Below are positions 1 through 13,094 of a stretch of 13,094 nucleotides of DNA, one piece after another. The notes under the pieces are model-generated. The model worked only from the letters and a program-made list of their open reading frames with translations. It was not told the DNA's origin and did no database searches. Both the position numbers and the translations under genes were made by a program. The DNA is from a virus (lineage: Duplodnaviria > Heunggongvirae > Uroviricota > Caudoviricetes). Location of the stretch: IMG/VR virus record IMGVR_UViG_2602041549_000009. One strand, given 5' to 3'. Numbering within the stretch: the first letter of the stretch is position 1; each line of letters begins with the position of its first letter.

Positions 1-239
1 CCATCATACACTAAATCAGTAAGTTGGCAGCATCACCAGTACGAGCATACGAAATGCTCCCACAGAAGTTCCGGTAACAAATCTGGACGCCCCCAGCGTG
101 GTAGCAACCACACTCATTCAAACCCTTGACTGGCGTCAGCGGAAAGCGCGCTTAATCACAGAGGCAGAAGATGGGATATTTAATGATGTGCTTGAAAGAG
201 TCATTACCCTGATTGGTGGAGAGCATCTGCTTAAGTAAA

Positions 240-262
240 AGGAGGGCTGAGAAGCCCTCAAC
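240..262 (-). terminator. Candidate intrinsic terminator after the 423-aa gene
   Basis: Stem GAGGGCT / AGCCCTC (242-248, 253-259) with a 4-nt loop, about 23 nt past the stop at 282; on the minus strand it is followed by CTTTTACTT. The T-tract is short and interrupted. Confidence 0.4.
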
Positions 263-281
263 GTTACCGGAAATTTCCTTG

Positions 282-1553
282 CTATTCTTTCCAGTCAATC
301 CCATCCAGTAAGCACCCTGCCTCATATTGCCCCACCACCCAGTCAAGGTTACAGGACTCATAGAACGCGAGGCGATTATACTGAGGCTCGTTTTTTACCA
401 GGCCACGAACGGAACCACGCTGCCAGTACAGACACAGATTGGCAAGAGGTGTGATCAATACAGCATTGTCCGGGAAAAATGGAACGGTCACAGCCGGGAG
501 ATTCCCCAGAACAGGATTTTTAATGATTTCCTCGTTAAGCAAAATTTCCTGATTCATCTGCGATGGATCAAGACGGTTTATCAAAGGCCATTGCTTACGG
601 ACCAGCGTATTGTGACTGCATACGGCCACAATGCCTTCCTGCCACTGTTCATCAATCATGGATTGCCAGGCATCCAGAACGAGCGCATCTATCGTATGGT
701 GTGTACCGCGTGTATTACTTTTCGGTGATGAAACAGAAAGGCCGCTGATAACCCTTCCCGCCGCTTCATTTCGAAACTTCTGCAACCAGCCCACGCCGCA
801 ATCATCACGCCCCGGATATGTTCCGGGATCTGATGTATCGGCATAGTGCGTACCGTTAAAACCAATCTGAATCAAATCCAGCCATTTCCGGCGTTCAAAA
901 GCAGCCCGTGCGCTTCCTTCAAGACCGTTTGCGGATGCGTGAGCATCAACATTGTCGTAGTTCAGCGCAAAATCAAAATTAACCTGCTCGCAGCGGTAGC
1001 CCCTTGAAACCAGTGAATGCGCCTGTAGTGGCGAACGGCGCTCGTGAGGTGGCGATGTACGTGCCAACGGCCCCGAAGCGTCTACCAGCACAACCCGACC
1101 TGATATATCCGTAACAGGCACGGGAGTTATTTCAGCAAGGAAATTTGCCTGCCATCCACTGGCAAGCGTTGCACTCTGGCGGGGAACGGGTTCAACTTCT
1201 GACGAATAGCGCGCAGTGTCACCGGAAAAGTGCAAATCCTTCGGATGCTTTCCGGTTATCGACTCGATAGCGCAATTGAAAACCATCTGAGCCTGTTGAT
1301 TTCGTTGTGATGCAACAGAATCAGCAGTGCAATTATAACGCTCAATGCCGTCGTTATTACCCCCACCGCTTGCAGTATGCAGGGTGTGAAGCTCAAGCTC
1401 ACGCTCCAGTTTTTGATATTCATTGTCCAGCGCGCGACGCGTCTCATTGCTTATGCTTGCTGTGTTTGCTTTCAGGCGATTCCGGGACATTAATCCCCTG
1501 AGTCGGCTCACTATATCAGCGCCGTGCAAATGTGGAGTATTCAGACCGCCCAT
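282..1553 (-). CDS. Hypothetical 423-aa protein of unknown function, translationally coupled to the upstream Psu-like gene; candidate satellite hotspot cargo
   Basis: Long minus-strand ORF. I chose the start at 1553 (MGGLNTPHLHG...) because its ATG overlaps the upstream stop as TAATG; the ORF track's 1694 start would overlap the upstream gene by 141 nt. I see no Walker A, HNH, reverse-transcriptase or other motif I can name. Confidence 0.6.
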   Translation of the reverse strand: MGGLNTPHLHGADIVSRLRGLMSRNRLKANTASISNETRRALDNEYQKLERELELHTLHTASGGGNNDGIERYNCTADSVASQRNQQAQMVFNCAIESITGKHPKDLHFSGDTARYSSEVEPVPRQSATLASGWQANFLAEITPVPVTDISGRVVLVDASGPLARTSPPHERRSPLQAHSLVSRGYRCEQVNFDFALNYDNVDAHASANGLEGSARAAFERRKWLDLIQIGFNGTHYADTSDPGTYPGRDDCGVGWLQKFRNEAAGRVISGLSVSSPKSNTRGTHHTIDALVLDAWQSMIDEQWQEGIVAVCSHNTLVRKQWPLINRLDPSQMNQEILLNEEIIKNPVLGNLPAVTVPFFPDNAVLITPLANLCLYWQRGSVRGLVKNEPQYNRLAFYESCNLDWVVGQYEAGCLLDGIDWKE

Positions 1554-2263
1554 TACTGCCACCCCCGGCAGAGTTCTCTGCCCTCCGCAAGGTCGCGCAT
1601 TTTTTCTGGATTCTGTCGCGCCGCGCTCCATTGTACAGGTGAAGGGGCGTTCCTGATTGTGCGGCTTACCGAATCCGGGAGTTTCTCCGGGCAATAACGC
1701 AGCGGGCTGGAGGTGTCGCTTTCGGTATCGTTAATCCGGCCGCGAATCATCCCGGCACTTTCAGCAGCATCTGTCGCTTTCAGTGTTTCGCATATTTTCT
1801 TTTCTGCGTTATACAGCGGCTGGCCAAGCAGCTCACATAAACCACGAATCAATAACAGAGCAGGGGTCAGCTCGTTAATCAGTTCGGGAAGTGCTTTTGC
1901 AAATATCTCTGCCCGCAACTTATTATCAATGCTTTCGTAAGCACAACCAGCCTCTGCCGCGTTATAACGACACTCCAGTAGCCTGATGCGCGCCTCATCA
2001 TGCAGCACCCGCAGACGCTCAAGATTTTCTCGCGCCACACCCGCCTGAATGGATAATTTCGCGGAGGCTTCCGTTTTTACGCCCAGCGCAGACAGGATTG
2101 AGTTCTGCCAGTCACGATCGAGAGATTCCAGCTCCCCTTTCGTCTGTTCGATAGTTGCTTCCAGATTGGTGATTAATGATTCCTGTTCACTGAGTTTTGC
2201 CATGGCTGTATCAAACTGTGCTTTACATACCTGATGTTCGGCGCTTGCCTGAGTTATATCCAT
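1553..2263 (-). CDS. psu: Psu-like (polarity suppression / capsid decoration) protein, P4 family, 236 aa
   Basis: ORF with SD AGGAG 6 nt before the ATG at 2263. Helical, coiled-coil-like composition with stretches (AQFDT near the N-terminus, ALPEL, ATDA) that resemble P4 Psu as I recall it. Lies downstream of an Ogr/Delta gene as in P4. Assignment is from memory, not alignment. Confidence 0.5.
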   Translation of the reverse strand: MDITQASAEHQVCKAQFDTAMAKLSEQESLITNLEATIEQTKGELESLDRDWQNSILSALGVKTEASAKLSIQAGVARENLERLRVLHDEARIRLLECRYNAAEAGCAYESIDNKLRAEIFAKALPELINELTPALLLIRGLCELLGQPLYNAEKKICETLKATDAAESAGMIRGRINDTESDTSSPLRYCPEKLPDSVSRTIRNAPSPVQWSAARQNPEKMRDLAEGRELCRGWQ

Positions 2264-2269
2264 TATTTG

Positions 2270-2380
2270 CTCCTGTAATACATTTTTTTACTTACGCCGA
2301 TTTTTTCCATATTGCGTAATACATTCCAGCCGATATTGTTCTCGTAATACGCTCACAATACTGTTGTATTACGCTTTCTT
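2270..2380. promoter_or_regulatory. Divergent promoter/operator region with repeated CGTAATAC (GTANTAC) sites
   Basis: Intergenic between the Psu-like gene (minus) and the plus-strand RHH-like gene. Copies at 2276-2282, 2316-2322, 2344-2350 and, inverted, 2366-2372; the last two form a perfect inverted repeat CGTAATAC-N15-GTATTACG (2343-2373). Confidence 0.5.
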
Positions 2381-2428
2381 ATATCGCGGGTGTTAAATCC
2401 CGGCATAAACAATCAGGGAGGCAACACG

Positions 2429-2662
2429 ATGAAAAAACAAAAGAAAATGCGATGCGTATTACGCTGTATTCGTATCCCGCACGAAATCGACCATAAAATA
2501 AATCAGATATGTCAGGACAGAGAGATGAACTACTCCCAGTGCGTCAGAATGTTTATCAGTCAGGGAATTAAGGCCGGGGAAACGCAGGAAGAAGACTGCA
2601 ACGGGCGCAATGTAGCGGGGGATGTGTGGGCCTGGGCAAATGACCAGAACCACACGACGTAA
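2429..2662 (+). CDS. Small ribbon-helix-helix-like DNA-binding protein (putative regulator or antitoxin-like), 77 aa
   Basis: Plus-strand ORF with strong SD GGGAGG 7 nt before the ATG at 2429 (MKKQKKMRCVLRCIRIPHEIDHKINQI...). The basic N-terminus followed by an RIPxEIDxKIN segment is RHH/CopG-like by eye. Convergent with the Ogr-like gene. Confidence 0.5.
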   Translation: MKKQKKMRCVLRCIRIPHEIDHKINQICQDREMNYSQCVRMFISQGIKAGETQEEDCNGRNVAGDVWAWANDQNHTT

Positions 2663-2712
2663 TACAGAAATAACGCAGCCGGTCACACTCGCTGGCTGTG
2701 TTATACAAATCA

Positions 2713-2895
2713 CTATGAAGTTTTCGACTTCCTGCGCTTAGTAATGCGCACAAACGACTCAAGCGTACAAAAACAGGCCCCACACTCAATATTATTGCAC
2801 TGGTAATACGTTCTGTAGATGTTTTGTTCGTGTTCTTCCAACGAACGACCACGGGTGCGGGCTGAAGCGCCACAGGCCGGGCAAGGGAAAGACAT
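2713..2895 (-). CDS. Ogr/Delta-family zinc-finger late-gene transcriptional activator, 60 aa
   Basis: Protein MSFPCPACGASARTRGRS...YYQCNNIECGACFCTLESF matches the Ogr/Delta pattern CPxC...YxQCxNxxCxxxFxTxES of P2 Ogr / P4 Delta. SD AGAGGAG 6 nt before the ATG. Confidence 0.85.
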   Translation of the reverse strand: MSFPCPACGASARTRGRSLEEHEQNIYRTYYQCNNIECGACFCTLESFVRITKRRKSKTS

Positions 2896-3160
2896 ATCAC
2901 GCTCCTCTTACTGGTGTGAAATTTAACCTATTATATCTTCTGTCGCCCCCTCTGGCTGTATCAAATAAACCCGCAGCAGTCGCCGCGTATTACGCACGGG
3001 CGCGCCGTTCCCATGCTCACTCGTCACATTCCCCGTATCAGTTCTCTCTTGCCGTAAGAACGGCTCTGGCTGGCGATAAAACTAACCCGGTCGGGGCATT
3101 CCCGTAGCCTTTAGCGTAAATGTAATTTACCCCCTGAAACGCGTGCTGTTCCCCCGTCAC

Positions 3161-3196
3161 CTGCGCACAAAAAACTCACCGTTTTTTGTGCACGCA
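3161..3196. promoter_or_regulatory. Near-perfect ~33-bp palindrome (operator-like)
   Basis: TGCGCACAAAAAAC-tcacc-GTTTTTTGTGCACGCA; the core arms CACAAAAAAC / GTTTTTTGTG are perfectly complementary. The AT-rich stem argues for a protein-binding dyad rather than a terminator. Confidence 0.4.
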
Positions 3197-3257
3197 CGAA
3201 ATCGCCCTCCGGGCGCGCCAGTACTGGGCCGGATGGGCAAAAAGTTACTCTAAAAAA

Positions 3258-3284
3258 TTGTGCAAATTTGTGCACTTTTGTGCA
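3258..3284. repeat. Three direct repeats of TTGTGCA spaced at 10 bp
   Basis: TTGTGCA at 3258-3264, 3268-3274 and 3278-3284, one helical turn apart, consistent with cooperative binding on one DNA face. Confidence 0.45.
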
Positions 3285-3508
3285 GATGAACAATAGCGTC
3301 AAAAAGAGTGCTTTTGAGAGATTTTTTATGGCAACTGCGCCGCGTGTATTACGTTTTTTACCATCCCCGCCGCGCATGTACATACTTCATTTTTCTGCCA
3401 AACAACAGGGCAACTCCCCGTGACTGACAGCCCCAAAAAATCAATGATTGATGTTGCATTTTTGTTAGAGGTCAGGCCAGTTGTTTTGGGGCTCTGCCTC
3501 ATAATCCG

Positions 3509-3827
3509 GTGGGGGGTGCGCAAAGCGGTTACAACGGTTACAACAGTCAAAAATACCACTTAACAACATGATTTTAATGGATATTGTTTGTAACCGCTTT
3601 GCGGTTACACTGCGGTTACAACGGTTACAGGTTTCAAAAAGCACTTTATTATCAATCAATTAAAAACTTAACCTGTAACCGCCTGTAACCTAACAAAACG
3701 GTTACATGTAACCGCGTTGTAACCGCTTTTGTAACTCATCCGACCAGTTATAATATATTGATATATAATACAAAAATAAGTAATTCTAAATTTGTAACCG
3801 TTGTAACCGCTTTGCGCATCCCCCCCC
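3509..3827. repeat. Palindromically organised iteron field: at least 13 copies of GGTTACA / TGTAACC flanked by a ~32-bp inverted repeat with an AT-rich centre; candidate replication origin (ori/crr-like) or recombinase arm-site cluster
   Basis: Forward GGTTACA at 3527, 3536, 3603, 3614, 3623, 3700; reverse TGTAACC at 3589, 3674, 3684, 3708, 3718, 3793, 3802. Outer inverted repeat 3511-3543 versus 3793-3827 (26 bp identical). Inner perfect 12-bp inverted repeat CGGTTACAGGTT (3622-3633) / AACCTGTAACCG (3670-3681) across an AT-rich spacer. Confidence 0.7.
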
Positions 3828-4020
3828 AAACTTTAGCGCGACCCTTTAAAATGTTAATTAAACTCACTTGCTCTGTCTCATTCTCATTAACTCTCTGTTA
3901 TTAAAATGTATCTCGTCATTATTTGACTCTTTCTGGTAATCAGGGGGGGCAAAAAATTGATGGCGGCACCACTGCAATATGGCCACCATTGCATTGCCGT
4001 TACCGTTGGTTCTGGCCAAC

Positions 4021-4050
4021 AAAAAAGGTCAGCGGGAAACTGACCTCTTT
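4021..4050 (-). terminator. Rho-independent terminator ending the primase-recombinase operon
   Basis: Stem GGTCAG / CTGACC (4027-4032, 4040-4045) with a 7-nt loop; on the minus strand it is followed by TTTTTT (4021-4026), about 25 nt past the recombinase stop at 4076. Confidence 0.7.
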
Positions 4051-4075
4051 TGCTGTGAATGTAGCGTTCTGCGGG

Positions 4076-5086
4076 TTACTCTGCTGGCTCTTTTTCTTCG
4101 GTGATCACTATGTTGGCTACCGGGTTAAATCTCATGGCATCTGCCAGGTAATCCGGTGCAAAATGCGCGTAAGTCATCGTCTGCTGAATAGTGCTGTGTC
4201 CTAGTATTTTCTGCAATGTGATGATGTTTCCACCATTAATCATAAAGTGAGTGGCAAAGGTATGCCGTAAAACATGCACAGACTGACCGACGGGTAAATC
4301 AGGCCGCACAGTCCTTATTGCACTTCTGACAGTTGCATAATTAGGTTTCATTAATCTTCCGGTCGCCTTTACTTTGACCAGTGATTCAAGATCTTTAGCG
4401 ATTGGAACGACCCGCCTTGAGCCGTTCTTTGTCTTCATAAAAATAACCTTTCCGCCAATTATGTGCTCACCTTTAATATTGGCAATCTCACCCCAGCGCC
4501 CACCTGTAGCCAGACACAACAATACAGCCTTAAGATTATCGCCAGATAAAAGCGCGGTTAGCCTGGAAATATCATCATGTGCAAGATAAGCCATTTCTGG
4601 CTGATTAATGTTTAACTTACGTATCTCGCGAAACGGGTTATTACCCGCAAACTCTTCAGCATCAATCAGCTTTTCAAAGAAACCGCTCATCATGGCACAA
4701 TAGCGATTTACTGTTGACTGTTTAATTCCACGATTCATTAATTTAAGTCGATATCTGATAATATTTTTCCGGGTTAAATGATCGCTTCTGTTTATCCCAA
4801 GTTCGCGCATATCACAAAGAACAGCTTCAATTCTTACCCGCGTCATCGCTCCATAACGATGATTCTTGCCATGATACGCCCACCATAATTCCAGAAGATC
4901 GCTTAACGCTTTACGTTCAATGGGCTTTTCGACCCACTCTTTGTTGTGGTAGTGCATCAGAACATGGCGTTCATACGCCACTGCTTCACCACGAGTATCA
5001 AATCGCCGCCTGAATCTTTTTCCTTCTGCTCCTGCAGGCCGCACGTCCACAGCAAACTTACCGTTAACCAACTTCTTTATCGTCAT
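4076..5086 (-). CDS. Tyrosine-type site-specific recombinase / integrase, about 336 aa
   Basis: C-terminal catalytic region HVLRHTFATH ... LGHSTIQQTMTYAHF (HxxR and catalytic Tyr) is typical of the phage-integrase family. The start at 5086 (MTIKKLVNGKF...) overlaps the primase stop as ATGA. Confidence 0.85.
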   Translation of the reverse strand: MTIKKLVNGKFAVDVRPAGAEGKRFRRRFDTRGEAVAYERHVLMHYHNKEWVEKPIERKALSDLLELWWAYHGKNHRYGAMTRVRIEAVLCDMRELGINRSDHLTRKNIIRYRLKLMNRGIKQSTVNRYCAMMSGFFEKLIDAEEFAGNNPFREIRKLNINQPEMAYLAHDDISRLTALLSGDNLKAVLLCLATGGRWGEIANIKGEHIIGGKVIFMKTKNGSRRVVPIAKDLESLVKVKATGRLMKPNYATVRSAIRTVRPDLPVGQSVHVLRHTFATHFMINGGNIITLQKILGHSTIQQTMTYAHFAPDYLADAMRFNPVANIVITEEKEPAE

Positions 5087-7758
5087 TTTTCGGTGACCTC
5101 CTTGTAACTGAATATCCGGCATTTCAGCACTTCCGGCTCTCTGGCTTCGGCTACTCCTTTTCCGGCGTTTGCCTGTCTGGACACCTCACTACGAATGGTT
5201 TTACGGCCTGTCAACGGTCGGGAACGCCCAGCTCCGAGCAACTCAATCATTTCGCGATCGGTTCGGATCTCCACGCGGTGAATGGCGGCAGCCTGTGCCA
5301 GTTGCGGAATACTGATAGCAATCCCTTCGCGGCATCCCTTGCCGTAATGGTTTACACCGTATTTTGTTATGCCGTCCAGGAAGTCGAACGCCTCCCAGAA
5401 CTCCATCACTTCTGGCAAGTCAGCCGCCGCCGCTTTAACCTGCGCCGTTGCCATTTGTTCCAGTTCCAGACATGTGGCATCAAGCCATTCATCCGGGATA
5501 TCGATAACGCATTTCAGCGCCCTGACCAGCGCGATAAGTTGCGCGTGATTTTTGGCAATACGGGGATGGCGAATATTTTCGCATCCGCAAAGGCGTTCCG
5601 TTTCAGCGGGCGATACCTCCAGGAACGTTTGCATAATCGCCCGTTCCTGACTTACCGCCCGGTGAATAAACCCCGATACCTTCTCGACGGGGTAGAGTTC
5701 CAGCCGTCTCGCCGCCAGTCGGGTATCAGGTGAATGGCGTTTTTTATCGGTGTATATGCGTATCAGGCGCTCAATAATTGCCGGCGAGGCATTTACCCGC
5801 GCATTCTGCGCAATCACGATAGCGCCCTTAAAATCCGGGTCATAGGTGTTGTTATTGTTGGCCTTAACCCCACGAACACCGATACCGCCACCGTTATAGA
5901 GGCTTTTCAGGTTATCGAAGTCAAACGCACCTCTTTTTTGCGCATTGTCTCCCCGGTCTGCTTCAATCAGAACAACAGGCAATCCGGCGACCTGTCCAAA
6001 GGTGCGCTTCCAGCCCGCCTCTGATCCTTTGGTTGGATCAACTCCTTCGTAGTTGTCACGACCGCACAGCCGCCAGCAAAAATCAATCAATGTTGATTTG
6101 CCCGTTCCGGGCTCTCCGGTGACTTCAAGGAAAGGGAAGGATTCTTCTTTATCCCGGATTTGTTCGCTGAACAGGGAGCCCAACCAGAAAGCCAGGGTAA
6201 TAATTCCCTTTTCACCAAAAGCCAGCCAGAGATCTTCCACCCAGGACGCTGTAAATTCATCCGGTTTTTTGTAGTTAATCTGTAATGTGGGGTTTTCGCT
6301 TAATGGTTTTGCGTTTATGCCATCAATTTCAAAATAATCCTCGTCATTGATTTCATAAGTTTTTCCCTTGTAAACAGCAATATCATTAAACAGCCATGCC
6401 CCAATCGCCTTGTTGTATCCGATAAAATCCTGACCAATAACCTCTTTTATTGCGGGAAGGTCATTTTTTATTAATGCGTCAAGCTGCGTAGTCGTTCCGG
6501 TATAAATACCGCCTTTTGCCACGTGTAACAGGCGTTTTTTAAATTCAGATGAGGATGTTAATTGTCCTGATGTAAAGGTGTTTTTCACCGTAGCACCATC
6601 CGGGAACGTAACACGGAAGTAATACCATGCTTCATCCGTGTCATTATTTCGAATGTAATAAAGCGGCGCTGGGTTACAGTTTGCGATTTCTTTTACTGCA
6701 CCAGATTCCTTAAGTGCAATTTTGCGCGCTTCATCCTCATCAACATTTCGCTCATTAATGACACGCTCAACAGCCTTCATATGGCGCTCAATGTCCAGCT
6801 TGAACCAGAAAACACGGTTATCAAAAGTAAAATGAAATTCCTTCCGCTCACGAAAGGAAAACATTATTAGTGCCTTATCTCTTGGAGATTTCGCCAGCAA
6901 TAAATCACCGTAATAACGGTATCTTTTCACATCATGGCCACGCAGCTTTCCGGCGATGTGTAAATCATTCCAGTCGCGTTTATTGTTGTTTTTACCTGGC
7001 AACGCCGCTGCCGTTCTCCAGCCGTCTTCGGCGCTGCGTTCTGCATGTTTTTTCGCGTAACGCTCACCTGCACGCCCGTTATCCAGCGCCCACACGATAA
7101 CCGGACGGGGATTATCCCCGCACAGCTTCGCCAGCTCTTCCAGTGCCTTATCAGGGTAGTTCACGGCAGACATGACAGAAACGGCCGCAATGCCATTCTG
7201 GTTAAGGCTGATGGCATCAAAGATACCCTCACAAATCCAGATTTCTTTGGCCTTGCTTAAATCTGCTCCCGGATAAGCCCACCACAACCCCTTGTAGCTG
7301 CCGGAAAAATTCGCCTTCCGTTCGAAGCGTTCCGGTCGGTCTATGATGCGCTCCCACCACACGTCGTCAGCCAGCGTAAAACGCACAGTAGCGGCCTGTT
7401 CGCCGCTTTCCTTGTCTTTGTATCGCTCCTGGGTAAATACCCCCTTCAGTGGCTCTGTAGCAATATTGCGTGCCTCCAGGAGATAAGCTGCCGCCGCTGC
7501 GTATGGTTCATCTTTCGTACTGATATAGCGATCTGACCATGATGAAAACACATCCGGGTAAAGTTCTTTAGTCAGCAGGTCTGTACCGCATTTATTTTCA
7601 CGCCCGCAGTGTACGATGTACGGCCTTTCAAGGCTGGTAAACAACTCTTTCTTTCCACATTGCGGACAAACACCATACCGGAGGTAGTTATTTTCTTCTT
7701 TGAAGTTGTAATCACGGATAAGACGGTTAATAATCTCTTTTCTGATGTCAGATTTCAT
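5083..7758 (-). CDS. P4 alpha-like primase-helicase (zinc-binding N-terminus, TOPRIM-like motif, C-terminal P-loop NTPase), about 891 aa
   Basis: N-terminal CPQCGKK...HCGRENKCG zinc-ribbon-like motif; WICEGIFDAISL (EGxxD TOPRIM signature); Walker A GEPGTGKST and Walker-B-like VVLIEADRGD. Start placed at 7758 (MKSDIRK...) because SD GGAG sits 8 nt upstream; the ORF track's 7782 start lies inside the upstream hairpin. Confidence 0.85.
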   Translation of the reverse strand: MKSDIRKEIINRLIRDYNFKEENNYLRYGVCPQCGKKELFTSLERPYIVHCGRENKCGTDLLTKELYPDVFSSWSDRYISTKDEPYAAAAAYLLEARNIATEPLKGVFTQERYKDKESGEQAATVRFTLADDVWWERIIDRPERFERKANFSGSYKGLWWAYPGADLSKAKEIWICEGIFDAISLNQNGIAAVSVMSAVNYPDKALEELAKLCGDNPRPVIVWALDNGRAGERYAKKHAERSAEDGWRTAAALPGKNNNKRDWNDLHIAGKLRGHDVKRYRYYGDLLLAKSPRDKALIMFSFRERKEFHFTFDNRVFWFKLDIERHMKAVERVINERNVDEDEARKIALKESGAVKEIANCNPAPLYYIRNNDTDEAWYYFRVTFPDGATVKNTFTSGQLTSSSEFKKRLLHVAKGGIYTGTTTQLDALIKNDLPAIKEVIGQDFIGYNKAIGAWLFNDIAVYKGKTYEINDEDYFEIDGINAKPLSENPTLQINYKKPDEFTASWVEDLWLAFGEKGIITLAFWLGSLFSEQIRDKEESFPFLEVTGEPGTGKSTLIDFCWRLCGRDNYEGVDPTKGSEAGWKRTFGQVAGLPVVLIEADRGDNAQKRGAFDFDNLKSLYNGGGIGVRGVKANNNNTYDPDFKGAIVIAQNARVNASPAIIERLIRIYTDKKRHSPDTRLAARRLELYPVEKVSGFIHRAVSQERAIMQTFLEVSPAETERLCGCENIRHPRIAKNHAQLIALVRALKCVIDIPDEWLDATCLELEQMATAQVKAAAADLPEVMEFWEAFDFLDGITKYGVNHYGKGCREGIAISIPQLAQAAAIHRVEIRTDREMIELLGAGRSRPLTGRKTIRSEVSRQANAGKGVAEAREPEVLKCRIFSYKEVTEK

Positions 7759-7771
7759 ATATAAAACTCCA

Positions 7772-7800
7772 CCCCACTGCACCTTTTGCAGTGGGGTTTT
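7772..7800. other. GC-rich hairpin between the 101-aa gene and the primase start (bidirectional terminator or attenuator candidate)
   Basis: CCCCACTGCA (7772-7781) pairs with TGCAGTGGGG (7787-7796) around a 5-nt loop. On the plus strand it is followed by TTTT (7797-7800); on the minus strand it is followed by GGAG-TTTT and then the primase ATG. Confidence 0.45.
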
Positions 7801-7801
7801 A

Positions 7802-8107
7802 TTAATTACTCGTTACTTCTTGTTTCTTGGTAATCCCTGCGGCTTCAGCTTTGTGCCATGAAAAAATACCGCCAGAAAGATGCATACCAGATTTTATTGT
7901 TTCTAATTCCCGATAAATAATATTAAACAGAGATACAATTGCTTTGTTTGTGATTTCTGAAGATGCTCCGCAATCCCTCTCACCAAACATGATGGATATA
8001 AGATCGATGAGGTTAATTACATCTGCGAGATCTTCTTTTGCACTCTCTGTAAAAAATCCAATGTATTCTTTATCTAAAATATCCGCGTAATTCTGATTTT
8101 CAGACAT
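7802..8107 (-). CDS. Hypothetical 101-aa protein, AT-rich compositional outlier
   Basis: ORF with SD GGGGGAG 5 nt before the ATG at 8107. The gene is visibly more AT-rich than its neighbours. No recognisable motif. Confidence 0.6.
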   Translation of the reverse strand: MSENQNYADILDKEYIGFFTESAKEDLADVINLIDLISIMFGERDCGASSEITNKAIVSLFNIIYRELETIKSGMHLSGGIFSWHKAEAAGITKKQEVTSN

Positions 8108-8175
8108 AAAAACTCCCCCGACCCGTTAAGGTCGAAATATAAATTTAATTCAGTTATCAGTGGATAATTCGGGAA

Positions 8176-8394
8176 TCAGGCGGAAAGCTGCGTCACCTTC
8201 AACGCTCTGAAATGTGTCATTCCCAGCTCTTCCAGCCCTTCGGCTGCGCGGCGTATGGCTTCGCCCGGTCCCGTTCCGTATACCGTTGCATGTGCATGTT
8301 TGGTTAACCCGCGCTTATTAACGGCATAACCCAACACAAAGAAACGTTTTTCACCACTGCCATTATTTTTACGGGATGCTGAACGGGTTTTCAT
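8176..8394 (-). CDS. Hypothetical small protein, 72 aa (early-region small protein)
   Basis: Its ATG overlaps the upstream stop as ATGA at 8391-8394. Glycine-rich basic protein MKTRSASRKNNGSGEKRFFVLGYAVNKRG...; may belong to the small Icd-like/Ash-like families seen in P4-like prophages, but I cannot confirm. Confidence 0.55.
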   Translation of the reverse strand: MKTRSASRKNNGSGEKRFFVLGYAVNKRGLTKHAHATVYGTGPGEAIRRAAEGLEELGMTHFRALKVTQLSA

Positions 8395-8579
8395 TTCTTC
8401 ACCTTTACCACTGATGCTGTGAGCTCTTCTTCTGGCAATTGATATTTCGGCGCAATTTCTTCCGTATACCTGATAGCGTCCCTTGCCGCTTTTCCTTTTG
8501 ATTTATATTTACGTATCGTGTGGAAGTTTTCTTCCTCTCCTGTTACCACATTACGCAATTTAATATGAATCTCGTACAT
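8391..8579 (-). CDS. Hypothetical small protein, 62 aa
   Basis: Strong SD GGAGG 7 nt before the internal ATG at 8579 (MYEIHIKLRN...). The ORF track's 8609 start lacks an RBS and overlaps the upstream gene. Confidence 0.55.
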   Translation of the reverse strand: MYEIHIKLRNVVTGEEENFHTIRKYKSKGKAARDAIRYTEEIAPKYQLPEEELTASVVKVKK

Positions 8580-8581
8580 CG

Positions 8582-8764
8582 TTACCCCTCCATGATTTTT
8601 ACTGCGCATTTGTGGGTTAATCGCCCCTGTTTGTCATTGCGGGAATATGCCATACGACAGGCATCACGCCATGCATCGTCATAAGTCGGGTATTCCCGGG
8701 CATGAATCATCTGGCGAACGTCGCCGTTCTGGCAGTTAATCAGGGTGATAAGGAGCTTAAACAT
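8582..8764 (-). CDS. Hypothetical small protein, 60 aa
   Basis: SD GGGAGG 6 nt before the ATG at 8764 (MFKLLITLINCQNGD...). Overlaps the upstream gene's end by 8 nt; its stop at 8582-8584 abuts the next start at 8579. Confidence 0.5.
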   Translation of the reverse strand: MFKLLITLINCQNGDVRQMIHAREYPTYDDAWRDACRMAYSRNDKQGRLTHKCAVKIMEG

Positions 8765-8930
8765 GGCACGCCTCCCGGACACGGATACGGGCGACAAAGA
8801 CCAGGCGGGATGCAGGAAGCAGGGCGCGCGCTTCGCGCTCACTGGCAGCGGTAACGGTATGAAGGCGGATATTTTTACCGTGGCACTGCATAAAGCGCCA
8901 GATAAAATCAGGGCGTGTTGATATAGCCAT
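8757..8930 (-). CDS. Hypothetical small protein, 57 aa
   Basis: SD GGGAG 8 nt before the ATG at 8930 (MAISTRPDFIWRFMQCHGKNIRLH...). The longer 175-aa version in the ORF track has a low-complexity hydrophobic N-terminal extension with no RBS. Confidence 0.5.
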   Translation of the reverse strand: MAISTRPDFIWRFMQCHGKNIRLHTVTAASEREARALLPASRLVFVARIRVREACHV

Positions 8931-8949
8931 ATGAAAGGCTCCCAATTCA

Positions 8950-8980
8950 AGTTTAAGAAGCCTCACTACAACGCTGTCAA
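8950..8980 (-). promoter_or_regulatory. Candidate sigma70 promoter for the small-gene operon
   Basis: On the minus strand: perfect -35 TTGACA (plus 8975-8980), 18-19 bp spacer, -10-like TTAAAC/TAAACT (plus 8950-8956), about 20 nt upstream of the SD for the 8930 start. Confidence 0.35.
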
Positions 8981-9252
8981 ACGTGGTGGCGAGACGTAAC
9001 AGGGTTGACAGACTGGCAAATTGGGAAACCAGCGAGCATAAAGCTCCCCCATTACGCCCCGCCATAATACGGGAAAGGGTGGTATTACGGGCACAAAAAA
9101 ACCGCATTACGGAATACAAGCGGCTACCCGCCAATTTATTCAGGCTGTCAAACCCGGCACCTGTTTTATGAGGTGCGGGCAAACGATACGCCATGACAAA
9201 AAAGCGAGTCAAGCAATATTGCAAATTATTTTGGCGCGATTGCGCTGAGTGA

Positions 9253-9281
9253 TTGATTTTTAAGAGTAAAAAAGCCATAAT
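9253..9281 (+). promoter_or_regulatory. Candidate sigma70 promoter on the plus strand
   Basis: -35 TTGATT (9253-9258), exactly 17-bp spacer, -10 CATAAT (9276-9281). Confidence 0.45.
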
Positions 9282-9287
9282 CATTTC

Positions 9288-9378
9288 TGCCTATTATTTC
9301 TTATTGTTGGTTTCAGGTGCACTAAATGCACATCCTTGACTGGTTGGCTCGCTAGCTTTAGCGAGCTTCTTTTTTTTG
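9288..9378 (+). ncRNA. Candidate ~90-nt small RNA (promoter-to-terminator unit), antisense to the minus-strand early transcript
   Basis: Bounded by the plus promoter at 9253-9281 and the plus terminator at 9347-9378. Contains an internal hairpin GTGCA-ctaaa-TGCAC (9317-9331). No ATG-initiated ORF with an RBS in the interval. Confidence 0.35.
9347..9378 (+). terminator. Strong rho-independent terminator, plus strand
   Basis: Perfect 8-bp stem GCTCGCTA / TAGCGAGC (9347-9354, 9359-9366) with loop GCTT, followed by TTCTTTTTTTT (9367-9377). The minus-strand reading has no T-tract after the stem, so it is plus-specific. Confidence 0.7.
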
Positions 9379-9560
9379 CTCTGCTGCCAGTACCCAGCCT
9401 CCTTCCCTCACATGTAGTAATGTGCCCGCTCCAGTCAGCTGGATAATGCTGTATTCCCGGACATCCGGTTATGATGTTTAAAGCGTTTGTTTGTTTATGC
9501 CACGTGGAGAATATCCCCATGTCGCCATTAATTGTATTTATCATAACAGTTTACCCAATC

Positions 9561-9577
9561 CGGTTAATGTAACCGGA
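9561..9577. promoter_or_regulatory. Perfect 17-bp palindrome CCGGTTA-atg-TAACCGG containing the iteron core
   Basis: Inverted repeat with a 3-bp centre; each half carries the GGTTA/TAACC core of the iterons at 3509-3827. Lies between alpA and the small-gene operon. Confidence 0.45.
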
Positions 9578-9839
9578 ATAACTCAATTTCATACACTGTA
9601 AATAAATGCTGATTTTGAACTTAGCTCCTTGGAATATATTTCTTACGTGTGACGTACAGGTGAAAATATCCCTCTGATAGTCCATTTTCTTTTATTGGGT
9701 CACATCTGTTTACTCCGGTTCCCTTAACAAGGGTAGAGCATCTTTTAAACCATGAATGCATCTTTGGTTAAGTGATGTTTCTTATTGAATGAAATGTTTA
9801 GGCGCATATCGCGCCATGCTGACTATAAAGTGAAAATAA

Positions 9840-10061
9840 TTAAGCCTGAAAACGTTGTTGTTTTCTTTCTTCTATCCAGTCGATAATTTCCTCTTCAACC
9901 CATGCAACCGCACGAGGGCCTATTTTTATTGGTTTGGGGAATATATCAGATTTTATATCTTCGTAAATTCGAGCTCTCGATCTCCCTGTGATTTCAATGA
10001 CTCTGGGGAGTCTTATTAATTTTTGAATCCGCCTTTCGCTGGTCTGTGAGTATGCTGACAT
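9840..10061 (-). CDS. alpA: AlpA-family phage regulatory protein (helix-turn-helix; excisionase/transcription regulator), 73 aa
   Basis: Protein ...IRLPRVIEITGRSRARIYEDIKSDIFPKPIKIGPRAVAWVEEEIIDWI matches the AlpA/HTH_17 pattern (hydrophobic-TG-S/R-R-x-x-IY ... FP-K-P-x-K-x-G-x-R-A-x-x-W). SD AGGAGG 5 nt before the ATG. Confidence 0.85.
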   Translation of the reverse strand: MSAYSQTSERRIQKLIRLPRVIEITGRSRARIYEDIKSDIFPKPIKIGPRAVAWVEEEIIDWIEERKQQRFQA

Positions 10062-10416
10062 ATTGGCCTCCTGTATATGCTGAACACTTTACGTTAGCTC
10101 ACAGTGGGAGCATGTAAGATCTCGCGGTCGTCTGCGGGACGAGAAAAATCATAAACAACGAAAAGCGGATTTGTAAATCTGGTCGATTTTCAGACGGGGT
10201 TGACATGGACAGTTAGATTTGTTCCATGTGTGAAATACACATTTTAGGACCACTTTAATCCGCTTTAAACCGCCTGGAAGCGACAAAGAATAACAAGTTA
10301 GTGCCAGAAAGGTTTGCTGACTTACCCTTTCAGGCACCAGGAAAGCCCGTTCTGGGGGATGTAATGCTTGCGAACGCTGGAATAGTGGTTTCTGAAAACA
10401 AAAAAAGAATTGAAAA

Positions 10417-10432
10417 TGTGATACATATCACA
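10417..10432. promoter_or_regulatory. Consensus CRP-type site TGTGA-N6-TCACA
   Basis: AAAATGTGAtacataTCACAAAAT: perfect TGTGA/TCACA half-sites with a 6-bp spacer and an A/T-rich flank, in the AT-rich integrase-alpA intergenic region. Confidence 0.4.
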
Positions 10433-10589
10433 AAATGATATCGATAAAATAGTTTGATTTTTTTGTTTTTATTAAAAGCACTGGTTAATTGTGAAAAATT
10501 AATTATAAATCAAATGGATATATCTGTTTTTTTAGGGTAAAAATCACTAGGTGCTTTTAGTGAGGTCTTATTCTATTGATTTTAAAAGA

Positions 10590-10624
10590 TAAAAAAATCG
10601 GCGTGTCCACATATTGTCCACGCC
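10590..10624 (-). terminator. Candidate intrinsic terminator after the integrase gene
   Basis: Stem GGCGTG / CACGCC (10600-10605, 10619-10624) with a 13-nt loop; on the minus strand it is followed by a T7 tract (rc of 10590-10599), about 48 nt past the integrase stop. Confidence 0.5.
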
Positions 10625-10671
10625 TTGAGCTTAATTCAGCCGCTTGGGGTAGTTTAGTTTGTTGAGTTGAT

Positions 10672-11934
10672 TCAGTCTGTTTCGTTAGCCCATTTAAAAT
10701 CATAGGGGGCAATATATGCCGTCTTGCAGGTGTCGAGATAATCAGCCCACCATTGCAACATTCGGCGGCGTTCCTGCATATGTTCAGCTCTGTGAATGTA
10801 TGCAGCCCGGACACTGCCTCTTTCCCTGTGACTCATCTGAAGCTCAACGGCTTCTCTTGTCCACCTGCCTGACTCTGTCAGCGCCGAACAGGCCATAGCT
10901 CTGAATCCGTGGCCACAAATATCTTTTTTTGTGTCGTATCCCATGTGGCGTAATGCCTTGTTAATGGTGTTTTCGCTCATTGGTTTTATCTGGTAATGGT
11001 CGCCGGGGAAAATAAACAATTCATCACCGGATATATTTCTTATATCGTCAAGAAGCTGCATGGCCTGAGTGGGCAAAGGGATGGCGTGAGGGGTTCCCAT
11101 TTTCGTTCCACGATATGAATATTTTACGCCTTCTATTTTTTCGCGTTCTGCTGGTATTACCCACATTGATTTATCAAAGTCAATTTCATTCCAACGAGCA
11201 AAACGCAATTCACTTGAGCGAATAAAAATTAATAAATTTAATTTTAGTGCAAATTGCGTTAATAACCGTCCATTCATCTTGTGGTGGTAATCATTTATTT
11301 TGCCAAGTAATTCAGGTAATCGCTCAAGGGGAAGAGCGGGGCGATGTTTGGTTTTATTAGTTTCGATTGCACCGTTCAGTTCCTGCGCTGGATTGTATTT
11401 AATCATTCCATTCTGTACAGCGTAGCGCATAATGGCGTTCATTCGCTGCTTGTTACGTGATGCTGTCTCAAGCACTCCTTTATCTTCCATTTTGCGTAAA
11501 GGAATCAGTAGATCCATGGTTGTGATCTCGTTAATTGGCCTTTTACCAAGAATGGGGAAGATGTGGTTTTCCAGGTCTTTTAAGACTTTTTGCGCGTGTA
11601 ATTCGCTCCAGCCCTTTTTCCGGCTGTGCCATTCTCTGGCAACGTCTTCAAAAAGCACTATTTGAGGTTTTGGTGTGTGCAGTGGGTCAATGCCTTTAGC
11701 CAGGCTCGCCAGATATTCATCACGAGCGTTCCTTGCCTGTGCAAGTGTTACGGCAGGATAAATGCCTAAAGCTCGGGTCGTTTCTTTACCGTTGATAACC
11801 TTGCGAAAGCGCCAGTATTTTGAGCCGTTGGGGTGAACATAGAGATACAGGCCTTTCCCGTCACGAAGTTTTTTAATTTTGTTGTTGTCCTTATCTGGTT
11901 TGGCGTTACGTACAGCTACATCAGTCAGTTTCAT
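10672..11934 (-). CDS. int: P4-type tyrosine integrase (DUF4102-like N-terminal arm-binding domain plus catalytic domain), about 421 aa
   Basis: N-terminus MKLTDVAVRNAKP...GKGLYLYVHPNGSKYWRFR and C-terminus HGFRAMA...RAAYIHRAEHMQERRRMLQWWADYLD are characteristic of P4/CP4-57-type integrases. SD GGAGG 9 nt before the ATG at 11934; the track's 11976 start has no RBS. Confidence 0.85.
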   Translation of the reverse strand: MKLTDVAVRNAKPDKDNNKIKKLRDGKGLYLYVHPNGSKYWRFRKVINGKETTRALGIYPAVTLAQARNARDEYLASLAKGIDPLHTPKPQIVLFEDVAREWHSRKKGWSELHAQKVLKDLENHIFPILGKRPINEITTMDLLIPLRKMEDKGVLETASRNKQRMNAIMRYAVQNGMIKYNPAQELNGAIETNKTKHRPALPLERLPELLGKINDYHHKMNGRLLTQFALKLNLLIFIRSSELRFARWNEIDFDKSMWVIPAEREKIEGVKYSYRGTKMGTPHAIPLPTQAMQLLDDIRNISGDELFIFPGDHYQIKPMSENTINKALRHMGYDTKKDICGHGFRAMACSALTESGRWTREAVELQMSHRERGSVRAAYIHRAEHMQERRRMLQWWADYLDTCKTAYIAPYDFKWANETD

Positions 11935-12200
11935 TATGTTGATCCTCCAGACGGGTACAAATAAAAATCGAACCAAGCGTACCCGTTTTTATACCCATTT
12001 TAATATGGGCTTCAGGCAAATTTAACGAGAGATAACGAGACAATGGAAGAGATTTAACTCATTGAAAAACAATGGGTAATGGTTTTTTCTGAGAGATTGC
12101 GAGAAGTTGCGATGGTGTCCCCTGCAGACATCTACTTGAGGCAGCAGGGGATTGATTGGAATGGTATTTTTTAGATGTGAGAAATATTTTACCCGCTATT

Positions 12201-12401
12201 TTACCCATTGGCGCGGCTTAAGAGCTTATTTTTGAATTCACAATGGTCGCGATATAACCATCTTGCGCGTCCGTGGATAACTTTGGCTTTTGGCAGGTCG
12301 CCGGACTTAATCCGGTCATAGATGAAGGTTTTACCGAAGCCAGTATCGGCCATGATGAATTTCAAATCAACCAGGGAATCAGGCTGTAGTTCGTGTTGCA
12401 T
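12201..12401 (-). CDS. Second AlpA-like helix-turn-helix regulator / excisionase-like protein, 66 aa
   Basis: ...FIMADTGFGKTFIYDRIKSGDLPKAKVIHGRARWL fits the AlpA/HTH_17 pattern less closely than the 9840-10061 gene. SD GGAG upstream of the ATG. Lies directly upstream of the integrase in the same orientation (xis-int-like). Confidence 0.6.
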   Translation of the reverse strand: MQHELQPDSLVDLKFIMADTGFGKTFIYDRIKSGDLPKAKVIHGRARWLYRDHCEFKNKLLSRANG

Positions 12402-12440
12402 GAGTGCTATCTCCGAATAGGGAATCGAACCTGCAAATCA

Positions 12441-12468
12441 GGCAATAAAAAACCGCCATCAGGCGGCT
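12441..12468 (-). terminator. Rho-independent terminator after the 12510-12809 gene
   Basis: Stem CCGCC / GGCGG (12453-12457, 12462-12466) with loop ATCA; on the minus strand it is followed by TTTTTATTG. Confidence 0.55.
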
Positions 12469-12509
12469 TGGTGTTCTTTCAGTTCTTCAATTCGAATATT
12501 GGTTACGTC

Positions 12510-12809
12510 TTATTCGATGCGCACTCCTGGTATTTCGCCTTTTGATATTGCTAAGTCATAAATTTGCGCTGCACTATACCCATCTCGCATCCATGAATCT
12601 AAGGCGCGAACAGCCTCGCTACGCTTTTTATCTTCTCTCTCATTTTTGATATCAACGAGGACATCAACGCAATTAAGGCAAATGTGGATTTTGTCCTTAC
12701 ATTCGATCATGGCGGCTTTGCCATGATTTCCTCCACACAGTGAGCATAAATCTTCAGGGTCTGGCTGGTATTTCTGTAACGTTAGAGGGTTGAATGTTGA
12801 ACAGGCCAT
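12510..12809 (-). CDS. Hypothetical cysteine-rich (possible zinc-ribbon) protein, about 99 aa
   Basis: Cys cluster CSLCGG...C...HICLNC. Start is ambiguous among three in-frame ATGs (12821, 12815, 12809); GGAG precedes the third (MACSTFNPL...). Confidence 0.5.
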   Translation of the reverse strand: MACSTFNPLTLQKYQPDPEDLCSLCGGNHGKAAMIECKDKIHICLNCVDVLVDIKNEREDKKRSEAVRALDSWMRDGYSAAQIYDLAISKGEIPGVRIE

Positions 12810-12850
12810 AATCATCTCCATAAAACAAAACTCGCCGTAGCGAGTTCAGA

Positions 12851-12880
12851 TAAAAGAAATCCCCGCGAGTGCGAGGATTG
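12851..12880 (-). terminator. Candidate intrinsic terminator after the 12881-13094 gene
   Basis: On the minus-strand RNA: 9-bp stem AAUCCUCGC / GCGGGGAUU (one G-U pair) with loop ACUC, followed by UCUUUUAU. Confidence 0.45.
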
Positions 12881-13094
12881 TTATTCATTGCCGATATTAA
12901 CCTTTATCGCGTACACCTTTACCGGTTTATCACCGAAGTGGGGATGTGTGATTGTCTTTATTTCATATCCGTCATACGGAACATCAATTCTACGGCTGGA
13001 ATCGTCGCGCTTCGGATATCCCTTTGTGATAATCAGGCGGTCATATTCCCGGAACATGGATTTGCCCCTATATTTCCAGACATCTGTTATCACT
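12881..13094 (-). CDS. Hypothetical protein, probably 5'-truncated by the window edge
   Basis: ORF runs to the window edge with no ATG (the track's start is a GTG at the boundary). No recognisable motif. Confidence 0.4.
   Translation of the reverse strand, partial: VITDVWKYRGKSMFREYDRLIITKGYPKRDDSSRRIDVPYDGYEIKTITHPHFGDKPVKVYAIKVNIGNE

Follow-up and report, generated by a model that had tools for sequence, protein, structure and literature searches.

In phage P22, the ribbon-helix-helix (RHH) repressors Arc and Mnt control the divergent promoters Pant and Pmnt, both of which are shut off by Arc. RHH regulators of the Omega, CopG and MetJ type act on arrays of 7-9-bp repeats at several promoters. 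Late control in P2 and its satellite P4 is known as an activator-only system, with Ogr or Delta acting on TGT-N12-ACA elements, and we know of no counterpart in P2 or P4 to an extra layer of the GTAWTAC type described here. In the Ogr/Delta-dependent late promoters of P2, 186 and P4 the TGT-N12-ACA element is centred near −55 (PMC3931495).

By its gene content, the stretch of 13,094 nt analysed here (referred to as the window) is an E. coli phage satellite of the P4-like type. As in P4 and P4-like satellites (PMC8628076), we found an integrase, an alpha-type primase, AlpA, a delta/Ogr activator encoded by the element itself, a helper-related cos and C4/isrK-type immunity RNAs. The first four are supported by Pfam matches (integrase, Toprim primase, AlpA, Ogr_Delta) and, together with the helper-related cos, are the features by which P4-like satellites are recognised. 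The satellite also has its own P2-type capsid gene, a cos like that of P88-group helpers, and a dense array of the origin-iteron type, close to the replication gene and surrounding AT-rich sequence (13 GGTTAC copies at 3527-3808; 18 copies in the whole window versus 4.3 expected). Unlike P4, it carries a 236-aa protein gene and a P2-family capsid gene in the place of Sid and Psu, and an RHH gene with a set of putative operators is added. Neither Sid nor Psu was recognisable in the satellite, and the sole trace is the match of the 236-aa protein to the PHROG Psu-like family (E value in Table 1). The "Psu-like operon" of an earlier, sequence-only reading consists of this 236-aa protein gene, followed by the capsid gene. 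Both genes of the leftward operon are also supported by the RefSeq annotation of a 99%-identical copy, and the capsid protein has an N-terminal extension of about 95 residues. A scan of genome contigs with the capsid protein returned a single close locus, from Escherichia; all other matches were phage-type capsids with about 37% identity. In the literature searched, neither this satellite type nor an RHH regulator in P4-like elements was described. The coordinates of all features are given in Table 1.

Table 1. Features of the satellite discussed in the text (positions refer to the window).
Feature	Position	Strand	Remarks
Leftward late operon	282..2263	-	236-aa protein gene and capsid gene; proposed target of the sites
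P2-family major capsid protein gene	282-1553	-	Pfam PF05125, E = 1.8e-72
236-aa protein gene	1553-2263	-	family unassigned; PHROG Psu-like E = 0.013
Site R, TGTAATACA	2274..2282		starts 11 bp upstream of the ATG of the 236-aa gene
Site A, CGTAATACA	2315..2323		centre 28 bp left of the Ogr-box centre
Helper-type Ogr box, TGTTCT-N12-ACAA (TGT-N15-ACA)	2337-2357	+	centre 2347
Site O, CGTAATACG	2343..2351		centre is the exact Ogr-box centre (nested dyad)
Site B, TGTATTACG	2365..2373		centre 22 bp right of the Ogr-box centre
77-aa RHH-like protein gene	2429..2662	+	proposed binder of the sites
Copy in RHH gene, CGTATTACG	2455..2463		within RHH codons C-V-L-R
Copy at RHH stop codon, CGTAATACA	2658..2666		overlaps the stop codon
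Ogr/Delta-like zinc-finger activator gene, 60 aa	2713..2895	-	Pfam PF04606, 43.4 bits vs. cut-off 26.3
Copy in Ogr gene, GGTAATACG	2802..2810		flank imperfect; codons T-Y-Y
cos-left site, CGTATTACG	2986..2994		168 bp left of the cos core
cos region	3119..3285		~81% identity to the cos-proximal region beside the P88-group portal gene
cos core, CCCCGTCACCTGC	3152-3164		
cos-right site, TGTATTACG	3345..3353		190 bp right of the cos core; invariant in 15 copies
Second tyrosine recombinase gene	4076-5080		
GTAWTAC copy	9082		sits between the C4 and isrK RNA genes

The window contains 13 exact copies of the heptamer GTAWTAC, compared to 1.18 expected (sd 1.04; maximum 6 in 200 dinucleotide shuffles), which start at positions 712, 2275, 2316, 2344, 2366, 2456, 2659, 2803, 2987, 3346, 6619, 9082 and 11154. 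Nine copies are packed into 1078 bp (2275-3352), and eight of these nine fit a longer 9-bp palindrome, YGTAWTACR, for which 25 matches were counted with one mismatch allowed (8.9 expected). The clustered excess claimed in the sequence-only reading is thereby borne out, and in the enrichment test against shuffled sequence that it had proposed none of the 200 shuffles reached 13 copies. The seven copies it placed within 1.1 kb have become nine. Most of its positions were right, with small corrections (2276 to 2275, 3347 to 3346, 9092 to 9082), but its list lacked the copy at 2803 and the isolated copies at 712, 6619 and 11154. The inverted repeat CGTAATAC(2343-2350)-N15-GTATTACG(2366-2373) that it described is exact, but is better viewed as two separate 9-bp palindromes with centres 22 bp apart.

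To assess conservation, we used 15 E. coli copies of the satellite with 95.5-99% identity; L004, a noisy long-read assembly, was excluded from these statistics. The site cores vary at 1 of 63 positions, as compared to 10.9% of the other positions in 2264-3400. Six of the nine clustered copies are intergenic and invariant. In addition, four distant sister lineages (L034, L028, L027 and L037) show the same gene order, each with a TGT-N3-ACA palindrome of its own. With the sister motifs chosen post hoc as the most repeated 9-mers, TGTAWTACA occurs six times in L034 (0.07 expected) and is also the motif of L028, TGTATAACA occurs three times in L027 (0.07 expected), and TGTCWGACA three times in L037 (0.06 expected). 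The 9-bp palindrome of the window is a real, conserved and lineage-specific element. The sister lineages came to light through distant RHH homologues, and only an exhaustive HMMER search reached them; when the RHH, 236-aa and Ogr proteins were used as queries in word-indexed searches, near-identical E. coli sequences were all that was returned. IMG/VR and metagenomes were also searched for further lineages, with proteins and with an architecture pattern of 20 bases as queries, and gave only close relatives, nothing, or chance matches.

The remaining three clustered copies (2456, 2659 and 2803) lie inside or overlap coding sequence, to which they may owe something. For the 2456 copy, the same GTA TTA CGN codons are used in L034 and L027, and the V-L-R codons also read GTATTACG in L027, whose own motif differs; this copy may be a real operator, a coding by-product, or both. 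The 2659 copy is mutated to CATAATACA in 5 of the 15 copies and appears dispensable. The 2803 copy is probably a coincidence of coding sequence, as the Ogr gene of P88 has GTATTAC at the equivalent T-Y-Y codons. Outside the cluster, the copy at 9082 is probably unrelated to the clustered sites, and a degenerate cluster at 9063-9118 was accounted for by the C4 and isrK RNA genes. Three other ideas about the motif were rejected as well. A function of GTAWTAC as origin iterons does not fit its wide spread at promoters and cos, and the GGTTAC array fills this role. An origin of the motif from the helper is not in agreement with the genomes of P88, Chuche and Shae_phiSM, which have only 2-5 scattered copies, none of them at late promoters. 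The second tyrosine recombinase cannot be the common binder, since L027 and L028 lack it.

Four of the intergenic sites (R, A, O and B) lie around the divergent late genes. The sequence-only reading was correct in stating that the canonical TGT-N12-ACA is not involved, since no such element is present anywhere in the window. It overlooked, however, the helper-type Ogr box at 2337-2357, which matches the late promoters of the P88 group. TGTTCT-N12-ACAA has a single exact match in the window, which encloses the 2344 site, and P88, Chuche and Shae_phiSM have the same pattern in their late intergenic regions P-O and sheath-D. As in P2, 186 and P4, there is an Ogr/Delta gene, and the divergent late genes have a TGT...ACA dyad between them whose distance to the start codons is as expected; the sister lineages have the canonical N12 box at the equivalent place. 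Unlike in P2, 186 and P4, the spacing in the window is N15, as in the P88-group helper phages. In four lineages, the ATG of the RHH gene lies 81.5-82.5 bp from the Ogr-box centre; the corresponding value for the O gene of P88 is 83 bp. A homology of the divergent region to the P88 P-O intergenic region was rejected, because local alignment was no better than for shuffled sequence and only the Ogr box is common to both. No sigma-70-like promoters scored above the scan threshold in the intergenic region, and the transcription starts used in the following were placed solely by the −55 rule for Ogr boxes.

With these starts, predicted near 2402 on the + strand and near 2292 on the − strand, site A would be located at about −27 of the leftward late promoter and site B at about −33 of the RHH promoter. 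The position of site A relative to the Ogr-box centre (−28/−28.5) is also filled in L034 and L028, that of site B (+21.5/+22) in L034, L028 and L027. Site O is confined to the window's own lineage. The 236-aa gene has its Shine-Dalgarno sequence immediately next to site R, for which L034 (TGTAAGACA) and L027 (TGTATAACA) have TGT-N3-ACA-type counterparts 67.5-72.5 bp from the Ogr-box centre. Sites R, O and B are each invariant among the 15 E. coli copies.

The candidate for a protein that binds these sites is the 77-aa RHH-like protein. Its sequence matches to RHH families all stay below the cut-offs (E = 0.01-0.16): PHROG CopG-like (E = 0.01), CopG_antitoxin (E = 0.04, 15.1 bits versus a cut-off of 28), PHROG Arc-like (E = 0.061) and RHH_9 (E = 0.16). 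The protein thus reached no significant match to a curated RHH family, nothing was found for it in the PDB by sequence or profile, and it has no significant sequence similarity to Arc or Mnt. An AF2 model based on six sequences predicts an extended stretch (residues 1-17) followed by helices at 18-31 and 35-53, i.e., a strand-helix-helix order, with pLDDT values of 76-86 for residues 11-40; the model from the single sequence was poor (pLDDT 59). The top Foldseek matches in the PDB were mostly RHH proteins (NikA, Arc, CopG, AmrZ, MatP, RHH antitoxins), all with E values of at least 0.2. Within the E. coli lineage, seven codons of the RHH domain show amino-acid changes versus three that vary only synonymously, which is no clear sign of purifying selection. 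The distant RHH homologues always sit in the same architecture.

Comparison of the lineages revealed that the predicted beta-strand of the RHH protein changes together with the motif. RCVLRCIRIP is found with YGTAWTACR, R/KSVLRTI/MRIP with TGTAWTACA, KSVLRAMRVP with TGTATAACA, and KSIRRTIRIP with TGTCWGACA. A change of L to R in the strand thereby goes along with AWT to CWG in the motif, T to A with AWT to ATA, and S/T to C with the outer T to C. This covariation is based on five lineages with four motif types. The Ogr-like proteins also diverge between the lineages (34-53% identity), and therefore the covariation does not single out the RHH protein.

On balance, we consider it probable that the YGTAWTACR palindromes are operators of the 77-aa RHH protein, which would gate the divergent Ogr-dependent late promoters. 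The sequence-only reading had suggested operator sites for a dimeric regulator, and this is still the best reading in view of the palindromes, their conservation and the shift of the motif with the RHH beta-strand. It had named the RHH-like protein or Ogr/Delta as candidates, and the comparative evidence favours the former over the latter. One RHH dimer would probably occupy each palindrome. The single Ogr box is expected to drive two promoters, rightward for the RHH gene and leftward for the operon of the 236-aa and capsid genes, and the activator could be the Ogr-like protein of the helper, that of the satellite, or both. Since the proposed operators lie on the promoters and on the Ogr box, bound RHH protein would block RNA polymerase (sites A and B) and, in the window's lineage, the activator itself (site O). 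Site R would lie in the leader of the leftward transcript, beside the ribosome-binding site. The outcome would be autoregulation of the RHH gene together with a brake on, or a timing of, the expression of the capsid operon, whereby we infer the sign of the effect.

Such an arrangement resembles that of P22 Arc and Mnt: a small RHH-like gene lies beside its putative operators, short palindromic subsites would cover divergent core promoters, and the protein is predicted to be made from a promoter that it shuts off. Unlike in P22, the promoters of the satellite appear to depend on an Ogr-type activator with one operator inside the activator box, and its six to nine sites extend across 1.1 kb, including the two that bracket cos. 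Like the Omega, CopG and MetJ systems, the satellite would use a short site for each dimer, have several such sites in either orientation, and direct a single small protein to several target regions. Its spacing is wide and irregular (22-359 bp) instead of tightly tandem, and the targets include the packaging site.

The two sites 2987 and 3346 lie on either side of cos, and their distance from it is conserved across lineages, an arrangement that had been overlooked in the sequence-only reading and for which no precedent was found in the literature searched. The cos-right site is present at +176 to +190 in all five lineages and the cos-left site in four of the five, with counterparts that carry the lineage-specific motif at −168 to −190 in L034, L028 and L037. 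The cos-left site of the window is invariant in the 15 copies, although 11 of 20 flanking positions vary. On the right side, the motif is that of the respective lineage, except for the mosaic L037, which has a window-type site there, unlike its own promoter motif. TTGTGC repeats begin 28, 100, 110 and 120 bp right of the cos-core centre.

The sites keep their distance to the cos core on either side although the flanks are unrelated, and the 2987 site is unchanged amid a highly variable stretch; both observations could also mean that the sites are mainly packaging elements. The cos copies would then be accessory sites labelling the satellite's cos, either for the terminase of the helper or for the capsid that the satellite makes, and the promoter copies would be secondary. 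We regard this as unlikely, since most copies and the tightest geometry are found at the divergent promoters. Furthermore, the homology to the helper cos stops before both bracketing sites and the helper lacks the motif, and therefore the helper terminase is unlikely to read them. A packaging function is at the same time compatible with the RHH operator model, as one RHH protein could have two roles. The two operators might form a loop of about 360 bp or a boundary around the packaging site, or might alternatively support long-range cooperative binding with the promoter cluster. The combined view, that in a family of P4-like satellites with capsid genes one RHH protein with a recognition code differing between lineages gates the late promoters and also brackets cos at about ±180 bp, is put forward as a speculative extension that we would not expect to hold in full.

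The satellite's own Ogr/Delta-like zinc-finger protein is a quite unlikely binder of the sites. In this case TGT-N3-ACA would represent compact half-sites that serve as extra activator sites, which is suggested by the outer triplets common to TGT-N3-ACA and the Ogr box (TGT-N12/15-ACA), by the location of the Ogr-like gene within the cluster, and by its sequence differences between lineages. Every lineage, however, has an ordinary, separate Ogr box between sites A and B, and P88-group phages, which encode an Ogr-like protein of 51% identity, have late promoters with the box and without GTAWTAC. Specificity that lies in the central triplet of an uninterrupted 9-bp site would suit a beta-ribbon in one major groove, and two zinc fingers 15-18 bp apart would fit a 9-bp site less well. 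Moreover, L034 has kept six perfect sites even though its Ogr-like gene contains an in-frame stop in three assemblies.

Even less probable is a binding factor encoded elsewhere, in the host or helper, e.g., a host regulator of the GntR/FadR type. Operators of the GntR/FadR family have the form TGT-N3-ACA, which the motif resembles, and L034, L037 and L027 were not found in the E. coli complete genomes searched, so that the different motifs could mirror different hosts. Against this, the helper genomes show no enrichment of the motif, the motif follows the satellite lineage and the adjacent RHH strand, the mosaic L037 combines two motif types in a single element, and the site positions are tied to landmarks of the satellite (Ogr box, RHH ATG, cos). 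Chance, base composition or a coding by-product has next to no probability as an explanation of the cluster: three of the nine copies are coding and two match the conserved amino-acid motifs V-L-R (RHH) and T-Y-Y (Ogr), but the shuffling result, the six invariant intergenic copies, and the positions kept across lineages, each with its own motif, refute it for the intergenic sites.

The pairs of operator and beta-strand represent a small natural set of specificity swaps that is open to mutagenesis. If the RHH operator model is true, a repressor encoded by the satellite would act at both core promoters as well as at the Ogr box, which would constitute a new regulatory layer in the conflict between helper and satellite. 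As the satellite produces a capsid protein of its own, such a repressor would also reveal how the timing of capsid expression is set. The arrangement around cos suggests that regulation and packaging may be linked. Should the dual role of the RHH protein be true, each satellite lineage would couple late transcription to packaging in its own private way, with the packaging site looped out or insulated, for instance.

The 13-kb window represents a P4-type phage satellite in its integrated state. E. coli STEC384 has a 99%-identical copy, placed between hpt and gcd, and of 5426 complete E. coli genomes about 55 contain the region, at 95.7-99.3% identity. The satellite's own P2-family capsid protein has 423 aa, with about 95 extra N-terminal residues compared to the Pfam model (capsid genes in sister lineages: 341-451 aa), an arrangement that recalls the capsid homologue Ccm of SaPIbov5 (PMC8569155). 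The coiled-coil-like 236-aa protein, encoded upstream of the capsid gene, holds the position of Sid and Psu in P4. The second tyrosine recombinase gene, directly downstream of the primase gene and additional to the terminal integrase, is present in the sister lineage L034 and absent from L027 and L028. At the left island end the toxin module is replaced in sister lineages by HicAB, ParE/RelB or MazEF modules. The C4 and isrK region, which includes the ATTACG direct repeats at 9049-9118, is of the P1/P4-type RNA immunity; it overlaps an annotated 'Icd-like' reading frame, over which a sub-threshold c4-a1b1 target match also lies.

Features of the satellite, with the further genes rightward of the repeat array (positions in the window)
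Feature	Position	Strand	Remark
PemK/MazF toxin gene and small upstream gene, left island end	1-238		L001 9547-10139
P2-family major capsid gene	282-1553	minus	PF05125, E = 1.8e-72
236-aa gene, family not recognised	1553-2263	minus	
Sites R, A, O, B (GTAWTAC copies)	2274-2282, 2315-2323, 2343-2351, 2365-2373		divergent intergenic region
YGTTCT-N12-ACAA box	2337-2357		divergent intergenic region
77-aa gene	2429-2662	plus	
GC-rich hairpin	2678-2698		
TGTTATACA	2699-2707		
Ogr/Delta zinc-finger gene	2713-2895	minus	PF04606, 43.4 bits
Cos-proximal-like stretch	3119-3285		~81% identity to DNA beside portal gene, P88-group (Xuanwuvirus) phages
TTGTGC copies	3186-3191, 3258-3283		
GGTTAC repeat array	3527-3808		
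Second tyrosine recombinase gene	4076-5080	minus	Int_N and Phage_integrase domains
Toprim primase gene	5083-7782		
C4 and isrK RNA genes	8982-9189	minus	70.5 and 52.3 bits
AlpA gene			
Terminal integrase gene	10672-11976		

A sequence-only reading had reported clustered GTAWTAC sites, and the motif-enrichment check bore this out: the window has 13 copies where 1.18 would be expected, and 13 was not reached in any of 200 shuffles. The cluster was correctly located, but the positions listed were 1-10 bp off, the copy at 2803 was missed, and instead of seven copies in 1.1 kb we found nine (2275-3352). Eight of these nine fit the 9-bp palindrome YGTAWTACR. The outlying copies (712, 6619, 9082 and 11154) lack palindromic flanks and their number is near chance level; the one at 9082 is flanked by the C4 and isrK genes. 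When 15 E. coli copies were aligned, only 1 of 63 core positions was variable, versus 10.9% of the remaining positions within 2264-3400, and site 2987 was invariant while 11 of its 20 flanking bases varied. As operators, three copies are in doubt: the one at 2803 falls within Ogr codons (T-Y-Y) that the P88 gene shares, the one at 2456 falls within V-L-R codons of the 77-aa gene whose spelling is identical in a lineage that has another motif, and the one at 2659 is lost in 5 of the 15 aligned copies.

A function of the sites as origin iterons was rejected, since the GGTTAC array fills that role. This array, 13 copies of (C)GGTTAC(A) in both orientations around an AT-rich stretch (18 GGTTAC in the whole window versus 4.3 expected), is probably a replication origin recognised by the satellite's primase; L027 has a comparable array of a different repeat (ATTACA/TGTAAT) at ~3630-3890. 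Copying of the sites from a helper was likewise rejected, as the helper-type phages P88, Chuche and Shae_phiSM hold just 2-5 scattered copies.

Word-indexed searches returned nothing beyond near-identical proteins. An exhaustive HMMER search with the 77-aa protein revealed four distant homologues (33-38% identity), in the sister satellite lineages L027, L028, L034 and L037. All four share the arrangement of capsid gene and a ~240-aa protein to the left and the small protein to the right, followed by an Ogr-like gene or ORF (where the contig extends), cos and primase. In every lineage the 9-mers that recur most often in this region are palindromes of the form TGT-N3-ACA, the kind differing: TGTAWTACA in L034 (6 copies versus 0.07 expected) and also in L028, TGTATAACA in L027 (3 versus 0.07), and TGTCWGACA in L037 (3 versus 0.06, two of them within a tandem duplication). 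L037 is a mosaic, with a left cos site of its own type and a right cos site and adjoining DNA of window type. Its stretches 3860-4110 and 4190-4420 show both the duplication, which is of ~126 bp and carries two of the TGTCAGACA sites, and, from cos rightwards, a near-identity to the window lineage, which indicates that satellite lineages recombined at or near cos. In the window the L027-type motif occurs in reverse orientation (TGTTATACA) just past the hairpin between the convergent 77-aa and Ogr genes, and could belong to a bidirectional terminator or be a relic site.

The likely binder of the sites is the 77-aa protein; no other predicted small DNA-binding protein is both intact and adjacent in all lineages. 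Matches to the CopG/Arc families were below threshold. In an AlphaFold model built with six sequences, two helices follow an extended N-terminus (pLDDT 76-86 for residues 11-40), and the best Foldseek matches in the PDB were mostly ribbon-helix-helix (RHH) proteins, each weak (E >= 0.2). The presumed DNA-reading strand varies in step with the motif, RCVLRCIRIP pairing with YGTAWTACR, R/KSVLRTI/MRIP with TGTAWTACA, KSVLRAMRVP with TGTATAACA and KSIRRTIRIP with TGTCWGACA, in a sample of only five lineages among which the Ogr-like proteins likewise differ. In the L034 lineage the six sites are perfect despite an in-frame stop in the Ogr-like gene in three assemblies; this TAA lies within the first Cys pair (CP*CG) in L034, L035 (~8284-8460) and L036 (~3220-3396). 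A caveat is that within E. coli the domain of the small gene has 7 amino-acid-changing versus 3 solely synonymous variable codons, though reading frame and DNA-reading strand are intact in 14 of 14 scorable copies. The second recombinase was rejected as common binder, because it is missing from two lineages. Two Ogr-like frames in tandem occur in L029 (3948-4360) and the near-identical L028, recalling the duplicated zinc-finger structure of P4 Delta.

Three P88-group phages share the pattern YGTTCT-N12-ACAA (TGT-N15-ACA) in their late intergenic regions, its spacer varying and its arms constant in the sheath-D region. The window has a single exact copy, a helper-type Ogr box; the expectation by our own arithmetic, ~0.05 per window, is somewhat optimistic since the pattern was trimmed after the satellite sequence had been seen. 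The Ogr-like proteins of the satellite and of these phages share 51% identity. In P88 (L003) the boxes lie at 14213-14233 and 33252-33272, with further ones in late intergenic regions of L025 and L026. TGT-N15-ACA there takes the place of the P2 consensus TGT-N12-ACA, whose only two matches in P88 lie outside the box-bearing P-O and sheath-D regions. The canonical TGT-N12-ACA is found in the intergenic region of L027, L028 and L034 and has no match anywhere in the window; the sequence-only reading had set its sites apart from this element. Relative to the Ogr-box centre, sites lie at -28/-28.5 (window, L034, L028), at +21.5/+22 (window, L034, L028, L027) and, next to the leftward gene's ribosome-binding site, at -67.5 to -72.5 (window, L034, L027). 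An extra site centred exactly on the box is restricted to the window lineage. The distance from box centre to small-protein start codon is 81.5-82.5 bp in four lineages, and 83 bp for the P88 O gene.

Measured from the cos core (CCCCG..C.CCTGC), all five lineages have a site at +176 to +190 and four have one at -168 to -190, in otherwise unrelated sequence. Promoter control explains neither of these two sites; that their distances are conserved suggests a possible function in packaging at cos, or cooperativity over long range. Right of the core are four TTGTGC copies, three at 10-bp spacing, probably terminase-binding repeats; the offsets +100, +110 and +120 from the core centre are the same in four sister lineages (TTGTTC in L028).

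RHH repressors with short palindromic operators and Ogr-dependent late promoters are each well known. The literature searched contained no description of their combination in a capsid-carrying P4-like satellite, of an operator inside an Ogr box, or of operators bracketing cos. In P2 the Ogr box is placed at -55, and for Smp131 the authors likewise give the two divergent late promoters a single dyad (PMC3931495), so that a shared box is plausible here. If the box is placed as in P2, transcription would start near 2402 (rightward) and 2292 (leftward). Site B would then cover about -33 of the small protein's promoter and site A about -27 of the capsid-operon promoter, with site R within the leftward leader and site O in the middle of the activator box. 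Protein bound at these sites would exclude RNA polymerase and, in the window lineage, also the activator. Such a mode of action would be like that of P22 Arc, which acts at the divergent Pant and Pmnt promoters. Since bound protein would exclude polymerase and activator, we read the system as one of negative autoregulation that would also repress, or time, the capsid operon.

Follow-up and report, generated by a model that had tools for sequence, protein, structure and literature searches.

The window, by which we mean the whole stretch of 13,094 nucleotides that was analysed, contains on its plus strand an open reading frame, 2429–2662 with the stop codon included, that starts with the ATG at 2429 and is a real gene for a protein of 77 amino acids. 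This gene and the genes, RNAs and signals around it are as follows.

282–1553, minus strand: 423-aa homologue of the P2-family major capsid protein (PF05125, E = 1.8e-72), extended at its N terminus by about 120 aa; comes second in the divergent operon
1553–2263, minus strand: coiled-coil protein of 236 aa with a remote likeness to Sid; comes first in the divergent operon
2415–2421, plus strand: Shine-Dalgarno sequence AGGGAGG, evident in the sequence itself, at a distance of 7 nt from the ATG
2429–2662, plus strand: gene of the predicted ribbon-helix-helix (RHH) protein, with a predicted β-strand at residues ~9–16 (CVLRCIRI), helix A at 18–31, helix B at 35–57 and a C-terminal helix at 62–72 that includes the invariant Trp69
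2670–2704, no strand: hairpin with a 14-bp stem that separates the RHH gene from the convergent Delta gene; candidate terminator for both directions
2713–2895, minus strand: Ogr/Delta-family zinc-finger late activator, 60 aa (PF04606, E = 3e-11), convergent with the RHH gene
4076–5122, minus strand: tyrosine recombinase, 348 aa, Int_N-type, immediately downstream of the primase
5083–7782, minus strand: Toprim/DUF5906 primase, 899 aa
8982–9069: C4 immunity RNA (70.5 bits, above the gathering score)
9095–9176: isrK RNA (52.3 bits, above the gathering score)
9840–10061, minus strand: AlpA-type gene
10672–11976, minus strand: P4-type integrase, 434 aa, with an arm-binding domain, near the right end

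A first-pass annotation had singled out the 77-aa gene as the lone plus-strand gene of its surroundings, preceded by a strong ribosome-binding sequence, divergent from the operon of the 236-aa protein and convergent with the Ogr/Delta gene. The Shine-Dalgarno sequence and both orientations are as it described, and the gene is the sole plus-strand gene of the satellite core, in agreement with the PGAP annotation of the same element, where a RefSeq CDS of identical extent (WP_000744301.1) is labeled hypothetical; the other plus-strand coding stretch in the window is the 3' end of a mazF cargo gene (1–238) at the left edge. The same annotation had placed a hairpin at about 2678–2699; the hairpin is real (dG = -20.9 kcal/mol, z = -4.15, with none of 200 shuffles folding as well), but it is larger than that and spans 2670–2704. 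In Salmonella elements (L002, 6231–6241) the RHH and Delta genes end 9 nt apart and the hairpin is lacking, so that the two transcripts must overlap or collide and antisense interference is possible.

The stop codon of the 236-aa gene overlaps the start codon of the capsid homologue by one base. The 236-aa protein had been labeled Psu-like, a designation that fits only weakly, since hhalign gives E = 0.0015 to P4 Sid and 0.12 to Psu (PHROG Psu-like, E = 0.013), and the protein, which has a W...A.GV motif in common with Sid, is the closer to Sid. Within its own family sequences are very diverged (22–35% identity), with the C-terminal motif PSP..Q...A....KM..L..G.E.C.G kept. The 423-aa product, previously taken for anonymous cargo, is instead homologous to P2-family major capsid proteins and shares 35% identity over 313 residues with that of P88, and capsid homologues of 341–474 aa occupy the same position in all related loci. 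The order of the locus is capsid homologue after the ~240-aa gene, divergent from the RHH gene; Ogr/Delta, convergent with it and located by tblastn in those loci where it is uncalled; then non-coding cos/ori DNA and the alpha primase.

With a primase/helicase, Delta, integrases, AlpA and immunity RNAs present, the element is a P4-like satellite. The window is without a psu-delta-sid operon with recognisable Psu and Sid; Delta is separate and oppositely placed, and the capsid homologue is second in the operon. The inner recombinase (4076–5122) is missing from some relatives (L009, L010). The satellite surveys that we searched contain no description of P4-like satellites with a capsid gene or with the RHH gene. 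The slot downstream of the capsid homologue holds a toxin-antitoxin module that differs by element (MazEF in the window, L004, L007 and L016; RelB-ParE in L002 and L005; HicAB in L010 and L014) and is a small cargo hotspot at the element's end. Beyond the integrase, 11977–13094 carries further small minus-strand genes, among them one for a 66-aa AlpA/HTH_17-like protein (12201–12401). In its right-hand part the window departs from the element of E. coli FDAARGOS_1299, to which it is identical elsewhere; there may be a tandem insertion of a second element.

The non-coding DNA between Delta and the primase side of the element includes a block of about 165 bp (3125–3290) that is 77–81% identical to P88-type (Xuanwuvirus) and 500465-2-type (Gemsvirus) phages, in which it adjoins the portal gene. 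This block is, by its similarity to P88-type phages, the probable cos/packaging region, which would indicate the type of helper; it contains TTGTGCA three times at 10-bp phasing (3258–3284) and a GCACAAAAAAC/GTTTTTTGTGC hairpin at 3165–3191, and a search for the 19-nt P2/P4 cos end found no match even at 3 mismatches. Farther right, in 3516–3816, CGGTTACA recurs at least 14 times, in either orientation, and its copies form long inverted repeats, in which 3508–3543 pairs with 3792–3827 at 94% complementarity around an AT-rich core at ~3740–3790. The alpha primase probably reads this array as the origin of replication; a similar array, of TGTAACA, is present in L007.

A subgroup of P4-like satellites has the RHH gene as a conserved part of its core. 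The surrounding 751-bp segment occurs at ≥95% identity in 57 of 5426 complete E. coli genomes, and Escherichia sp. MOD1-EC7003 has an identical copy of the gene. The position of the gene is unchanged in nine diverged Escherichia and Salmonella loci, and because homologues at 30–40% identity share its length, its pattern and its genomic place, 2429–2662 is judged to be protein-coding; dN/dS among the close E. coli copies, with only 4–6 differences, is uninformative. M1, R12, R15, P17, D21, I24, Y35, C38 and W69 are invariant in the alignment. A word-indexed search returned only close copies, plus some frameshifted ones, and four further small proteins, at 33–38% identity, came from an exhaustive search of 1.84 billion representatives; with this search and profile searches of 5.8 billion proteins the family saturates at about two dozen clusters, of which those that are named are all from Escherichia or Salmonella, and one UniRef entry carries the name "Arc family DNA-binding protein". 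Scanning one genome per species gave one true locus and a probable chance match in an archaeal MAG, scanning viral contigs gave near-identical copies only, no homologue was found among 50,697 phage records, and P4 has no counterpart of the gene. Several of the database copies (P0004, P0007 and P0008) are frameshifted after about residue 36–45, and therefore either some elements are decaying or the assemblies contain errors.

That the protein is RHH-like, as the first-pass annotation proposed, is borne out at the level of the fold and not by sequence profiles. Given an alignment of 16 sequences, AlphaFold2 predicts an extended segment (residues 8–17), helices at 18–31 and 35–57 and a further helix at 62–72, with a pLDDT of 85–93 over residues 11–50, while the model from the single sequence is poor (pLDDT 59). 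The predicted monomer thus has the strand-helix-helix fold of about 45 residues, and its N-terminal segment, being extended and not helical, would be consistent with a two-stranded antiparallel β-ribbon. Foldseek matches in the PDB and BFVD are dominated by Arc, CopG, AmrZ, ORF56, NikA and phage proteins named Arc-type or CopG-like; their probabilities reach 0.9–1.0, and their E-values are weak, which a domain of 45 residues leads one to expect. The model, which has the C-terminal helix with Trp69, resembles the RHH antitoxins TacA, KacA and ParD. No curated RHH sequence model in Pfam, PHROGs, NCBIfam or the PDB profile search scored above threshold, so that the protein does not belong to a curated family at the sequence level; the PDB profile search gave nothing significant, and neither did hhalign against single Arc and CopG sequences (Arc, E = 0.15). 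The best matches below threshold were CopG_antitoxin (15.1 bits, cut-off 28), RHH_9 (12.3, cut-off 23.4) and RelB_DinJ (16.6, cut-off 45.65), and nearly all of the sub-threshold matches are RHH families (CopG_antitoxin, RHH_9, RelB/DinJ, VapB, ORF56, and CopG-like and Arc-like PHROGs). On the basis of the model, an RHH fold of the 77-aa protein is supported.

The intergenic region had been called operator-rich, and it is indeed the site of a recurrent palindrome. The 9-bp sequence YGTAWTACR has 8 copies in the window where 0.31 are expected, each of them within 2274–3353, and CGTAATAC likewise occurs 8 times against 0.25 expected; the fullest form, GCGTAWTACGC, has 11 bp and is found twice. 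The copies, which have no strand, are these.

2274–2282: candidate site O1, palindrome TGTAATACA, adjoining the Shine-Dalgarno sequence of the 236-aa gene (complement of 2270–2274), within the 5' leader of that gene
2315–2323: candidate site O2, palindrome CGTAATACA, 113 nt before the RHH ATG in all motif-carrying lineages
2343–2351: extra palindrome CGTAATACG, at the centre of the activator dyad in the window's lineage
2365–2373: candidate site O3, palindrome TGTATTACG, 63 nt before the ATG in every motif-carrying VLR-type lineage
2455–2463: candidate site O4, palindrome CGTATTACG, inside the RHH gene on Val-Leu-Arg codons; 11-bp form GCGTATTACGC at 2454–2464
2658–2666: extra palindrome CGTAATACA, overlapping the RHH stop codon and specific to the window's lineage
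2986–2994: palindrome CGTATTACG, with the 11-bp form GCGTATTACGC at 2985–2995, located 91 nt upstream from the start codon of Delta; the cos block lies ~161 nt to its right
3345–3353: palindrome TGTATTACG, ~60 nt right of the block of cos homology

The motif is shared by distant relatives. L002 has six copies of TGTAWTACA where 0.29 are expected, and the Salmonella loci carry TGTAWTACA likewise, yet their RHH proteins are only ~33% identical to that of the window. Relative to the RHH ATG the sites lie at -154/-157, -113, -63 and +24 across lineages in intergenic DNA that is otherwise diverged, and in an alignment of nine intergenic regions the palindromes stand out as footprints. The copy within the gene (O4) arises from the choice of GTA TTR for the Val-Leu codons, which is made in 7 of 7 VLR lineages; in L009 the intergenic motif is an imperfect palindrome, TGTATAACA, and GTATTAC is nevertheless kept inside the reading frame, so that the in-gene "site" may reflect only AT-rich codon choice near the 5' end. 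P4 has no copy of the palindrome, and the helper-type phage P88 has two copies of its 7-mer core in 35.8 kb, which is the level of chance and led us to reject the palindrome as a regulatory motif of the helper phage. Since the phage records also lack an RHH homologue, both motif and protein are specific to the satellites. On these sequence grounds the most likely operator of the RHH protein would be YGTAWTACR, in its fullest form GCGTAWTACGC, with GCGTAATACGC as an example of a candidate target.

Between the -113 and -63 copies, six lineages carry TTGT-N12-ACAA, which contains TGT-N12-ACA, the consensus of Ogr/Delta-dependent late promoters, a box whose sequence and dependence on Ogr are given in PMC3931495. 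It is flanked by conserved -10-like hexamers, GATAAT or GACAAT rightward and GATARN or TATAAC leftward on the other strand, and the distance from the centre of the dyad to the predicted starts is 55.5 nt rightward and 58.5 nt leftward, identically in 6 of 6 lineages. One activator box thus appears to serve two divergent late promoters, as a single dyad is reported to do for the divergent PP' and PO' promoters of the P2-like phage Smp131 (PMC3931495). The promoters were placed by phylogenetic footprints, and all transcription starts are predictions. So placed, O2 in the relatives is centred at about -30 of the leftward promoter of the Sid-like and capsid genes, and O3 at about -35 of the RHH promoter. 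An exact TGT-N12-ACA box is found nowhere in the window, which has the following in its place.

2337–2357, no strand: central dyad TGT-N15-ACA in a 27-bp imperfect palindrome (2334–2360), at the position of the relatives' TGT-N12-ACA Ogr/Delta box
2393–2398, plus strand: candidate -10 hexamer TTAAAT of the RHH promoter, which aligns with GATAAT of other lineages and is a prediction; alternative TATATC at 2380–2385

The window has no clear candidate for a leftward -10 hexamer, and a simple sigma-70 scan finds no plus-strand promoter in the region. The RHH promoter looks like an Ogr/Delta-dependent late promoter, and the protein is therefore more likely to be a late negative-feedback regulator than a repressor that maintains lysogeny.

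The reading that we favour, with a probability of about 0.55, is that the RHH protein is a late-expressed autorepressor that limits, through the palindromes, its own promoter and the operon of the Sid-like and capsid genes. A repressor of the late operon was among the proposals of the first-pass annotation; what the analysis adds to it are candidate operators on the -35 regions of both divergent promoters, while we infer that the RHH protein is what binds the palindromes, that its binding represses and where transcription starts. In outline, Ogr from the helper or Delta from the satellite would fire both divergent promoters, the leftward one for the Sid-like and capsid-homologue genes and the rightward one for the RHH gene, so that the RHH protein accumulates. 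Its dimers would then bind the palindromes on both -35 regions, and its own synthesis and the capsid-redirection operon would be shut down or capped, in an Arc-like negative feedback. In the lineage of the window, where a palindrome lies in the middle of the dyad, the protein could also compete directly with the activator, and the C-terminal helix with the invariant Trp may link dimers on separate sites. A purely transcriptional role leaves unexplained the palindromes that flank cos, which are not on any recognisable promoter.

A possible tie between the protein and the palindrome is a co-variation of the two. In the L007/L016 lineage the β-strand reads SIRRTIRIP, against SVLRxxRIP in the others (VL to IR), and TGTCWGACA replaces TGTAWTACA at the O2 position (the equivalent of -113) and at the cos -161 position, with 4 copies against 0.32 expected; no clear sites are seen in this lineage at the O1, O3 and O4 positions. 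Written out, the two types are TGTAATACA for the VL strand and TGTCAGACA for the IR strand, and the change from Leu to Arg at residue 11 accompanies a change from A:T to C:G at the fourth base of each half-site. hhalign aligns IRIPHEID with LRWPREVL of Arc, and from this match and the strand pattern of RHH proteins residue 11 presumably corresponds to Gln9 of Arc, which contacts bases. The co-variation is suggestive, not proof: it is a single evolutionary event in a lineage in which Delta and the Sid-like protein differ too, and Delta or another satellite protein may therefore be the binder instead.

It is accordingly conceivable, though we consider it unlikely, that the palindromes are bound by another factor (Delta, AlpA or a host protein) and that the RHH protein regulates something else or binds other DNA. 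Delta is present in every locus and, at the level of the whole protein, co-varies with the palindrome as much as the RHH protein does (the identity matrices of RHH, Delta and Sid-like proteins give no indication which of them tracks the palindrome type); moreover, both halves of the Ogr/Delta consensus, TGT and ACA, are present in TGTAATACA, and a palindrome of the window lies inside the activator dyad. Six lineages, however, have a separate, canonical TGT-N12-ACA box at the canonical distance, which means that Delta/Ogr already has a site of its own, and the E. coli copies of the palindrome often read CGTA...TACG, losing the TGT and ACA halves. In the Salmonella locus L005, the Delta gene (~6284–6460, minus strand) has an in-frame stop after about 5 codons (FPCP*CG), and the RHH gene and seven perfect palindromes are kept despite it. 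The change in the β-strand is, furthermore, a specific one that matches a change at the centre of the palindrome.

The palindromes around cos invite two further readings. The window, L002, L007 and L016 have a copy (each of its own lineage's type) ~161 nt to the left of the cos block, L002 and L015 have one ~56 nt to its left, and the window, L002, L005 and L015 have one ~60 nt to its right; the -161 copy of L007 is 404 nt from the start of Delta, so its position follows cos and not Delta. Distinctly unlikely, in our view, is that protein and palindrome form a lineage-specific "specificity pair" in an undescribed branch of P4-like satellites, which would make a P2-type capsid protein of their own and not just remodel that of the helper, and that the pair gates the Ogr/Delta-driven divergent late promoters and, through the copies at fixed distances to either side of cos, controls which DNA is packaged by the helper terminase. 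That the RHH protein mainly marks DNA for packaging or maintenance (compare ParG and omega), with the cos-flanking arrays addressed to the helper terminase and promoter binding secondary, we hold to be very unlikely, even though the fixed distances of these lineage-specific palindromes (about -161, -56 and +60), the L007 copy that follows cos and the helper phages, which have the cos block without palindromes, would all suit it: it is on the two promoters and the leader that sites are most closely packed and best conserved, the exact cos cleavage site was not located, and we know of no precedent for an RHH accessory factor of cos in P2/P4 systems.

Binding of the RHH protein to the palindromes could also have the opposite sign, making it a co-activator or anti-repressor of the late promoters. 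Some RHH proteins do activate transcription, AmrZ, one of the structural matches, being an example; the palindrome takes the place of predicted -35 regions that are weak, and the cos-proximal copies are far upstream of any obvious core promoter. We give this little credence, since a site at -30 to -35, between activator box and -10, would be typical of occlusion, and sites beside a ribosome-binding sequence and inside a coding sequence suggest blocking. An antitoxin-like role is highly improbable; in it the protein would tie up a partner by its C-terminal tail, be it the Sid-like protein, the capsid homologue or a protein of the helper, and would bind DNA in dependence on this partner. Against such a role, the gene is monocistronic in 9 of 9 loci, with no co-transcribed toxin and with structural or regulatory neighbours; the true toxin-antitoxin modules of the element form separate cargo on the downstream side of the capsid gene; and sites flanking cos are unlike toxin-antitoxin autoregulation. 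The earlier suggestion that the RHH protein regulates the 423-aa protein in this manner is not supported, given that the latter is a capsid homologue and that a co-transcribed partner is wanting.

If the autorepressor reading is correct, an RHH protein on the -35 regions would add a negative arm to the Ogr/Delta circuit. The late promoters of P2 and P4 are the textbook case of purely positive control by Ogr and Delta, and to our knowledge, and in the papers that we searched, no repressor of these promoters has been described in P2 or P4. As a regulator the protein is ordinary in type, and the interest lies in its placement on Ogr/Delta promoters and in the element that carries it: the gene marks a compact Escherichia/Salmonella group of satellites with a Sid-like protein, a P2-family capsid homologue of their own and a cos region in common with P88-type phages. 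These satellites resemble P4 in the alpha primase, the Delta-family activator, the C4 and isrK RNAs, the AlpA-type regulator, the integrase(s) and the remotely Sid-like protein, and also in that their cos region is a copy of that of a P2-family helper. P4, in contrast, is without the RHH gene and the palindrome and has delta inside its sid-delta-psu operon, whereas here the capsid homologue is the satellite's own and delta is transcribed separately. The P2-type PP and PO and the P4 Psid and PLL promoters respond to Ogr/Delta through TGT-N12-ACA, and in the relatives a single dyad of this type stands at about -55 with respect to both of the divergent promoters, of which one is that of head genes; unlike those late promoters, the ones considered here have a palindromic site at each -35 region, and the spacer of the dyad in the window is 15 nt, not 12.

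Among RHH proteins, the type II antitoxins (TacA, KacA/AtaR, ParD and the RHH-type MazE) differ from the 77-aa protein in that the latter has no adjacent toxin, is not part of a bicistronic operon and has morphogenetic neighbours. CopG of pMV158 and omega of pSM19035, regulators of plasmid copy number and partition, have the RHH fold in common with it; they bind short repeated or pseudo-symmetric elements that overlap -35 regions, one protein serving several promoters, and omega reads 7-bp heptads in arrays. The palindromes here are, unlike those arrays, isolated and 40–50 bp apart, and there is no membership of these families at the sequence level. Arc, encoded with Mnt in the immI region of the Salmonella phage P22, is likewise a small phage-borne RHH protein in a divergent arrangement of regulatory genes, and is expressed from a promoter that it represses, so that it exerts negative feedback on an operon of the lytic phase; LRWP of Arc is what the conserved IRIP segment is aligned to, and Arc structures are among the top Foldseek matches. 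In contrast to Arc, the 77-aa protein has an extra C-terminal helix and lacks significant sequence similarity to it, its candidate palindrome of 9–11 bp is repeated at many places where Arc has one 21-bp operator, and its promoters appear to depend on the Ogr/Delta activator. By these comparisons the closest functional analogues would be Arc/Mnt of P22 and the plasmid repressors of the CopG/omega type, and the closest in predicted shape the RHH antitoxins.

Follow-up and report, generated by a model that had tools for sequence, protein, structure and literature searches.

The window analysed here, a 13,094-nt stretch of DNA, is a P4-like satellite that has integrated into the E. coli chromosome, and it contains a short region crowded with copies of the heptamer GGTTACA and its complement TGTAACC. 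What does this repeat field do for the element that carries it? It might be the place where replication starts, an accessory replication site, a recombination site for the neighbouring integrase, a set of operators or an invertible switch. From its sequence and that of its relatives, the field is very probably the satellite's vegetative replication origin, read by the element's own primase-helicase. Below, we describe the field and its setting, follow it through related elements, relate the heptamer to the C terminus of the primase, and then weigh the origin reading against the alternatives.

Anatomy of the repeat field and its satellite

The repeat field is a real and strongly non-random feature. 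The heptamer, counted in both orientations, occurs 16 times in the 13,094-nt window, against 1.31 on average and at most 6 in 200 dinucleotide-preserving shuffles, none of which (0/200) reached 16. Thirteen exact copies fall within 3527-3808, in agreement with the count of at least 13 claimed in an earlier, sequence-only reading of this DNA. They start at 3527, 3536, 3603, 3614, 3623 and 3700 on the plus strand and at 3589, 3674, 3684, 3707, 3718, 3793 and 3802 on the minus strand; a degenerate copy with one mismatch, TGTAACT, lies at 3730 (minus strand). Judged by the density of matches with at most one mismatch, this is the single such field across the 13-kb window.

The whole candidate origin module measures about 320 bp (3508-3827), and its edges are the arms of a 36-nt outer inverted repeat (3508-3543 and 3792-3827) with 94% complementarity and 248 nt between the arms. 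Each arm proceeds from a G/C run through GCGCAAAG to two iterons at 9-bp spacing. The left arm (3508-3543, plus strand) consists of GGTGGGGGGTGCGCAAAG followed by iterons 3527 and 3536, and the right arm (3792-3827, minus strand) mirrors it with iterons 3793 and 3802 and a C-run. Between the arms lie two inner iteron groups. The first (3589-3629) is made up of a minus-strand copy at 3589 and plus-strand copies at 3603, 3614 and 3623, the latter spaced by 11 and 9 bp. The second (3674-3736) comprises minus-strand copies at 3674 and 3684, a head-to-head pair formed by 3700 (plus) and 3707 (minus), a minus-strand copy at 3718 and the degenerate copy at 3730. Along the plus strand, the order of heptamers is ++ / AT / -+++ / AT / --+--(-) / AT / --, where AT stands for three AT-rich spacers at 3544-3588, 3630-3673 and 3738-3792 (73-82% AT). 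The earlier picture of forward copies on the left and reverse copies on the right of one AT-rich centre is an oversimplification; the two orientations are interleaved, and there are three AT spacers. The outer inverted repeat described at about 32 bp exists and is longer than stated, and the perfect inner inverted repeat of 12 bp turned out to be one of two (3612-3623/3715-3726 and 3622-3633/3670-3681), accompanied by further perfect inverted repeats of 16 nt and 15 nt inside the field.

The base composition of the field is equally distinctive, with a GC content of 0.335 at 3600-3799 versus about 0.44-0.54 in the flanks. The spacer at 3738-3792 is 82% AT and holds the least stable 40-bp duplex of the window (3749-3789; nearest-neighbour energy -37.1, with a mean of -55.1 and a standard deviation of 4.6), which we regard as a candidate DNA-unwinding element. 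The window contains two matches to the IHF consensus (WATCAANNNNTTR), both within field spacers, although their total count is not significant: one in the middle AT spacer (3650-3662, plus strand), a consensus match only, and one within the candidate unwinding element (3751-3763, minus strand). By eye, an ATCAA...TT element resembling the IHF match is present in the same spacer of several relatives. A search of Rfam gave no match to a known RNA within the field.

Around the field, the minus strand encodes a terminal P4-type integrase with an arm-binding domain (10672-11976), an Icd-like protein, and a C4/CI-type antisense RNA with isrK (8982-9176). A near-identical copy of the element in strain MIN10 is located between hpt and gcd. 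The 891-aa primase-helicase (5083-7758, minus strand), the proposed iteron-reading initiator, matches phrog_1139 over its full length (1e-298) and is composed of a Zn finger, a Toprim domain, a DUF5906/SF3-type ATPase with the Walker A motif GEPGTGKST, and a C-terminal domain. Between the primase gene and the field lies the gene of a 336-aa P2-type tyrosine integrase (4076-5087, minus strand), preceded by the Shine-Dalgarno sequence AAGGAGG, whose ATG overlaps the primase stop codon (ATGA). Because the integrase gene is inserted there, the field in the window is 1.27 kb downstream of the primase; it is about 250 bp downstream of the integrase gene itself. A hairpin with T-runs on both sides (4026-4046), a likely bidirectional terminator, separates the integrase stop codon from the field. 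Past the field follow a small ORF, an ogr/delta-like gene (2713-2895), a 236-aa protein and a homolog of the P2-family capsid. The field is internal to the element, about 7 kb from the terminal P4-type integrase. No P4/P2-type cos site was found in the window, and the outer arms (GCGCAAAGCGG) share only a 10-11-nt match with P4 cos-proximal DNA, which is at chance level (E 0.4-1.5).

Among 5,426 complete E. coli genomes, 61-66 contain DNA of the field, in 1-4 places each, always on the chromosome and always inside the element, and DNA searches of phage and plasmid collections returned no match. Confinement to the element together with the absence of matches in those collections shows that the field is element-specific. 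A generic host repeat, scattered chromosome-wide, had been named at the outset as an outcome that would speak against a function for the satellite; this candidate, like plasmid or known phage sequence, is ruled out by the same searches.

The module and its primase family across genera

The primase-helicase belongs to the family of phiCTX orf37, Ralstonia RSY1 and ESSI2_ev239, to which it is 41-52% identical over the full length, and not detectably to the P4 alpha family; in BLASTP, only the Toprim domain (E 0.004) and the Walker A region (E 2e-4) matched P4 alpha. The family comprises at least 894 primase-helicase clusters. A sequence search of the PDB with the primase showed no relationship to solved structures, including the origin-binding domain of P4 alpha. 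AlphaFold2 models of the C terminus were confident, with a pLDDT of 92.6 for the last 205 residues and 93.1 for the last 110 residues. The predicted fold starts as a helical bundle and continues as H-b-H-H-b-(long wing)-b, a winged-helix topology, and we refer to the C-terminal 110 aa (residues 782-891; 5086-5415, minus strand) as a predicted winged-helix-like domain. The best structural match to the model of this domain was SaPIbov5 Rep, the initiator-helicase of a SaPI. In the model, the wing gives way to the last strand at residues 876-879, which immediately precede the invariant Cys880; Trp881 is nearly invariant in the family and is Arg in the window.

From species genomes and viral contigs, we sampled about 100 loci that code for a relative of the primase, and scanned each de novo for its densest 6-mer cluster. 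With the exception of L045, the top cluster lay +170 to +1412 nt past the primase stop wherever the primase was at least 52% identical and the locus had downstream DNA, and it contained 8-14 copies versus 4-8 elsewhere in the locus. A held-out set of further loci behaved similarly, with a cluster at +142 to +1328 nt past the primase stop in six out of eight. In the same scan, L045 (primase 53% identical) showed no cluster, loci with primases below about 50% identity (phiCTX, Ralstonia, Pseudomonas) had no comparable cluster near the gene, and the whole P2-like prophages L106 and L107 had none within 7 kb. The array associates exclusively with the phiCTX-type primase family.

The module is present in about 45 related loci from seven genera, at a length of ~315 bp and with unchanged repeat order, spacing and boundaries. 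Its ends are built from a G-run, CGGAAA or GCGCAAA, and two iterons 9 bp apart, mirrored at the other end; an equivalent arm was seen in Klebsiella, Enterobacter, Providencia, Yersinia, Xenorhabdus and Pectobacterium. Written in the orientation of the primase, the grammar reads >> ~63 > > > < 17 > ~50 < < < 15 > ~52 <<, and it is kept while the heptamer varies in E. coli, Yersinia, Salmonella, Providencia, Pectobacterium, Xenorhabdus, Klebsiella and Enterobacter. In satellite-type loci, the module is situated 142-1412 nt after the primase stop. The gene order in L006 is primase, field, recombinase, and the field lies +142 to +460 nt past the initiator gene in this locus and in the Providencia, Pectobacterium and Xenorhabdus relatives. 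The phiCTX-type P2-like phages have the same primase-helicase family, and phage ESSI2_ev239 carries the same module, with a G-run, CGGAAAA and C(G/A)TCACA iterons. There, however, it does not follow the primase as in the window; it precedes the primase start by ~4.5 kb, on the far side of the integrase and close to the end of the record.

Co-variation of the heptamer with the primase C terminus

All iteron copies of a field change in concert. GGTTACA is the heptamer of most E. coli loci, of Yersinia, of one Salmonella locus and of many Providencia loci, while GGTCACA is found in L005, L029, L104 and L105, GGTAACA in L109, CGTTACA in six Providencia loci and Pectobacterium, CCTTACA in Xenorhabdus, YATTACA in Klebsiella and Enterobacter, GGTTACT in L111, and C(G/A)TCACA, as noted, in ESSI2_ev239. 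The primases of L005 and L029 are 90% identical to that of the window, yet these loci have GGTCACA at every site.

We observed that base 4 of the iteron follows residue 877 of the primase: Val or Ile at this position goes with T, and Thr goes with C or A. The rule held without exception in 48 loci representing 19 C-terminal motif classes (Fisher's test on motif classes, p about 5e-4); one apparent exception was a reverse-strand read of CGTTACA. Since each Thr lineage is nearer to a Val lineage than to the other Thr lineages, the Thr877 state arose at least four times. Furthermore, predictions made from the 875-879 motif ahead of contig retrieval were right for residue 877 in all six informative held-out loci. 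In the window, the codons of residues 875-879 (P-E-V-L-K) are at 5122-5136 on the minus strand. Neighbouring positions also distinguish the iteron types. Between Providencia primases with CGTTACA and those with GGTTACA, the only diagnostic columns in the 886-aa protein are 876, 878 and 879; between E. coli primases with GGTCACA and with GGTTACA, there are 22 diagnostic columns, 876 and 877 among them. Residue 879 shows a looser link to bases 1-2 of the iteron: K goes with G, R with C, H with YA and E with CC. A firm rule for this residue failed in L105, which has R with mostly G, and the link is a tendency only.

Because the Providencia field is ~180 bp from the 3' end of the primase gene, the co-variation may partly reflect physical linkage. 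This objection is weakened on two counts: the field and the primase of E. coli and Salmonella loci are separated by a ~1-kb integrase gene whose alleles are unrelated (47-59% identity), and in ESSI2_ev239 the residue-877 rule still holds with the module ~4.5 kb from the primase start.

The wing motif at 875-879 and the iteron might form a simple, quickly evolving recognition code that divides this replicon family, which P4-like satellites and P2-like phages share, into classes with orthogonal specificities, a suggestion that we put forward tentatively. With similar reserve, the four or more switches of residue 877 and the tandem modules of two classes in L010, L018 and L040 could be read as the outcome of selection on such a code. 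If this is true, the advantage might lie in escaping replication by a primase that belongs to a co-resident helper phage or a competing satellite, or else in making use of it. The code would then represent a replication-level layer of the satellite-helper conflict and a source of designable orthogonal origins.

Probable origin function and its alternatives

The field may work like the ori and crr of P4, which are bound by the alpha primase-helicase in the account of Ziegelin et al. (1993) as cited in PMC8628076. For the comparison, we took the P4 sites from the annotation of NC_001609. Both elements have a P4-type integrase, CI/C4 RNA immunity, an Icd-like protein and an ogr/delta-like gene. 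The layout of the replication protein is also alike, with a Zn finger, a Toprim primase, an SF3 ATPase and a C-terminal DNA-binding domain, the last being predicted in the window. In both, short iterons in both orientations, the first two 9 bp apart, are found past the replication gene and a terminator, and the hairpin at 4026-4046 holds before the field the position that t-alpha holds before crr. However, the iteron of P4 is TGTTCACC whereas that of the window is GGTTACA; P4 has two regions, ori and crr, 4.5 kb apart, in place of one compound palindromic module of 320 bp; the 120-bp direct repeats of P4 are absent here; and outside Toprim and Walker A, the primase-helicase of the window is not a detectable homolog of alpha. 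The sequence-only reading had proposed an iteron array of the P4 ori/crr kind for the primase-helicase, with a specificity unlike that of P4. Comparative evidence lends support to this proposal: the array travels with the primase family across genera, the heptamer co-varies with a C-terminal residue, and the least stable duplex of the window is inside the array.

SaPI origins are reportedly the subject of work by Ubeda et al. The layout of the field fits the definition of a SaPI/PICI-type origin (PMC9371898, PMC6092414), although it is more elaborate than those origins and the helicase class is different. The initiators of these systems are helicases that load themselves, in some cases as fusions with a primase, and that read the iterons through a C-terminal winged-helix domain (PMC9371898; PMC6092414); binding of iterons by the winged-helix C-terminal domain was described for the SaPI Rep initiator-helicase (Qiao 2022, PMC9371898), and origins of Gram-negative PICIs by Fillol-Salom 2018 (PMC6092414).

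In the origin reading, the primase-helicase would bind the 14 GGTTACA sites via its C-terminal winged-helix-like domain, and the converging sets of sites, at 9-11 bp spacing, would assemble helicase rings that face opposite ways around the AT spacers. Opening of the duplex would begin at 3749-3789, possibly aided by bending through IHF. The same primase-helicase would then unwind and prime, leading to theta replication that is probably bidirectional, as in P4. The mechanism has been described likewise for P4 alpha and for the Reps of SaPIs and PICIs (PMC8628076; PMC9371898; PMC6092414).

A satellite origin is an ordinary kind of element that would not surprise a specialist, but it is undescribed for this replicon family: in the literature, we found no paper describing this origin and none defining the origin of the phiCTX-type P2-like phages (phiCTX, RSY1, ESSI2_ev239). 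The field would give a likely origin to a large, uncharacterised family, the at least 894 primase-helicase clusters, which is hosted by P4-like satellites of E. coli, Salmonella, Yersinia, Providencia and others and by some P2-like phages. The rule of one residue and one base is testable, and could be used for compatible satellite-based vectors and for predicting cross-replication between satellite and helper. Together with the conserved grammar, such clean residue-to-base co-variation makes for a good experimental system. Variants of P4-like satellites lacking alpha have been reported (PMC8628076). If the field is the origin, P4-like satellites can rely on a replication module that is not of the alpha type and has one compound origin, which matters for automated satellite detection based on alpha profiles.

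The main residual rival is an accessory role, in which initiation takes place elsewhere and the primase binds the field as an enhancer resembling crr, as an array for copy-number control or handcuffing, or as a centromere-like site serving the plasmid state. Since P4 needs two alpha-bound regions and there is one here, the field could be the crr-like partner of an unrecognised origin of another type. It occupies the position of the P4 crr, directly past the replication gene and terminator, and P4 requires ori and crr together; moreover, some Providencia elements have 1.3-2.5 tandem modules, and such arrays are typical of control sites. Nevertheless, we consider an accessory role unlikely. The layout is that of SaPI/PICI origins, which are sufficient alone (PMC6092414, PMC9371898). 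The field is the sole cluster of GGTTACA sites in the element, the least stable duplex of the window is inside it with converging sites on either side, and the window contains no partition genes, all of which favour an origin over an accessory site.

Far less probable is a role in recombination, with the field as attP or a different site at which the neighbouring P2-type integrase acts and the heptamers as its arm-type sites, an option that the sequence-only reading had kept for the recombinase that it placed at 4076-5086. In P2, attP adjoins int and ogr lies beyond; here too, the field comes shortly downstream of an integrase gene, with the ogr/delta-like gene beyond it. The recombinase is a P2-type integrase, 77% identical to the integrase of phage P88 and 58% to that of P2; at the DNA level, its gene shares 86.8% identity with the one in a resident P2-like prophage. 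However, its alleles are uncoupled from the repeats, and the heptamers are therefore not its arm-type sites. Between the window and L001, the fields are 99% and the primases 98% identical, but the recombinases only 47%; throughout the window and L001-L004, integrases 47-59% identical stand beside GGTTACA fields that are 73-99% identical. Conversely, L005 and L003 have recombinases 91% identical and different iterons (GGTCACA versus GGTTACA), and the recombinases of L002 and L003, 98% identical, are found at different chromosomal sites (dsdC and hpt). The recombinases of three Salmonella satellites are 51-55% identical. The field is also found far from the recombinase or without it: about 30 Providencia/Proteus loci have the field beginning ~180 nt past the primase and the recombinase homolog 4.5-6 kb off, upstream of the primase and on the other strand, and in L007 (Klebsiella), L008 (Enterobacter), L063 and L112 (Pectobacterium), a field is present with no such recombinase nearby. 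Instead, the sequence of the repeats tracks the primase residue. The attP proposal thus did not survive the comparison, and the P2-type integrase is functionally not part of the origin.

Just as improbable is a set of operators through which a transcription factor encoded by the element, for instance an Ogr/Delta-like activator or a repressor, would control the genes leftward. The heptamers do contain TGT...ACA half-sites, and an ogr/delta-like gene is nearby. The target of Ogr/Delta is TGT-N12-ACA, but no N12 spacing was seen in the pairs checked by eye (e.g., 3589/3603), and 14 sites over 300 bp with AT-rich spacers do not resemble a promoter. Furthermore, the heptamer co-varies with the C terminus of the primase, and in Providencia and ESSI2_ev239, the module is not beside an ogr-type gene.

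Lastly, an invertible switch, whereby the adjacent tyrosine recombinase flips the 248-bp segment to switch a promoter, is suggested by the long terminal inverted repeats, the neighbouring recombinase and weak promoter-like hexamers within the field, but it can be set aside as practically excluded, because no flipped segment occurs in 66 genomes and the internally asymmetric module keeps a constant polarity relative to the primase in every genus examined; in addition, the module is found without the recombinase, and the promoter-like matches are at chance level (3 versus 2.3 expected). Against such a fimS-like inverton, there were no broken or flipped alignments among all E. coli matches: in 66 of 66 E. 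coli genomes, the matches are single, collinear and in one orientation.

A second, P2-type integrase in the satellite

Besides its first integrase, the satellite encodes a second one of the helper-phage (P2) type (window 4076-5087, minus strand). This gene is translationally coupled to that of the primase through an ATGA overlap and an AAGGAGG Shine-Dalgarno sequence. Its protein product is 77% identical to the P88 integrase and 58% identical to that of P2, and at the DNA level the gene is 86.8% identical to the integrase gene of a P2-like prophage that adjoins chpSB. We observed that alleles of the P2-type integrase are just 47-59% identical among satellites that are otherwise 90-99% identical. 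The swap is confined to the gene body, leaving the final ~35 codons and the flanks on either side conserved, and the allele does not track the satellite insertion site. The P2-type integrase may act on the att sites of the helper prophage or on an alternative attB.

The order primase, P2-type integrase, iteron field is the same in Salmonella and Yersinia satellites as in the window. Two further elements of satellite size (~10-11 kb), L104 from Providencia rettgeri and L113 from Xenorhabdus, carry a P2-type integrase as their sole integrase, together with a Cox or HTH regulator, a derepression protein, a phiCTX-type primase, the field and Ogr/Delta; L113 additionally encodes a portal protein.

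Position and copy number of the probable origin module

In the P2-like Escherichia phage ESSI2_ev239 (NC_049392; L103 540-840), the module does not follow the primase; it is located close to the record's end, on the far side of the integrase and of an O-acetyltransferase gene. No module was found within 7 kb of the primase gene in two whole P2-like prophages with this primase family, one from Citrobacter (L106) and one from Enterobacter (L107).

The module is present in 1.3-2.5 tandem copies in certain Providencia elements (L010 7700-8690, L018 7800-8500 and L040 5600-6500), where iteron classes are mixed within a single array, with GGTTACA modules beside CGTTACA modules. The primase of these tandem-module elements has the motif PDVLR, the one paired with CGTTACA.

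Within the field of the window, the sequence (G)CGCAAAGCGG occurs in the outer arms (3519-3528 and 3807-3816) and at an inner site (3594-3604). It matches the DNA that abuts the P4 cos cut site on its left over 10-11 nt, at chance level (E 0.4-1.5), and the P2/P4-type cos sequence (GGCGAGGCGGGGAAAGCAC) was not found anywhere in the window.

Capsid homolog, RNA immunity region and a second heptamer

A homolog of the P2-family major capsid protein is encoded at 282-1694 (minus strand; Pfam PF05125, 1.8e-72). The match begins at about residue 179 of the 470-aa ORF, and the protein therefore has a long N-terminal extension. Upstream lies the gene for a 236-aa protein (1553-2263, minus strand), whose coiled-coil-like resemblance to P4 Sid is at chance level (26% identity, E 0.48); neither Sid nor Psu was detected in the satellite. 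The gene pair is also present in Salmonella satellites, and a Yersinia satellite has the capsid homolog (L108-L110).

Rfam models identified a C4 antisense RNA (8982-9069, 70.5 bits) and an adjoining isrK (9095-9176, 52.3 bits), both on the minus strand, which together are a P4-type RNA immunity region.

A second heptamer, GTAATAC/GTATTAC, is over-represented in the window (13 copies versus 1.2 expected) and often occurs as CGTAATACG. Nine copies fall within 2275-3352, around the divergent upstream region of the 236-aa gene and a small plus-strand ORF (~2430-2662). This cluster, which may be an operator set, is kept in the four related loci with the same GGTTACA iterons (L001-L004) and in L017.

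Follow-up and report, generated by a model that had tools for sequence, protein, structure and literature searches.

An integrase of P2-like helper type occupies an exchangeable slot behind the primase gene of P4-like Escherichia coli satellites

In this study, we analysed a 13,094-nucleotide stretch of DNA (the window), which is a P4-like E. coli satellite of P2-like (Peduoviridae) phages integrated at tRNA-Arg. Directly behind its primase-helicase gene lies a second recombinase gene, which by domain content and alignment encodes an intact P2-family heterobivalent phage integrase (inner Int). On the evidence of the loci compared, satellites of this clade retain the gene in the form of an exchangeable cassette, and at least five alleles (A1-A5; the window has A1) occupy the slot. 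As far as pattern and homology searches of the satellite DNA reach, there is no cognate attP: arm repeats around a core are missing, as is any site that co-varies with the allele. The satellite's own integration is served by a different, outer P4-type integrase at tRNA-Arg. Because the satellite is without a cognate attP, we infer that inner Int may act in trans, with att sites of the matching helper as its substrate, a reading that we regard as plausible but short of probable.

The gene content of the element is that of a P4-like satellite, with C4/CI immunity RNA and Icd-like, AlpA and Ogr/Delta-like genes (Table 1). The product of 2713-2895 matches Ogr_Delta (Pfam, E=3.3e-11) and is thus of the type of the Delta/Ogr late-gene activators. 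The CI/C4-type RNA is located upstream of the replication genes, and both it and the isrK-family RNA lie upstream of inner int in the same orientation. The P4-type integrase and AlpA are found at the element end, as in P4-like elements that integrate at a tRNA; the window itself contains no complete tRNA, and the outer integrase adjoins tRNA-Arg in PEC240 and TOE17. The element also encodes its own divergent P2-family capsid gene. A 236-aa protein upstream of it was considered as a gpO-type scaffold and rejected, as it showed no similarity and belongs to no Pfam or PHROG family. Among 5426 complete E. coli genomes the element occurs on chromosomes only (96 places versus 0 on plasmids), which is compatible with a transient plasmid state. 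From the gene content, mobilisation would depend on a P2-like helper. With P4-like regulation, a P2-family capsid gene of its own and a primase that is not of the alpha type, the element belongs to a poorly described satellite type, which is probably missed by the standard P4 marker set.

Table 1. Features of the satellite in window coordinates.
Feature	Position	Strand	Evidence or remark
Iteron field	3508..3827		many (C)GGTTACA repeats in both orientations, AT-rich centre, bounded by 36-nt inverted repeat
Intrinsic terminator closing the primase-Int unit	4020..4047	-	hairpin AGGTCAG-TTTCCCG-CTGACCT + T-run; -25.2 kcal/mol
Inner P2-family tyrosine integrase, allele A1, 336 aa	4076..5086	-	Pfam Int_N (58-158) + Phage_integrase (168-310)
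Allelic cassette within the Int gene, replaced between near-identical satellites	4150..5096	-	BLAST breakpoints 4303/4304 and 5097
ATGA overlap, primase stop / Int start	5083..5086	-	sequence ...GAA AAA TGA
Primase-helicase gene, 891 aa	5083..7758	-	Pfam Toprim_2, E=6.5e-13; end-to-end match to phrog_1139 'DNA primase', E=1e-298
Strong hairpin, 13 nt upstream of primase ATG	7771..7797	-	-21.3 kcal/mol
C4 antisense RNA	8982..9069	-	Rfam RF01695, 70.5 bits vs gathering score 45; clan includes P4 CI-type immunity RNA
isrK-family sRNA, just upstream of C4	9095..9176	-	Rfam RF01394, 52.3 bits vs gathering score 50
AlpA-family regulator/excisionase of the outer integrase module	9840..10061	-	Pfam Phage_AlpA, E=5.5e-17
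Outer int terminator, hairpin + T-run	10601..10625		holds P2-type arm-like direct repeat pair TGTCCACATATTGTCCAC
Outer P4-type integrase, defines element end at tRNA-Arg	10672..11934	-	Pfam Arm-DNA-bind_3 + Phage_int_M + Phage_integrase
Right att junction, last 15 nt of tRNA-Arg	12113..12127	-	PEC240 satellite homology stops here

The arrangement of the two recombinases described in the initial annotation was borne out. Both genes are on the minus strand, where the stop codon TGA of the primase (5085-5083) overlaps the recombinase ATG (5086-5084), with a Shine-Dalgarno sequence AAGGAGG within the primase 3' end ahead of the recombinase, which is indeed the last gene before a strong terminator. 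The distinct P4-type integrase, followed by its own terminator, is located about 5.6 kb upstream of the recombinase on the same strand, so that one element carries two intact, co-oriented tyrosine recombinases, one of them tied to the primase. This is unusual, and it is not an assembly artefact, since seven complete genomes of E. coli carry the same arrangement at 99.4-99.5% identity and do so at two different chromosomal sites. The primase starts at an ATG (a GTG at 7782 is also open), and an N-terminal zinc-finger motif and a Walker-A motif can be read from its translation. The latter (GEPGTGKS) falls within a weak DUF5906 match (Pfam E=0.005, below cut-off), which together with Toprim families was all that the primase matched in Pfam; the alpha-type primase profile PF03288 gave no match. 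The hairpin just upstream of the primase is possibly a regulated terminator inside the early operon.

Several lines of evidence identify the inner gene as a phage integrase. We take 5086 as its start, where both the similarity to phage Ints and the RefSeq gene begin, although an in-frame ATG exists at 5122. Residues 46-324 can be aligned with the crystal structure of P2 Int (5C6K; E=1.2e-76) and residues 1-55 with phage Int N-domains, giving the three-domain architecture of an arm-binding N-terminal, a core-binding and a catalytic domain. Inactivating substitutions were sought by alignment with P2 Int and phage Ints and none was found: the R-K-H-R-H-Y set is complete (R197, K218, H271, R274, H297 and Y306), and all six residues are kept in all five alleles. 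The NCBIfam models XerC, XerD and XerA reached 70-92 bits, far below their cut-offs of 220-335. Among satellites, 21 synonymous and 5 non-synonymous differences give inner Int a dN/dS ratio of 0.06; relative to the prophage Int the ratio is 0.10. In position it differs from phage Ints, since its gene follows the primase in the interior of the element. It neither marks a prophage end nor adjoins a C/cox switch, unlike its phage homologues, which do have the C/cox context.

Inner Int belongs to the conserved core of these satellites. In 15 of 15 related loci inspected, gathered in part by an IMG/VR scan with primase alignment, Int stands directly behind the primase, and this holds even in a satellite whose primase is just 64% identical at the nucleotide level. 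By comparison, in about 28 contigs of P2-like phages whose primase is 46-52% identical, Int is found 4.6-7.8 kb upstream on the opposite strand. The coupling seen in the window is therefore conserved in related islands as adjacency, whereas the ATGA overlap itself is specific to allele A1; the other alleles have a 2-nt (TAA-NN-ATG) or 15-nt spacer, and one locus with the second allele is annotated with an 11-nt primase-Int overlap. The initial annotation had also considered a composite of two elements, which holds only in so far as the outer integrase module is exchangeable among satellites (tRNA-Arg type and hpt-gcd type); the inner gene is part of the core.

The alleles A1-A5 are 41-56% identical to one another and sit on backbones that are 89-98% identical. 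The exchanged segment spans the arm-binding and core-binding domains and most of the catalytic domain, and in a column alignment identity resumes below about 4150. The comparison with phage Ints covered the four alleles A1-A4, and the core-binding and catalytic domains of each closely match the Int of a different P2-like phage group. The closest Ints to A1 are 88-89% (the L007 prophage and IMG/VR prophage ends) and 76-77% (phage P88) identical; the values are 81% for A2 (Chuche, P884B11), 83% for A3 (SEN4, phiT5282H) and 88% for A4 (IMG/VR prophage ends; UTI89-type in E. coli). The core-binding domain, which determines core specificity in P2-like Ints (PMC3448106), is 78-91% identical to its phage counterpart, and the arm-binding N-domain is the most diverged part (60-76% identity). 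A satellite-specific C-terminal tail of the type ...FNPVANxxxxxEKEPAE is common to A1, A2, A4 and A5, and A3 has a phage-like tail. That the inner gene is a helper-phage-type integrase in a multi-allelic cassette had not been visible in the initial annotation.

Homology to phage int genes stops at about residue 321-328, just short of the phage arm site and attP. The 2 kb downstream of inner int, searched by BLAST against the att regions of P88, L007 and SEN4 for a phage attP, gave only chance 8-11-mers. The cognate core CACCTTCGGGTGGC does not occur in the window at up to three mismatches, and the P88/L007 core and arm patterns are missing from it or at chance level, the arm pattern having one match versus 0.69 expected. 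A pattern for arm pairs, which recovers at least one pair in each of four phage attP regions, had no match in hpt-gcd-type satellites. Moreover, the non-coding DNA next to int showed no allele-specific differences. One sequence in the window, at 10604-10621, initially resembled a genuine P2-type arm pair, with one mismatch to tgTGGaCa x2 (shuffled sequences give 0.08-0.23 matches per window). It was rejected as an arm site of inner Int: it coincides with the hairpin that terminates the outer int, does not differ between A1 and A4 satellites, and is missing from hpt-gcd-type satellites with the same Int alleles, the pair being found in tRNA-Arg-type modules only. In the divergent satellite L010 its conservation is no higher than the 72% background. 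Through this candidate arm-like site, inner Int may nevertheless have a role in cis in tRNA-Arg-type satellites.

Potentially, the att sites of the helper are the substrate. Inner Int would act in trans either on attL and attR of a resident prophage or on attP and attB of an infecting helper, and, given that its gene closes the early operon and follows the CI/C4 RNA, it is expected only in the activated, replicating satellite. In the version that we prefer, it would supply Int for excision of the helper prophage together with the helper's Cox, and the satellite would profit from more copies of the helper genome and a higher dosage of late genes. The Int allele would thereby be a determinant of helper range. 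With considerable doubt, we propose that a helper-specific Int controls recombination of the helper, with the P2-like prophage either excised or locked, and that the alleles are swapped helper-range determinants. Most of the satellite genomes listed contain one matching Int place only, counts that are confounded by clonal strains, second satellites and cross-allele matches. The divergence of the N-domain or the replaced tail could alter or abolish action on phage att sites, and P4 itself does not need helper excision, which counts against a role in excision in trans.

Other explanations of the cassette have to be weighed. Inner Int might be a second integration module that inserts the satellite at attB sites of P2-like phages through an unrecognised attP and so widens its range of sites. 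A complete integrase-type protein, a phage-like core-binding domain in each allele and the one arm-like repeat pair in tRNA-Arg-type satellites would fit, but we consider this unlikely: wherever a boundary is visible in the loci inspected, it is that of the outer integrase, either at tRNA-Arg or in the hpt-gcd interval, and no junction adjoins inner int; neither a second arm nor a cognate core is present, and the allele changes while the remaining element stays constant. Alternatively, the target may be the one that we favour and the effect the opposite, the satellite Int acting as a competitor that binds helper att sites or forms mixed multimers, blocks excision or integration and so favours satellite packaging. 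All evidence for a target in trans applies here equally, the satellite-specific tail and the diverged N-domain are altered parts that would block, and interference with helpers is a typical satellite strategy (PMC10085698). Retention of the catalytic residues in all five alleles and the phage-like tail of A3 speak against such a poison, which appears rather improbable.

The initial annotation had suggested a resolvase for replication products or a nested element using the iterons as its site. As the last gene of the replication unit, adjoining the iteron field, inner int has a position that would suit the resolution of multimers of the satellite, with a site within or close to the origin. However, the iteron field assorts without regard to the Int allele. 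The window (A1) and L005 (A2) have different Ints and the same iteron field, and L005 and L009 share the A2 Int, with an iteron field just 79% identical and a diverged primase. GTTACA iterons occur at the same position in L010. As the field diverges with the primase and not with the Int allele, it behaves as the origin of the primase, and it is probably the replication origin, to judge by these comparisons; as a recombination site of inner Int it was discarded, and the nested element with it. A resolvase would also have no use for tracking phage Int types; the arm-binding domain is that of integrative recombinases, the Xer scores are low, and plasmid copies are absent from the E. coli genomes searched. 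We thus regard a resolvase as highly improbable. Finally, the gene might be a passenger with no selected function, repeatedly acquired from helpers through the conserved 3' int segment and spread by flanking homology. Phage and satellite share a cell, and the 3' breakpoint lies in an int segment whose nucleotide sequence is conserved across about 3000 E. coli genomes. Yet the reading frame is intact and its ribosome-binding context conserved in all loci, including the deeply diverged L010, the dN/dS ratio is low, the 5' junction is constant at the primase stop, and the satellite-specific tail is conserved, which makes this explanation improbable as well. Even if action in trans proves wrong, a multi-allelic cassette on a near-constant backbone needs explaining.

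If inner Int does act on the helper, this would be the first time that a satellite is seen to take over the integration/excision step of its helper. Excision of P2-like prophages is limited by Int supply, as is known from classical P2 genetics, and the proposal would explain how the satellite exploits such prophages. The Int allele would be a sequence-readable marker of the helper to which a satellite is adapted, and its alleles would extend the P2-type integrases by a naturally re-targeted set.

In its arm-binding, core-binding and catalytic domains and its R-K-H-R-H-Y set, inner Int resembles the Ints of P2-like phages (P2, P88, Chuche/P884B11, SEN4, UTI89-type), with identities of up to 77-89% over residues 1 to about 321-328. 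Unlike these, it has no attP behind the gene, its C-terminal tail is replaced, and it is coupled to a primase in a satellite that uses a different integrase for integration. Multimer-resolution tyrosine recombinases, such as Cre/loxP of P1, XerCD at cer/dif and ResD of F, have no arm-binding domain, and their target is a simple site near the gene. Inner Int shares with them the location beside replication functions, but its architecture is of the integrase type and no site co-varies with its allele. With P4 the element shares a P4-type integrase with AlpA, the C4/CI-type RNA, an Icd-like gene, an Ogr/Delta-like activator, tRNA integration and a primase-helicase with a (probable) iteron origin. 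Unlike P4, it has a primase of another family (Toprim_2 / phrog_1139; PF03288 is the profile used for P4 alpha, PMC8628076), its own divergent P2-family capsid protein and the extra P2-type Int. Psu (PF07455) had no match in the ORFs scanned, and Sid has no public profile. An extra P2-type Int is not described in the surveys of P4-like satellites that we searched. EPIP satellites of Mycolicibacterium, reported to induce a helper prophage (PMC12822802), are a precedent for satellite infection leading to helper prophage induction or excision, in an unrelated host and unrelated elements and with no helper-type integrase reported (PMC12822802). In the literature searched, we found nothing on a second or helper-type integrase in satellites, and none that controls helper integration or excision is described there. 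Known satellite-helper interactions target helper repression, late transcription, capsid size and packaging. The PLE of Vibrio cholerae uses PexA of its helper ICP1 as a recombination directionality factor, and here, too, site-specific recombination is shared between satellite and helper. However, the PLE integrase borrows a helper protein to excise the PLE, whereas in the satellite studied here a helper-type integrase is carried by the satellite and its presumed substrate is that of the helper.

The initial annotation had described a translational coupling of the primase gene to a second tyrosine recombinase (here called the inner Int), and this arrangement is present: the stop codon of the primase and the start codon of the recombinase share an ATGA at 5083-5086, a Shine-Dalgarno sequence lies within the 3' end of the primase gene, a strong terminator closes the pair, and a distinct P4-type integrase (the outer integrase) is located 5.6 kb upstream. 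An assembly artefact, which had been considered as well, is ruled out because the identical arrangement was observed in seven complete genomes and at two different chromosomal sites. A survey of 5426 complete E. coli genomes detected the primase gene in 90, each time on the chromosome and in none of them on a plasmid. The gene order is kept in related islands, as an intact Int was found directly behind the primase in every satellite locus inspected (L001, L003, L005, L006, L008, L009, L010, L014, L133 and L015-L019), even in L010, though its primase is only 64% identical at the nucleotide level. In 80 IMG/VR contigs encoding primase relatives, which were examined for gene order, a primase followed by Int was confined to the satellite clade (primase identity at least 89%), while those from P2-like phages (primase identity 46-52%) have Int on the other strand, 4.6-7.8 kb upstream, which is the canonical P2 layout. 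Same-family primases of this identity range are carried by the P2-like phages L011 and L012 (E. coli prophages with annotated tail and head genes) and L020-L048 (from IMG/VR). There they apparently replace the P2 gpA-type replication protein, none of which is annotated in the stretches examined. Probably, the satellite replication module derives from a P2-like lineage with such a primase.

All relevant genes in the window are located on the minus strand (see the table). Positions 38-12127 are 98.5% identical to an island adjoining tRNA-Arg/yfdC in E. coli PEC240, the homology extends for 15 nt into the tRNA, and the window lacks a complete tRNA. This match beside tRNA-Arg/yfdC indicates that the window is a P4-like satellite integrated at argW. 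Past the 15-nt tRNA-Arg remnant, positions 12128-13094 are part of a different neighbouring element, and tandem islands at argW of the source genome are suggested. Both RNAs, C4 and isrK, are located upstream of the primase and Int genes, within the annotated Icd-like ORF. The hairpin preceding the primase may be a regulated terminator within the early operon. An AbrB/MazE-type antitoxin and PemK/MazF-type toxin pair was observed outside the window at the capsid-side end of satellites in both integration contexts (L001, L003, L005, L009, L014, L133). Comparison of 9425-12127 with L001, L005 and L014 revealed that the outer integrase module can be exchanged: the satellite core (38-9424) is joined either to a tRNA-Arg-type module, which encodes a 420-aa P4-type Int and AlpA, or to an hpt-gcd-type module with genes for an integrase of 399 aa and a hypothetical protein of 350 aa as well as an HTH gene. 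The inner Int allele of the window (A1) was seen with both modules.

Features of the satellite and of the neighbouring element in the window
Feature	Position	Strand	Remarks
P2-family major capsid gene	282-1553	-	
236-aa protein	1553-2263	-	no family assigned; precedes capsid gene
Ogr/Delta-like zinc-finger gene	2713-2895	-	
Iteron field	3508-3827		more than 12 (C)GGTTACA repeats in both orientations; AT-rich centre 3740-3790
Terminator	4047-4020	-	-25.2 kcal/mol
Tyrosine recombinase (inner Int), 336 aa	4076-5086	-	
Primase-helicase, 891 aa	5083-7758	-	Toprim_2; matches phrog_1139 'DNA primase' over the full length, E=1e-298
Hairpin, 11-bp stem	7771-7797		-21.3 kcal/mol; 13 nt upstream of primase start, between 101-aa ORF and primase
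Icd-like ORF and several small ORFs	between AlpA and the 7771-7797 hairpin in transcription order	-	
C4 antisense RNA	8982-9069	-	RF01695, 70.5 bits; Rfam clan including P4 CI-type immunity RNA
isrK-family sRNA	9095-9176	-	Rfam RF01394, 52.3 bits
AlpA	9840-10061	-	
P4-type integrase (outer)	10672-11934	-	Arm-DNA-bind_3, Phage_int_M and Phage_integrase
AlpA/HTH_17-like ORF, 66 aa	12201-12401		within neighbouring element, with two small ORFs without family

To judge from its sequence, the inner Int is a P2-family phage integrase and not a Xer- or Cre-like resolvase. It contains the Pfam domains Int_N and Phage_integrase and aligns with the crystal structure of P2 Int (5C6K, E=1.2e-76), and Xer models scored far below their cut-offs. 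Inactivating catalytic substitutions, as previously envisaged, are not present in the gene; R197, K218, H271, R274, H297 and Y306 are all in place. The protein shares 76-77% identity with Int of phage P88, 88% with Int of a genuine P2-like prophage in strain JNEC-KY204, which lies beside chpS in the usual int-C-cox context, and 89% with prophage-end Ints from IMG/VR.

Satellites with backbones 89-98% identical to the window share no DNA similarity at about 4304-5096, within the int gene, and identity resumes below about 4150 (column alignment). Five alleles with a mutual identity of 41-56% were found in this slot. A1 of the window is closest to the Ints of the L007 prophage and of IMG/VR prophage ends (88-89%), followed by P88 (76-77%). 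A2 (L005, L006, L009) is closest to Chuche, Xuanwuvirus P884B11 and Citrobacter phage Shae_phiSM (81%), A3 (L010) to Salmonella phages SEN4/SEN5 and Enterobacter phage phiT5282H (83%), and A4 (L014, L133) to many IMG/VR prophage-end Ints and a UTI89-type prophage in E. coli (88%); A5 occurs in L019. Seven genomes carry A1-type sequence at an identity of at least 99%, and 33 carry A2-type sequence at 95% or more. The satellite capsid protein is longer at the N-terminus than phage capsids and only 35-39% identical to any of them, therefore the Int alleles are far younger acquisitions than the other phage-like genes. In comparison with the phage counterparts, the core-binding domain is 78-91% and the catalytic domain 82-96% identical, and the N-terminal arm-binding domain (only 60-76%) is the part of Int that diverged most. 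In P2-like phages, integration specificity is set by the core-binding domain (PMC3448106). A satellite-specific C-terminal tail is common to A1, A2, A4 and A5. The N-terminus of A4 in L014, MSIRKMDDGRWLLDIRP, resembles that of A2 in L005, MPIRKMHDGRWLLDIRP, and then changes to phage-counterpart sequence, which suggests that satellite alleles recombined near the 5' junction. The dN/dS ratio was 0.06 between two A2 satellites (21 synonymous and 5 non-synonymous changes) and 0.10 between A1 and the closest prophage Int; by these values, the inner Int gene is maintained.

In phages, arm repeats start within or directly after the 3' end of int; P88, L007, Chuche and the phage locus L101 have repeats of the TGTCCA type spaced by an 11-bp period, and SEN4 has the GTCTACA type, in agreement with the published consensus tgTGGaCa (PMC3448106). 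Homology of the satellites to the phage gene ends just short of the arm-repeat start. Downstream of satellite int, the DNA does not resemble phage att regions, GCCACCTTCGGGTGGC, which is the core of P88/L007, is absent from the window, and the 250 bp that separate int from the iterons hold no allele-specific differences. The sole arm-like sequence, TGTCCACATATTGTCCAC at 10604-10621, lies in the hairpin that terminates the outer integrase gene (10601-10625). It is an almost perfect pair of P2-type Int arm repeats with an 11-bp period; shuffled sequence yields 0.08-0.23 such pairs per window. This pair is found in every tRNA-Arg-type module (as TGTCCACAAGTTGACTAC in L010), has the same sequence in A1 and A4 satellites and is independent of the inner Int allele. 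Satellites of the hpt-gcd type lack it, and a pattern for arm pairs, which detects one or more of them in each of four phage attP regions, gave no matches there. A 36-nt inverted repeat (3508-3543 and 3792-3827) encloses the iteron field, and the divergent satellite L010 has GTTACA iterons at the same position. The field is common to the window (A1) and L005 (A2), and between L005 and L009, both with an A2 Int, it is 79% identical (primase 89%). Since iteron field and Int allele assort independently, the iterons behave as the origin of the primase and not as a recombinase site, contrary to the earlier suggestion of a nested element that uses the adjacent iteron region.

The most likely mechanism builds on four findings: an intact integrase, a specificity part that tracks particular P2-like phages, a position at the end of the operon downstream of the immunity RNA, and the lack of a cognate site on the element. 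From this combination we infer that the inner Int would be produced upon satellite activation and would act in trans, at att sites of its matching helper, a P2-like phage. In the preferred version, Int would be supplied for excision of a resident helper prophage, jointly with Cox of the helper. P2-like prophages are Int-limited after derepression, as known from classical P2 genetics. Action on helper att sites of any kind has roughly even chances; the statement that Int acts there in trans, preferably as a supply for excision, is tentative and somewhat less probable. A poisoning or blocking role on the helper would fit the altered N-terminal domain and tail about as well.

The inner Int might also be a second integration module for the satellite itself, which is unlikely, as neither an attP nor a junction of that kind was found. 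Slightly less probable again is a passenger gene, against which stand the signal of selection and the conserved position of the gene. Resolution of multimers, and with it the resolvase for replication products proposed in the initial annotation, is very improbable: it is contradicted by the P2-type architecture, by the independent assortment of Int allele and iteron field, and by the fact that no copies were found on plasmids.

The 236-aa protein has no similarity to the gpO scaffold, and psu was not detected in the window. The element seems to represent a type of P4-like satellite that encodes a capsid and would be overlooked with standard P4 markers. Surveys of P4-like elements treat additional integrases solely as a delimitation problem (PMC8628076, PMC10085698), and no description of a helper-type integrase in a satellite was found in the literature searched. 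By sequence and architecture, the inner Int is a member of the P2-family integrases; however, these have an adjacent attP and sit in the int-C-cox position, and the inner Int has neither. In its regulation and integration the element is like P4, but its primase is not of the alpha type, and it carries a capsid gene of its own and the additional Int.

Follow-up and report, generated by a model that had tools for sequence, protein, structure and literature searches.

Which function does a small, AT-rich gene of no known family serve directly in front of the primase gene of a phage satellite? The question is raised by an open reading frame of 101 codons in a 13,094-nt stretch of viral DNA (IMG/VR record IMGVR_UViG_2602041549_000009, Caudoviricetes). 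This whole stretch is called the window in the following, and all positions refer to it unless another accession is given. A sequence-only reading had taken the ORF for an orphan inserted between the early small-gene operon and the primase, i.e., a separately acquired accessory gene.

Gene organization of the satellite

The window is a P4-like satellite of Escherichia coli with a P2-family capsid gene of its own. The genes and RNAs described in this section all lie on the minus strand and begin with a P4-type integrase (11976-10672) and AlpA (10061-9840). An RNA immunity region of the P4/P1 type (8982-9189) heads the early operon and overlaps an Icd-like ORF (about 9278-8757; phage_ICD_like match). 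In this region Rfam detected the a1/b1 target sites (9189-9137), an isrK-like RNA (9176-9095; 52.3 bits) and the C4/CI RNA (9069-8982; 70.5 bits, E 2e-12). Three small early genes of 60 aa (8764-8582), 62 aa (8579-8391) and 72 aa (8394-8176) follow, which are conserved and have homologues also in the epsilon-type sister satellite L023 described below. Then come the 101-aa gene (8107-7802) and, directly 3′ of it, a Toprim primase of the phiCTX/RSY1/ESSI2 type (7758-5083). From the C4/isrK/a1b1 RNAs to the primase the early genes are contiguous on this one strand, and the 101-aa gene belongs to this early operon downstream of the C4/CI-type immunity RNA; it is not an insert between this operon and the primase, as had been assumed. 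Beyond the primase we find a second integrase, int2 (5086-4076; Int_N and Phage_integrase domains), an Ogr/Delta zinc finger (2895-2713) and the P2-family major capsid gene (1553-282), which is preceded by a gene for a 236-aa protein.

With integrase, AlpA, CI/C4 RNA immunity, primase and Ogr/Delta the window has the components by which P4-like satellites are recognized. Canonical P4-like satellites carry int, alpA, epsilon, cnr, alpha, sid, delta and psu (de Sousa and Rocha; PMC8628076, PMC10085698). The window has in common with them the P4-type integrase, AlpA, C4/CI RNA immunity, the Icd/Ash ORF, an early operon terminated by the primase and the Ogr/Delta activator. It differs from them in lacking sid, psu and cnr and in having a P2-family major capsid gene with its 236-aa coiled-coil neighbor, a phiCTX-type primase and an extra helper-type integrase. 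No Sid or Psu homologue was detected in any locus with the 101-aa family, the P2-family capsid gene being present instead. The primase is 41-52% identical to the primases of the P2-like phages phiCTX, RSY1, Dobby and ESSI2_ev239 and is not a P4 alpha protein. A near-identical core is present in E. coli C25, between hpt and gcd. A search of the genome contigs with the primase returned a single locus, and there is no tRNA gene in the window.

Some further features of the window may be mentioned here. The capsid gene and its coiled-coil neighbor of 236-290 aa form a pair (282-2263, minus strand) which also occurs in the loci L013, L016 and L030, and the neighbor may be a scaffold; in the relatives L021, L022 and L030 this pair is found upstream of the early operon and not at the far end. 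Downstream of int2, an AT-rich region (3508-3827) contains a dense cluster of 9-mers (GCGGTTACA/TGTAACCGC, at least 14 copies in both orientations) and includes a 36-nt inverted repeat (3508-3543 / 3792-3827). This cluster looks like an iteron-type origin or a crr analogue of the satellite. Past the P4-type integrase there are small ORFs of 66 aa (HTH_17-like), 103 aa (with a ClpX-type zinc-finger-like motif) and 70 aa (12201-13093, minus strand), which may be part of a neighboring element.

The 101-aa gene founds a small family

The ORF at 8107-7802 is confirmed as a real gene: the identical 101-aa protein has been annotated by NCBI in E. coli C25 as a hypothetical protein, and the dN/dS values are 0.2-0.4. 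The gene also has, as had been noticed, a strong ribosome-binding site of its own. We read it from the sequence as the Shine–Dalgarno motif GGGGGAG (8119-8113, minus strand), located 5 nt before the ATG and kept in all related islands. The protein is acidic (pI 4.7) and has no recognizable DNA-binding motif. Its N-terminus (YxGFFTE..DVIN) and its C-terminus (YRELxxIKSGMHLSGGIFSW) are conserved and its middle is hypervariable.

The gene is indeed more AT-rich than its flanks. It has 35.0% GC (GC3 28.4%) versus 45.9% for the window, 48.9% for the primase and 51.6% for the upstream 72-aa gene, and its GC content is the lowest of the 17 genes tested. The statistical weight of this deviation is moderate, with a z-score of -1.9 against all 306-nt segments, 2.8% of which are equally AT-rich, the others among these all being intergenic. 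The same composition is found in the 12 E. coli alleles (34.6-38.2% GC) and in distant homologues (33-39.5% GC), whose complete primase genes have 51-55% GC. Low GC is therefore a trait of the whole family, including the distant homologues, and no mark of recent acquisition. A recent horizontal acquisition, as might be deduced from the low GC, was rejected on these grounds.

The primase is present in 67 of 5426 complete E. coli genomes, and in 66 of these 67 the 101-aa gene is located directly upstream of it; the sole exception is strain KCJ3K291 with its divergent sister element L023. The gene is likewise in place in all seven primase-selected IMG/VR contigs with at least 89% primase identity. 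These counts speak against an orphan inserted between operon and primase. The comparison across related islands, which had been suggested as a check, showed the gene fixed at its position throughout the family, and this is the very outcome that the sequence-only reading had named as contrary to it. The 101-aa gene is part of the core of a P4-like satellite that encodes a capsid; it is fixed in place, but its sequence is extremely variable.

Scans of the protein and its homologues against Pfam, PHROGs, NCBIfam and PADLOC gave no match, nor did tblastn against 50,697 phage records, and a sequence profile search of the PDB yielded nothing. The homology and structure searches proposed earlier thus provided neither a known family nor a fold relative in BFVD or the PDB. 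Relatives were nevertheless obtained from larger protein collections. Among 5.8 billion proteins 67 homologues were found, every one of them from E. coli or Salmonella. When 1.8 billion cluster representatives were searched with a profile, 17 proteins came up, which added a dozen remote relatives of 22-32% identity. By these searches the 101-aa protein founds an unannotated family, which is small and confined to satellites of the Enterobacteriaceae type. Wherever the contigs are readable, the remote homologues occupy the same slot before the primase, which there has the architecture Zn_Ribbon_Prim + Toprim_3 + DUF927. These loci start with int, a hypothetical gene, AlpA/HTH_17, Phage_ASH and three or four tiny genes and continue with the family member, the primase, (Int_N), Ogr_Delta, a 242-aa gene, the P2 capsid gene and cargo.

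When all small proteins whose genes precede a primase in about 260 loci were compared profile to profile, one notable match was obtained. The proteins of this cluster (C17; 65-75 aa) are found on phiCTX-like phage contigs (L157, L162-L164, L177) and match the 101-aa family with an hhalign probability of 71% (P 3.7e-5, 60 columns). They share with it the pattern ..L..LI.L...L.L.SK, a variable stretch and E.N.LF, but they are shorter and do not have the C-terminal GGIFS strand. Their genes, of which there are often two, are found 0.7-1.3 kb before the primase. The similarity appears too weak to call homology. A weak collinear similarity was also seen to the 75-100-aa proteins which precede Cnr in other satellites (probabilities 3-15%). 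From these matches one may suspect a more extended group of small helical-hairpin proteins, but they do not establish homology.

Conserved hairpins on both sides of the gene

The two hairpins that had been proposed to bracket the gene are both present. The downstream hairpin (7797-7771, minus strand; 11 bp, -21.3 kcal/mol, z -4.3) lies between the stop codon of the 101-aa gene (7804-7802) and the ribosome-binding site and ATG (7758) of the primase. The upstream hairpin (8137-8116, minus strand; -9.5 kcal/mol, z -0.8) is weak by energy alone, and its 3′ arm extends into the G-run of the ribosome-binding site of the 101-aa gene. About 92% of the pairing in both hairpins is kept across the related islands, and two pairs of each hairpin show compensatory changes. 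For the upstream hairpin these are C-G to U-A and A-U to G-C, and its covariation score was reached in 0 of 500 shuffles. The design of the upstream hairpin recurs in the distant loci L004, L013 and L016, and unrelated hairpins are found at the position of the downstream hairpin in L004, L010, L013, L016, L023 and L140. Since the pairing is kept and differing hairpins occur at both places in distant satellites, we conclude that both are conserved structures, the upstream one formed in the RNA or the DNA.

The downstream hairpin has an A-run on its 5′ side and a clean T-run on the opposite (plus) strand, a pattern which is also present in L004, L010, L013, L016 and L023, and in the sense direction its U-tract is broken by the ribosome-binding site of the primase. 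Read as a canonical intrinsic terminator, it points in the direction opposite to that of the operon. Possible roles are the termination of antisense transcripts or, in the sense direction, a leaky attenuation or a stabilization of the mRNA 3′ end. In E. coli E94 and E92 the distance between primase and 101-aa gene is about 1.06 kb versus about 45 nt in the other islands (spacer NZ_CP119740.1 1582940-1584004; H7, H8, H50). This spacer is probably an insertion at the hairpin, perhaps an IS element.

A DnaA-box-like site had also been pointed out just upstream of the gene. The 9-mer in question, TTATCCACT (8167-8159, minus strand), is a chance match and can be dismissed: the window contains three one-mismatch matches to the DnaA box with 3.4 expected by chance, and the 9-mer is not conserved, the related islands having TTGTCCACT, TCATCCACT, TTACCAACT or TTACCCACT at this place.

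The slot before the primase is shared with epsilon

Strain KCJ3K291 has a fully syntenic sister satellite (L023) with a primase 60% identical to that of the window, and in this satellite Icd/Ash is followed by genes of 84, 63, 64 and 77 aa, the slot and the primase. The slot is filled here by an 87-aa protein of the Pfam family PF25738 "Derepression" (E 6e-20). P4 epsilon, which matches PF25738 at E 9e-51, is the founding member of this family. A PF25738 protein occupies the slot also in the capsid-encoding satellites L030-L036, which have a zinc-ribbon primase. Epsilon is described as an antirepressor which binds the C repressor of P2 (PMC2995052, citing Liu et al. 1998).

Among 134 loci, which were fetched via either of the two families, 45 contained the 101-aa family and 89 contained epsilon, and in no locus did both occur together. 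Each primase type occurs with each of the two slot occupants: next to a Toprim_2 primase we counted the 101-aa gene 27 times and epsilon twice, and next to a primase of the type Zn_Ribbon_Prim+Toprim_3+DUF927 the numbers were nine and eight, respectively. Epsilon and the 101-aa protein are both small (about 90-100 aa), both have their genes in the early operon, after the CI/C4 RNA and the Ash/Icd ORF, and in the capsid-encoding sister satellites the epsilon family uses the same slot before the primase in mutual exclusion with the 101-aa family. They differ in charge, epsilon being basic (pI 9.3) and the 101-aa protein acidic, and the cassette-like hypervariable middle is a feature of the latter. 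The two share no sequence or profile similarity: hmmscan of the window protein and five homologues gave no match to PF25738 at E values up to 10, and hhalign of the two family alignments gave a probability of 0.3%.

With this position in mind, the 101-aa protein may be regarded as a candidate helper-specific antirepressor, i.e., as a non-homologous stand-in for P4 epsilon, and we would give this proposal an even chance. It speaks against the proposal that no homology to epsilon was detectable and that no fold match was obtained in BFVD or the PDB.

The neighborhood of the primase allows for another interpretation. In P4 itself cnr (ORF106, DUF5375) is located directly upstream of alpha, and epsilon lies about 1 kb further upstream. 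Since it is cnr and not epsilon that directly precedes alpha in P4, adjacency to the primase could equally suggest a role in replication. P4 Cnr is a negative regulator of P4 replication which acts through the alpha protein. Like the 101-aa protein it has about 100 aa and is encoded immediately upstream of the satellite primase in the same operon. The 101-aa protein might hence bind the adjacent primase or initiator and tune its activity or its binding to the origin, as Cnr does with alpha. Such a role would agree with the constant position of the gene directly upstream of the primase (0-64 nt among the loci with the family; 43 nt in the window, from the stop codon at 7802 to the primase ATG at 7758), with the conserved hairpin between the two genes, with the occurrence of cnr at that position or region in 90% of canonical P4-like elements (PMC8628076) and with the finding that none of the 45 capsid-encoding loci with the 101-aa family has a Cnr homologue.

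Several results argue against this role. The 101-aa family has no similarity to Cnr, neither as a match to DUF5375 (the P4 ORF106 control gave 3e-63) nor in hhalign with P4 Cnr (probability 0.07%), and hhalign with P4 ORF151 was negative as well. Members of the family are found next to primases of two unrelated architectures. Identical alleles of the 101-aa gene stand beside different primase alleles, and 99.8%-identical primases beside 79%-identical 101-aa proteins; the correlation between the two genes is weak (Mantel r only about 0.2; 0.22-0.24), and the co-evolution with the primase that is expected of a Cnr-like protein is not seen. Moreover, the sister satellites with epsilon in the slot have neither the 101-aa family nor Cnr. 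The 101-aa gene was never found together with Cnr, Sid or Psu, whereas Cnr joins epsilon in the P4-like elements (78 loci with both). All in all, we regard a Cnr-like function as improbable.

In a primase-selected sample, the slot before more distant zinc-ribbon primases can be taken by a Cnr-like gene or by a 136-aa gene, and some of the satellites with a Cnr-like gene there contain no recognizable epsilon. Thus the slot is not reserved for a single function. In L201-L207 (3337-3624 in L201), L188 and L208 a Cnr-like gene directly precedes the zinc-ribbon primase, and just upstream of it a protein of 75-95 aa is encoded. The 94-aa type of this protein has the motif LSEDxFGKLTRARN, which resembles LSxExYHKLNRARN of epsilon and is missed by the epsilon HMM. 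In view of this resemblance, PF25738 may not cover the whole epsilon family.

A hypervariable middle moved by recombination

The 12 E. coli islands differ far more in the 101-aa protein (53-100% amino acid identity) than in the primase (88-99.8%) or in the upstream 72-aa protein (89-100%). A sliding comparison located a trough of identity inside the 101-aa gene, at about 8050-7930 (about codons 20-58), where the nucleotide identity falls to 35-40% versus 90-100% in the gene ends and in both neighbors. Between the window and the island L020, dS is 0.018 for the primase and 0.019 for the upstream gene; for the middle of the 101-aa gene dS is 0.72 and dN 0.19. Omega is 0.25-0.4 throughout. As dS is inflated as much as dN, the variants represent old allele classes which have been exchanged by recombination, the breakpoints lying within the gene. 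For the same reason and from the omega values, recent positive selection was rejected as the cause of the divergence. Of the earlier proposal of a separately acquired accessory gene, the part that survives is that the gene has a history of its own (dS at least 0.7 in the middle versus 0.02 in the flanks); a variable presence and a location at a cargo site were not found.

An AF2 model calculated from 66 sequences (pLDDT 78, pTM 0.60) predicts a strand, two long helices, a beta-hairpin and a short helix; a model from 25 sequences (pLDDT 54) was too poor for use. In the better model the variable region corresponds to the two helix ends and the low-confidence loop between them, i.e., to the tip of a helical hairpin. 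No fold match to the model was found in BFVD or the PDB. The repressors of the P2 family are heteroimmune and 43-63% identical (PMC1904268). Old specificity classes which are maintained and shuffled, as the allele pattern suggests, would be expected of a protein facing such repressors.

Co-variation with a helper-type integrase

Among 23-24 distinct islands, the 101-aa gene and int2, which flank the conserved primase, are the only hypervariable core genes. The mean pairwise amino acid distance is 0.36 for the 101-aa protein and 0.31 for int2, compared with 0.065 for the primase and 0.045 for the upstream gene. The allele classes of the two variable genes co-vary (Mantel r 0.58-0.60, p 0.002), although this p-value and the Fisher p-value given below are optimistic because many of the E. 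coli genomes are clonal and the loci were fetched via either family. No such relation exists between the 101-aa gene and the adjacent upstream gene (Mantel r -0.03 to -0.06) or the capsid gene (r 0.03).

By its closest relatives int2 is a helper-type integrase (P2-like Peduoviridae). With the integrases of phages P88 and P2, the int2 of the window has an identity of 77% and 58%, respectively. In otherwise near-identical islands int2 falls into three deep classes, which are 47-51% identical to that of the window and match the integrases of different Peduoviridae; the identity is 89% between the second class and vB_EcoM-569R5 and 82% between the third and Chuche/P884B11. The role of int2 might be to excise the helper prophage, to direct the choice of site or to resolve multimers. 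In these phages the gene of the C immunity repressor immediately adjoins int, and the C proteins are 37% (569R5), 31% (P884B11) and 29% (Chuche) identical to that of P88. Since the 101-aa gene co-varies with int2 and int adjoins C in the helpers, the alleles of the 101-aa gene are linked to a marker of the int-C immunity module. The link between allele and helper repressor is indirect, via int2.

We also searched the E. coli genomes for the C genes themselves. A full-length P88-type C gene is present in 23 of 5426 genomes. It occurs in three of the seven genomes with the allele class of the window, a fourth having a chimeric copy, and in 2 of 59 other satellite genomes (Fisher p 0.007, a value inflated by clonality). 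The C genes corresponding to allele classes B and C were found in 275 and 222 genomes, respectively, and a Chuche-type C gene had no match in E. coli RefSeq.

The co-variation could be explained more directly if the 101-aa protein were a partner of int2, i.e., a directionality or activity factor acting by protein–protein contact. Beside the shared hypervariability of the two genes, the locus L187, where an int2-like gene comes directly after an epsilon homologue, would fit such a partnership. Classical directionality factors of tyrosine recombinases are basic DNA binders, but the 101-aa protein is acidic and without a recognizable DNA-binding motif. Sister satellites with int2 hold epsilon in the slot, and what epsilon is documented to act on is the repressor of the helper rather than an integrase (PMC2995052). 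In addition, the co-variation is equally explained if both genes are matched to the same int-C module of the helper. We consider a direct partnership with int2 unlikely.

The variability bears also on the suggestion, made in the sequence-only reading, of an anti-defence, superinfection exclusion or helper-interference factor engaged in an arms race. Old allele classes in a hypervariable gene would be in keeping with this, as would a small, acidic protein of no known family encoded by an AT-rich gene. An accessory factor would not, however, be expected in essentially every member of the lineage at a fixed place in the core early operon and outside the cargo regions of the islands (MazEF, HicAB, YoeB, UDG), and its alleles would vary freely rather than together with a helper-type integrase. 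What can be retained of the suggestion is a helper-directed activity, to which the epsilon slot and the co-variation with int2 point; a defence-related one finds no match in PADLOC. An accessory function of this kind seems to us a rather poor candidate.

Proposed function and implications

The antirepressor function is preferred here because of the slot shared with epsilon, the mutual exclusivity with epsilon, the shuffled alleles reminiscent of specificity classes and the co-variation with a marker of the int-C module. The 101-aa gene is the last small gene of the early operon, which is silenced by the C4/CI-type immunity RNA and expressed upon infection or derepression. In the mechanism that we propose, the conserved N- and C-terminal parts would form the fold (two short strands and the helical hairpin), and the hypervariable tip of the hairpin would bind the C-type repressor of one particular P88/P2-like helper prophage and lift repression. 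Beyond the primase, int2 would supply the cognate recombinase for the same helper, so that the two genes would constitute a helper-induction pair. Binding to the helper repressor is inferred, as is the role of int2 in helper induction.

In a more extended form of the proposal, satellites would possess in the 101-aa family a second type of antirepressor, structurally unrelated to epsilon, with its specificity in an exchangeable, hypervariable helical tip. Together with int2, an integrase of the helper's own type, it would make up a "helper-induction module" of two genes, which would stay matched to the int-C module of one P88/P2-like helper while the rest of the satellite recombines freely. We hold this extended proposal to be plausible, though just short of an even chance.

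To our knowledge, the way in which satellites recognize and switch on their helpers is understood in few examples, namely, P4 epsilon and the SaPI Stl repressor with its antirepressors. The 101-aa family is most likely a variant of this satellite antirepressor theme. Should it be a regulator of replication, it would still define the core gene, so far without annotation, of a branch of P4-like satellites that is widespread and encodes a capsid. If it is an antirepressor, a new protein family would do the job of epsilon with a swappable specificity region, and from its pairing with a helper-type integrase one would see how lineages of satellites keep up with heteroimmune P2-like helpers. The family would then offer a sequence marker that predicts which satellites and prophages form mobilization pairs in E. 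coli and Salmonella, as well as a small antirepressor scaffold which could be engineered to induce chosen prophages.

Follow-up and report, generated by a model that had tools for sequence, protein, structure and literature searches.

The DNA analyzed here (the window) is a 13,094-nt stretch that constitutes a P4-like satellite prophage of Escherichia coli. It is 99.7% identical to a region adjoining tRNA-Arg/yfdC in E. coli strain HCP5S3_I2. All of its genes are carried on the minus strand, including an integrase gene (10672-11976), an alpA/vis homologue (9840-10061; Pfam PF05930, E = 5.5e-17), a Toprim primase gene (5083-7782), a second integrase-like gene, an Ogr/Delta zinc-finger gene, a P2-capsid-like gene, a regulatory region, and small genes. 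No minus-strand terminator was found after alpA between 9300 and 9840, and a putative minus-strand promoter is located at 9567-9540, upstream of the eta-like frame described below.

P4 is the textbook example of RNA-based immunity, in which transcription is terminated through the CI RNA unless eta translation from the late promoter takes place. The window carries the corresponding RNA genes on the minus strand. The C4 antisense RNA, a homologue of P4 CI, was identified at 8982-9069 (Rfam RF01695, 70.5 bits). An isrK/P4 seqA/c4-a1b1 element containing the upstream C4 target boxes was found at 9095-9176 (RF01394, 52.3 bits against a gathering score of 50; RF03163, 36.9 bits). The PLE-like immunity promoter (TTGACT-18-TATCGT) occupies 9212-9183, and its predicted start, at about 9176, is the first base of the isrK model match. 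P4 is arranged in the same way, with PLE at 8728-8699, isrK/seqA at 8615-8692, and C4 (= CI) at 8420-8507. IsrK has been described as a structural homologue of P4 seqA (PMC4825925). Across 26 distinct relatives, three sets of boxes covaried, namely a1/b1, a'/b' of C4, and a2/b2 at the icd ribosome-binding site, with at least seven "a" alleles and two "b" alleles (UUGACAG and UUAGCAG).

These RNA genes are traversed by a 175-codon minus-strand frame (8757-9284; "Icd-like" in the PGAP annotation), which runs through isrK and C4 into an Icd/Kil domain. NCBIfam model NF033153 (Icd) matches residues 127-169 only. An Icd/Kil-like short frame of 57 codons (8757-8930, minus) is nested in it, with a Shine-Dalgarno sequence in the a2 box. 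The long frame was open in 26 of 26 distinct relatives, and the other two frames contained 4 to 15 stops. Allelic changes in the C4 boxes never closed it, yet they did close the ORF on the opposite strand. The likeness to P4 eta/kil lies in this architecture, a long frame that starts upstream of PLE, crosses seqA and CI, and is in frame with Icd/Kil. In P4, the 214-codon frame at 8168-8812 is eta; its start precedes PLE, it extends across seqA and CI, and kil is nested in it in frame. The Icd model matches it at residues 161-208 only. Outside the Icd domain, no protein similarity was found between the frame in the window and P4 Eta, and an eta-like role for the 8757-9284 frame is suggested by its position only.

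PMC10111431 states, citing Forti et al. [quoted passage not shown] Eta overlapped vis/alpA by 1 to 4 nt in P4 and three typical P4-like elements of E. coli, and the eta/vis junction contained neither a spacer nor a plus-strand terminator. The P4-type PLE region was found in 1,311 of 5,426 E. coli genomes. In contrast to coupled P4 eta, the eta-like frame of the family studied here is uncoupled from alpA and has its own initiation region, which faces a plus-strand unit held in a spacer of 82 to 555 nt. The spacer measured 555 nt in class 1, which includes the window and has a 73-aa AlpA upstream, 195 nt in class 2, with a 106-aa AlpA-family protein, and 82 nt in class 3, where the upstream gene is a convergent P2-capsid-like gene. 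No minus-strand terminator was found between the upstream gene and the eta-like start in any of the three classes.

On the plus strand of this spacer, a sigma-70-type promoter is present at 9253-9281, consisting of TTGATT (9253-9258), a 17-nt spacer, and CATAAT (9276-9281), with 9 of 12 consensus matches. Sites of equal quality numbered 22 in the window and 22.3 ± 5.0 in shuffled sequences. Thus, the promoter is where the first-pass annotation placed it, but its match occurs at chance frequency and is not significant by itself. The main support comes from relatives. In an alignment of eight relatives derived by BLAST, without pattern selection, both hexamers and the 17-nt spacing were invariant, and at least 10 spacer positions were variable. 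An independent PLE/isrK pattern retrieved nine IMG/VR loci, and each of them carried the promoter as well. The -35 region was invariant even at eta-like wobble positions, and neighboring codons changed nonconservatively. This conservation is confounded, since the promoter bases double as the eta-like start and N-terminal codons and closely precede the PLE-like promoter. A repeat of the promoter spacer at 10575-10596, seen in class 1 only and overlapping the int terminator's T-run, probably reflects chance similarity in low-complexity sequence.

The unit ends at 9346-9377 in an intrinsic terminator with a nine-pair stem, a GCUU loop, and a UC+U8 tail. The hairpin, GGCUCGCUA-GCUU-UAGCGAGCU, lies at 9346-9367 and contains eight Watson-Crick pairs and one G.U pair, with five of the pairs being G-C; after the dinucleotide UC, the T8 run follows at 9370-9377. 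The earlier count of an 8-bp GC stem plus T8 was therefore essentially right. In the minus-strand reading, A8 comes before the hairpin and AACCAGUC after it, and thus only plus-strand transcripts would be terminated. Under a strict definition (stem of at least 8 pairs, at least 5 G-C pairs, and a T-rich tail with a T6 run), this terminator was unique in the 13-kb window, both strands included, with 0.003 per window expected by chance (300 dinucleotide shuffles). Since the genes of the window are all on the minus strand, a terminator for the plus strand makes sense only if plus-strand transcription starts nearby.

From these signals, a noncoding RNA of about 89 nt (9289-9377, plus strand) is predicted, with its 3' end in the U8 tract. 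We infer a start at G9289, which is 8 nt past the -10 box and is conserved in both of the main body types found among relatives. In the body of the window (type A), a single-stranded U-rich 5' part is followed by a small hairpin and then by the strong terminator. The small hairpin, GUGCA-CUAAA-UGCAC (9317-9331), presents a CUAA loop, or UUAA in variants, which fits the YUNR motif of antisense recognition loops; the C-to-U change preserves both hairpin and motif. The 3' half of type A is more conserved than the 5' half, which is the half facing the ribosome-binding site of the eta-like frame, and an invariant 14-nt single strand, AUCCUUGACUGGUUGG, adjoins the terminator while the 5' part varies.

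No Rfam 15 family matched the candidate at the gathering threshold, the best hits (E = 0.19-0.74) resembling the terminator only, with 20.7 bits for suhB/mmgR (gathering score of 41) and 19.2 bits for Trp_leader. The other bodies, B and A', likewise matched no Rfam family. Searches of known phages, P4, and P2 with an E-value limit of 10 gave no homologue of the candidate, and the literature yielded no paper containing the candidate sequences and no reported plus-strand RNA at this place in P4-like elements.

No convincing ORF had been seen between the promoter and the terminator, and a closer look agreed. A single frame was present, a TTG-initiated ORF of 28 codons (9253-9339) whose start falls within the -35 box. 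Among relatives, it showed about 3 synonymous and about 11 nonsynonymous changes, and it was shortened to 16 codons in A' and to 14 codons in type B. A longer plus-strand mRNA that would use the same terminator, starting with the ORF at 8983-9171, had been named as a finding that would overturn the proposal. This objection does not apply: the ORF is antisense to C4 and isrK and is reduced to 12 or 45 codons in most relatives.

The region 9213-9287, containing the promoter, was common to 66 of 5,426 complete E. coli genomes (about 1%). The type A body followed it in 57 genomes and type B in nine; in a further form, A' (strain TOE17), the 5' half is replaced. To these, a promoter-pattern survey added one species-level genome (Escherichia sp.), 9 IMG/VR loci, and 10 metagenome loci, all from close relatives. 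The type B body is unrelated in sequence to type A and measures about 70 nt, versus about 89 nt for type A, behind the same promoter. Nevertheless, A, A', and B all end in a G+C-rich hairpin with a U-run on the plus strand only, with U-tail lengths of 6 to 9. The type B stems were CGGCCCG/CGGGCCG, CGGCCUGC/GCGGGCCG, and CGGCCCGC/GCGGGCCG, and thus include compensatory differences. In the type A stem, an A-to-G change in six relatives gives a G.U pair on the plus strand and an A.C mismatch on the minus strand. A plus-strand transcript best explains why one conserved promoter is followed, at the same short distance, by either of two unrelated terminators for that strand. In silico, then, the promoter-to-terminator unit proposed for the plus strand is real, conserved, strand specific, and free of coding signal.

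Its position relative to the eta-like frame was also constant. That frame begins with two in-frame AUGs (9284-9282 and 9278-9276, minus) just downstream of an in-frame stop. These start codons are the complement of the CATAAT box plus the next three bases in types A, A', and B and in 26 of 26 relatives. Therefore, an RNA started from this promoter would be antisense to the eta-like 5' untranslated region (UTR) and its Shine-Dalgarno sequence. In type A, given the predicted start, the Shine-Dalgarno AGG (9292-9290) would lie inside the RNA and the AUG would be left uncovered. In type B, the predicted 5' end abuts the Shine-Dalgarno GGGA rather than covering it. AGG is replaced by AGC in two relatives (L018 and L024).

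Taken together, these observations suggest an independent RNA gene of about 89 nt, antisense to the eta-like initiation region and serving as a second RNA lock on immunity, a reading to which we give an even chance. According to the proposed mechanism, the RNA would be transcribed divergently from the PLE-like promoter and stopped at its own intrinsic terminator. It would match the eta-like 5' UTR with perfect complementarity, beginning 5 nt ahead of the first AUG. As anticipated in the first-pass annotation, it would be antisense to minus-strand read-through from alpA, with the refinement that it could pair only with transcripts started upstream, because those from PLE (predicted start at about 9176) begin downstream of the unit. 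Its targets would be transcripts from alpA, from the promoter at 9567-9540, or, in other elements, from the late capsid-like gene. Pairing would block ribosome loading on the eta-like frame and possibly also trigger cleavage of the duplex. With ribosome loading blocked, stray read-through would stay subject to the C4-dependent shut-off, which would be kept effective on icd and the primase operon for such transcripts. After induction, strong read-through would overrun and occlude the antisense promoter and thereby flip the switch. The greater conservation of the 3' half of type A is not predicted by a pure ribosome-binding-site-masking model.

The candidate had also been put forward as a possible immunity or copy-control countertranscript. 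The first idea survives in modified form. The actual immunity RNA is C4 at 8982-9069 on the minus strand, with its covarying boxes, and the plus-strand candidate is separate from it: RF01695 matched at the C4 position only, with no match in the candidate, and in the 26 relatives the candidate sequence did not track the a/b box alleles. The candidate is thus not the P4-type immunity RNA, and an accessory countertranscript is the best reading. Nothing was found that pointed to copy control.

It is also conceivable, although unlikely, that the product is a trans-acting sRNA of the Hfq type with host or helper-phage mRNAs as targets, in which case bodies A, A', and B would represent different specificities and any cis effect would be secondary. 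The layout would be classic for such an RNA, with a U-rich 5' part, a hairpin, and a terminator ending in U6 to U9. In type A, the fixed single strand next to the terminator and the variable 5' part would fit as well, and the replacement of the whole body behind a fixed promoter looks like cargo exchange. However, the 13-kb element offered no target, yielding only scattered 9- to 10-mers, of which none lay at a ribosome-binding site and the 10-mers were not conserved. In the helper phage P2, nothing rose convincingly above shuffled sequences; the best run, 19 nt, rich in G.U pairs and located inside old, compares with a shuffle maximum of 17. Moreover, the bodies covaried with no other variable site of the element. 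A combined version, in which A, A', and B are allelic trans-acting sRNAs that reprogram the helper or host besides providing the cis lock on eta-like translation, seems distinctly unlikely. If it were true, the immunity promoter of satellites would be accompanied by a slot for exchangeable RNA cargo.

The act of transcription, rather than the RNA, might also be what matters. Polymerase bound at the plus promoter or starting from it could collide with or block polymerases arriving from upstream, or supercoiling caused by divergent firing could tune the PLE-like promoter, with the RNA as a by-product and the terminator simply keeping antisense transcription out of the upstream gene. We regard this as quite improbable, even though several features fit. 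Types A and B share only a conserved promoter and the fact of having a terminator, and the body is replaceable. The -35 boxes of the candidate and PLE-like promoters stand back to back, 40 bp apart. The distance from the terminator to the stop codon ahead of it, in the convergent upstream gene, ranges from 7 nt in type B to about 100 nt in class 2. On the other hand, the conserved 3' half of type A and its YUNR-loop hairpin suggest that the RNA itself matters. No equivalent stable hairpin was seen in type B. An 89-nt perfectly complementary RNA would in any case pair with read-through transcripts, and a purely transcriptional effect is therefore hard to separate from an antisense lock on the eta-like frame.

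A more skeptical explanation is that no plus-strand transcript exists. The promoter bases would then be kept for the eta-like start and N-terminus and as flank of the PLE-like promoter, and the hairpins would be 3'-end stabilizers or protein-binding sites of the upstream minus-strand genes. This explanation accommodates the unremarkable promoter score as well as the overlap with the eta-like frame, in which AUUAUG is complementary to the -10 box and codons 10 to 12 contain the -35 box. It could also cite another P4-like lineage (L046), which has a hairpin with a poor T-run at the analogous place. It nonetheless appears very unlikely, as two unrelated hairpins carry a U-run on the plus side and none carries one on the minus side, the -35 box is invariant even at eta-like wobble positions, and the stem substitution pairs on the plus strand only. 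In the same L046 lineage, a type-B-like unit was considered, but the alignment was ambiguous and homology is not claimed. A further locus with a 43%-identical primase (L044) had neither C4 nor isrK and was not comparable.

Another idea, that a more distant upstream promoter drives a small hydrophobic peptide of 28 aa (MIFKSKKAIIISAYYFLLLVSGALNAHP) such as a type I toxin, is largely refuted and thus highly improbable. The 9253-9339 frame does encode a charged N-terminus and a 17-residue hydrophobic stretch, and another plus-strand promoter-like site is present at 9193-9220. However, the TTG start has no real Shine-Dalgarno sequence, the substitution pattern given above indicates no purifying selection, and the frame does not keep its length in A' or B. 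A decoy or sponge for C4 is scarcely credible: UUGACUGGUUGGC (9336-9348) is complementary to C4 GCCAGUCUGUCAA at 12 of 13 positions and resembles the b-box UUGACAG, but it stays fixed across relatives in which the b boxes are either UUGACAG or UUAGCAG and the three sets of C4 boxes covary, and types A and B each occur with either b allele, so the complementarity is coincidental.

For an antisense lock on eta-like translation, several known systems provide precedents. IS10 RNA-OUT is a cis-antisense RNA of about 70 to 90 nt whose promoter lies inside the 5' end of the target frame and which blocks translation initiation. The candidate would likewise be a short cis-antisense RNA, promoted from within its target frame and complementary to a leader and ribosome-binding region. 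The two differ in that RNA-OUT covers the AUG of RNA-IN, whereas the candidate is predicted to stop 5 nt short, and in that RNA-OUT limits transposase, whereas the inferred purpose of the candidate would be to keep downstream RNA-dependent termination effective. They share no sequence or Rfam relationship. The Sar RNA of P22 immI is a small antisense RNA with its own promoter in the secondary-immunity region of a phage, where it masks the ant ribosome-binding site. As the candidate would be, it is convergent with the operon that it controls, and its promoter is expected to be occluded under strong target transcription. The target of Sar is ant, within the operon, whereas that of the candidate would be an eta-like frame whose translation is antiterminating; no homology was found between them. 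The OOP RNA of lambda, about 77 nt, runs from promoter to terminator antisense to the cII 3' end and acts via RNase III cleavage. The candidate resembles it as a promoter-to-terminator antisense unit in an early regulatory region but overlaps a 5' UTR instead.

The P4 CI and P1/P7 C4 RNAs belong to the same regulatory region and represent the same principle of RNA control over the replication operon of a satellite. They are encoded on the opposite strand, are processed from the PLE transcript, and act via short covarying boxes, whereas the candidate is predicted to be a separate primary transcript and shows no similarity to them; P4 itself lacks it. The kind of RNA would thus be known, a cis-antisense RNA with its promoter in the first codons of its target, and the target would be new, namely a frame whose translation would antiterminate P4-type immunity.

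If the RNA is real, eta has become uncoupled from its alpA neighbor in a P4-like sublineage, and the eta initiation region has acquired an opposing antisense RNA. The result would be a two-RNA circuit in which C4 silences the replication operon and the second RNA closes the bypass around C4 that leaky upstream transcription would offer, with the convergent promoters as a built-in switch. Such a circuit would amount to a compact, layered RNA control of the decision between lysogeny and induction in a phage satellite. Its practical scope would be narrow, given the roughly 1% of complete E. coli genomes in which the unit occurs. The circuit would also explain why annotation pipelines report an implausible 175-aa "Icd-like" protein across two RNA genes.

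The three-way covariation of boxes in the C4 immunity system, read on the minus strand at 8930-9190 of the window and in the same region of the compared loci L001-L032, was perfect, and allelic diversification was extensive. The 'a' box occurs at three sites, namely a1, the C4 loop and a2, the last at the icd Shine-Dalgarno sequence. At least seven 'a' box alleles were found in this set, together with two 'b' box alleles (UUGACAG and UUAGCAG), and the alleles were shuffled between satellites that are elsewhere approximately 90 to 95% identical. This pattern resembles a series of hetero-immune specificities such as those that distinguish P1 from P7.

The frame that overlaps this immunity region (8757-9284, minus strand) is annotated by RefSeq/PGAP as a 175-aa "host cell division inhibitor Icd-like protein". 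It spans two RNA genes, isrK and C4, as well as the PLE-like promoter, and the match to the Icd model is confined to the final ~45 residues. Its counterpart in P4 is the nested eta/kil frames, and the Icd-like annotation was seen again in every P4-like locus examined.

For the transcript targeted by the candidate plus-strand antisense RNA, a source other than read-through from alpA can be proposed. The minus strand at 9540-9567 carries a promoter-like sequence of the extended -10 type (TTAACC-16-TGtTATGAT), conserved in four class 1 elements, the relatives that share the 73-aa AlpA and 555-nt spacer of the window. The predicted transcript would start at ~9533 and read across the antisense unit as well as the start of the eta-like frame, so that the target transcript may originate here.

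In L046 (E. coli NCTC9100), which belongs to a separate P4-like lineage, a capsid-like gene likewise lies upstream of the eta-like start. Within 1322-1445 of this locus, the hairpin GACCCGC-CUCUGA-GCGGGUC is accompanied by a poor T-run (UUUCUGUC), and a weak promoter on the plus strand (TTGCCT-17-CATGCT) overlaps the eta-like start codon; together they may be an analogue of the plus-strand RNA unit, either degenerate or of independent origin. C4/Icd-like modules with 80 to 85% identity to the C4 region of the window were found in L010-L013, elements of the E. coli chromosome that encode a DUF927 primase or RepA helicase; some of these modules stand in tandem with pseudogenes annotated as "ash family". 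In L010 and L012, where a plus-strand gene was visible, the module is preceded at a distance of several hundred bases by a gene for a YlcI/YnfO small protein, and neither locus showed a noticeable plus-strand RNA unit there.

Further downstream on the minus strand, a perfect 11-pair hairpin (ACCCCACUGCA...UGCAGUGGGGU, 7771-7797), with a terminator-like score on both strands, separates the 101-codon gene (7802-8107) from the start of primase. Since its minus-strand tail, GGAGUUUUAU, includes a likely primase Shine-Dalgarno sequence, the hairpin may act as an attenuator ahead of primase. Immediately 3' of primase is a second tyrosine-recombinase gene (4076-5122, minus strand) with Int_N and Phage_integrase domains, additional to the integrase at 10672-11976.

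At the satellite's far end, a cargo toxin-antitoxin pair adjoins the P2-capsid-like gene. It was read on the plus strand at 1-251 of the window, whose left end is the 3' part of the MazF/PemK toxin gene, and at 510-1102 of L001; a MazE/AbrB antitoxin gene comes before the toxin gene.

The minus-strand terminator at the end of the int gene (within 10575-10624) consists of GGCGUGGACAAUAUGUGGACACGCC followed by U7. Its T-run region (ATTGATTTTAAAAGATAAAAAAAT) matched the spacer of the candidate's promoter at 18 of 24 positions, which is probably a low-complexity coincidence.

What the first reader, a model, noticed from the sequence alone, without database searches (positions are those of the whole stretch)
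11935..12500. No tRNA or recognisable att next to the P4-type integrase; an AlpA-like gene sits directly upstream instead
Established knowledge: P4/CP4-57-type integrases normally sit immediately next to the target tRNA or tmRNA gene. Seen in sequence: the 265 bp upstream of int contain no tRNA, only a hairpin (ACGGGTAC, 20-nt loop, GTACCCGT, then T5 at 11951-11990) and direct repeats GAGAGAT-N-CGAGA (about 12036 and 12091), followed by an AlpA-like gene and two more minus-strand genes. Inference: either a tandem island array or a lambda-like xis-int module with att on the other side of int.
Basis: partly seen in the sequence, partly recalled or inferred. Interest (0 to 1): 0.45.

Follow-up and report, generated by a model that had tools for sequence, protein, structure and literature searches.

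The report
Hybrid att site between tandem elements
The integrase lacks a neighbouring tRNA gene because a P4-like satellite and an Sf6/KplE1-type prophage sit back to back at the same tRNA-Arg site, leaving only a 16-base tRNA remnant between them, which is an ordinary and well-understood arrangement.

Summary
The window has no tRNA gene (ARAGORN), but an attachment site is clearly recognisable. On the minus strand, 12112-12127 reads CTGCAGGGGACACCAT. This is the last 15 nt of tRNA-Arg(CCU) argW plus one base. It is the annotated attP core of phage Sf6 and the 'pawZ' remnant of K-12 prophage KplE1.

Left of the core, window 38-12127 is a 12-kb P4-like satellite (int, AlpA, C4/isrK RNAs, primase, Ogr/Delta). 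In other E. coli this satellite abuts an intact argW. Right of the core, 12112-13057 is the end of an Sf6/KplE1-type prophage. The 'AlpA-like' gene there is TorI, 100% identical to K-12 TorI, followed by the complete phage-side arm of the published attR.

The junction is therefore a hybrid site (phage P arm, core, satellite P' arm), as expected inside a tandem array. An independent assembly carries the identical junction. A closed genome shows the full analogous array with three cores.

The 'hairpin' is the inverted pair of P4-type integrase arm repeats, laid out and spaced as in P4 attP and conserved across genera. The GAGAGAT repeats are not conserved and do not exceed chance.

The lambda-like xis-int reading is rejected. 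The finding is ordinary.

The parts
12112..12127 (-). Shared att core CTGCAGGGGACACCAT. Positions 12113-12127 are the last 15 nt of tRNA-Arg(CCU) argW. This is the internal att of a tandem array.
   Evidence: Exact match, the only copy in the window. It equals the 3' end of the annotated tRNA-Arg in L001, the K-12 'pawZ' 15-nt argW pseudogene at the CPS-53/KplE1 right end, and the annotated 16-nt Sf6 attP core. Left-hand homology ends at 12127 and right-hand homology starts at 12111-12113.
11935..12111 (-). P' arm of the P4-like satellite's attachment site, which is also the int upstream/leader region.
   Evidence: 100% identical to the region between int and intact argW in L001. Identical in L010.
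11979..12001 (+). Two tandem arm-type repeats, GTACCCGTTTT (11979-11989) and the degenerate ATACCCATTTT (11991-12001). In int orientation they read AAAATGGGTAT-AAAAACGGGTAC.
   Evidence: They lie about 110 nt from the core, against 112 nt for the annotated P' arm repeats of P4. The motif recurs twice in tandem in the satellite's far P arm (L003 2448-2469). It is conserved as YGGGTAY in STEC316, Scandinavium and Rahnella relatives while the surrounding DNA diverges.
11951..11958 (-). Inverted arm-type repeat GTACCCGT just upstream of the int RBS.
   Evidence: It corresponds to the inverted 'attP arm sequence repeat' annotated at the start of P4 int. It is conserved across genera. The two stem changes in STEC316 are not compensatory.
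11967..11974 (-). Conserved spacer element GGTTCGAT between the direct and inverted arm repeats. Function unknown.
   Evidence: Invariant in all Arg-clade relatives. P4 has TTCGATT at the same place. It contains GTTCG, the TorI-site core reported in PMC2951348, but a single copy is within chance.
12128..12224 (-). P arm of a KplE1/Sf6-type attR, overlapping the 3' end of torI.
   Evidence: Close to the K-12 torI-attR sequence, differing at 2 of about 73 positions, and 98% identical to Sf6. The published attR-IHF2 primer CTCTTAAGCCGCGCCAATGG, which bounds the functional 135-bp attR substrate (PMC3509656), is present at 12205-12224.
12201..12401 (-). torI, the recombination directionality factor of the KplE1/Sf6/HK620 module.
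   Evidence: 66/66 identical to K-12 TorI. Matches PDB 1Z4H. Annotated torI in E. coli hits.
10672..11934 (-). P4-family tyrosine integrase of the satellite, argW-specific clade.
   Evidence: Pfam domains. 52.8% identical to P4 Int and 33% to IntS. Closest relatives in other genera sit about 178 nt downstream of tRNA-Arg(CCT).
9840..10061 (-). The satellite's own AlpA-family regulator and putative excisionase.
   Evidence: PF05930, E = 5.5e-17. PHROG 'excisionase and transcriptional regulator'.
38..12127 (-). P4-like satellite block. It holds a P2-family capsid gene, Ogr/Delta, a second recombinase, a primase, an Icd-like gene, C4/isrK RNAs, AlpA and int. Its left end is truncated by IS1.
   Evidence: One contiguous 12.1-kb match, 93-98.5% identical, lying between argW and dsdC in 19 complete E. 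coli genomes. Rfam C4 at 8982-9069 and isrK at 9095-9176. PHROGs.
12510..12821 (-). Homologue of Sf6 gene 19 (phage early-left region).
   Evidence: phrog_3680.
12881..13056 (-). 3' part of a phage ASCH-domain gene, cut by IS2.
   Evidence: Annotated as ASCH in E. coli hits. Identity with L010 stops at about 13057.
12450..12469 (-). Intrinsic-terminator-like hairpin upstream of torI.
   Evidence: No such site was found on the minus strand between torI and int.
1..37 (.). IS1 terminal fragment.
   Evidence: 37/37 match to the end of K-12 IS1A.
13057..13094 (.). IS2 terminal fragment.
   Evidence: 38/38 match to the right end of K-12 IS2A.

Best explanation
Window 11935-12224 is the internal, hybrid attachment site of a tandem array at the E. 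coli argW tRNA-Arg(CCU) locus. Two unrelated mobile elements recombine through the same roughly 16-nt sequence at the 3' end of argW. One is an Sf6/HK620/KplE1-type (P22-like) prophage that uses IntS and TorI. The other is a 12-13-kb P4-like satellite with its own P4-family integrase.

After both have integrated, in either order, the chromosome reads: argW - intS ... phage ... torI - [phage P arm - core - satellite P' arm] - int ... satellite ... - core - dsdC. The intact tRNA is therefore a whole prophage away. Only its last 15 nt remain next to the satellite integrase, and the phage's excisionase gene torI ends up directly upstream of that integrase.

Shown here: the chimeric nature of the junction, the identity of each half, the core, and recurrence of the junction in another assembly.

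Inferred: the 8-bp 'hairpin' arms and the adjacent tandem copy are arm-type binding sites for the satellite integrase. The evidence is that they match the number, orientation and spacing of the annotated P4 attP arm repeats. Each integrase can probably still excise its own element, regenerating a normal attL or attR for the other. The core-proximal half-site on the phage arm (GATGTC) resembles the satellite's own (GATTTC) and the tRNA's (GATTCC), flanking a 7-nt spacer.
For: 1. Homology break. In complete E. coli genomes window 38-12127 is one block that ends inside an annotated tRNA-Arg next to yfdC. Window 12111/12113-13057 matches torI-containing prophage ends and phage Sf6 from exactly the annotated attP core onward.

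2. Alignment A1. The window equals the K-12 torI-attR arm, then CTGCAGGGGACACCAT(C), then the satellite attL arm.

3. K-12 annotates the same 15 nt as pawZ at the KplE1 right end. The published attR primer lies at 12205-12224.

4. TorI is 100% identical to K-12 TorI. The integrase is only 33% identical to IntS but 52.8% identical to P4 Int.

5. An independent assembly (L010, GCA_038411015.1) has a 100% identical junction, with lambdoid early genes (CII, Cro, CI, N, Rad52, SSB, anti-RecBCD) upstream and no tRNA within 10 kb.

6. Closed genome CH4794 shows the complete analogous array with three cores: dsdC - core - P4-like element/int - core - torI - P22-like prophage - intS - argW - yfdC.

7. 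Arm repeats. All four GTACCCGT copies in L003 lie in the two att arms, and 0 of 200 shuffles reached four. They are conserved across genera. Their layout and distances match the annotated P4 attP repeats.

8. Frequency. 10 of 80 species-level loci of this integrase family lack an intact upstream tRNA, and 8 of those 10 retain a tRNA 3' fragment at the usual distance.
Against: The window holds only one copy of the core. It is bounded by IS1 and IS2 ends, so the outer att sites, the phage's intS and the intact argW of this particular genome were not seen. The prophage part could be a remnant or could have been rearranged by IS activity.

No complete E. coli genome among 5,426 carries this exact junction, and neither does any species-representative genome or viral contig.

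Binding of the integrase to the proposed arm sites and activity of the hybrid site are untested.

No sigma-70-like promoter was detected in the arm by the simple scan.
Confidence: 0.9

Rival explanations
1. torI and int form one lambda-like xis-int module of a single element. TorI would be the excisionase for this integrase, and the att site would lie on the far side of int.
For: torI and int are co-oriented and 266 nt apart, with no minus-strand terminator between them. TorI is distantly AlpA/Xis-like. Free phage Sf6 has the same gene order, torI - core - int.
Against: The att core lies between the two genes, and there is no other copy in the window. The satellite occurs without torI in 19 complete genomes and in 9 of 10 sampled contexts. 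The torI block occurs without this int in over a thousand genomes. TorI's cognate integrase is IntS, only 33% identical to this one. The arm next to int has one GTTCG rather than the five TorI sites mapped on KplE1 attL. The satellite has its own AlpA.
Confidence: 0.03
2. The junction is an assembly chimera, a mis-join of two contigs through the short shared repeat.
For: The window is bracketed by IS ends, typical of short-read contigs. The exact junction is absent from 5,426 complete E. coli genomes.
Against: A 16-17-nt repeat is shorter than usual assembly k-mers. An independent assembly (L010, a contig seen in two samples) has a 100% identical junction over about 1.15 kb. Closed genomes show the analogous torI - core - int junction with another P4-like element.
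Confidence: 0.01
3. The ACGGGTAC-N20-GTACCCGT-T5 element works as an RNA or DNA hairpin (terminator, attenuator or leader structure controlling int), not as protein-binding repeats.
For: The stem is predicted in both the MFE and the centroid fold of the intergenic transcript. A stem of 7-8 pairs remains possible in relatives.
Against: The T-run follows the stem only on the plus strand, where nothing is transcribed into it. On the int strand the stem is followed by CUGGAGG. The terminator scan does not call it. Changes in STEC316 give one wobble and one broken pair, so there is no covariation. The 20-nt 'loop' is itself conserved. A third copy lies outside the stem and two more lie in the far arm in tandem, not inverted. 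The same layout is annotated as arm repeats in P4. An 8-bp inverted repeat is reached in 11% of shuffles.
Confidence: 0.07
4. The tandem order is functional. N-antiterminated early-left transcription of the induced prophage would read through torI and the core into the satellite's int, coupling satellite excision in cis to induction of the neighbouring phage.
For: All genes are co-oriented. No terminator-like site lies on the minus strand between torI and int. The related arrays encode an N antiterminator. Cis-coupled satellite-helper configurations exist (PMC10111431).
Against: There are no expression data. The satellite normally sits at argW without a phage. Its capsid and Ogr/Delta genes point to a P2-type helper, not a P22-like one. 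The arrangement follows automatically from a shared att core, so no selection is needed to explain it.
Confidence: 0.07

Closest known systems
attR of cryptic prophage KplE1 (CPS-53) in E. coli K-12, with torI and the 15-nt argW remnant 'pawZ'
   Same: Identical TorI protein. The P arm differs from K-12 at only 2 of about 73 positions, and the published attR primer site is present. The core is identical.
   Different: In K-12 the core is followed by chromosomal DNA leading to dsdC. Here it is followed by the P' arm and integrase of a P4-like satellite.
attP region of phages Sf6 and HK620 (gene 19 - torI - 16-nt core - intS)
   Same: Same gene order and orientation. 98% DNA identity from the core through gene 19.
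   Different: Beyond the core Sf6 has its own P' arm and IntS. The window has an unrelated arm and an integrase only 33% identical to IntS.
Phage P4 attP/int (leuX-specific)
   Same: Integrase 52.8% identical. Same arm-repeat architecture: two tandem repeats on the P arm, two tandem plus one inverted on the P' arm at the int start, core-to-repeat distances of about 110 versus 112 nt, and TTCGATT in the spacer. C4-type immunity RNA is present.
   Different: The target is tRNA-Arg(CCU) rather than tRNA-Leu(CAA). The repeat motif is CGGGTAC rather than GGGGGCA. The element carries a P2-family capsid gene and a second recombinase.
Tandem genomic-island, PICI or prophage arrays sharing one att site, as resolved by island-mapping tools (PMC10111431)
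   Same: An internal att flanked by two independently mobile units, with three related att sites in the complete array.
   Different: Here the two units use only distantly related integrases (33% identity) that converge on the same core. Only the internal site is visible in the window.

Membership tests
Tandem array of integrative elements at one tRNA att site | An internal att whose two flanks belong to different, independently distributed elements | tested here: met
   Left block 38-12127 and right block 12112-13057 have separate distributions and meet at the core.
Tandem array of integrative elements at one tRNA att site | Three direct copies of the core, with an intact tRNA at the outer end | not testable with these tools
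   Only one core lies in the window, and IS1 and IS2 ends bound it. The feature is met in the analogous closed genome CH4794. L010 could not be extended.
KplE1/Sf6/HK620 recombination module | TorI RDF together with the conserved attR P arm and the 16-nt argW core | tested here: met
   TorI 100% identical. P arm matches K-12 and is 98% identical to Sf6; core identical. attR primer site present.
KplE1/Sf6/HK620 recombination module | The cognate IntS integrase, and a P' arm carrying five TorI sites (GTTCG, GATCG, GTCCG) | tested here: not met
   The adjacent integrase is 33% identical to IntS. The adjacent arm is the satellite's and has a single GTTCG. IntS itself must lie outside the window.
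P4-family (tRNA-targeting, arm-binding) tyrosine integrase with P4-type attP | Arm-DNA-bind_3, central and catalytic domains, and similarity to P4 Int | tested here: met
   Pfam domains. 52.8% identity to P4 Int over 97% of its length.
P4-family (tRNA-targeting, arm-binding) tyrosine integrase with P4-type attP | int co-oriented with, and 150-250 nt downstream of, the target tRNA, with the core equal to the tRNA 3' end | tested here: met
   Met in relatives (L001, L005, L008, L009, L021-L023). In the window only the 15-nt tRNA end is present, at the same distance of 178 nt.
P4-family (tRNA-targeting, arm-binding) tyrosine integrase with P4-type attP | Repeated arm sequences: two tandem on P, two tandem plus one inverted on P' | tested here: met
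   Protein binding itself is not testable here.
Lambda-type xis-int operon with att downstream of int | xis belongs to the same element as int, and the att core lies beyond int | tested here: not met
   The core lies between torI and int and is the only copy in the window. torI and int have separate distributions.
AlpA family (PF05930), tested for the gene at 12201-12401 | Match to the PF05930 profile above threshold | tested here: not met
   Only a sub-threshold HTH_17 hit, E = 0.0079. PF05930 matches 9840-10061 instead. Pairwise similarity between the two proteins is weak.
P4-like satellite | int, alpA, alpha-type primase, Ogr/Delta and C4/CI-type immunity RNA | tested here: met
   psu, sid and cos were not looked for.

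The most novel reading that the evidence does not exclude
The back-to-back order may be exploited rather than incidental. On induction of the P22-like prophage, N-antiterminated early-left transcription would run through torI and the hybrid att into the satellite's integrase gene. This would give a P4-like satellite a cis-acting trigger from a phage that is not its morphogenetic helper. Alternatively TorI, whose GTTCG recognition core occurs once in the conserved spacer of the satellite's arm, might modulate the satellite integrase.
Probability: 0.06. Interest if true: 0.5.

Novelty: already known. Interest (0 to 1): 0.13.

Why it matters
The main value is for annotation. A P4-type integrase without a tRNA neighbour is a sign of a tandem array, not of a new integration mode, and the short tRNA 3' remnant marks the true island border.

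This happened in about one in eight species-level loci of this integrase family. Island and prophage callers that require an intact tRNA, or that merge everything between outer repeats, will mis-delimit such elements.

The junction is also a natural test substrate. Two integrases only 33% identical to each other share one core, and each element's excision should regenerate a normal site for the other.

Tried and rejected
- Exact junction searches. A 35-nt pattern across the junction found nothing in species-representative genomes or viral contigs. BLAST of the junction against 5,426 complete E. coli genomes found no place spanning it. The junction was found only through an exact-protein look-up (L010).

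- Walking from L010 to the phage's intS and argW was not possible, because look-ups are limited to window proteins. A closed genome with an analogous array was used instead.

- GAGAGAT-N-CGAGA repeats as functional sites: rejected. They are not conserved in the 85% relative or in other genera, and the match is within chance.

- Hairpin as terminator or RNA structure: rejected as the main reading. There is no covariation, the T-run is on the wrong strand, the loop is conserved, and further copies lie elsewhere.

- The promoter scan of 11800-12600 found no sigma-70-like site. The int promoter is therefore placed only by analogy with P4 and KplE1.

- NCBIfam gave no family for TorI or AlpA.

- TorI-site motif in the satellite arm: a single GTTCG, which is not significant.

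- The order of integration of the two elements cannot be deduced. Both orders give the same structure.

Full report
WHAT IS IN THE WINDOW

The integrase is on the minus strand at 10672-11934. It is 420 aa, and its ATG is at 11934, confirmed by the identical annotated CDS in L001. It has the P4-type domain set Arm-DNA-bind_3, Phage_int_M and Phage_integrase.

ARAGORN finds no tRNA or tmRNA anywhere in the window.

THE ATT SITE IS THERE

On the minus strand, 12113-12127 reads CTGCAGGGGACACCA. It is the only copy in the window. This is the 3' end of tRNA-Arg(CCU), argW.

In E. coli HNSQ2209 (L001) the sequence from int up to and including these 15 nt is identical to the window. It then continues into the rest of the annotated tRNA-Arg, followed by yfdC.

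K-12 annotates the same 15 nt as 'pawZ', the argW pseudogene at the right end of cryptic prophage CPS-53/KplE1, just after torI. The Sf6 genome record annotates the 16-nt version as the attP core.

TWO ELEMENTS MEET AT THE CORE

Window 38-12127 matches, as one 12.1-kb block at 93-98.5% identity, an island that lies between argW and dsdC in 19 complete E. coli genomes. Every such match stops at 12127.

Window 12111/12113-13057 matches torI-containing prophage ends in E. coli and, at 98%, phage Sf6 from its attP core through genes 18 (TorI) and 19.

Alignment A1 shows the chimera directly. It consists of the K-12 torI-attR arm, then CTGCAGGGGACACCAT(C), then the satellite's attL arm.

The protein at 12201-12401 is 66/66 identical to K-12 TorI and matches PDB 1Z4H.

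Primer attR-IHF2 bounds the 135-bp attR substrate that recombines in vitro (PMC3509656). It lies at 12205-12224, so the entire phage-side arm of a KplE1-type attR is present.

The integrase next to the core is not TorI's partner. It is 33% identical to IntS but 52.8% identical to the integrase of P4.

THE LEFT ELEMENT IS A P4-LIKE SATELLITE

It carries:
- a true AlpA gene (PF05930) at 9840-10061;
- an Icd-like gene;
- a P4-alpha-type primase;
- Ogr/Delta;
- a second tyrosine recombinase;
- a P2-family capsid gene;
- the C4 antisense RNA and isrK, both found by Rfam.

In related genomes it ends with a PemK/MazF module and a slightly degenerate core copy (ATGGTGTCCC-TGCAG) next to dsdC.

THE ARRANGEMENT IS REAL AND RECURRENT

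An exact-protein look-up found an independent assembly (L010, GCA_038411015.1) whose junction is 100% identical to the window from int through torI to about 13057. Upstream of it lies a lambdoid early region (CII, Cro, CI, N, Rad52, SSB, anti-RecBCD), and there is no tRNA within 10 kb. The other nine contexts sampled have yfdC - argW - int.

The closed genome CH4794 displays the complete analogous array with a different P4-like element: dsdC - core - element/int - core - torI - P22-like prophage - intS - tRNA-Arg - yfdC. All three cores are present.

Tandem pairs defined by three related att sites are a recognised configuration in island mapping (PMC10111431).

Among 80 species-level loci of related integrases, 70 have an intact co-oriented tRNA upstream: 59 Leu-CAA, 5 Arg-CCT, 5 Phe and 1 Leu-TAA. 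The other 10 do not, and 8 of those 10 retain an 11-37-nt tRNA 3' fragment at the usual distance.

WHAT THE SMALL FEATURES ARE

Taken alone, the 8-bp inverted repeat and the 12/14 direct repeat are each matched or beaten in about 11% of shuffles of the 266-nt region.

The GTACCCGT motif is nevertheless meaningful, for these reasons:
- In L003 all four copies lie in the satellite's two att arms, and 0 of 200 shuffles reached four.
- The far arm has two tandem copies.
- The near arm has two tandem copies, one of them degenerate, plus one inverted copy just before the RBS.
- This block, including the GGTTCGAT spacer, is conserved in a relative with 85% identity over window 10400-12127 and in Scandinavium and Rahnella relatives (integrases 78% and 65% identical), while the rest of the arm has diverged.
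- The P4 genome record annotates exactly this layout as 'attP arm sequence repeats': two tandem on the P arm 53 nt from the core, two tandem on the P' arm 112 nt from the core, and one inverted at the int start, with TTCGATT in the spacer. Here the P' repeats are about 110 nt from the core.

I therefore read the 'hairpin' as integrase arm-type sites. This is an inference from homology of architecture; binding was not tested.

In P4 the annotated int -10 overlaps the first P' repeat. In KplE1 the intS promoter overlaps attL, and IntS represses it (PMC2951348). The same autoregulation is plausible here, but the simple promoter scan found no site.

The GAGAGAT-N-CGAGA repeats are not conserved. 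I do not consider them functional.

HOW IT MOST LIKELY WORKS

Both integrases recombine within the shared core. The plus strand reads GGTGTC-CCCTGCA-GACATC at 12114-12132. This is an imperfect inverted repeat around a 7-nt spacer, the usual geometry of core-type sites. The equivalent half-site is GATTTC on the satellite's own P arm and GATTCC in the tRNA. This is my reading of the sequence and is untested.

Successive integration in either order gives the observed hybrid: phage P arm, core, satellite P' arm. Excision of the phage by IntS and TorI should leave a normal argW-attL for the satellite. Excision of the satellite should leave a normal attR for the phage.

In this particular genome both elements are damaged. 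IS1 cuts the satellite's toxin gene at position 37/38, and IS2 cuts the phage ASCH gene at about 13057. Mobility may therefore be lost.

RIVALS

- Single lambda-like xis-int module. Rejected on the position of the core, the independent distribution of the two halves, and the non-cognate integrase.
- Assembly chimera. Excluded by L010.
- RNA or terminator hairpin. Disfavoured: no covariation, T-run on the wrong strand, conserved loop, and extra copies elsewhere.
- Read-through from torI into int. Not excluded, because no terminator lies between them and related arrays encode N. It is unsupported by any data.

VERDICT

The claim of 'no recognisable att' is wrong.

All components are known and annotated in public records: the KplE1/Sf6 module, the pawZ core, and the P4-type int with its arm repeats. 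The arrangement is a routine consequence of two elements sharing one att site. Interest is low.

Noticed in passing
window 12421-12436 (minus strand): TTGCAGGTTCGATTCC, just upstream of torI, is identical to the 16 nt of argW (T-arm) that directly abut the att core in the tRNA, overlapping it by 1 nt. The phage therefore carries the two adjacent pieces of the tRNA 3' half about 293 nt apart, with torI and the P arm between them. The 16-mer is conserved upstream of torI in K-12, Sf6 (inside the annotated 'pI' promoter), Kapi1, L002 and L010. It contains the TorI-site core GTTCG. Origin and function are unexplained.
   Followed up: partly
window 1-37 and 13057-13094: The window is bracketed by an IS1 terminus (37/37) and an IS2 terminus (38/38). 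IS1 interrupts the satellite's PemK/MazF toxin gene and IS2 interrupts the phage ASCH gene. The window looks like a short-read contig ending in IS repeats.
   Followed up: yes
window 282-2263 (minus strand): The P4-like satellite encodes its own P2-family major capsid protein (PF05125, phrog_70; annotated as 423 aa in relatives), preceded by a 236-aa ORF with no family match. Classical P4 uses the helper's capsid protein. A different P4-like element at argW in CH4794 also has a P2-family capsid gene.
   Followed up: no
window 4076-5122 (minus strand): A second tyrosine recombinase (Int_N + Phage_integrase, Xer-like in NCBIfam) lies immediately downstream of the primase gene and overlaps its end. 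Its role is unknown.
   Followed up: no
window 8982-9176 (minus strand): Rfam C4 antisense RNA (70.5 bits) and isrK (52.3 bits) lie side by side, overlapping the ORF annotated as Icd-like. This is the P4-type RNA immunity region.
   Followed up: no
window 10062-10671: A 610-nt AT-rich non-coding gap between int and alpA, with long A/T runs. It was not analysed.
   Followed up: no
L036, L043, L051, L054, L068, L069, L086, L094 (upstream of int): P4-clade (leuX-type) integrases in eight other species have only an 11-37-nt tRNA-Leu 3' fragment upstream instead of an intact tRNA. They are probably further tandem arrays or degraded sites. Their upstream neighbours were not examined.
   Followed up: partly
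window 12128-12160 (minus strand) with the core: The KplE1-type P arm contains CCCCTGC, complementary to GCAGGGG of the core, giving a 7-8-bp stem across the junction in the RNA fold. It is also present in the K-12 attR. Its significance is unknown.
   Followed up: no
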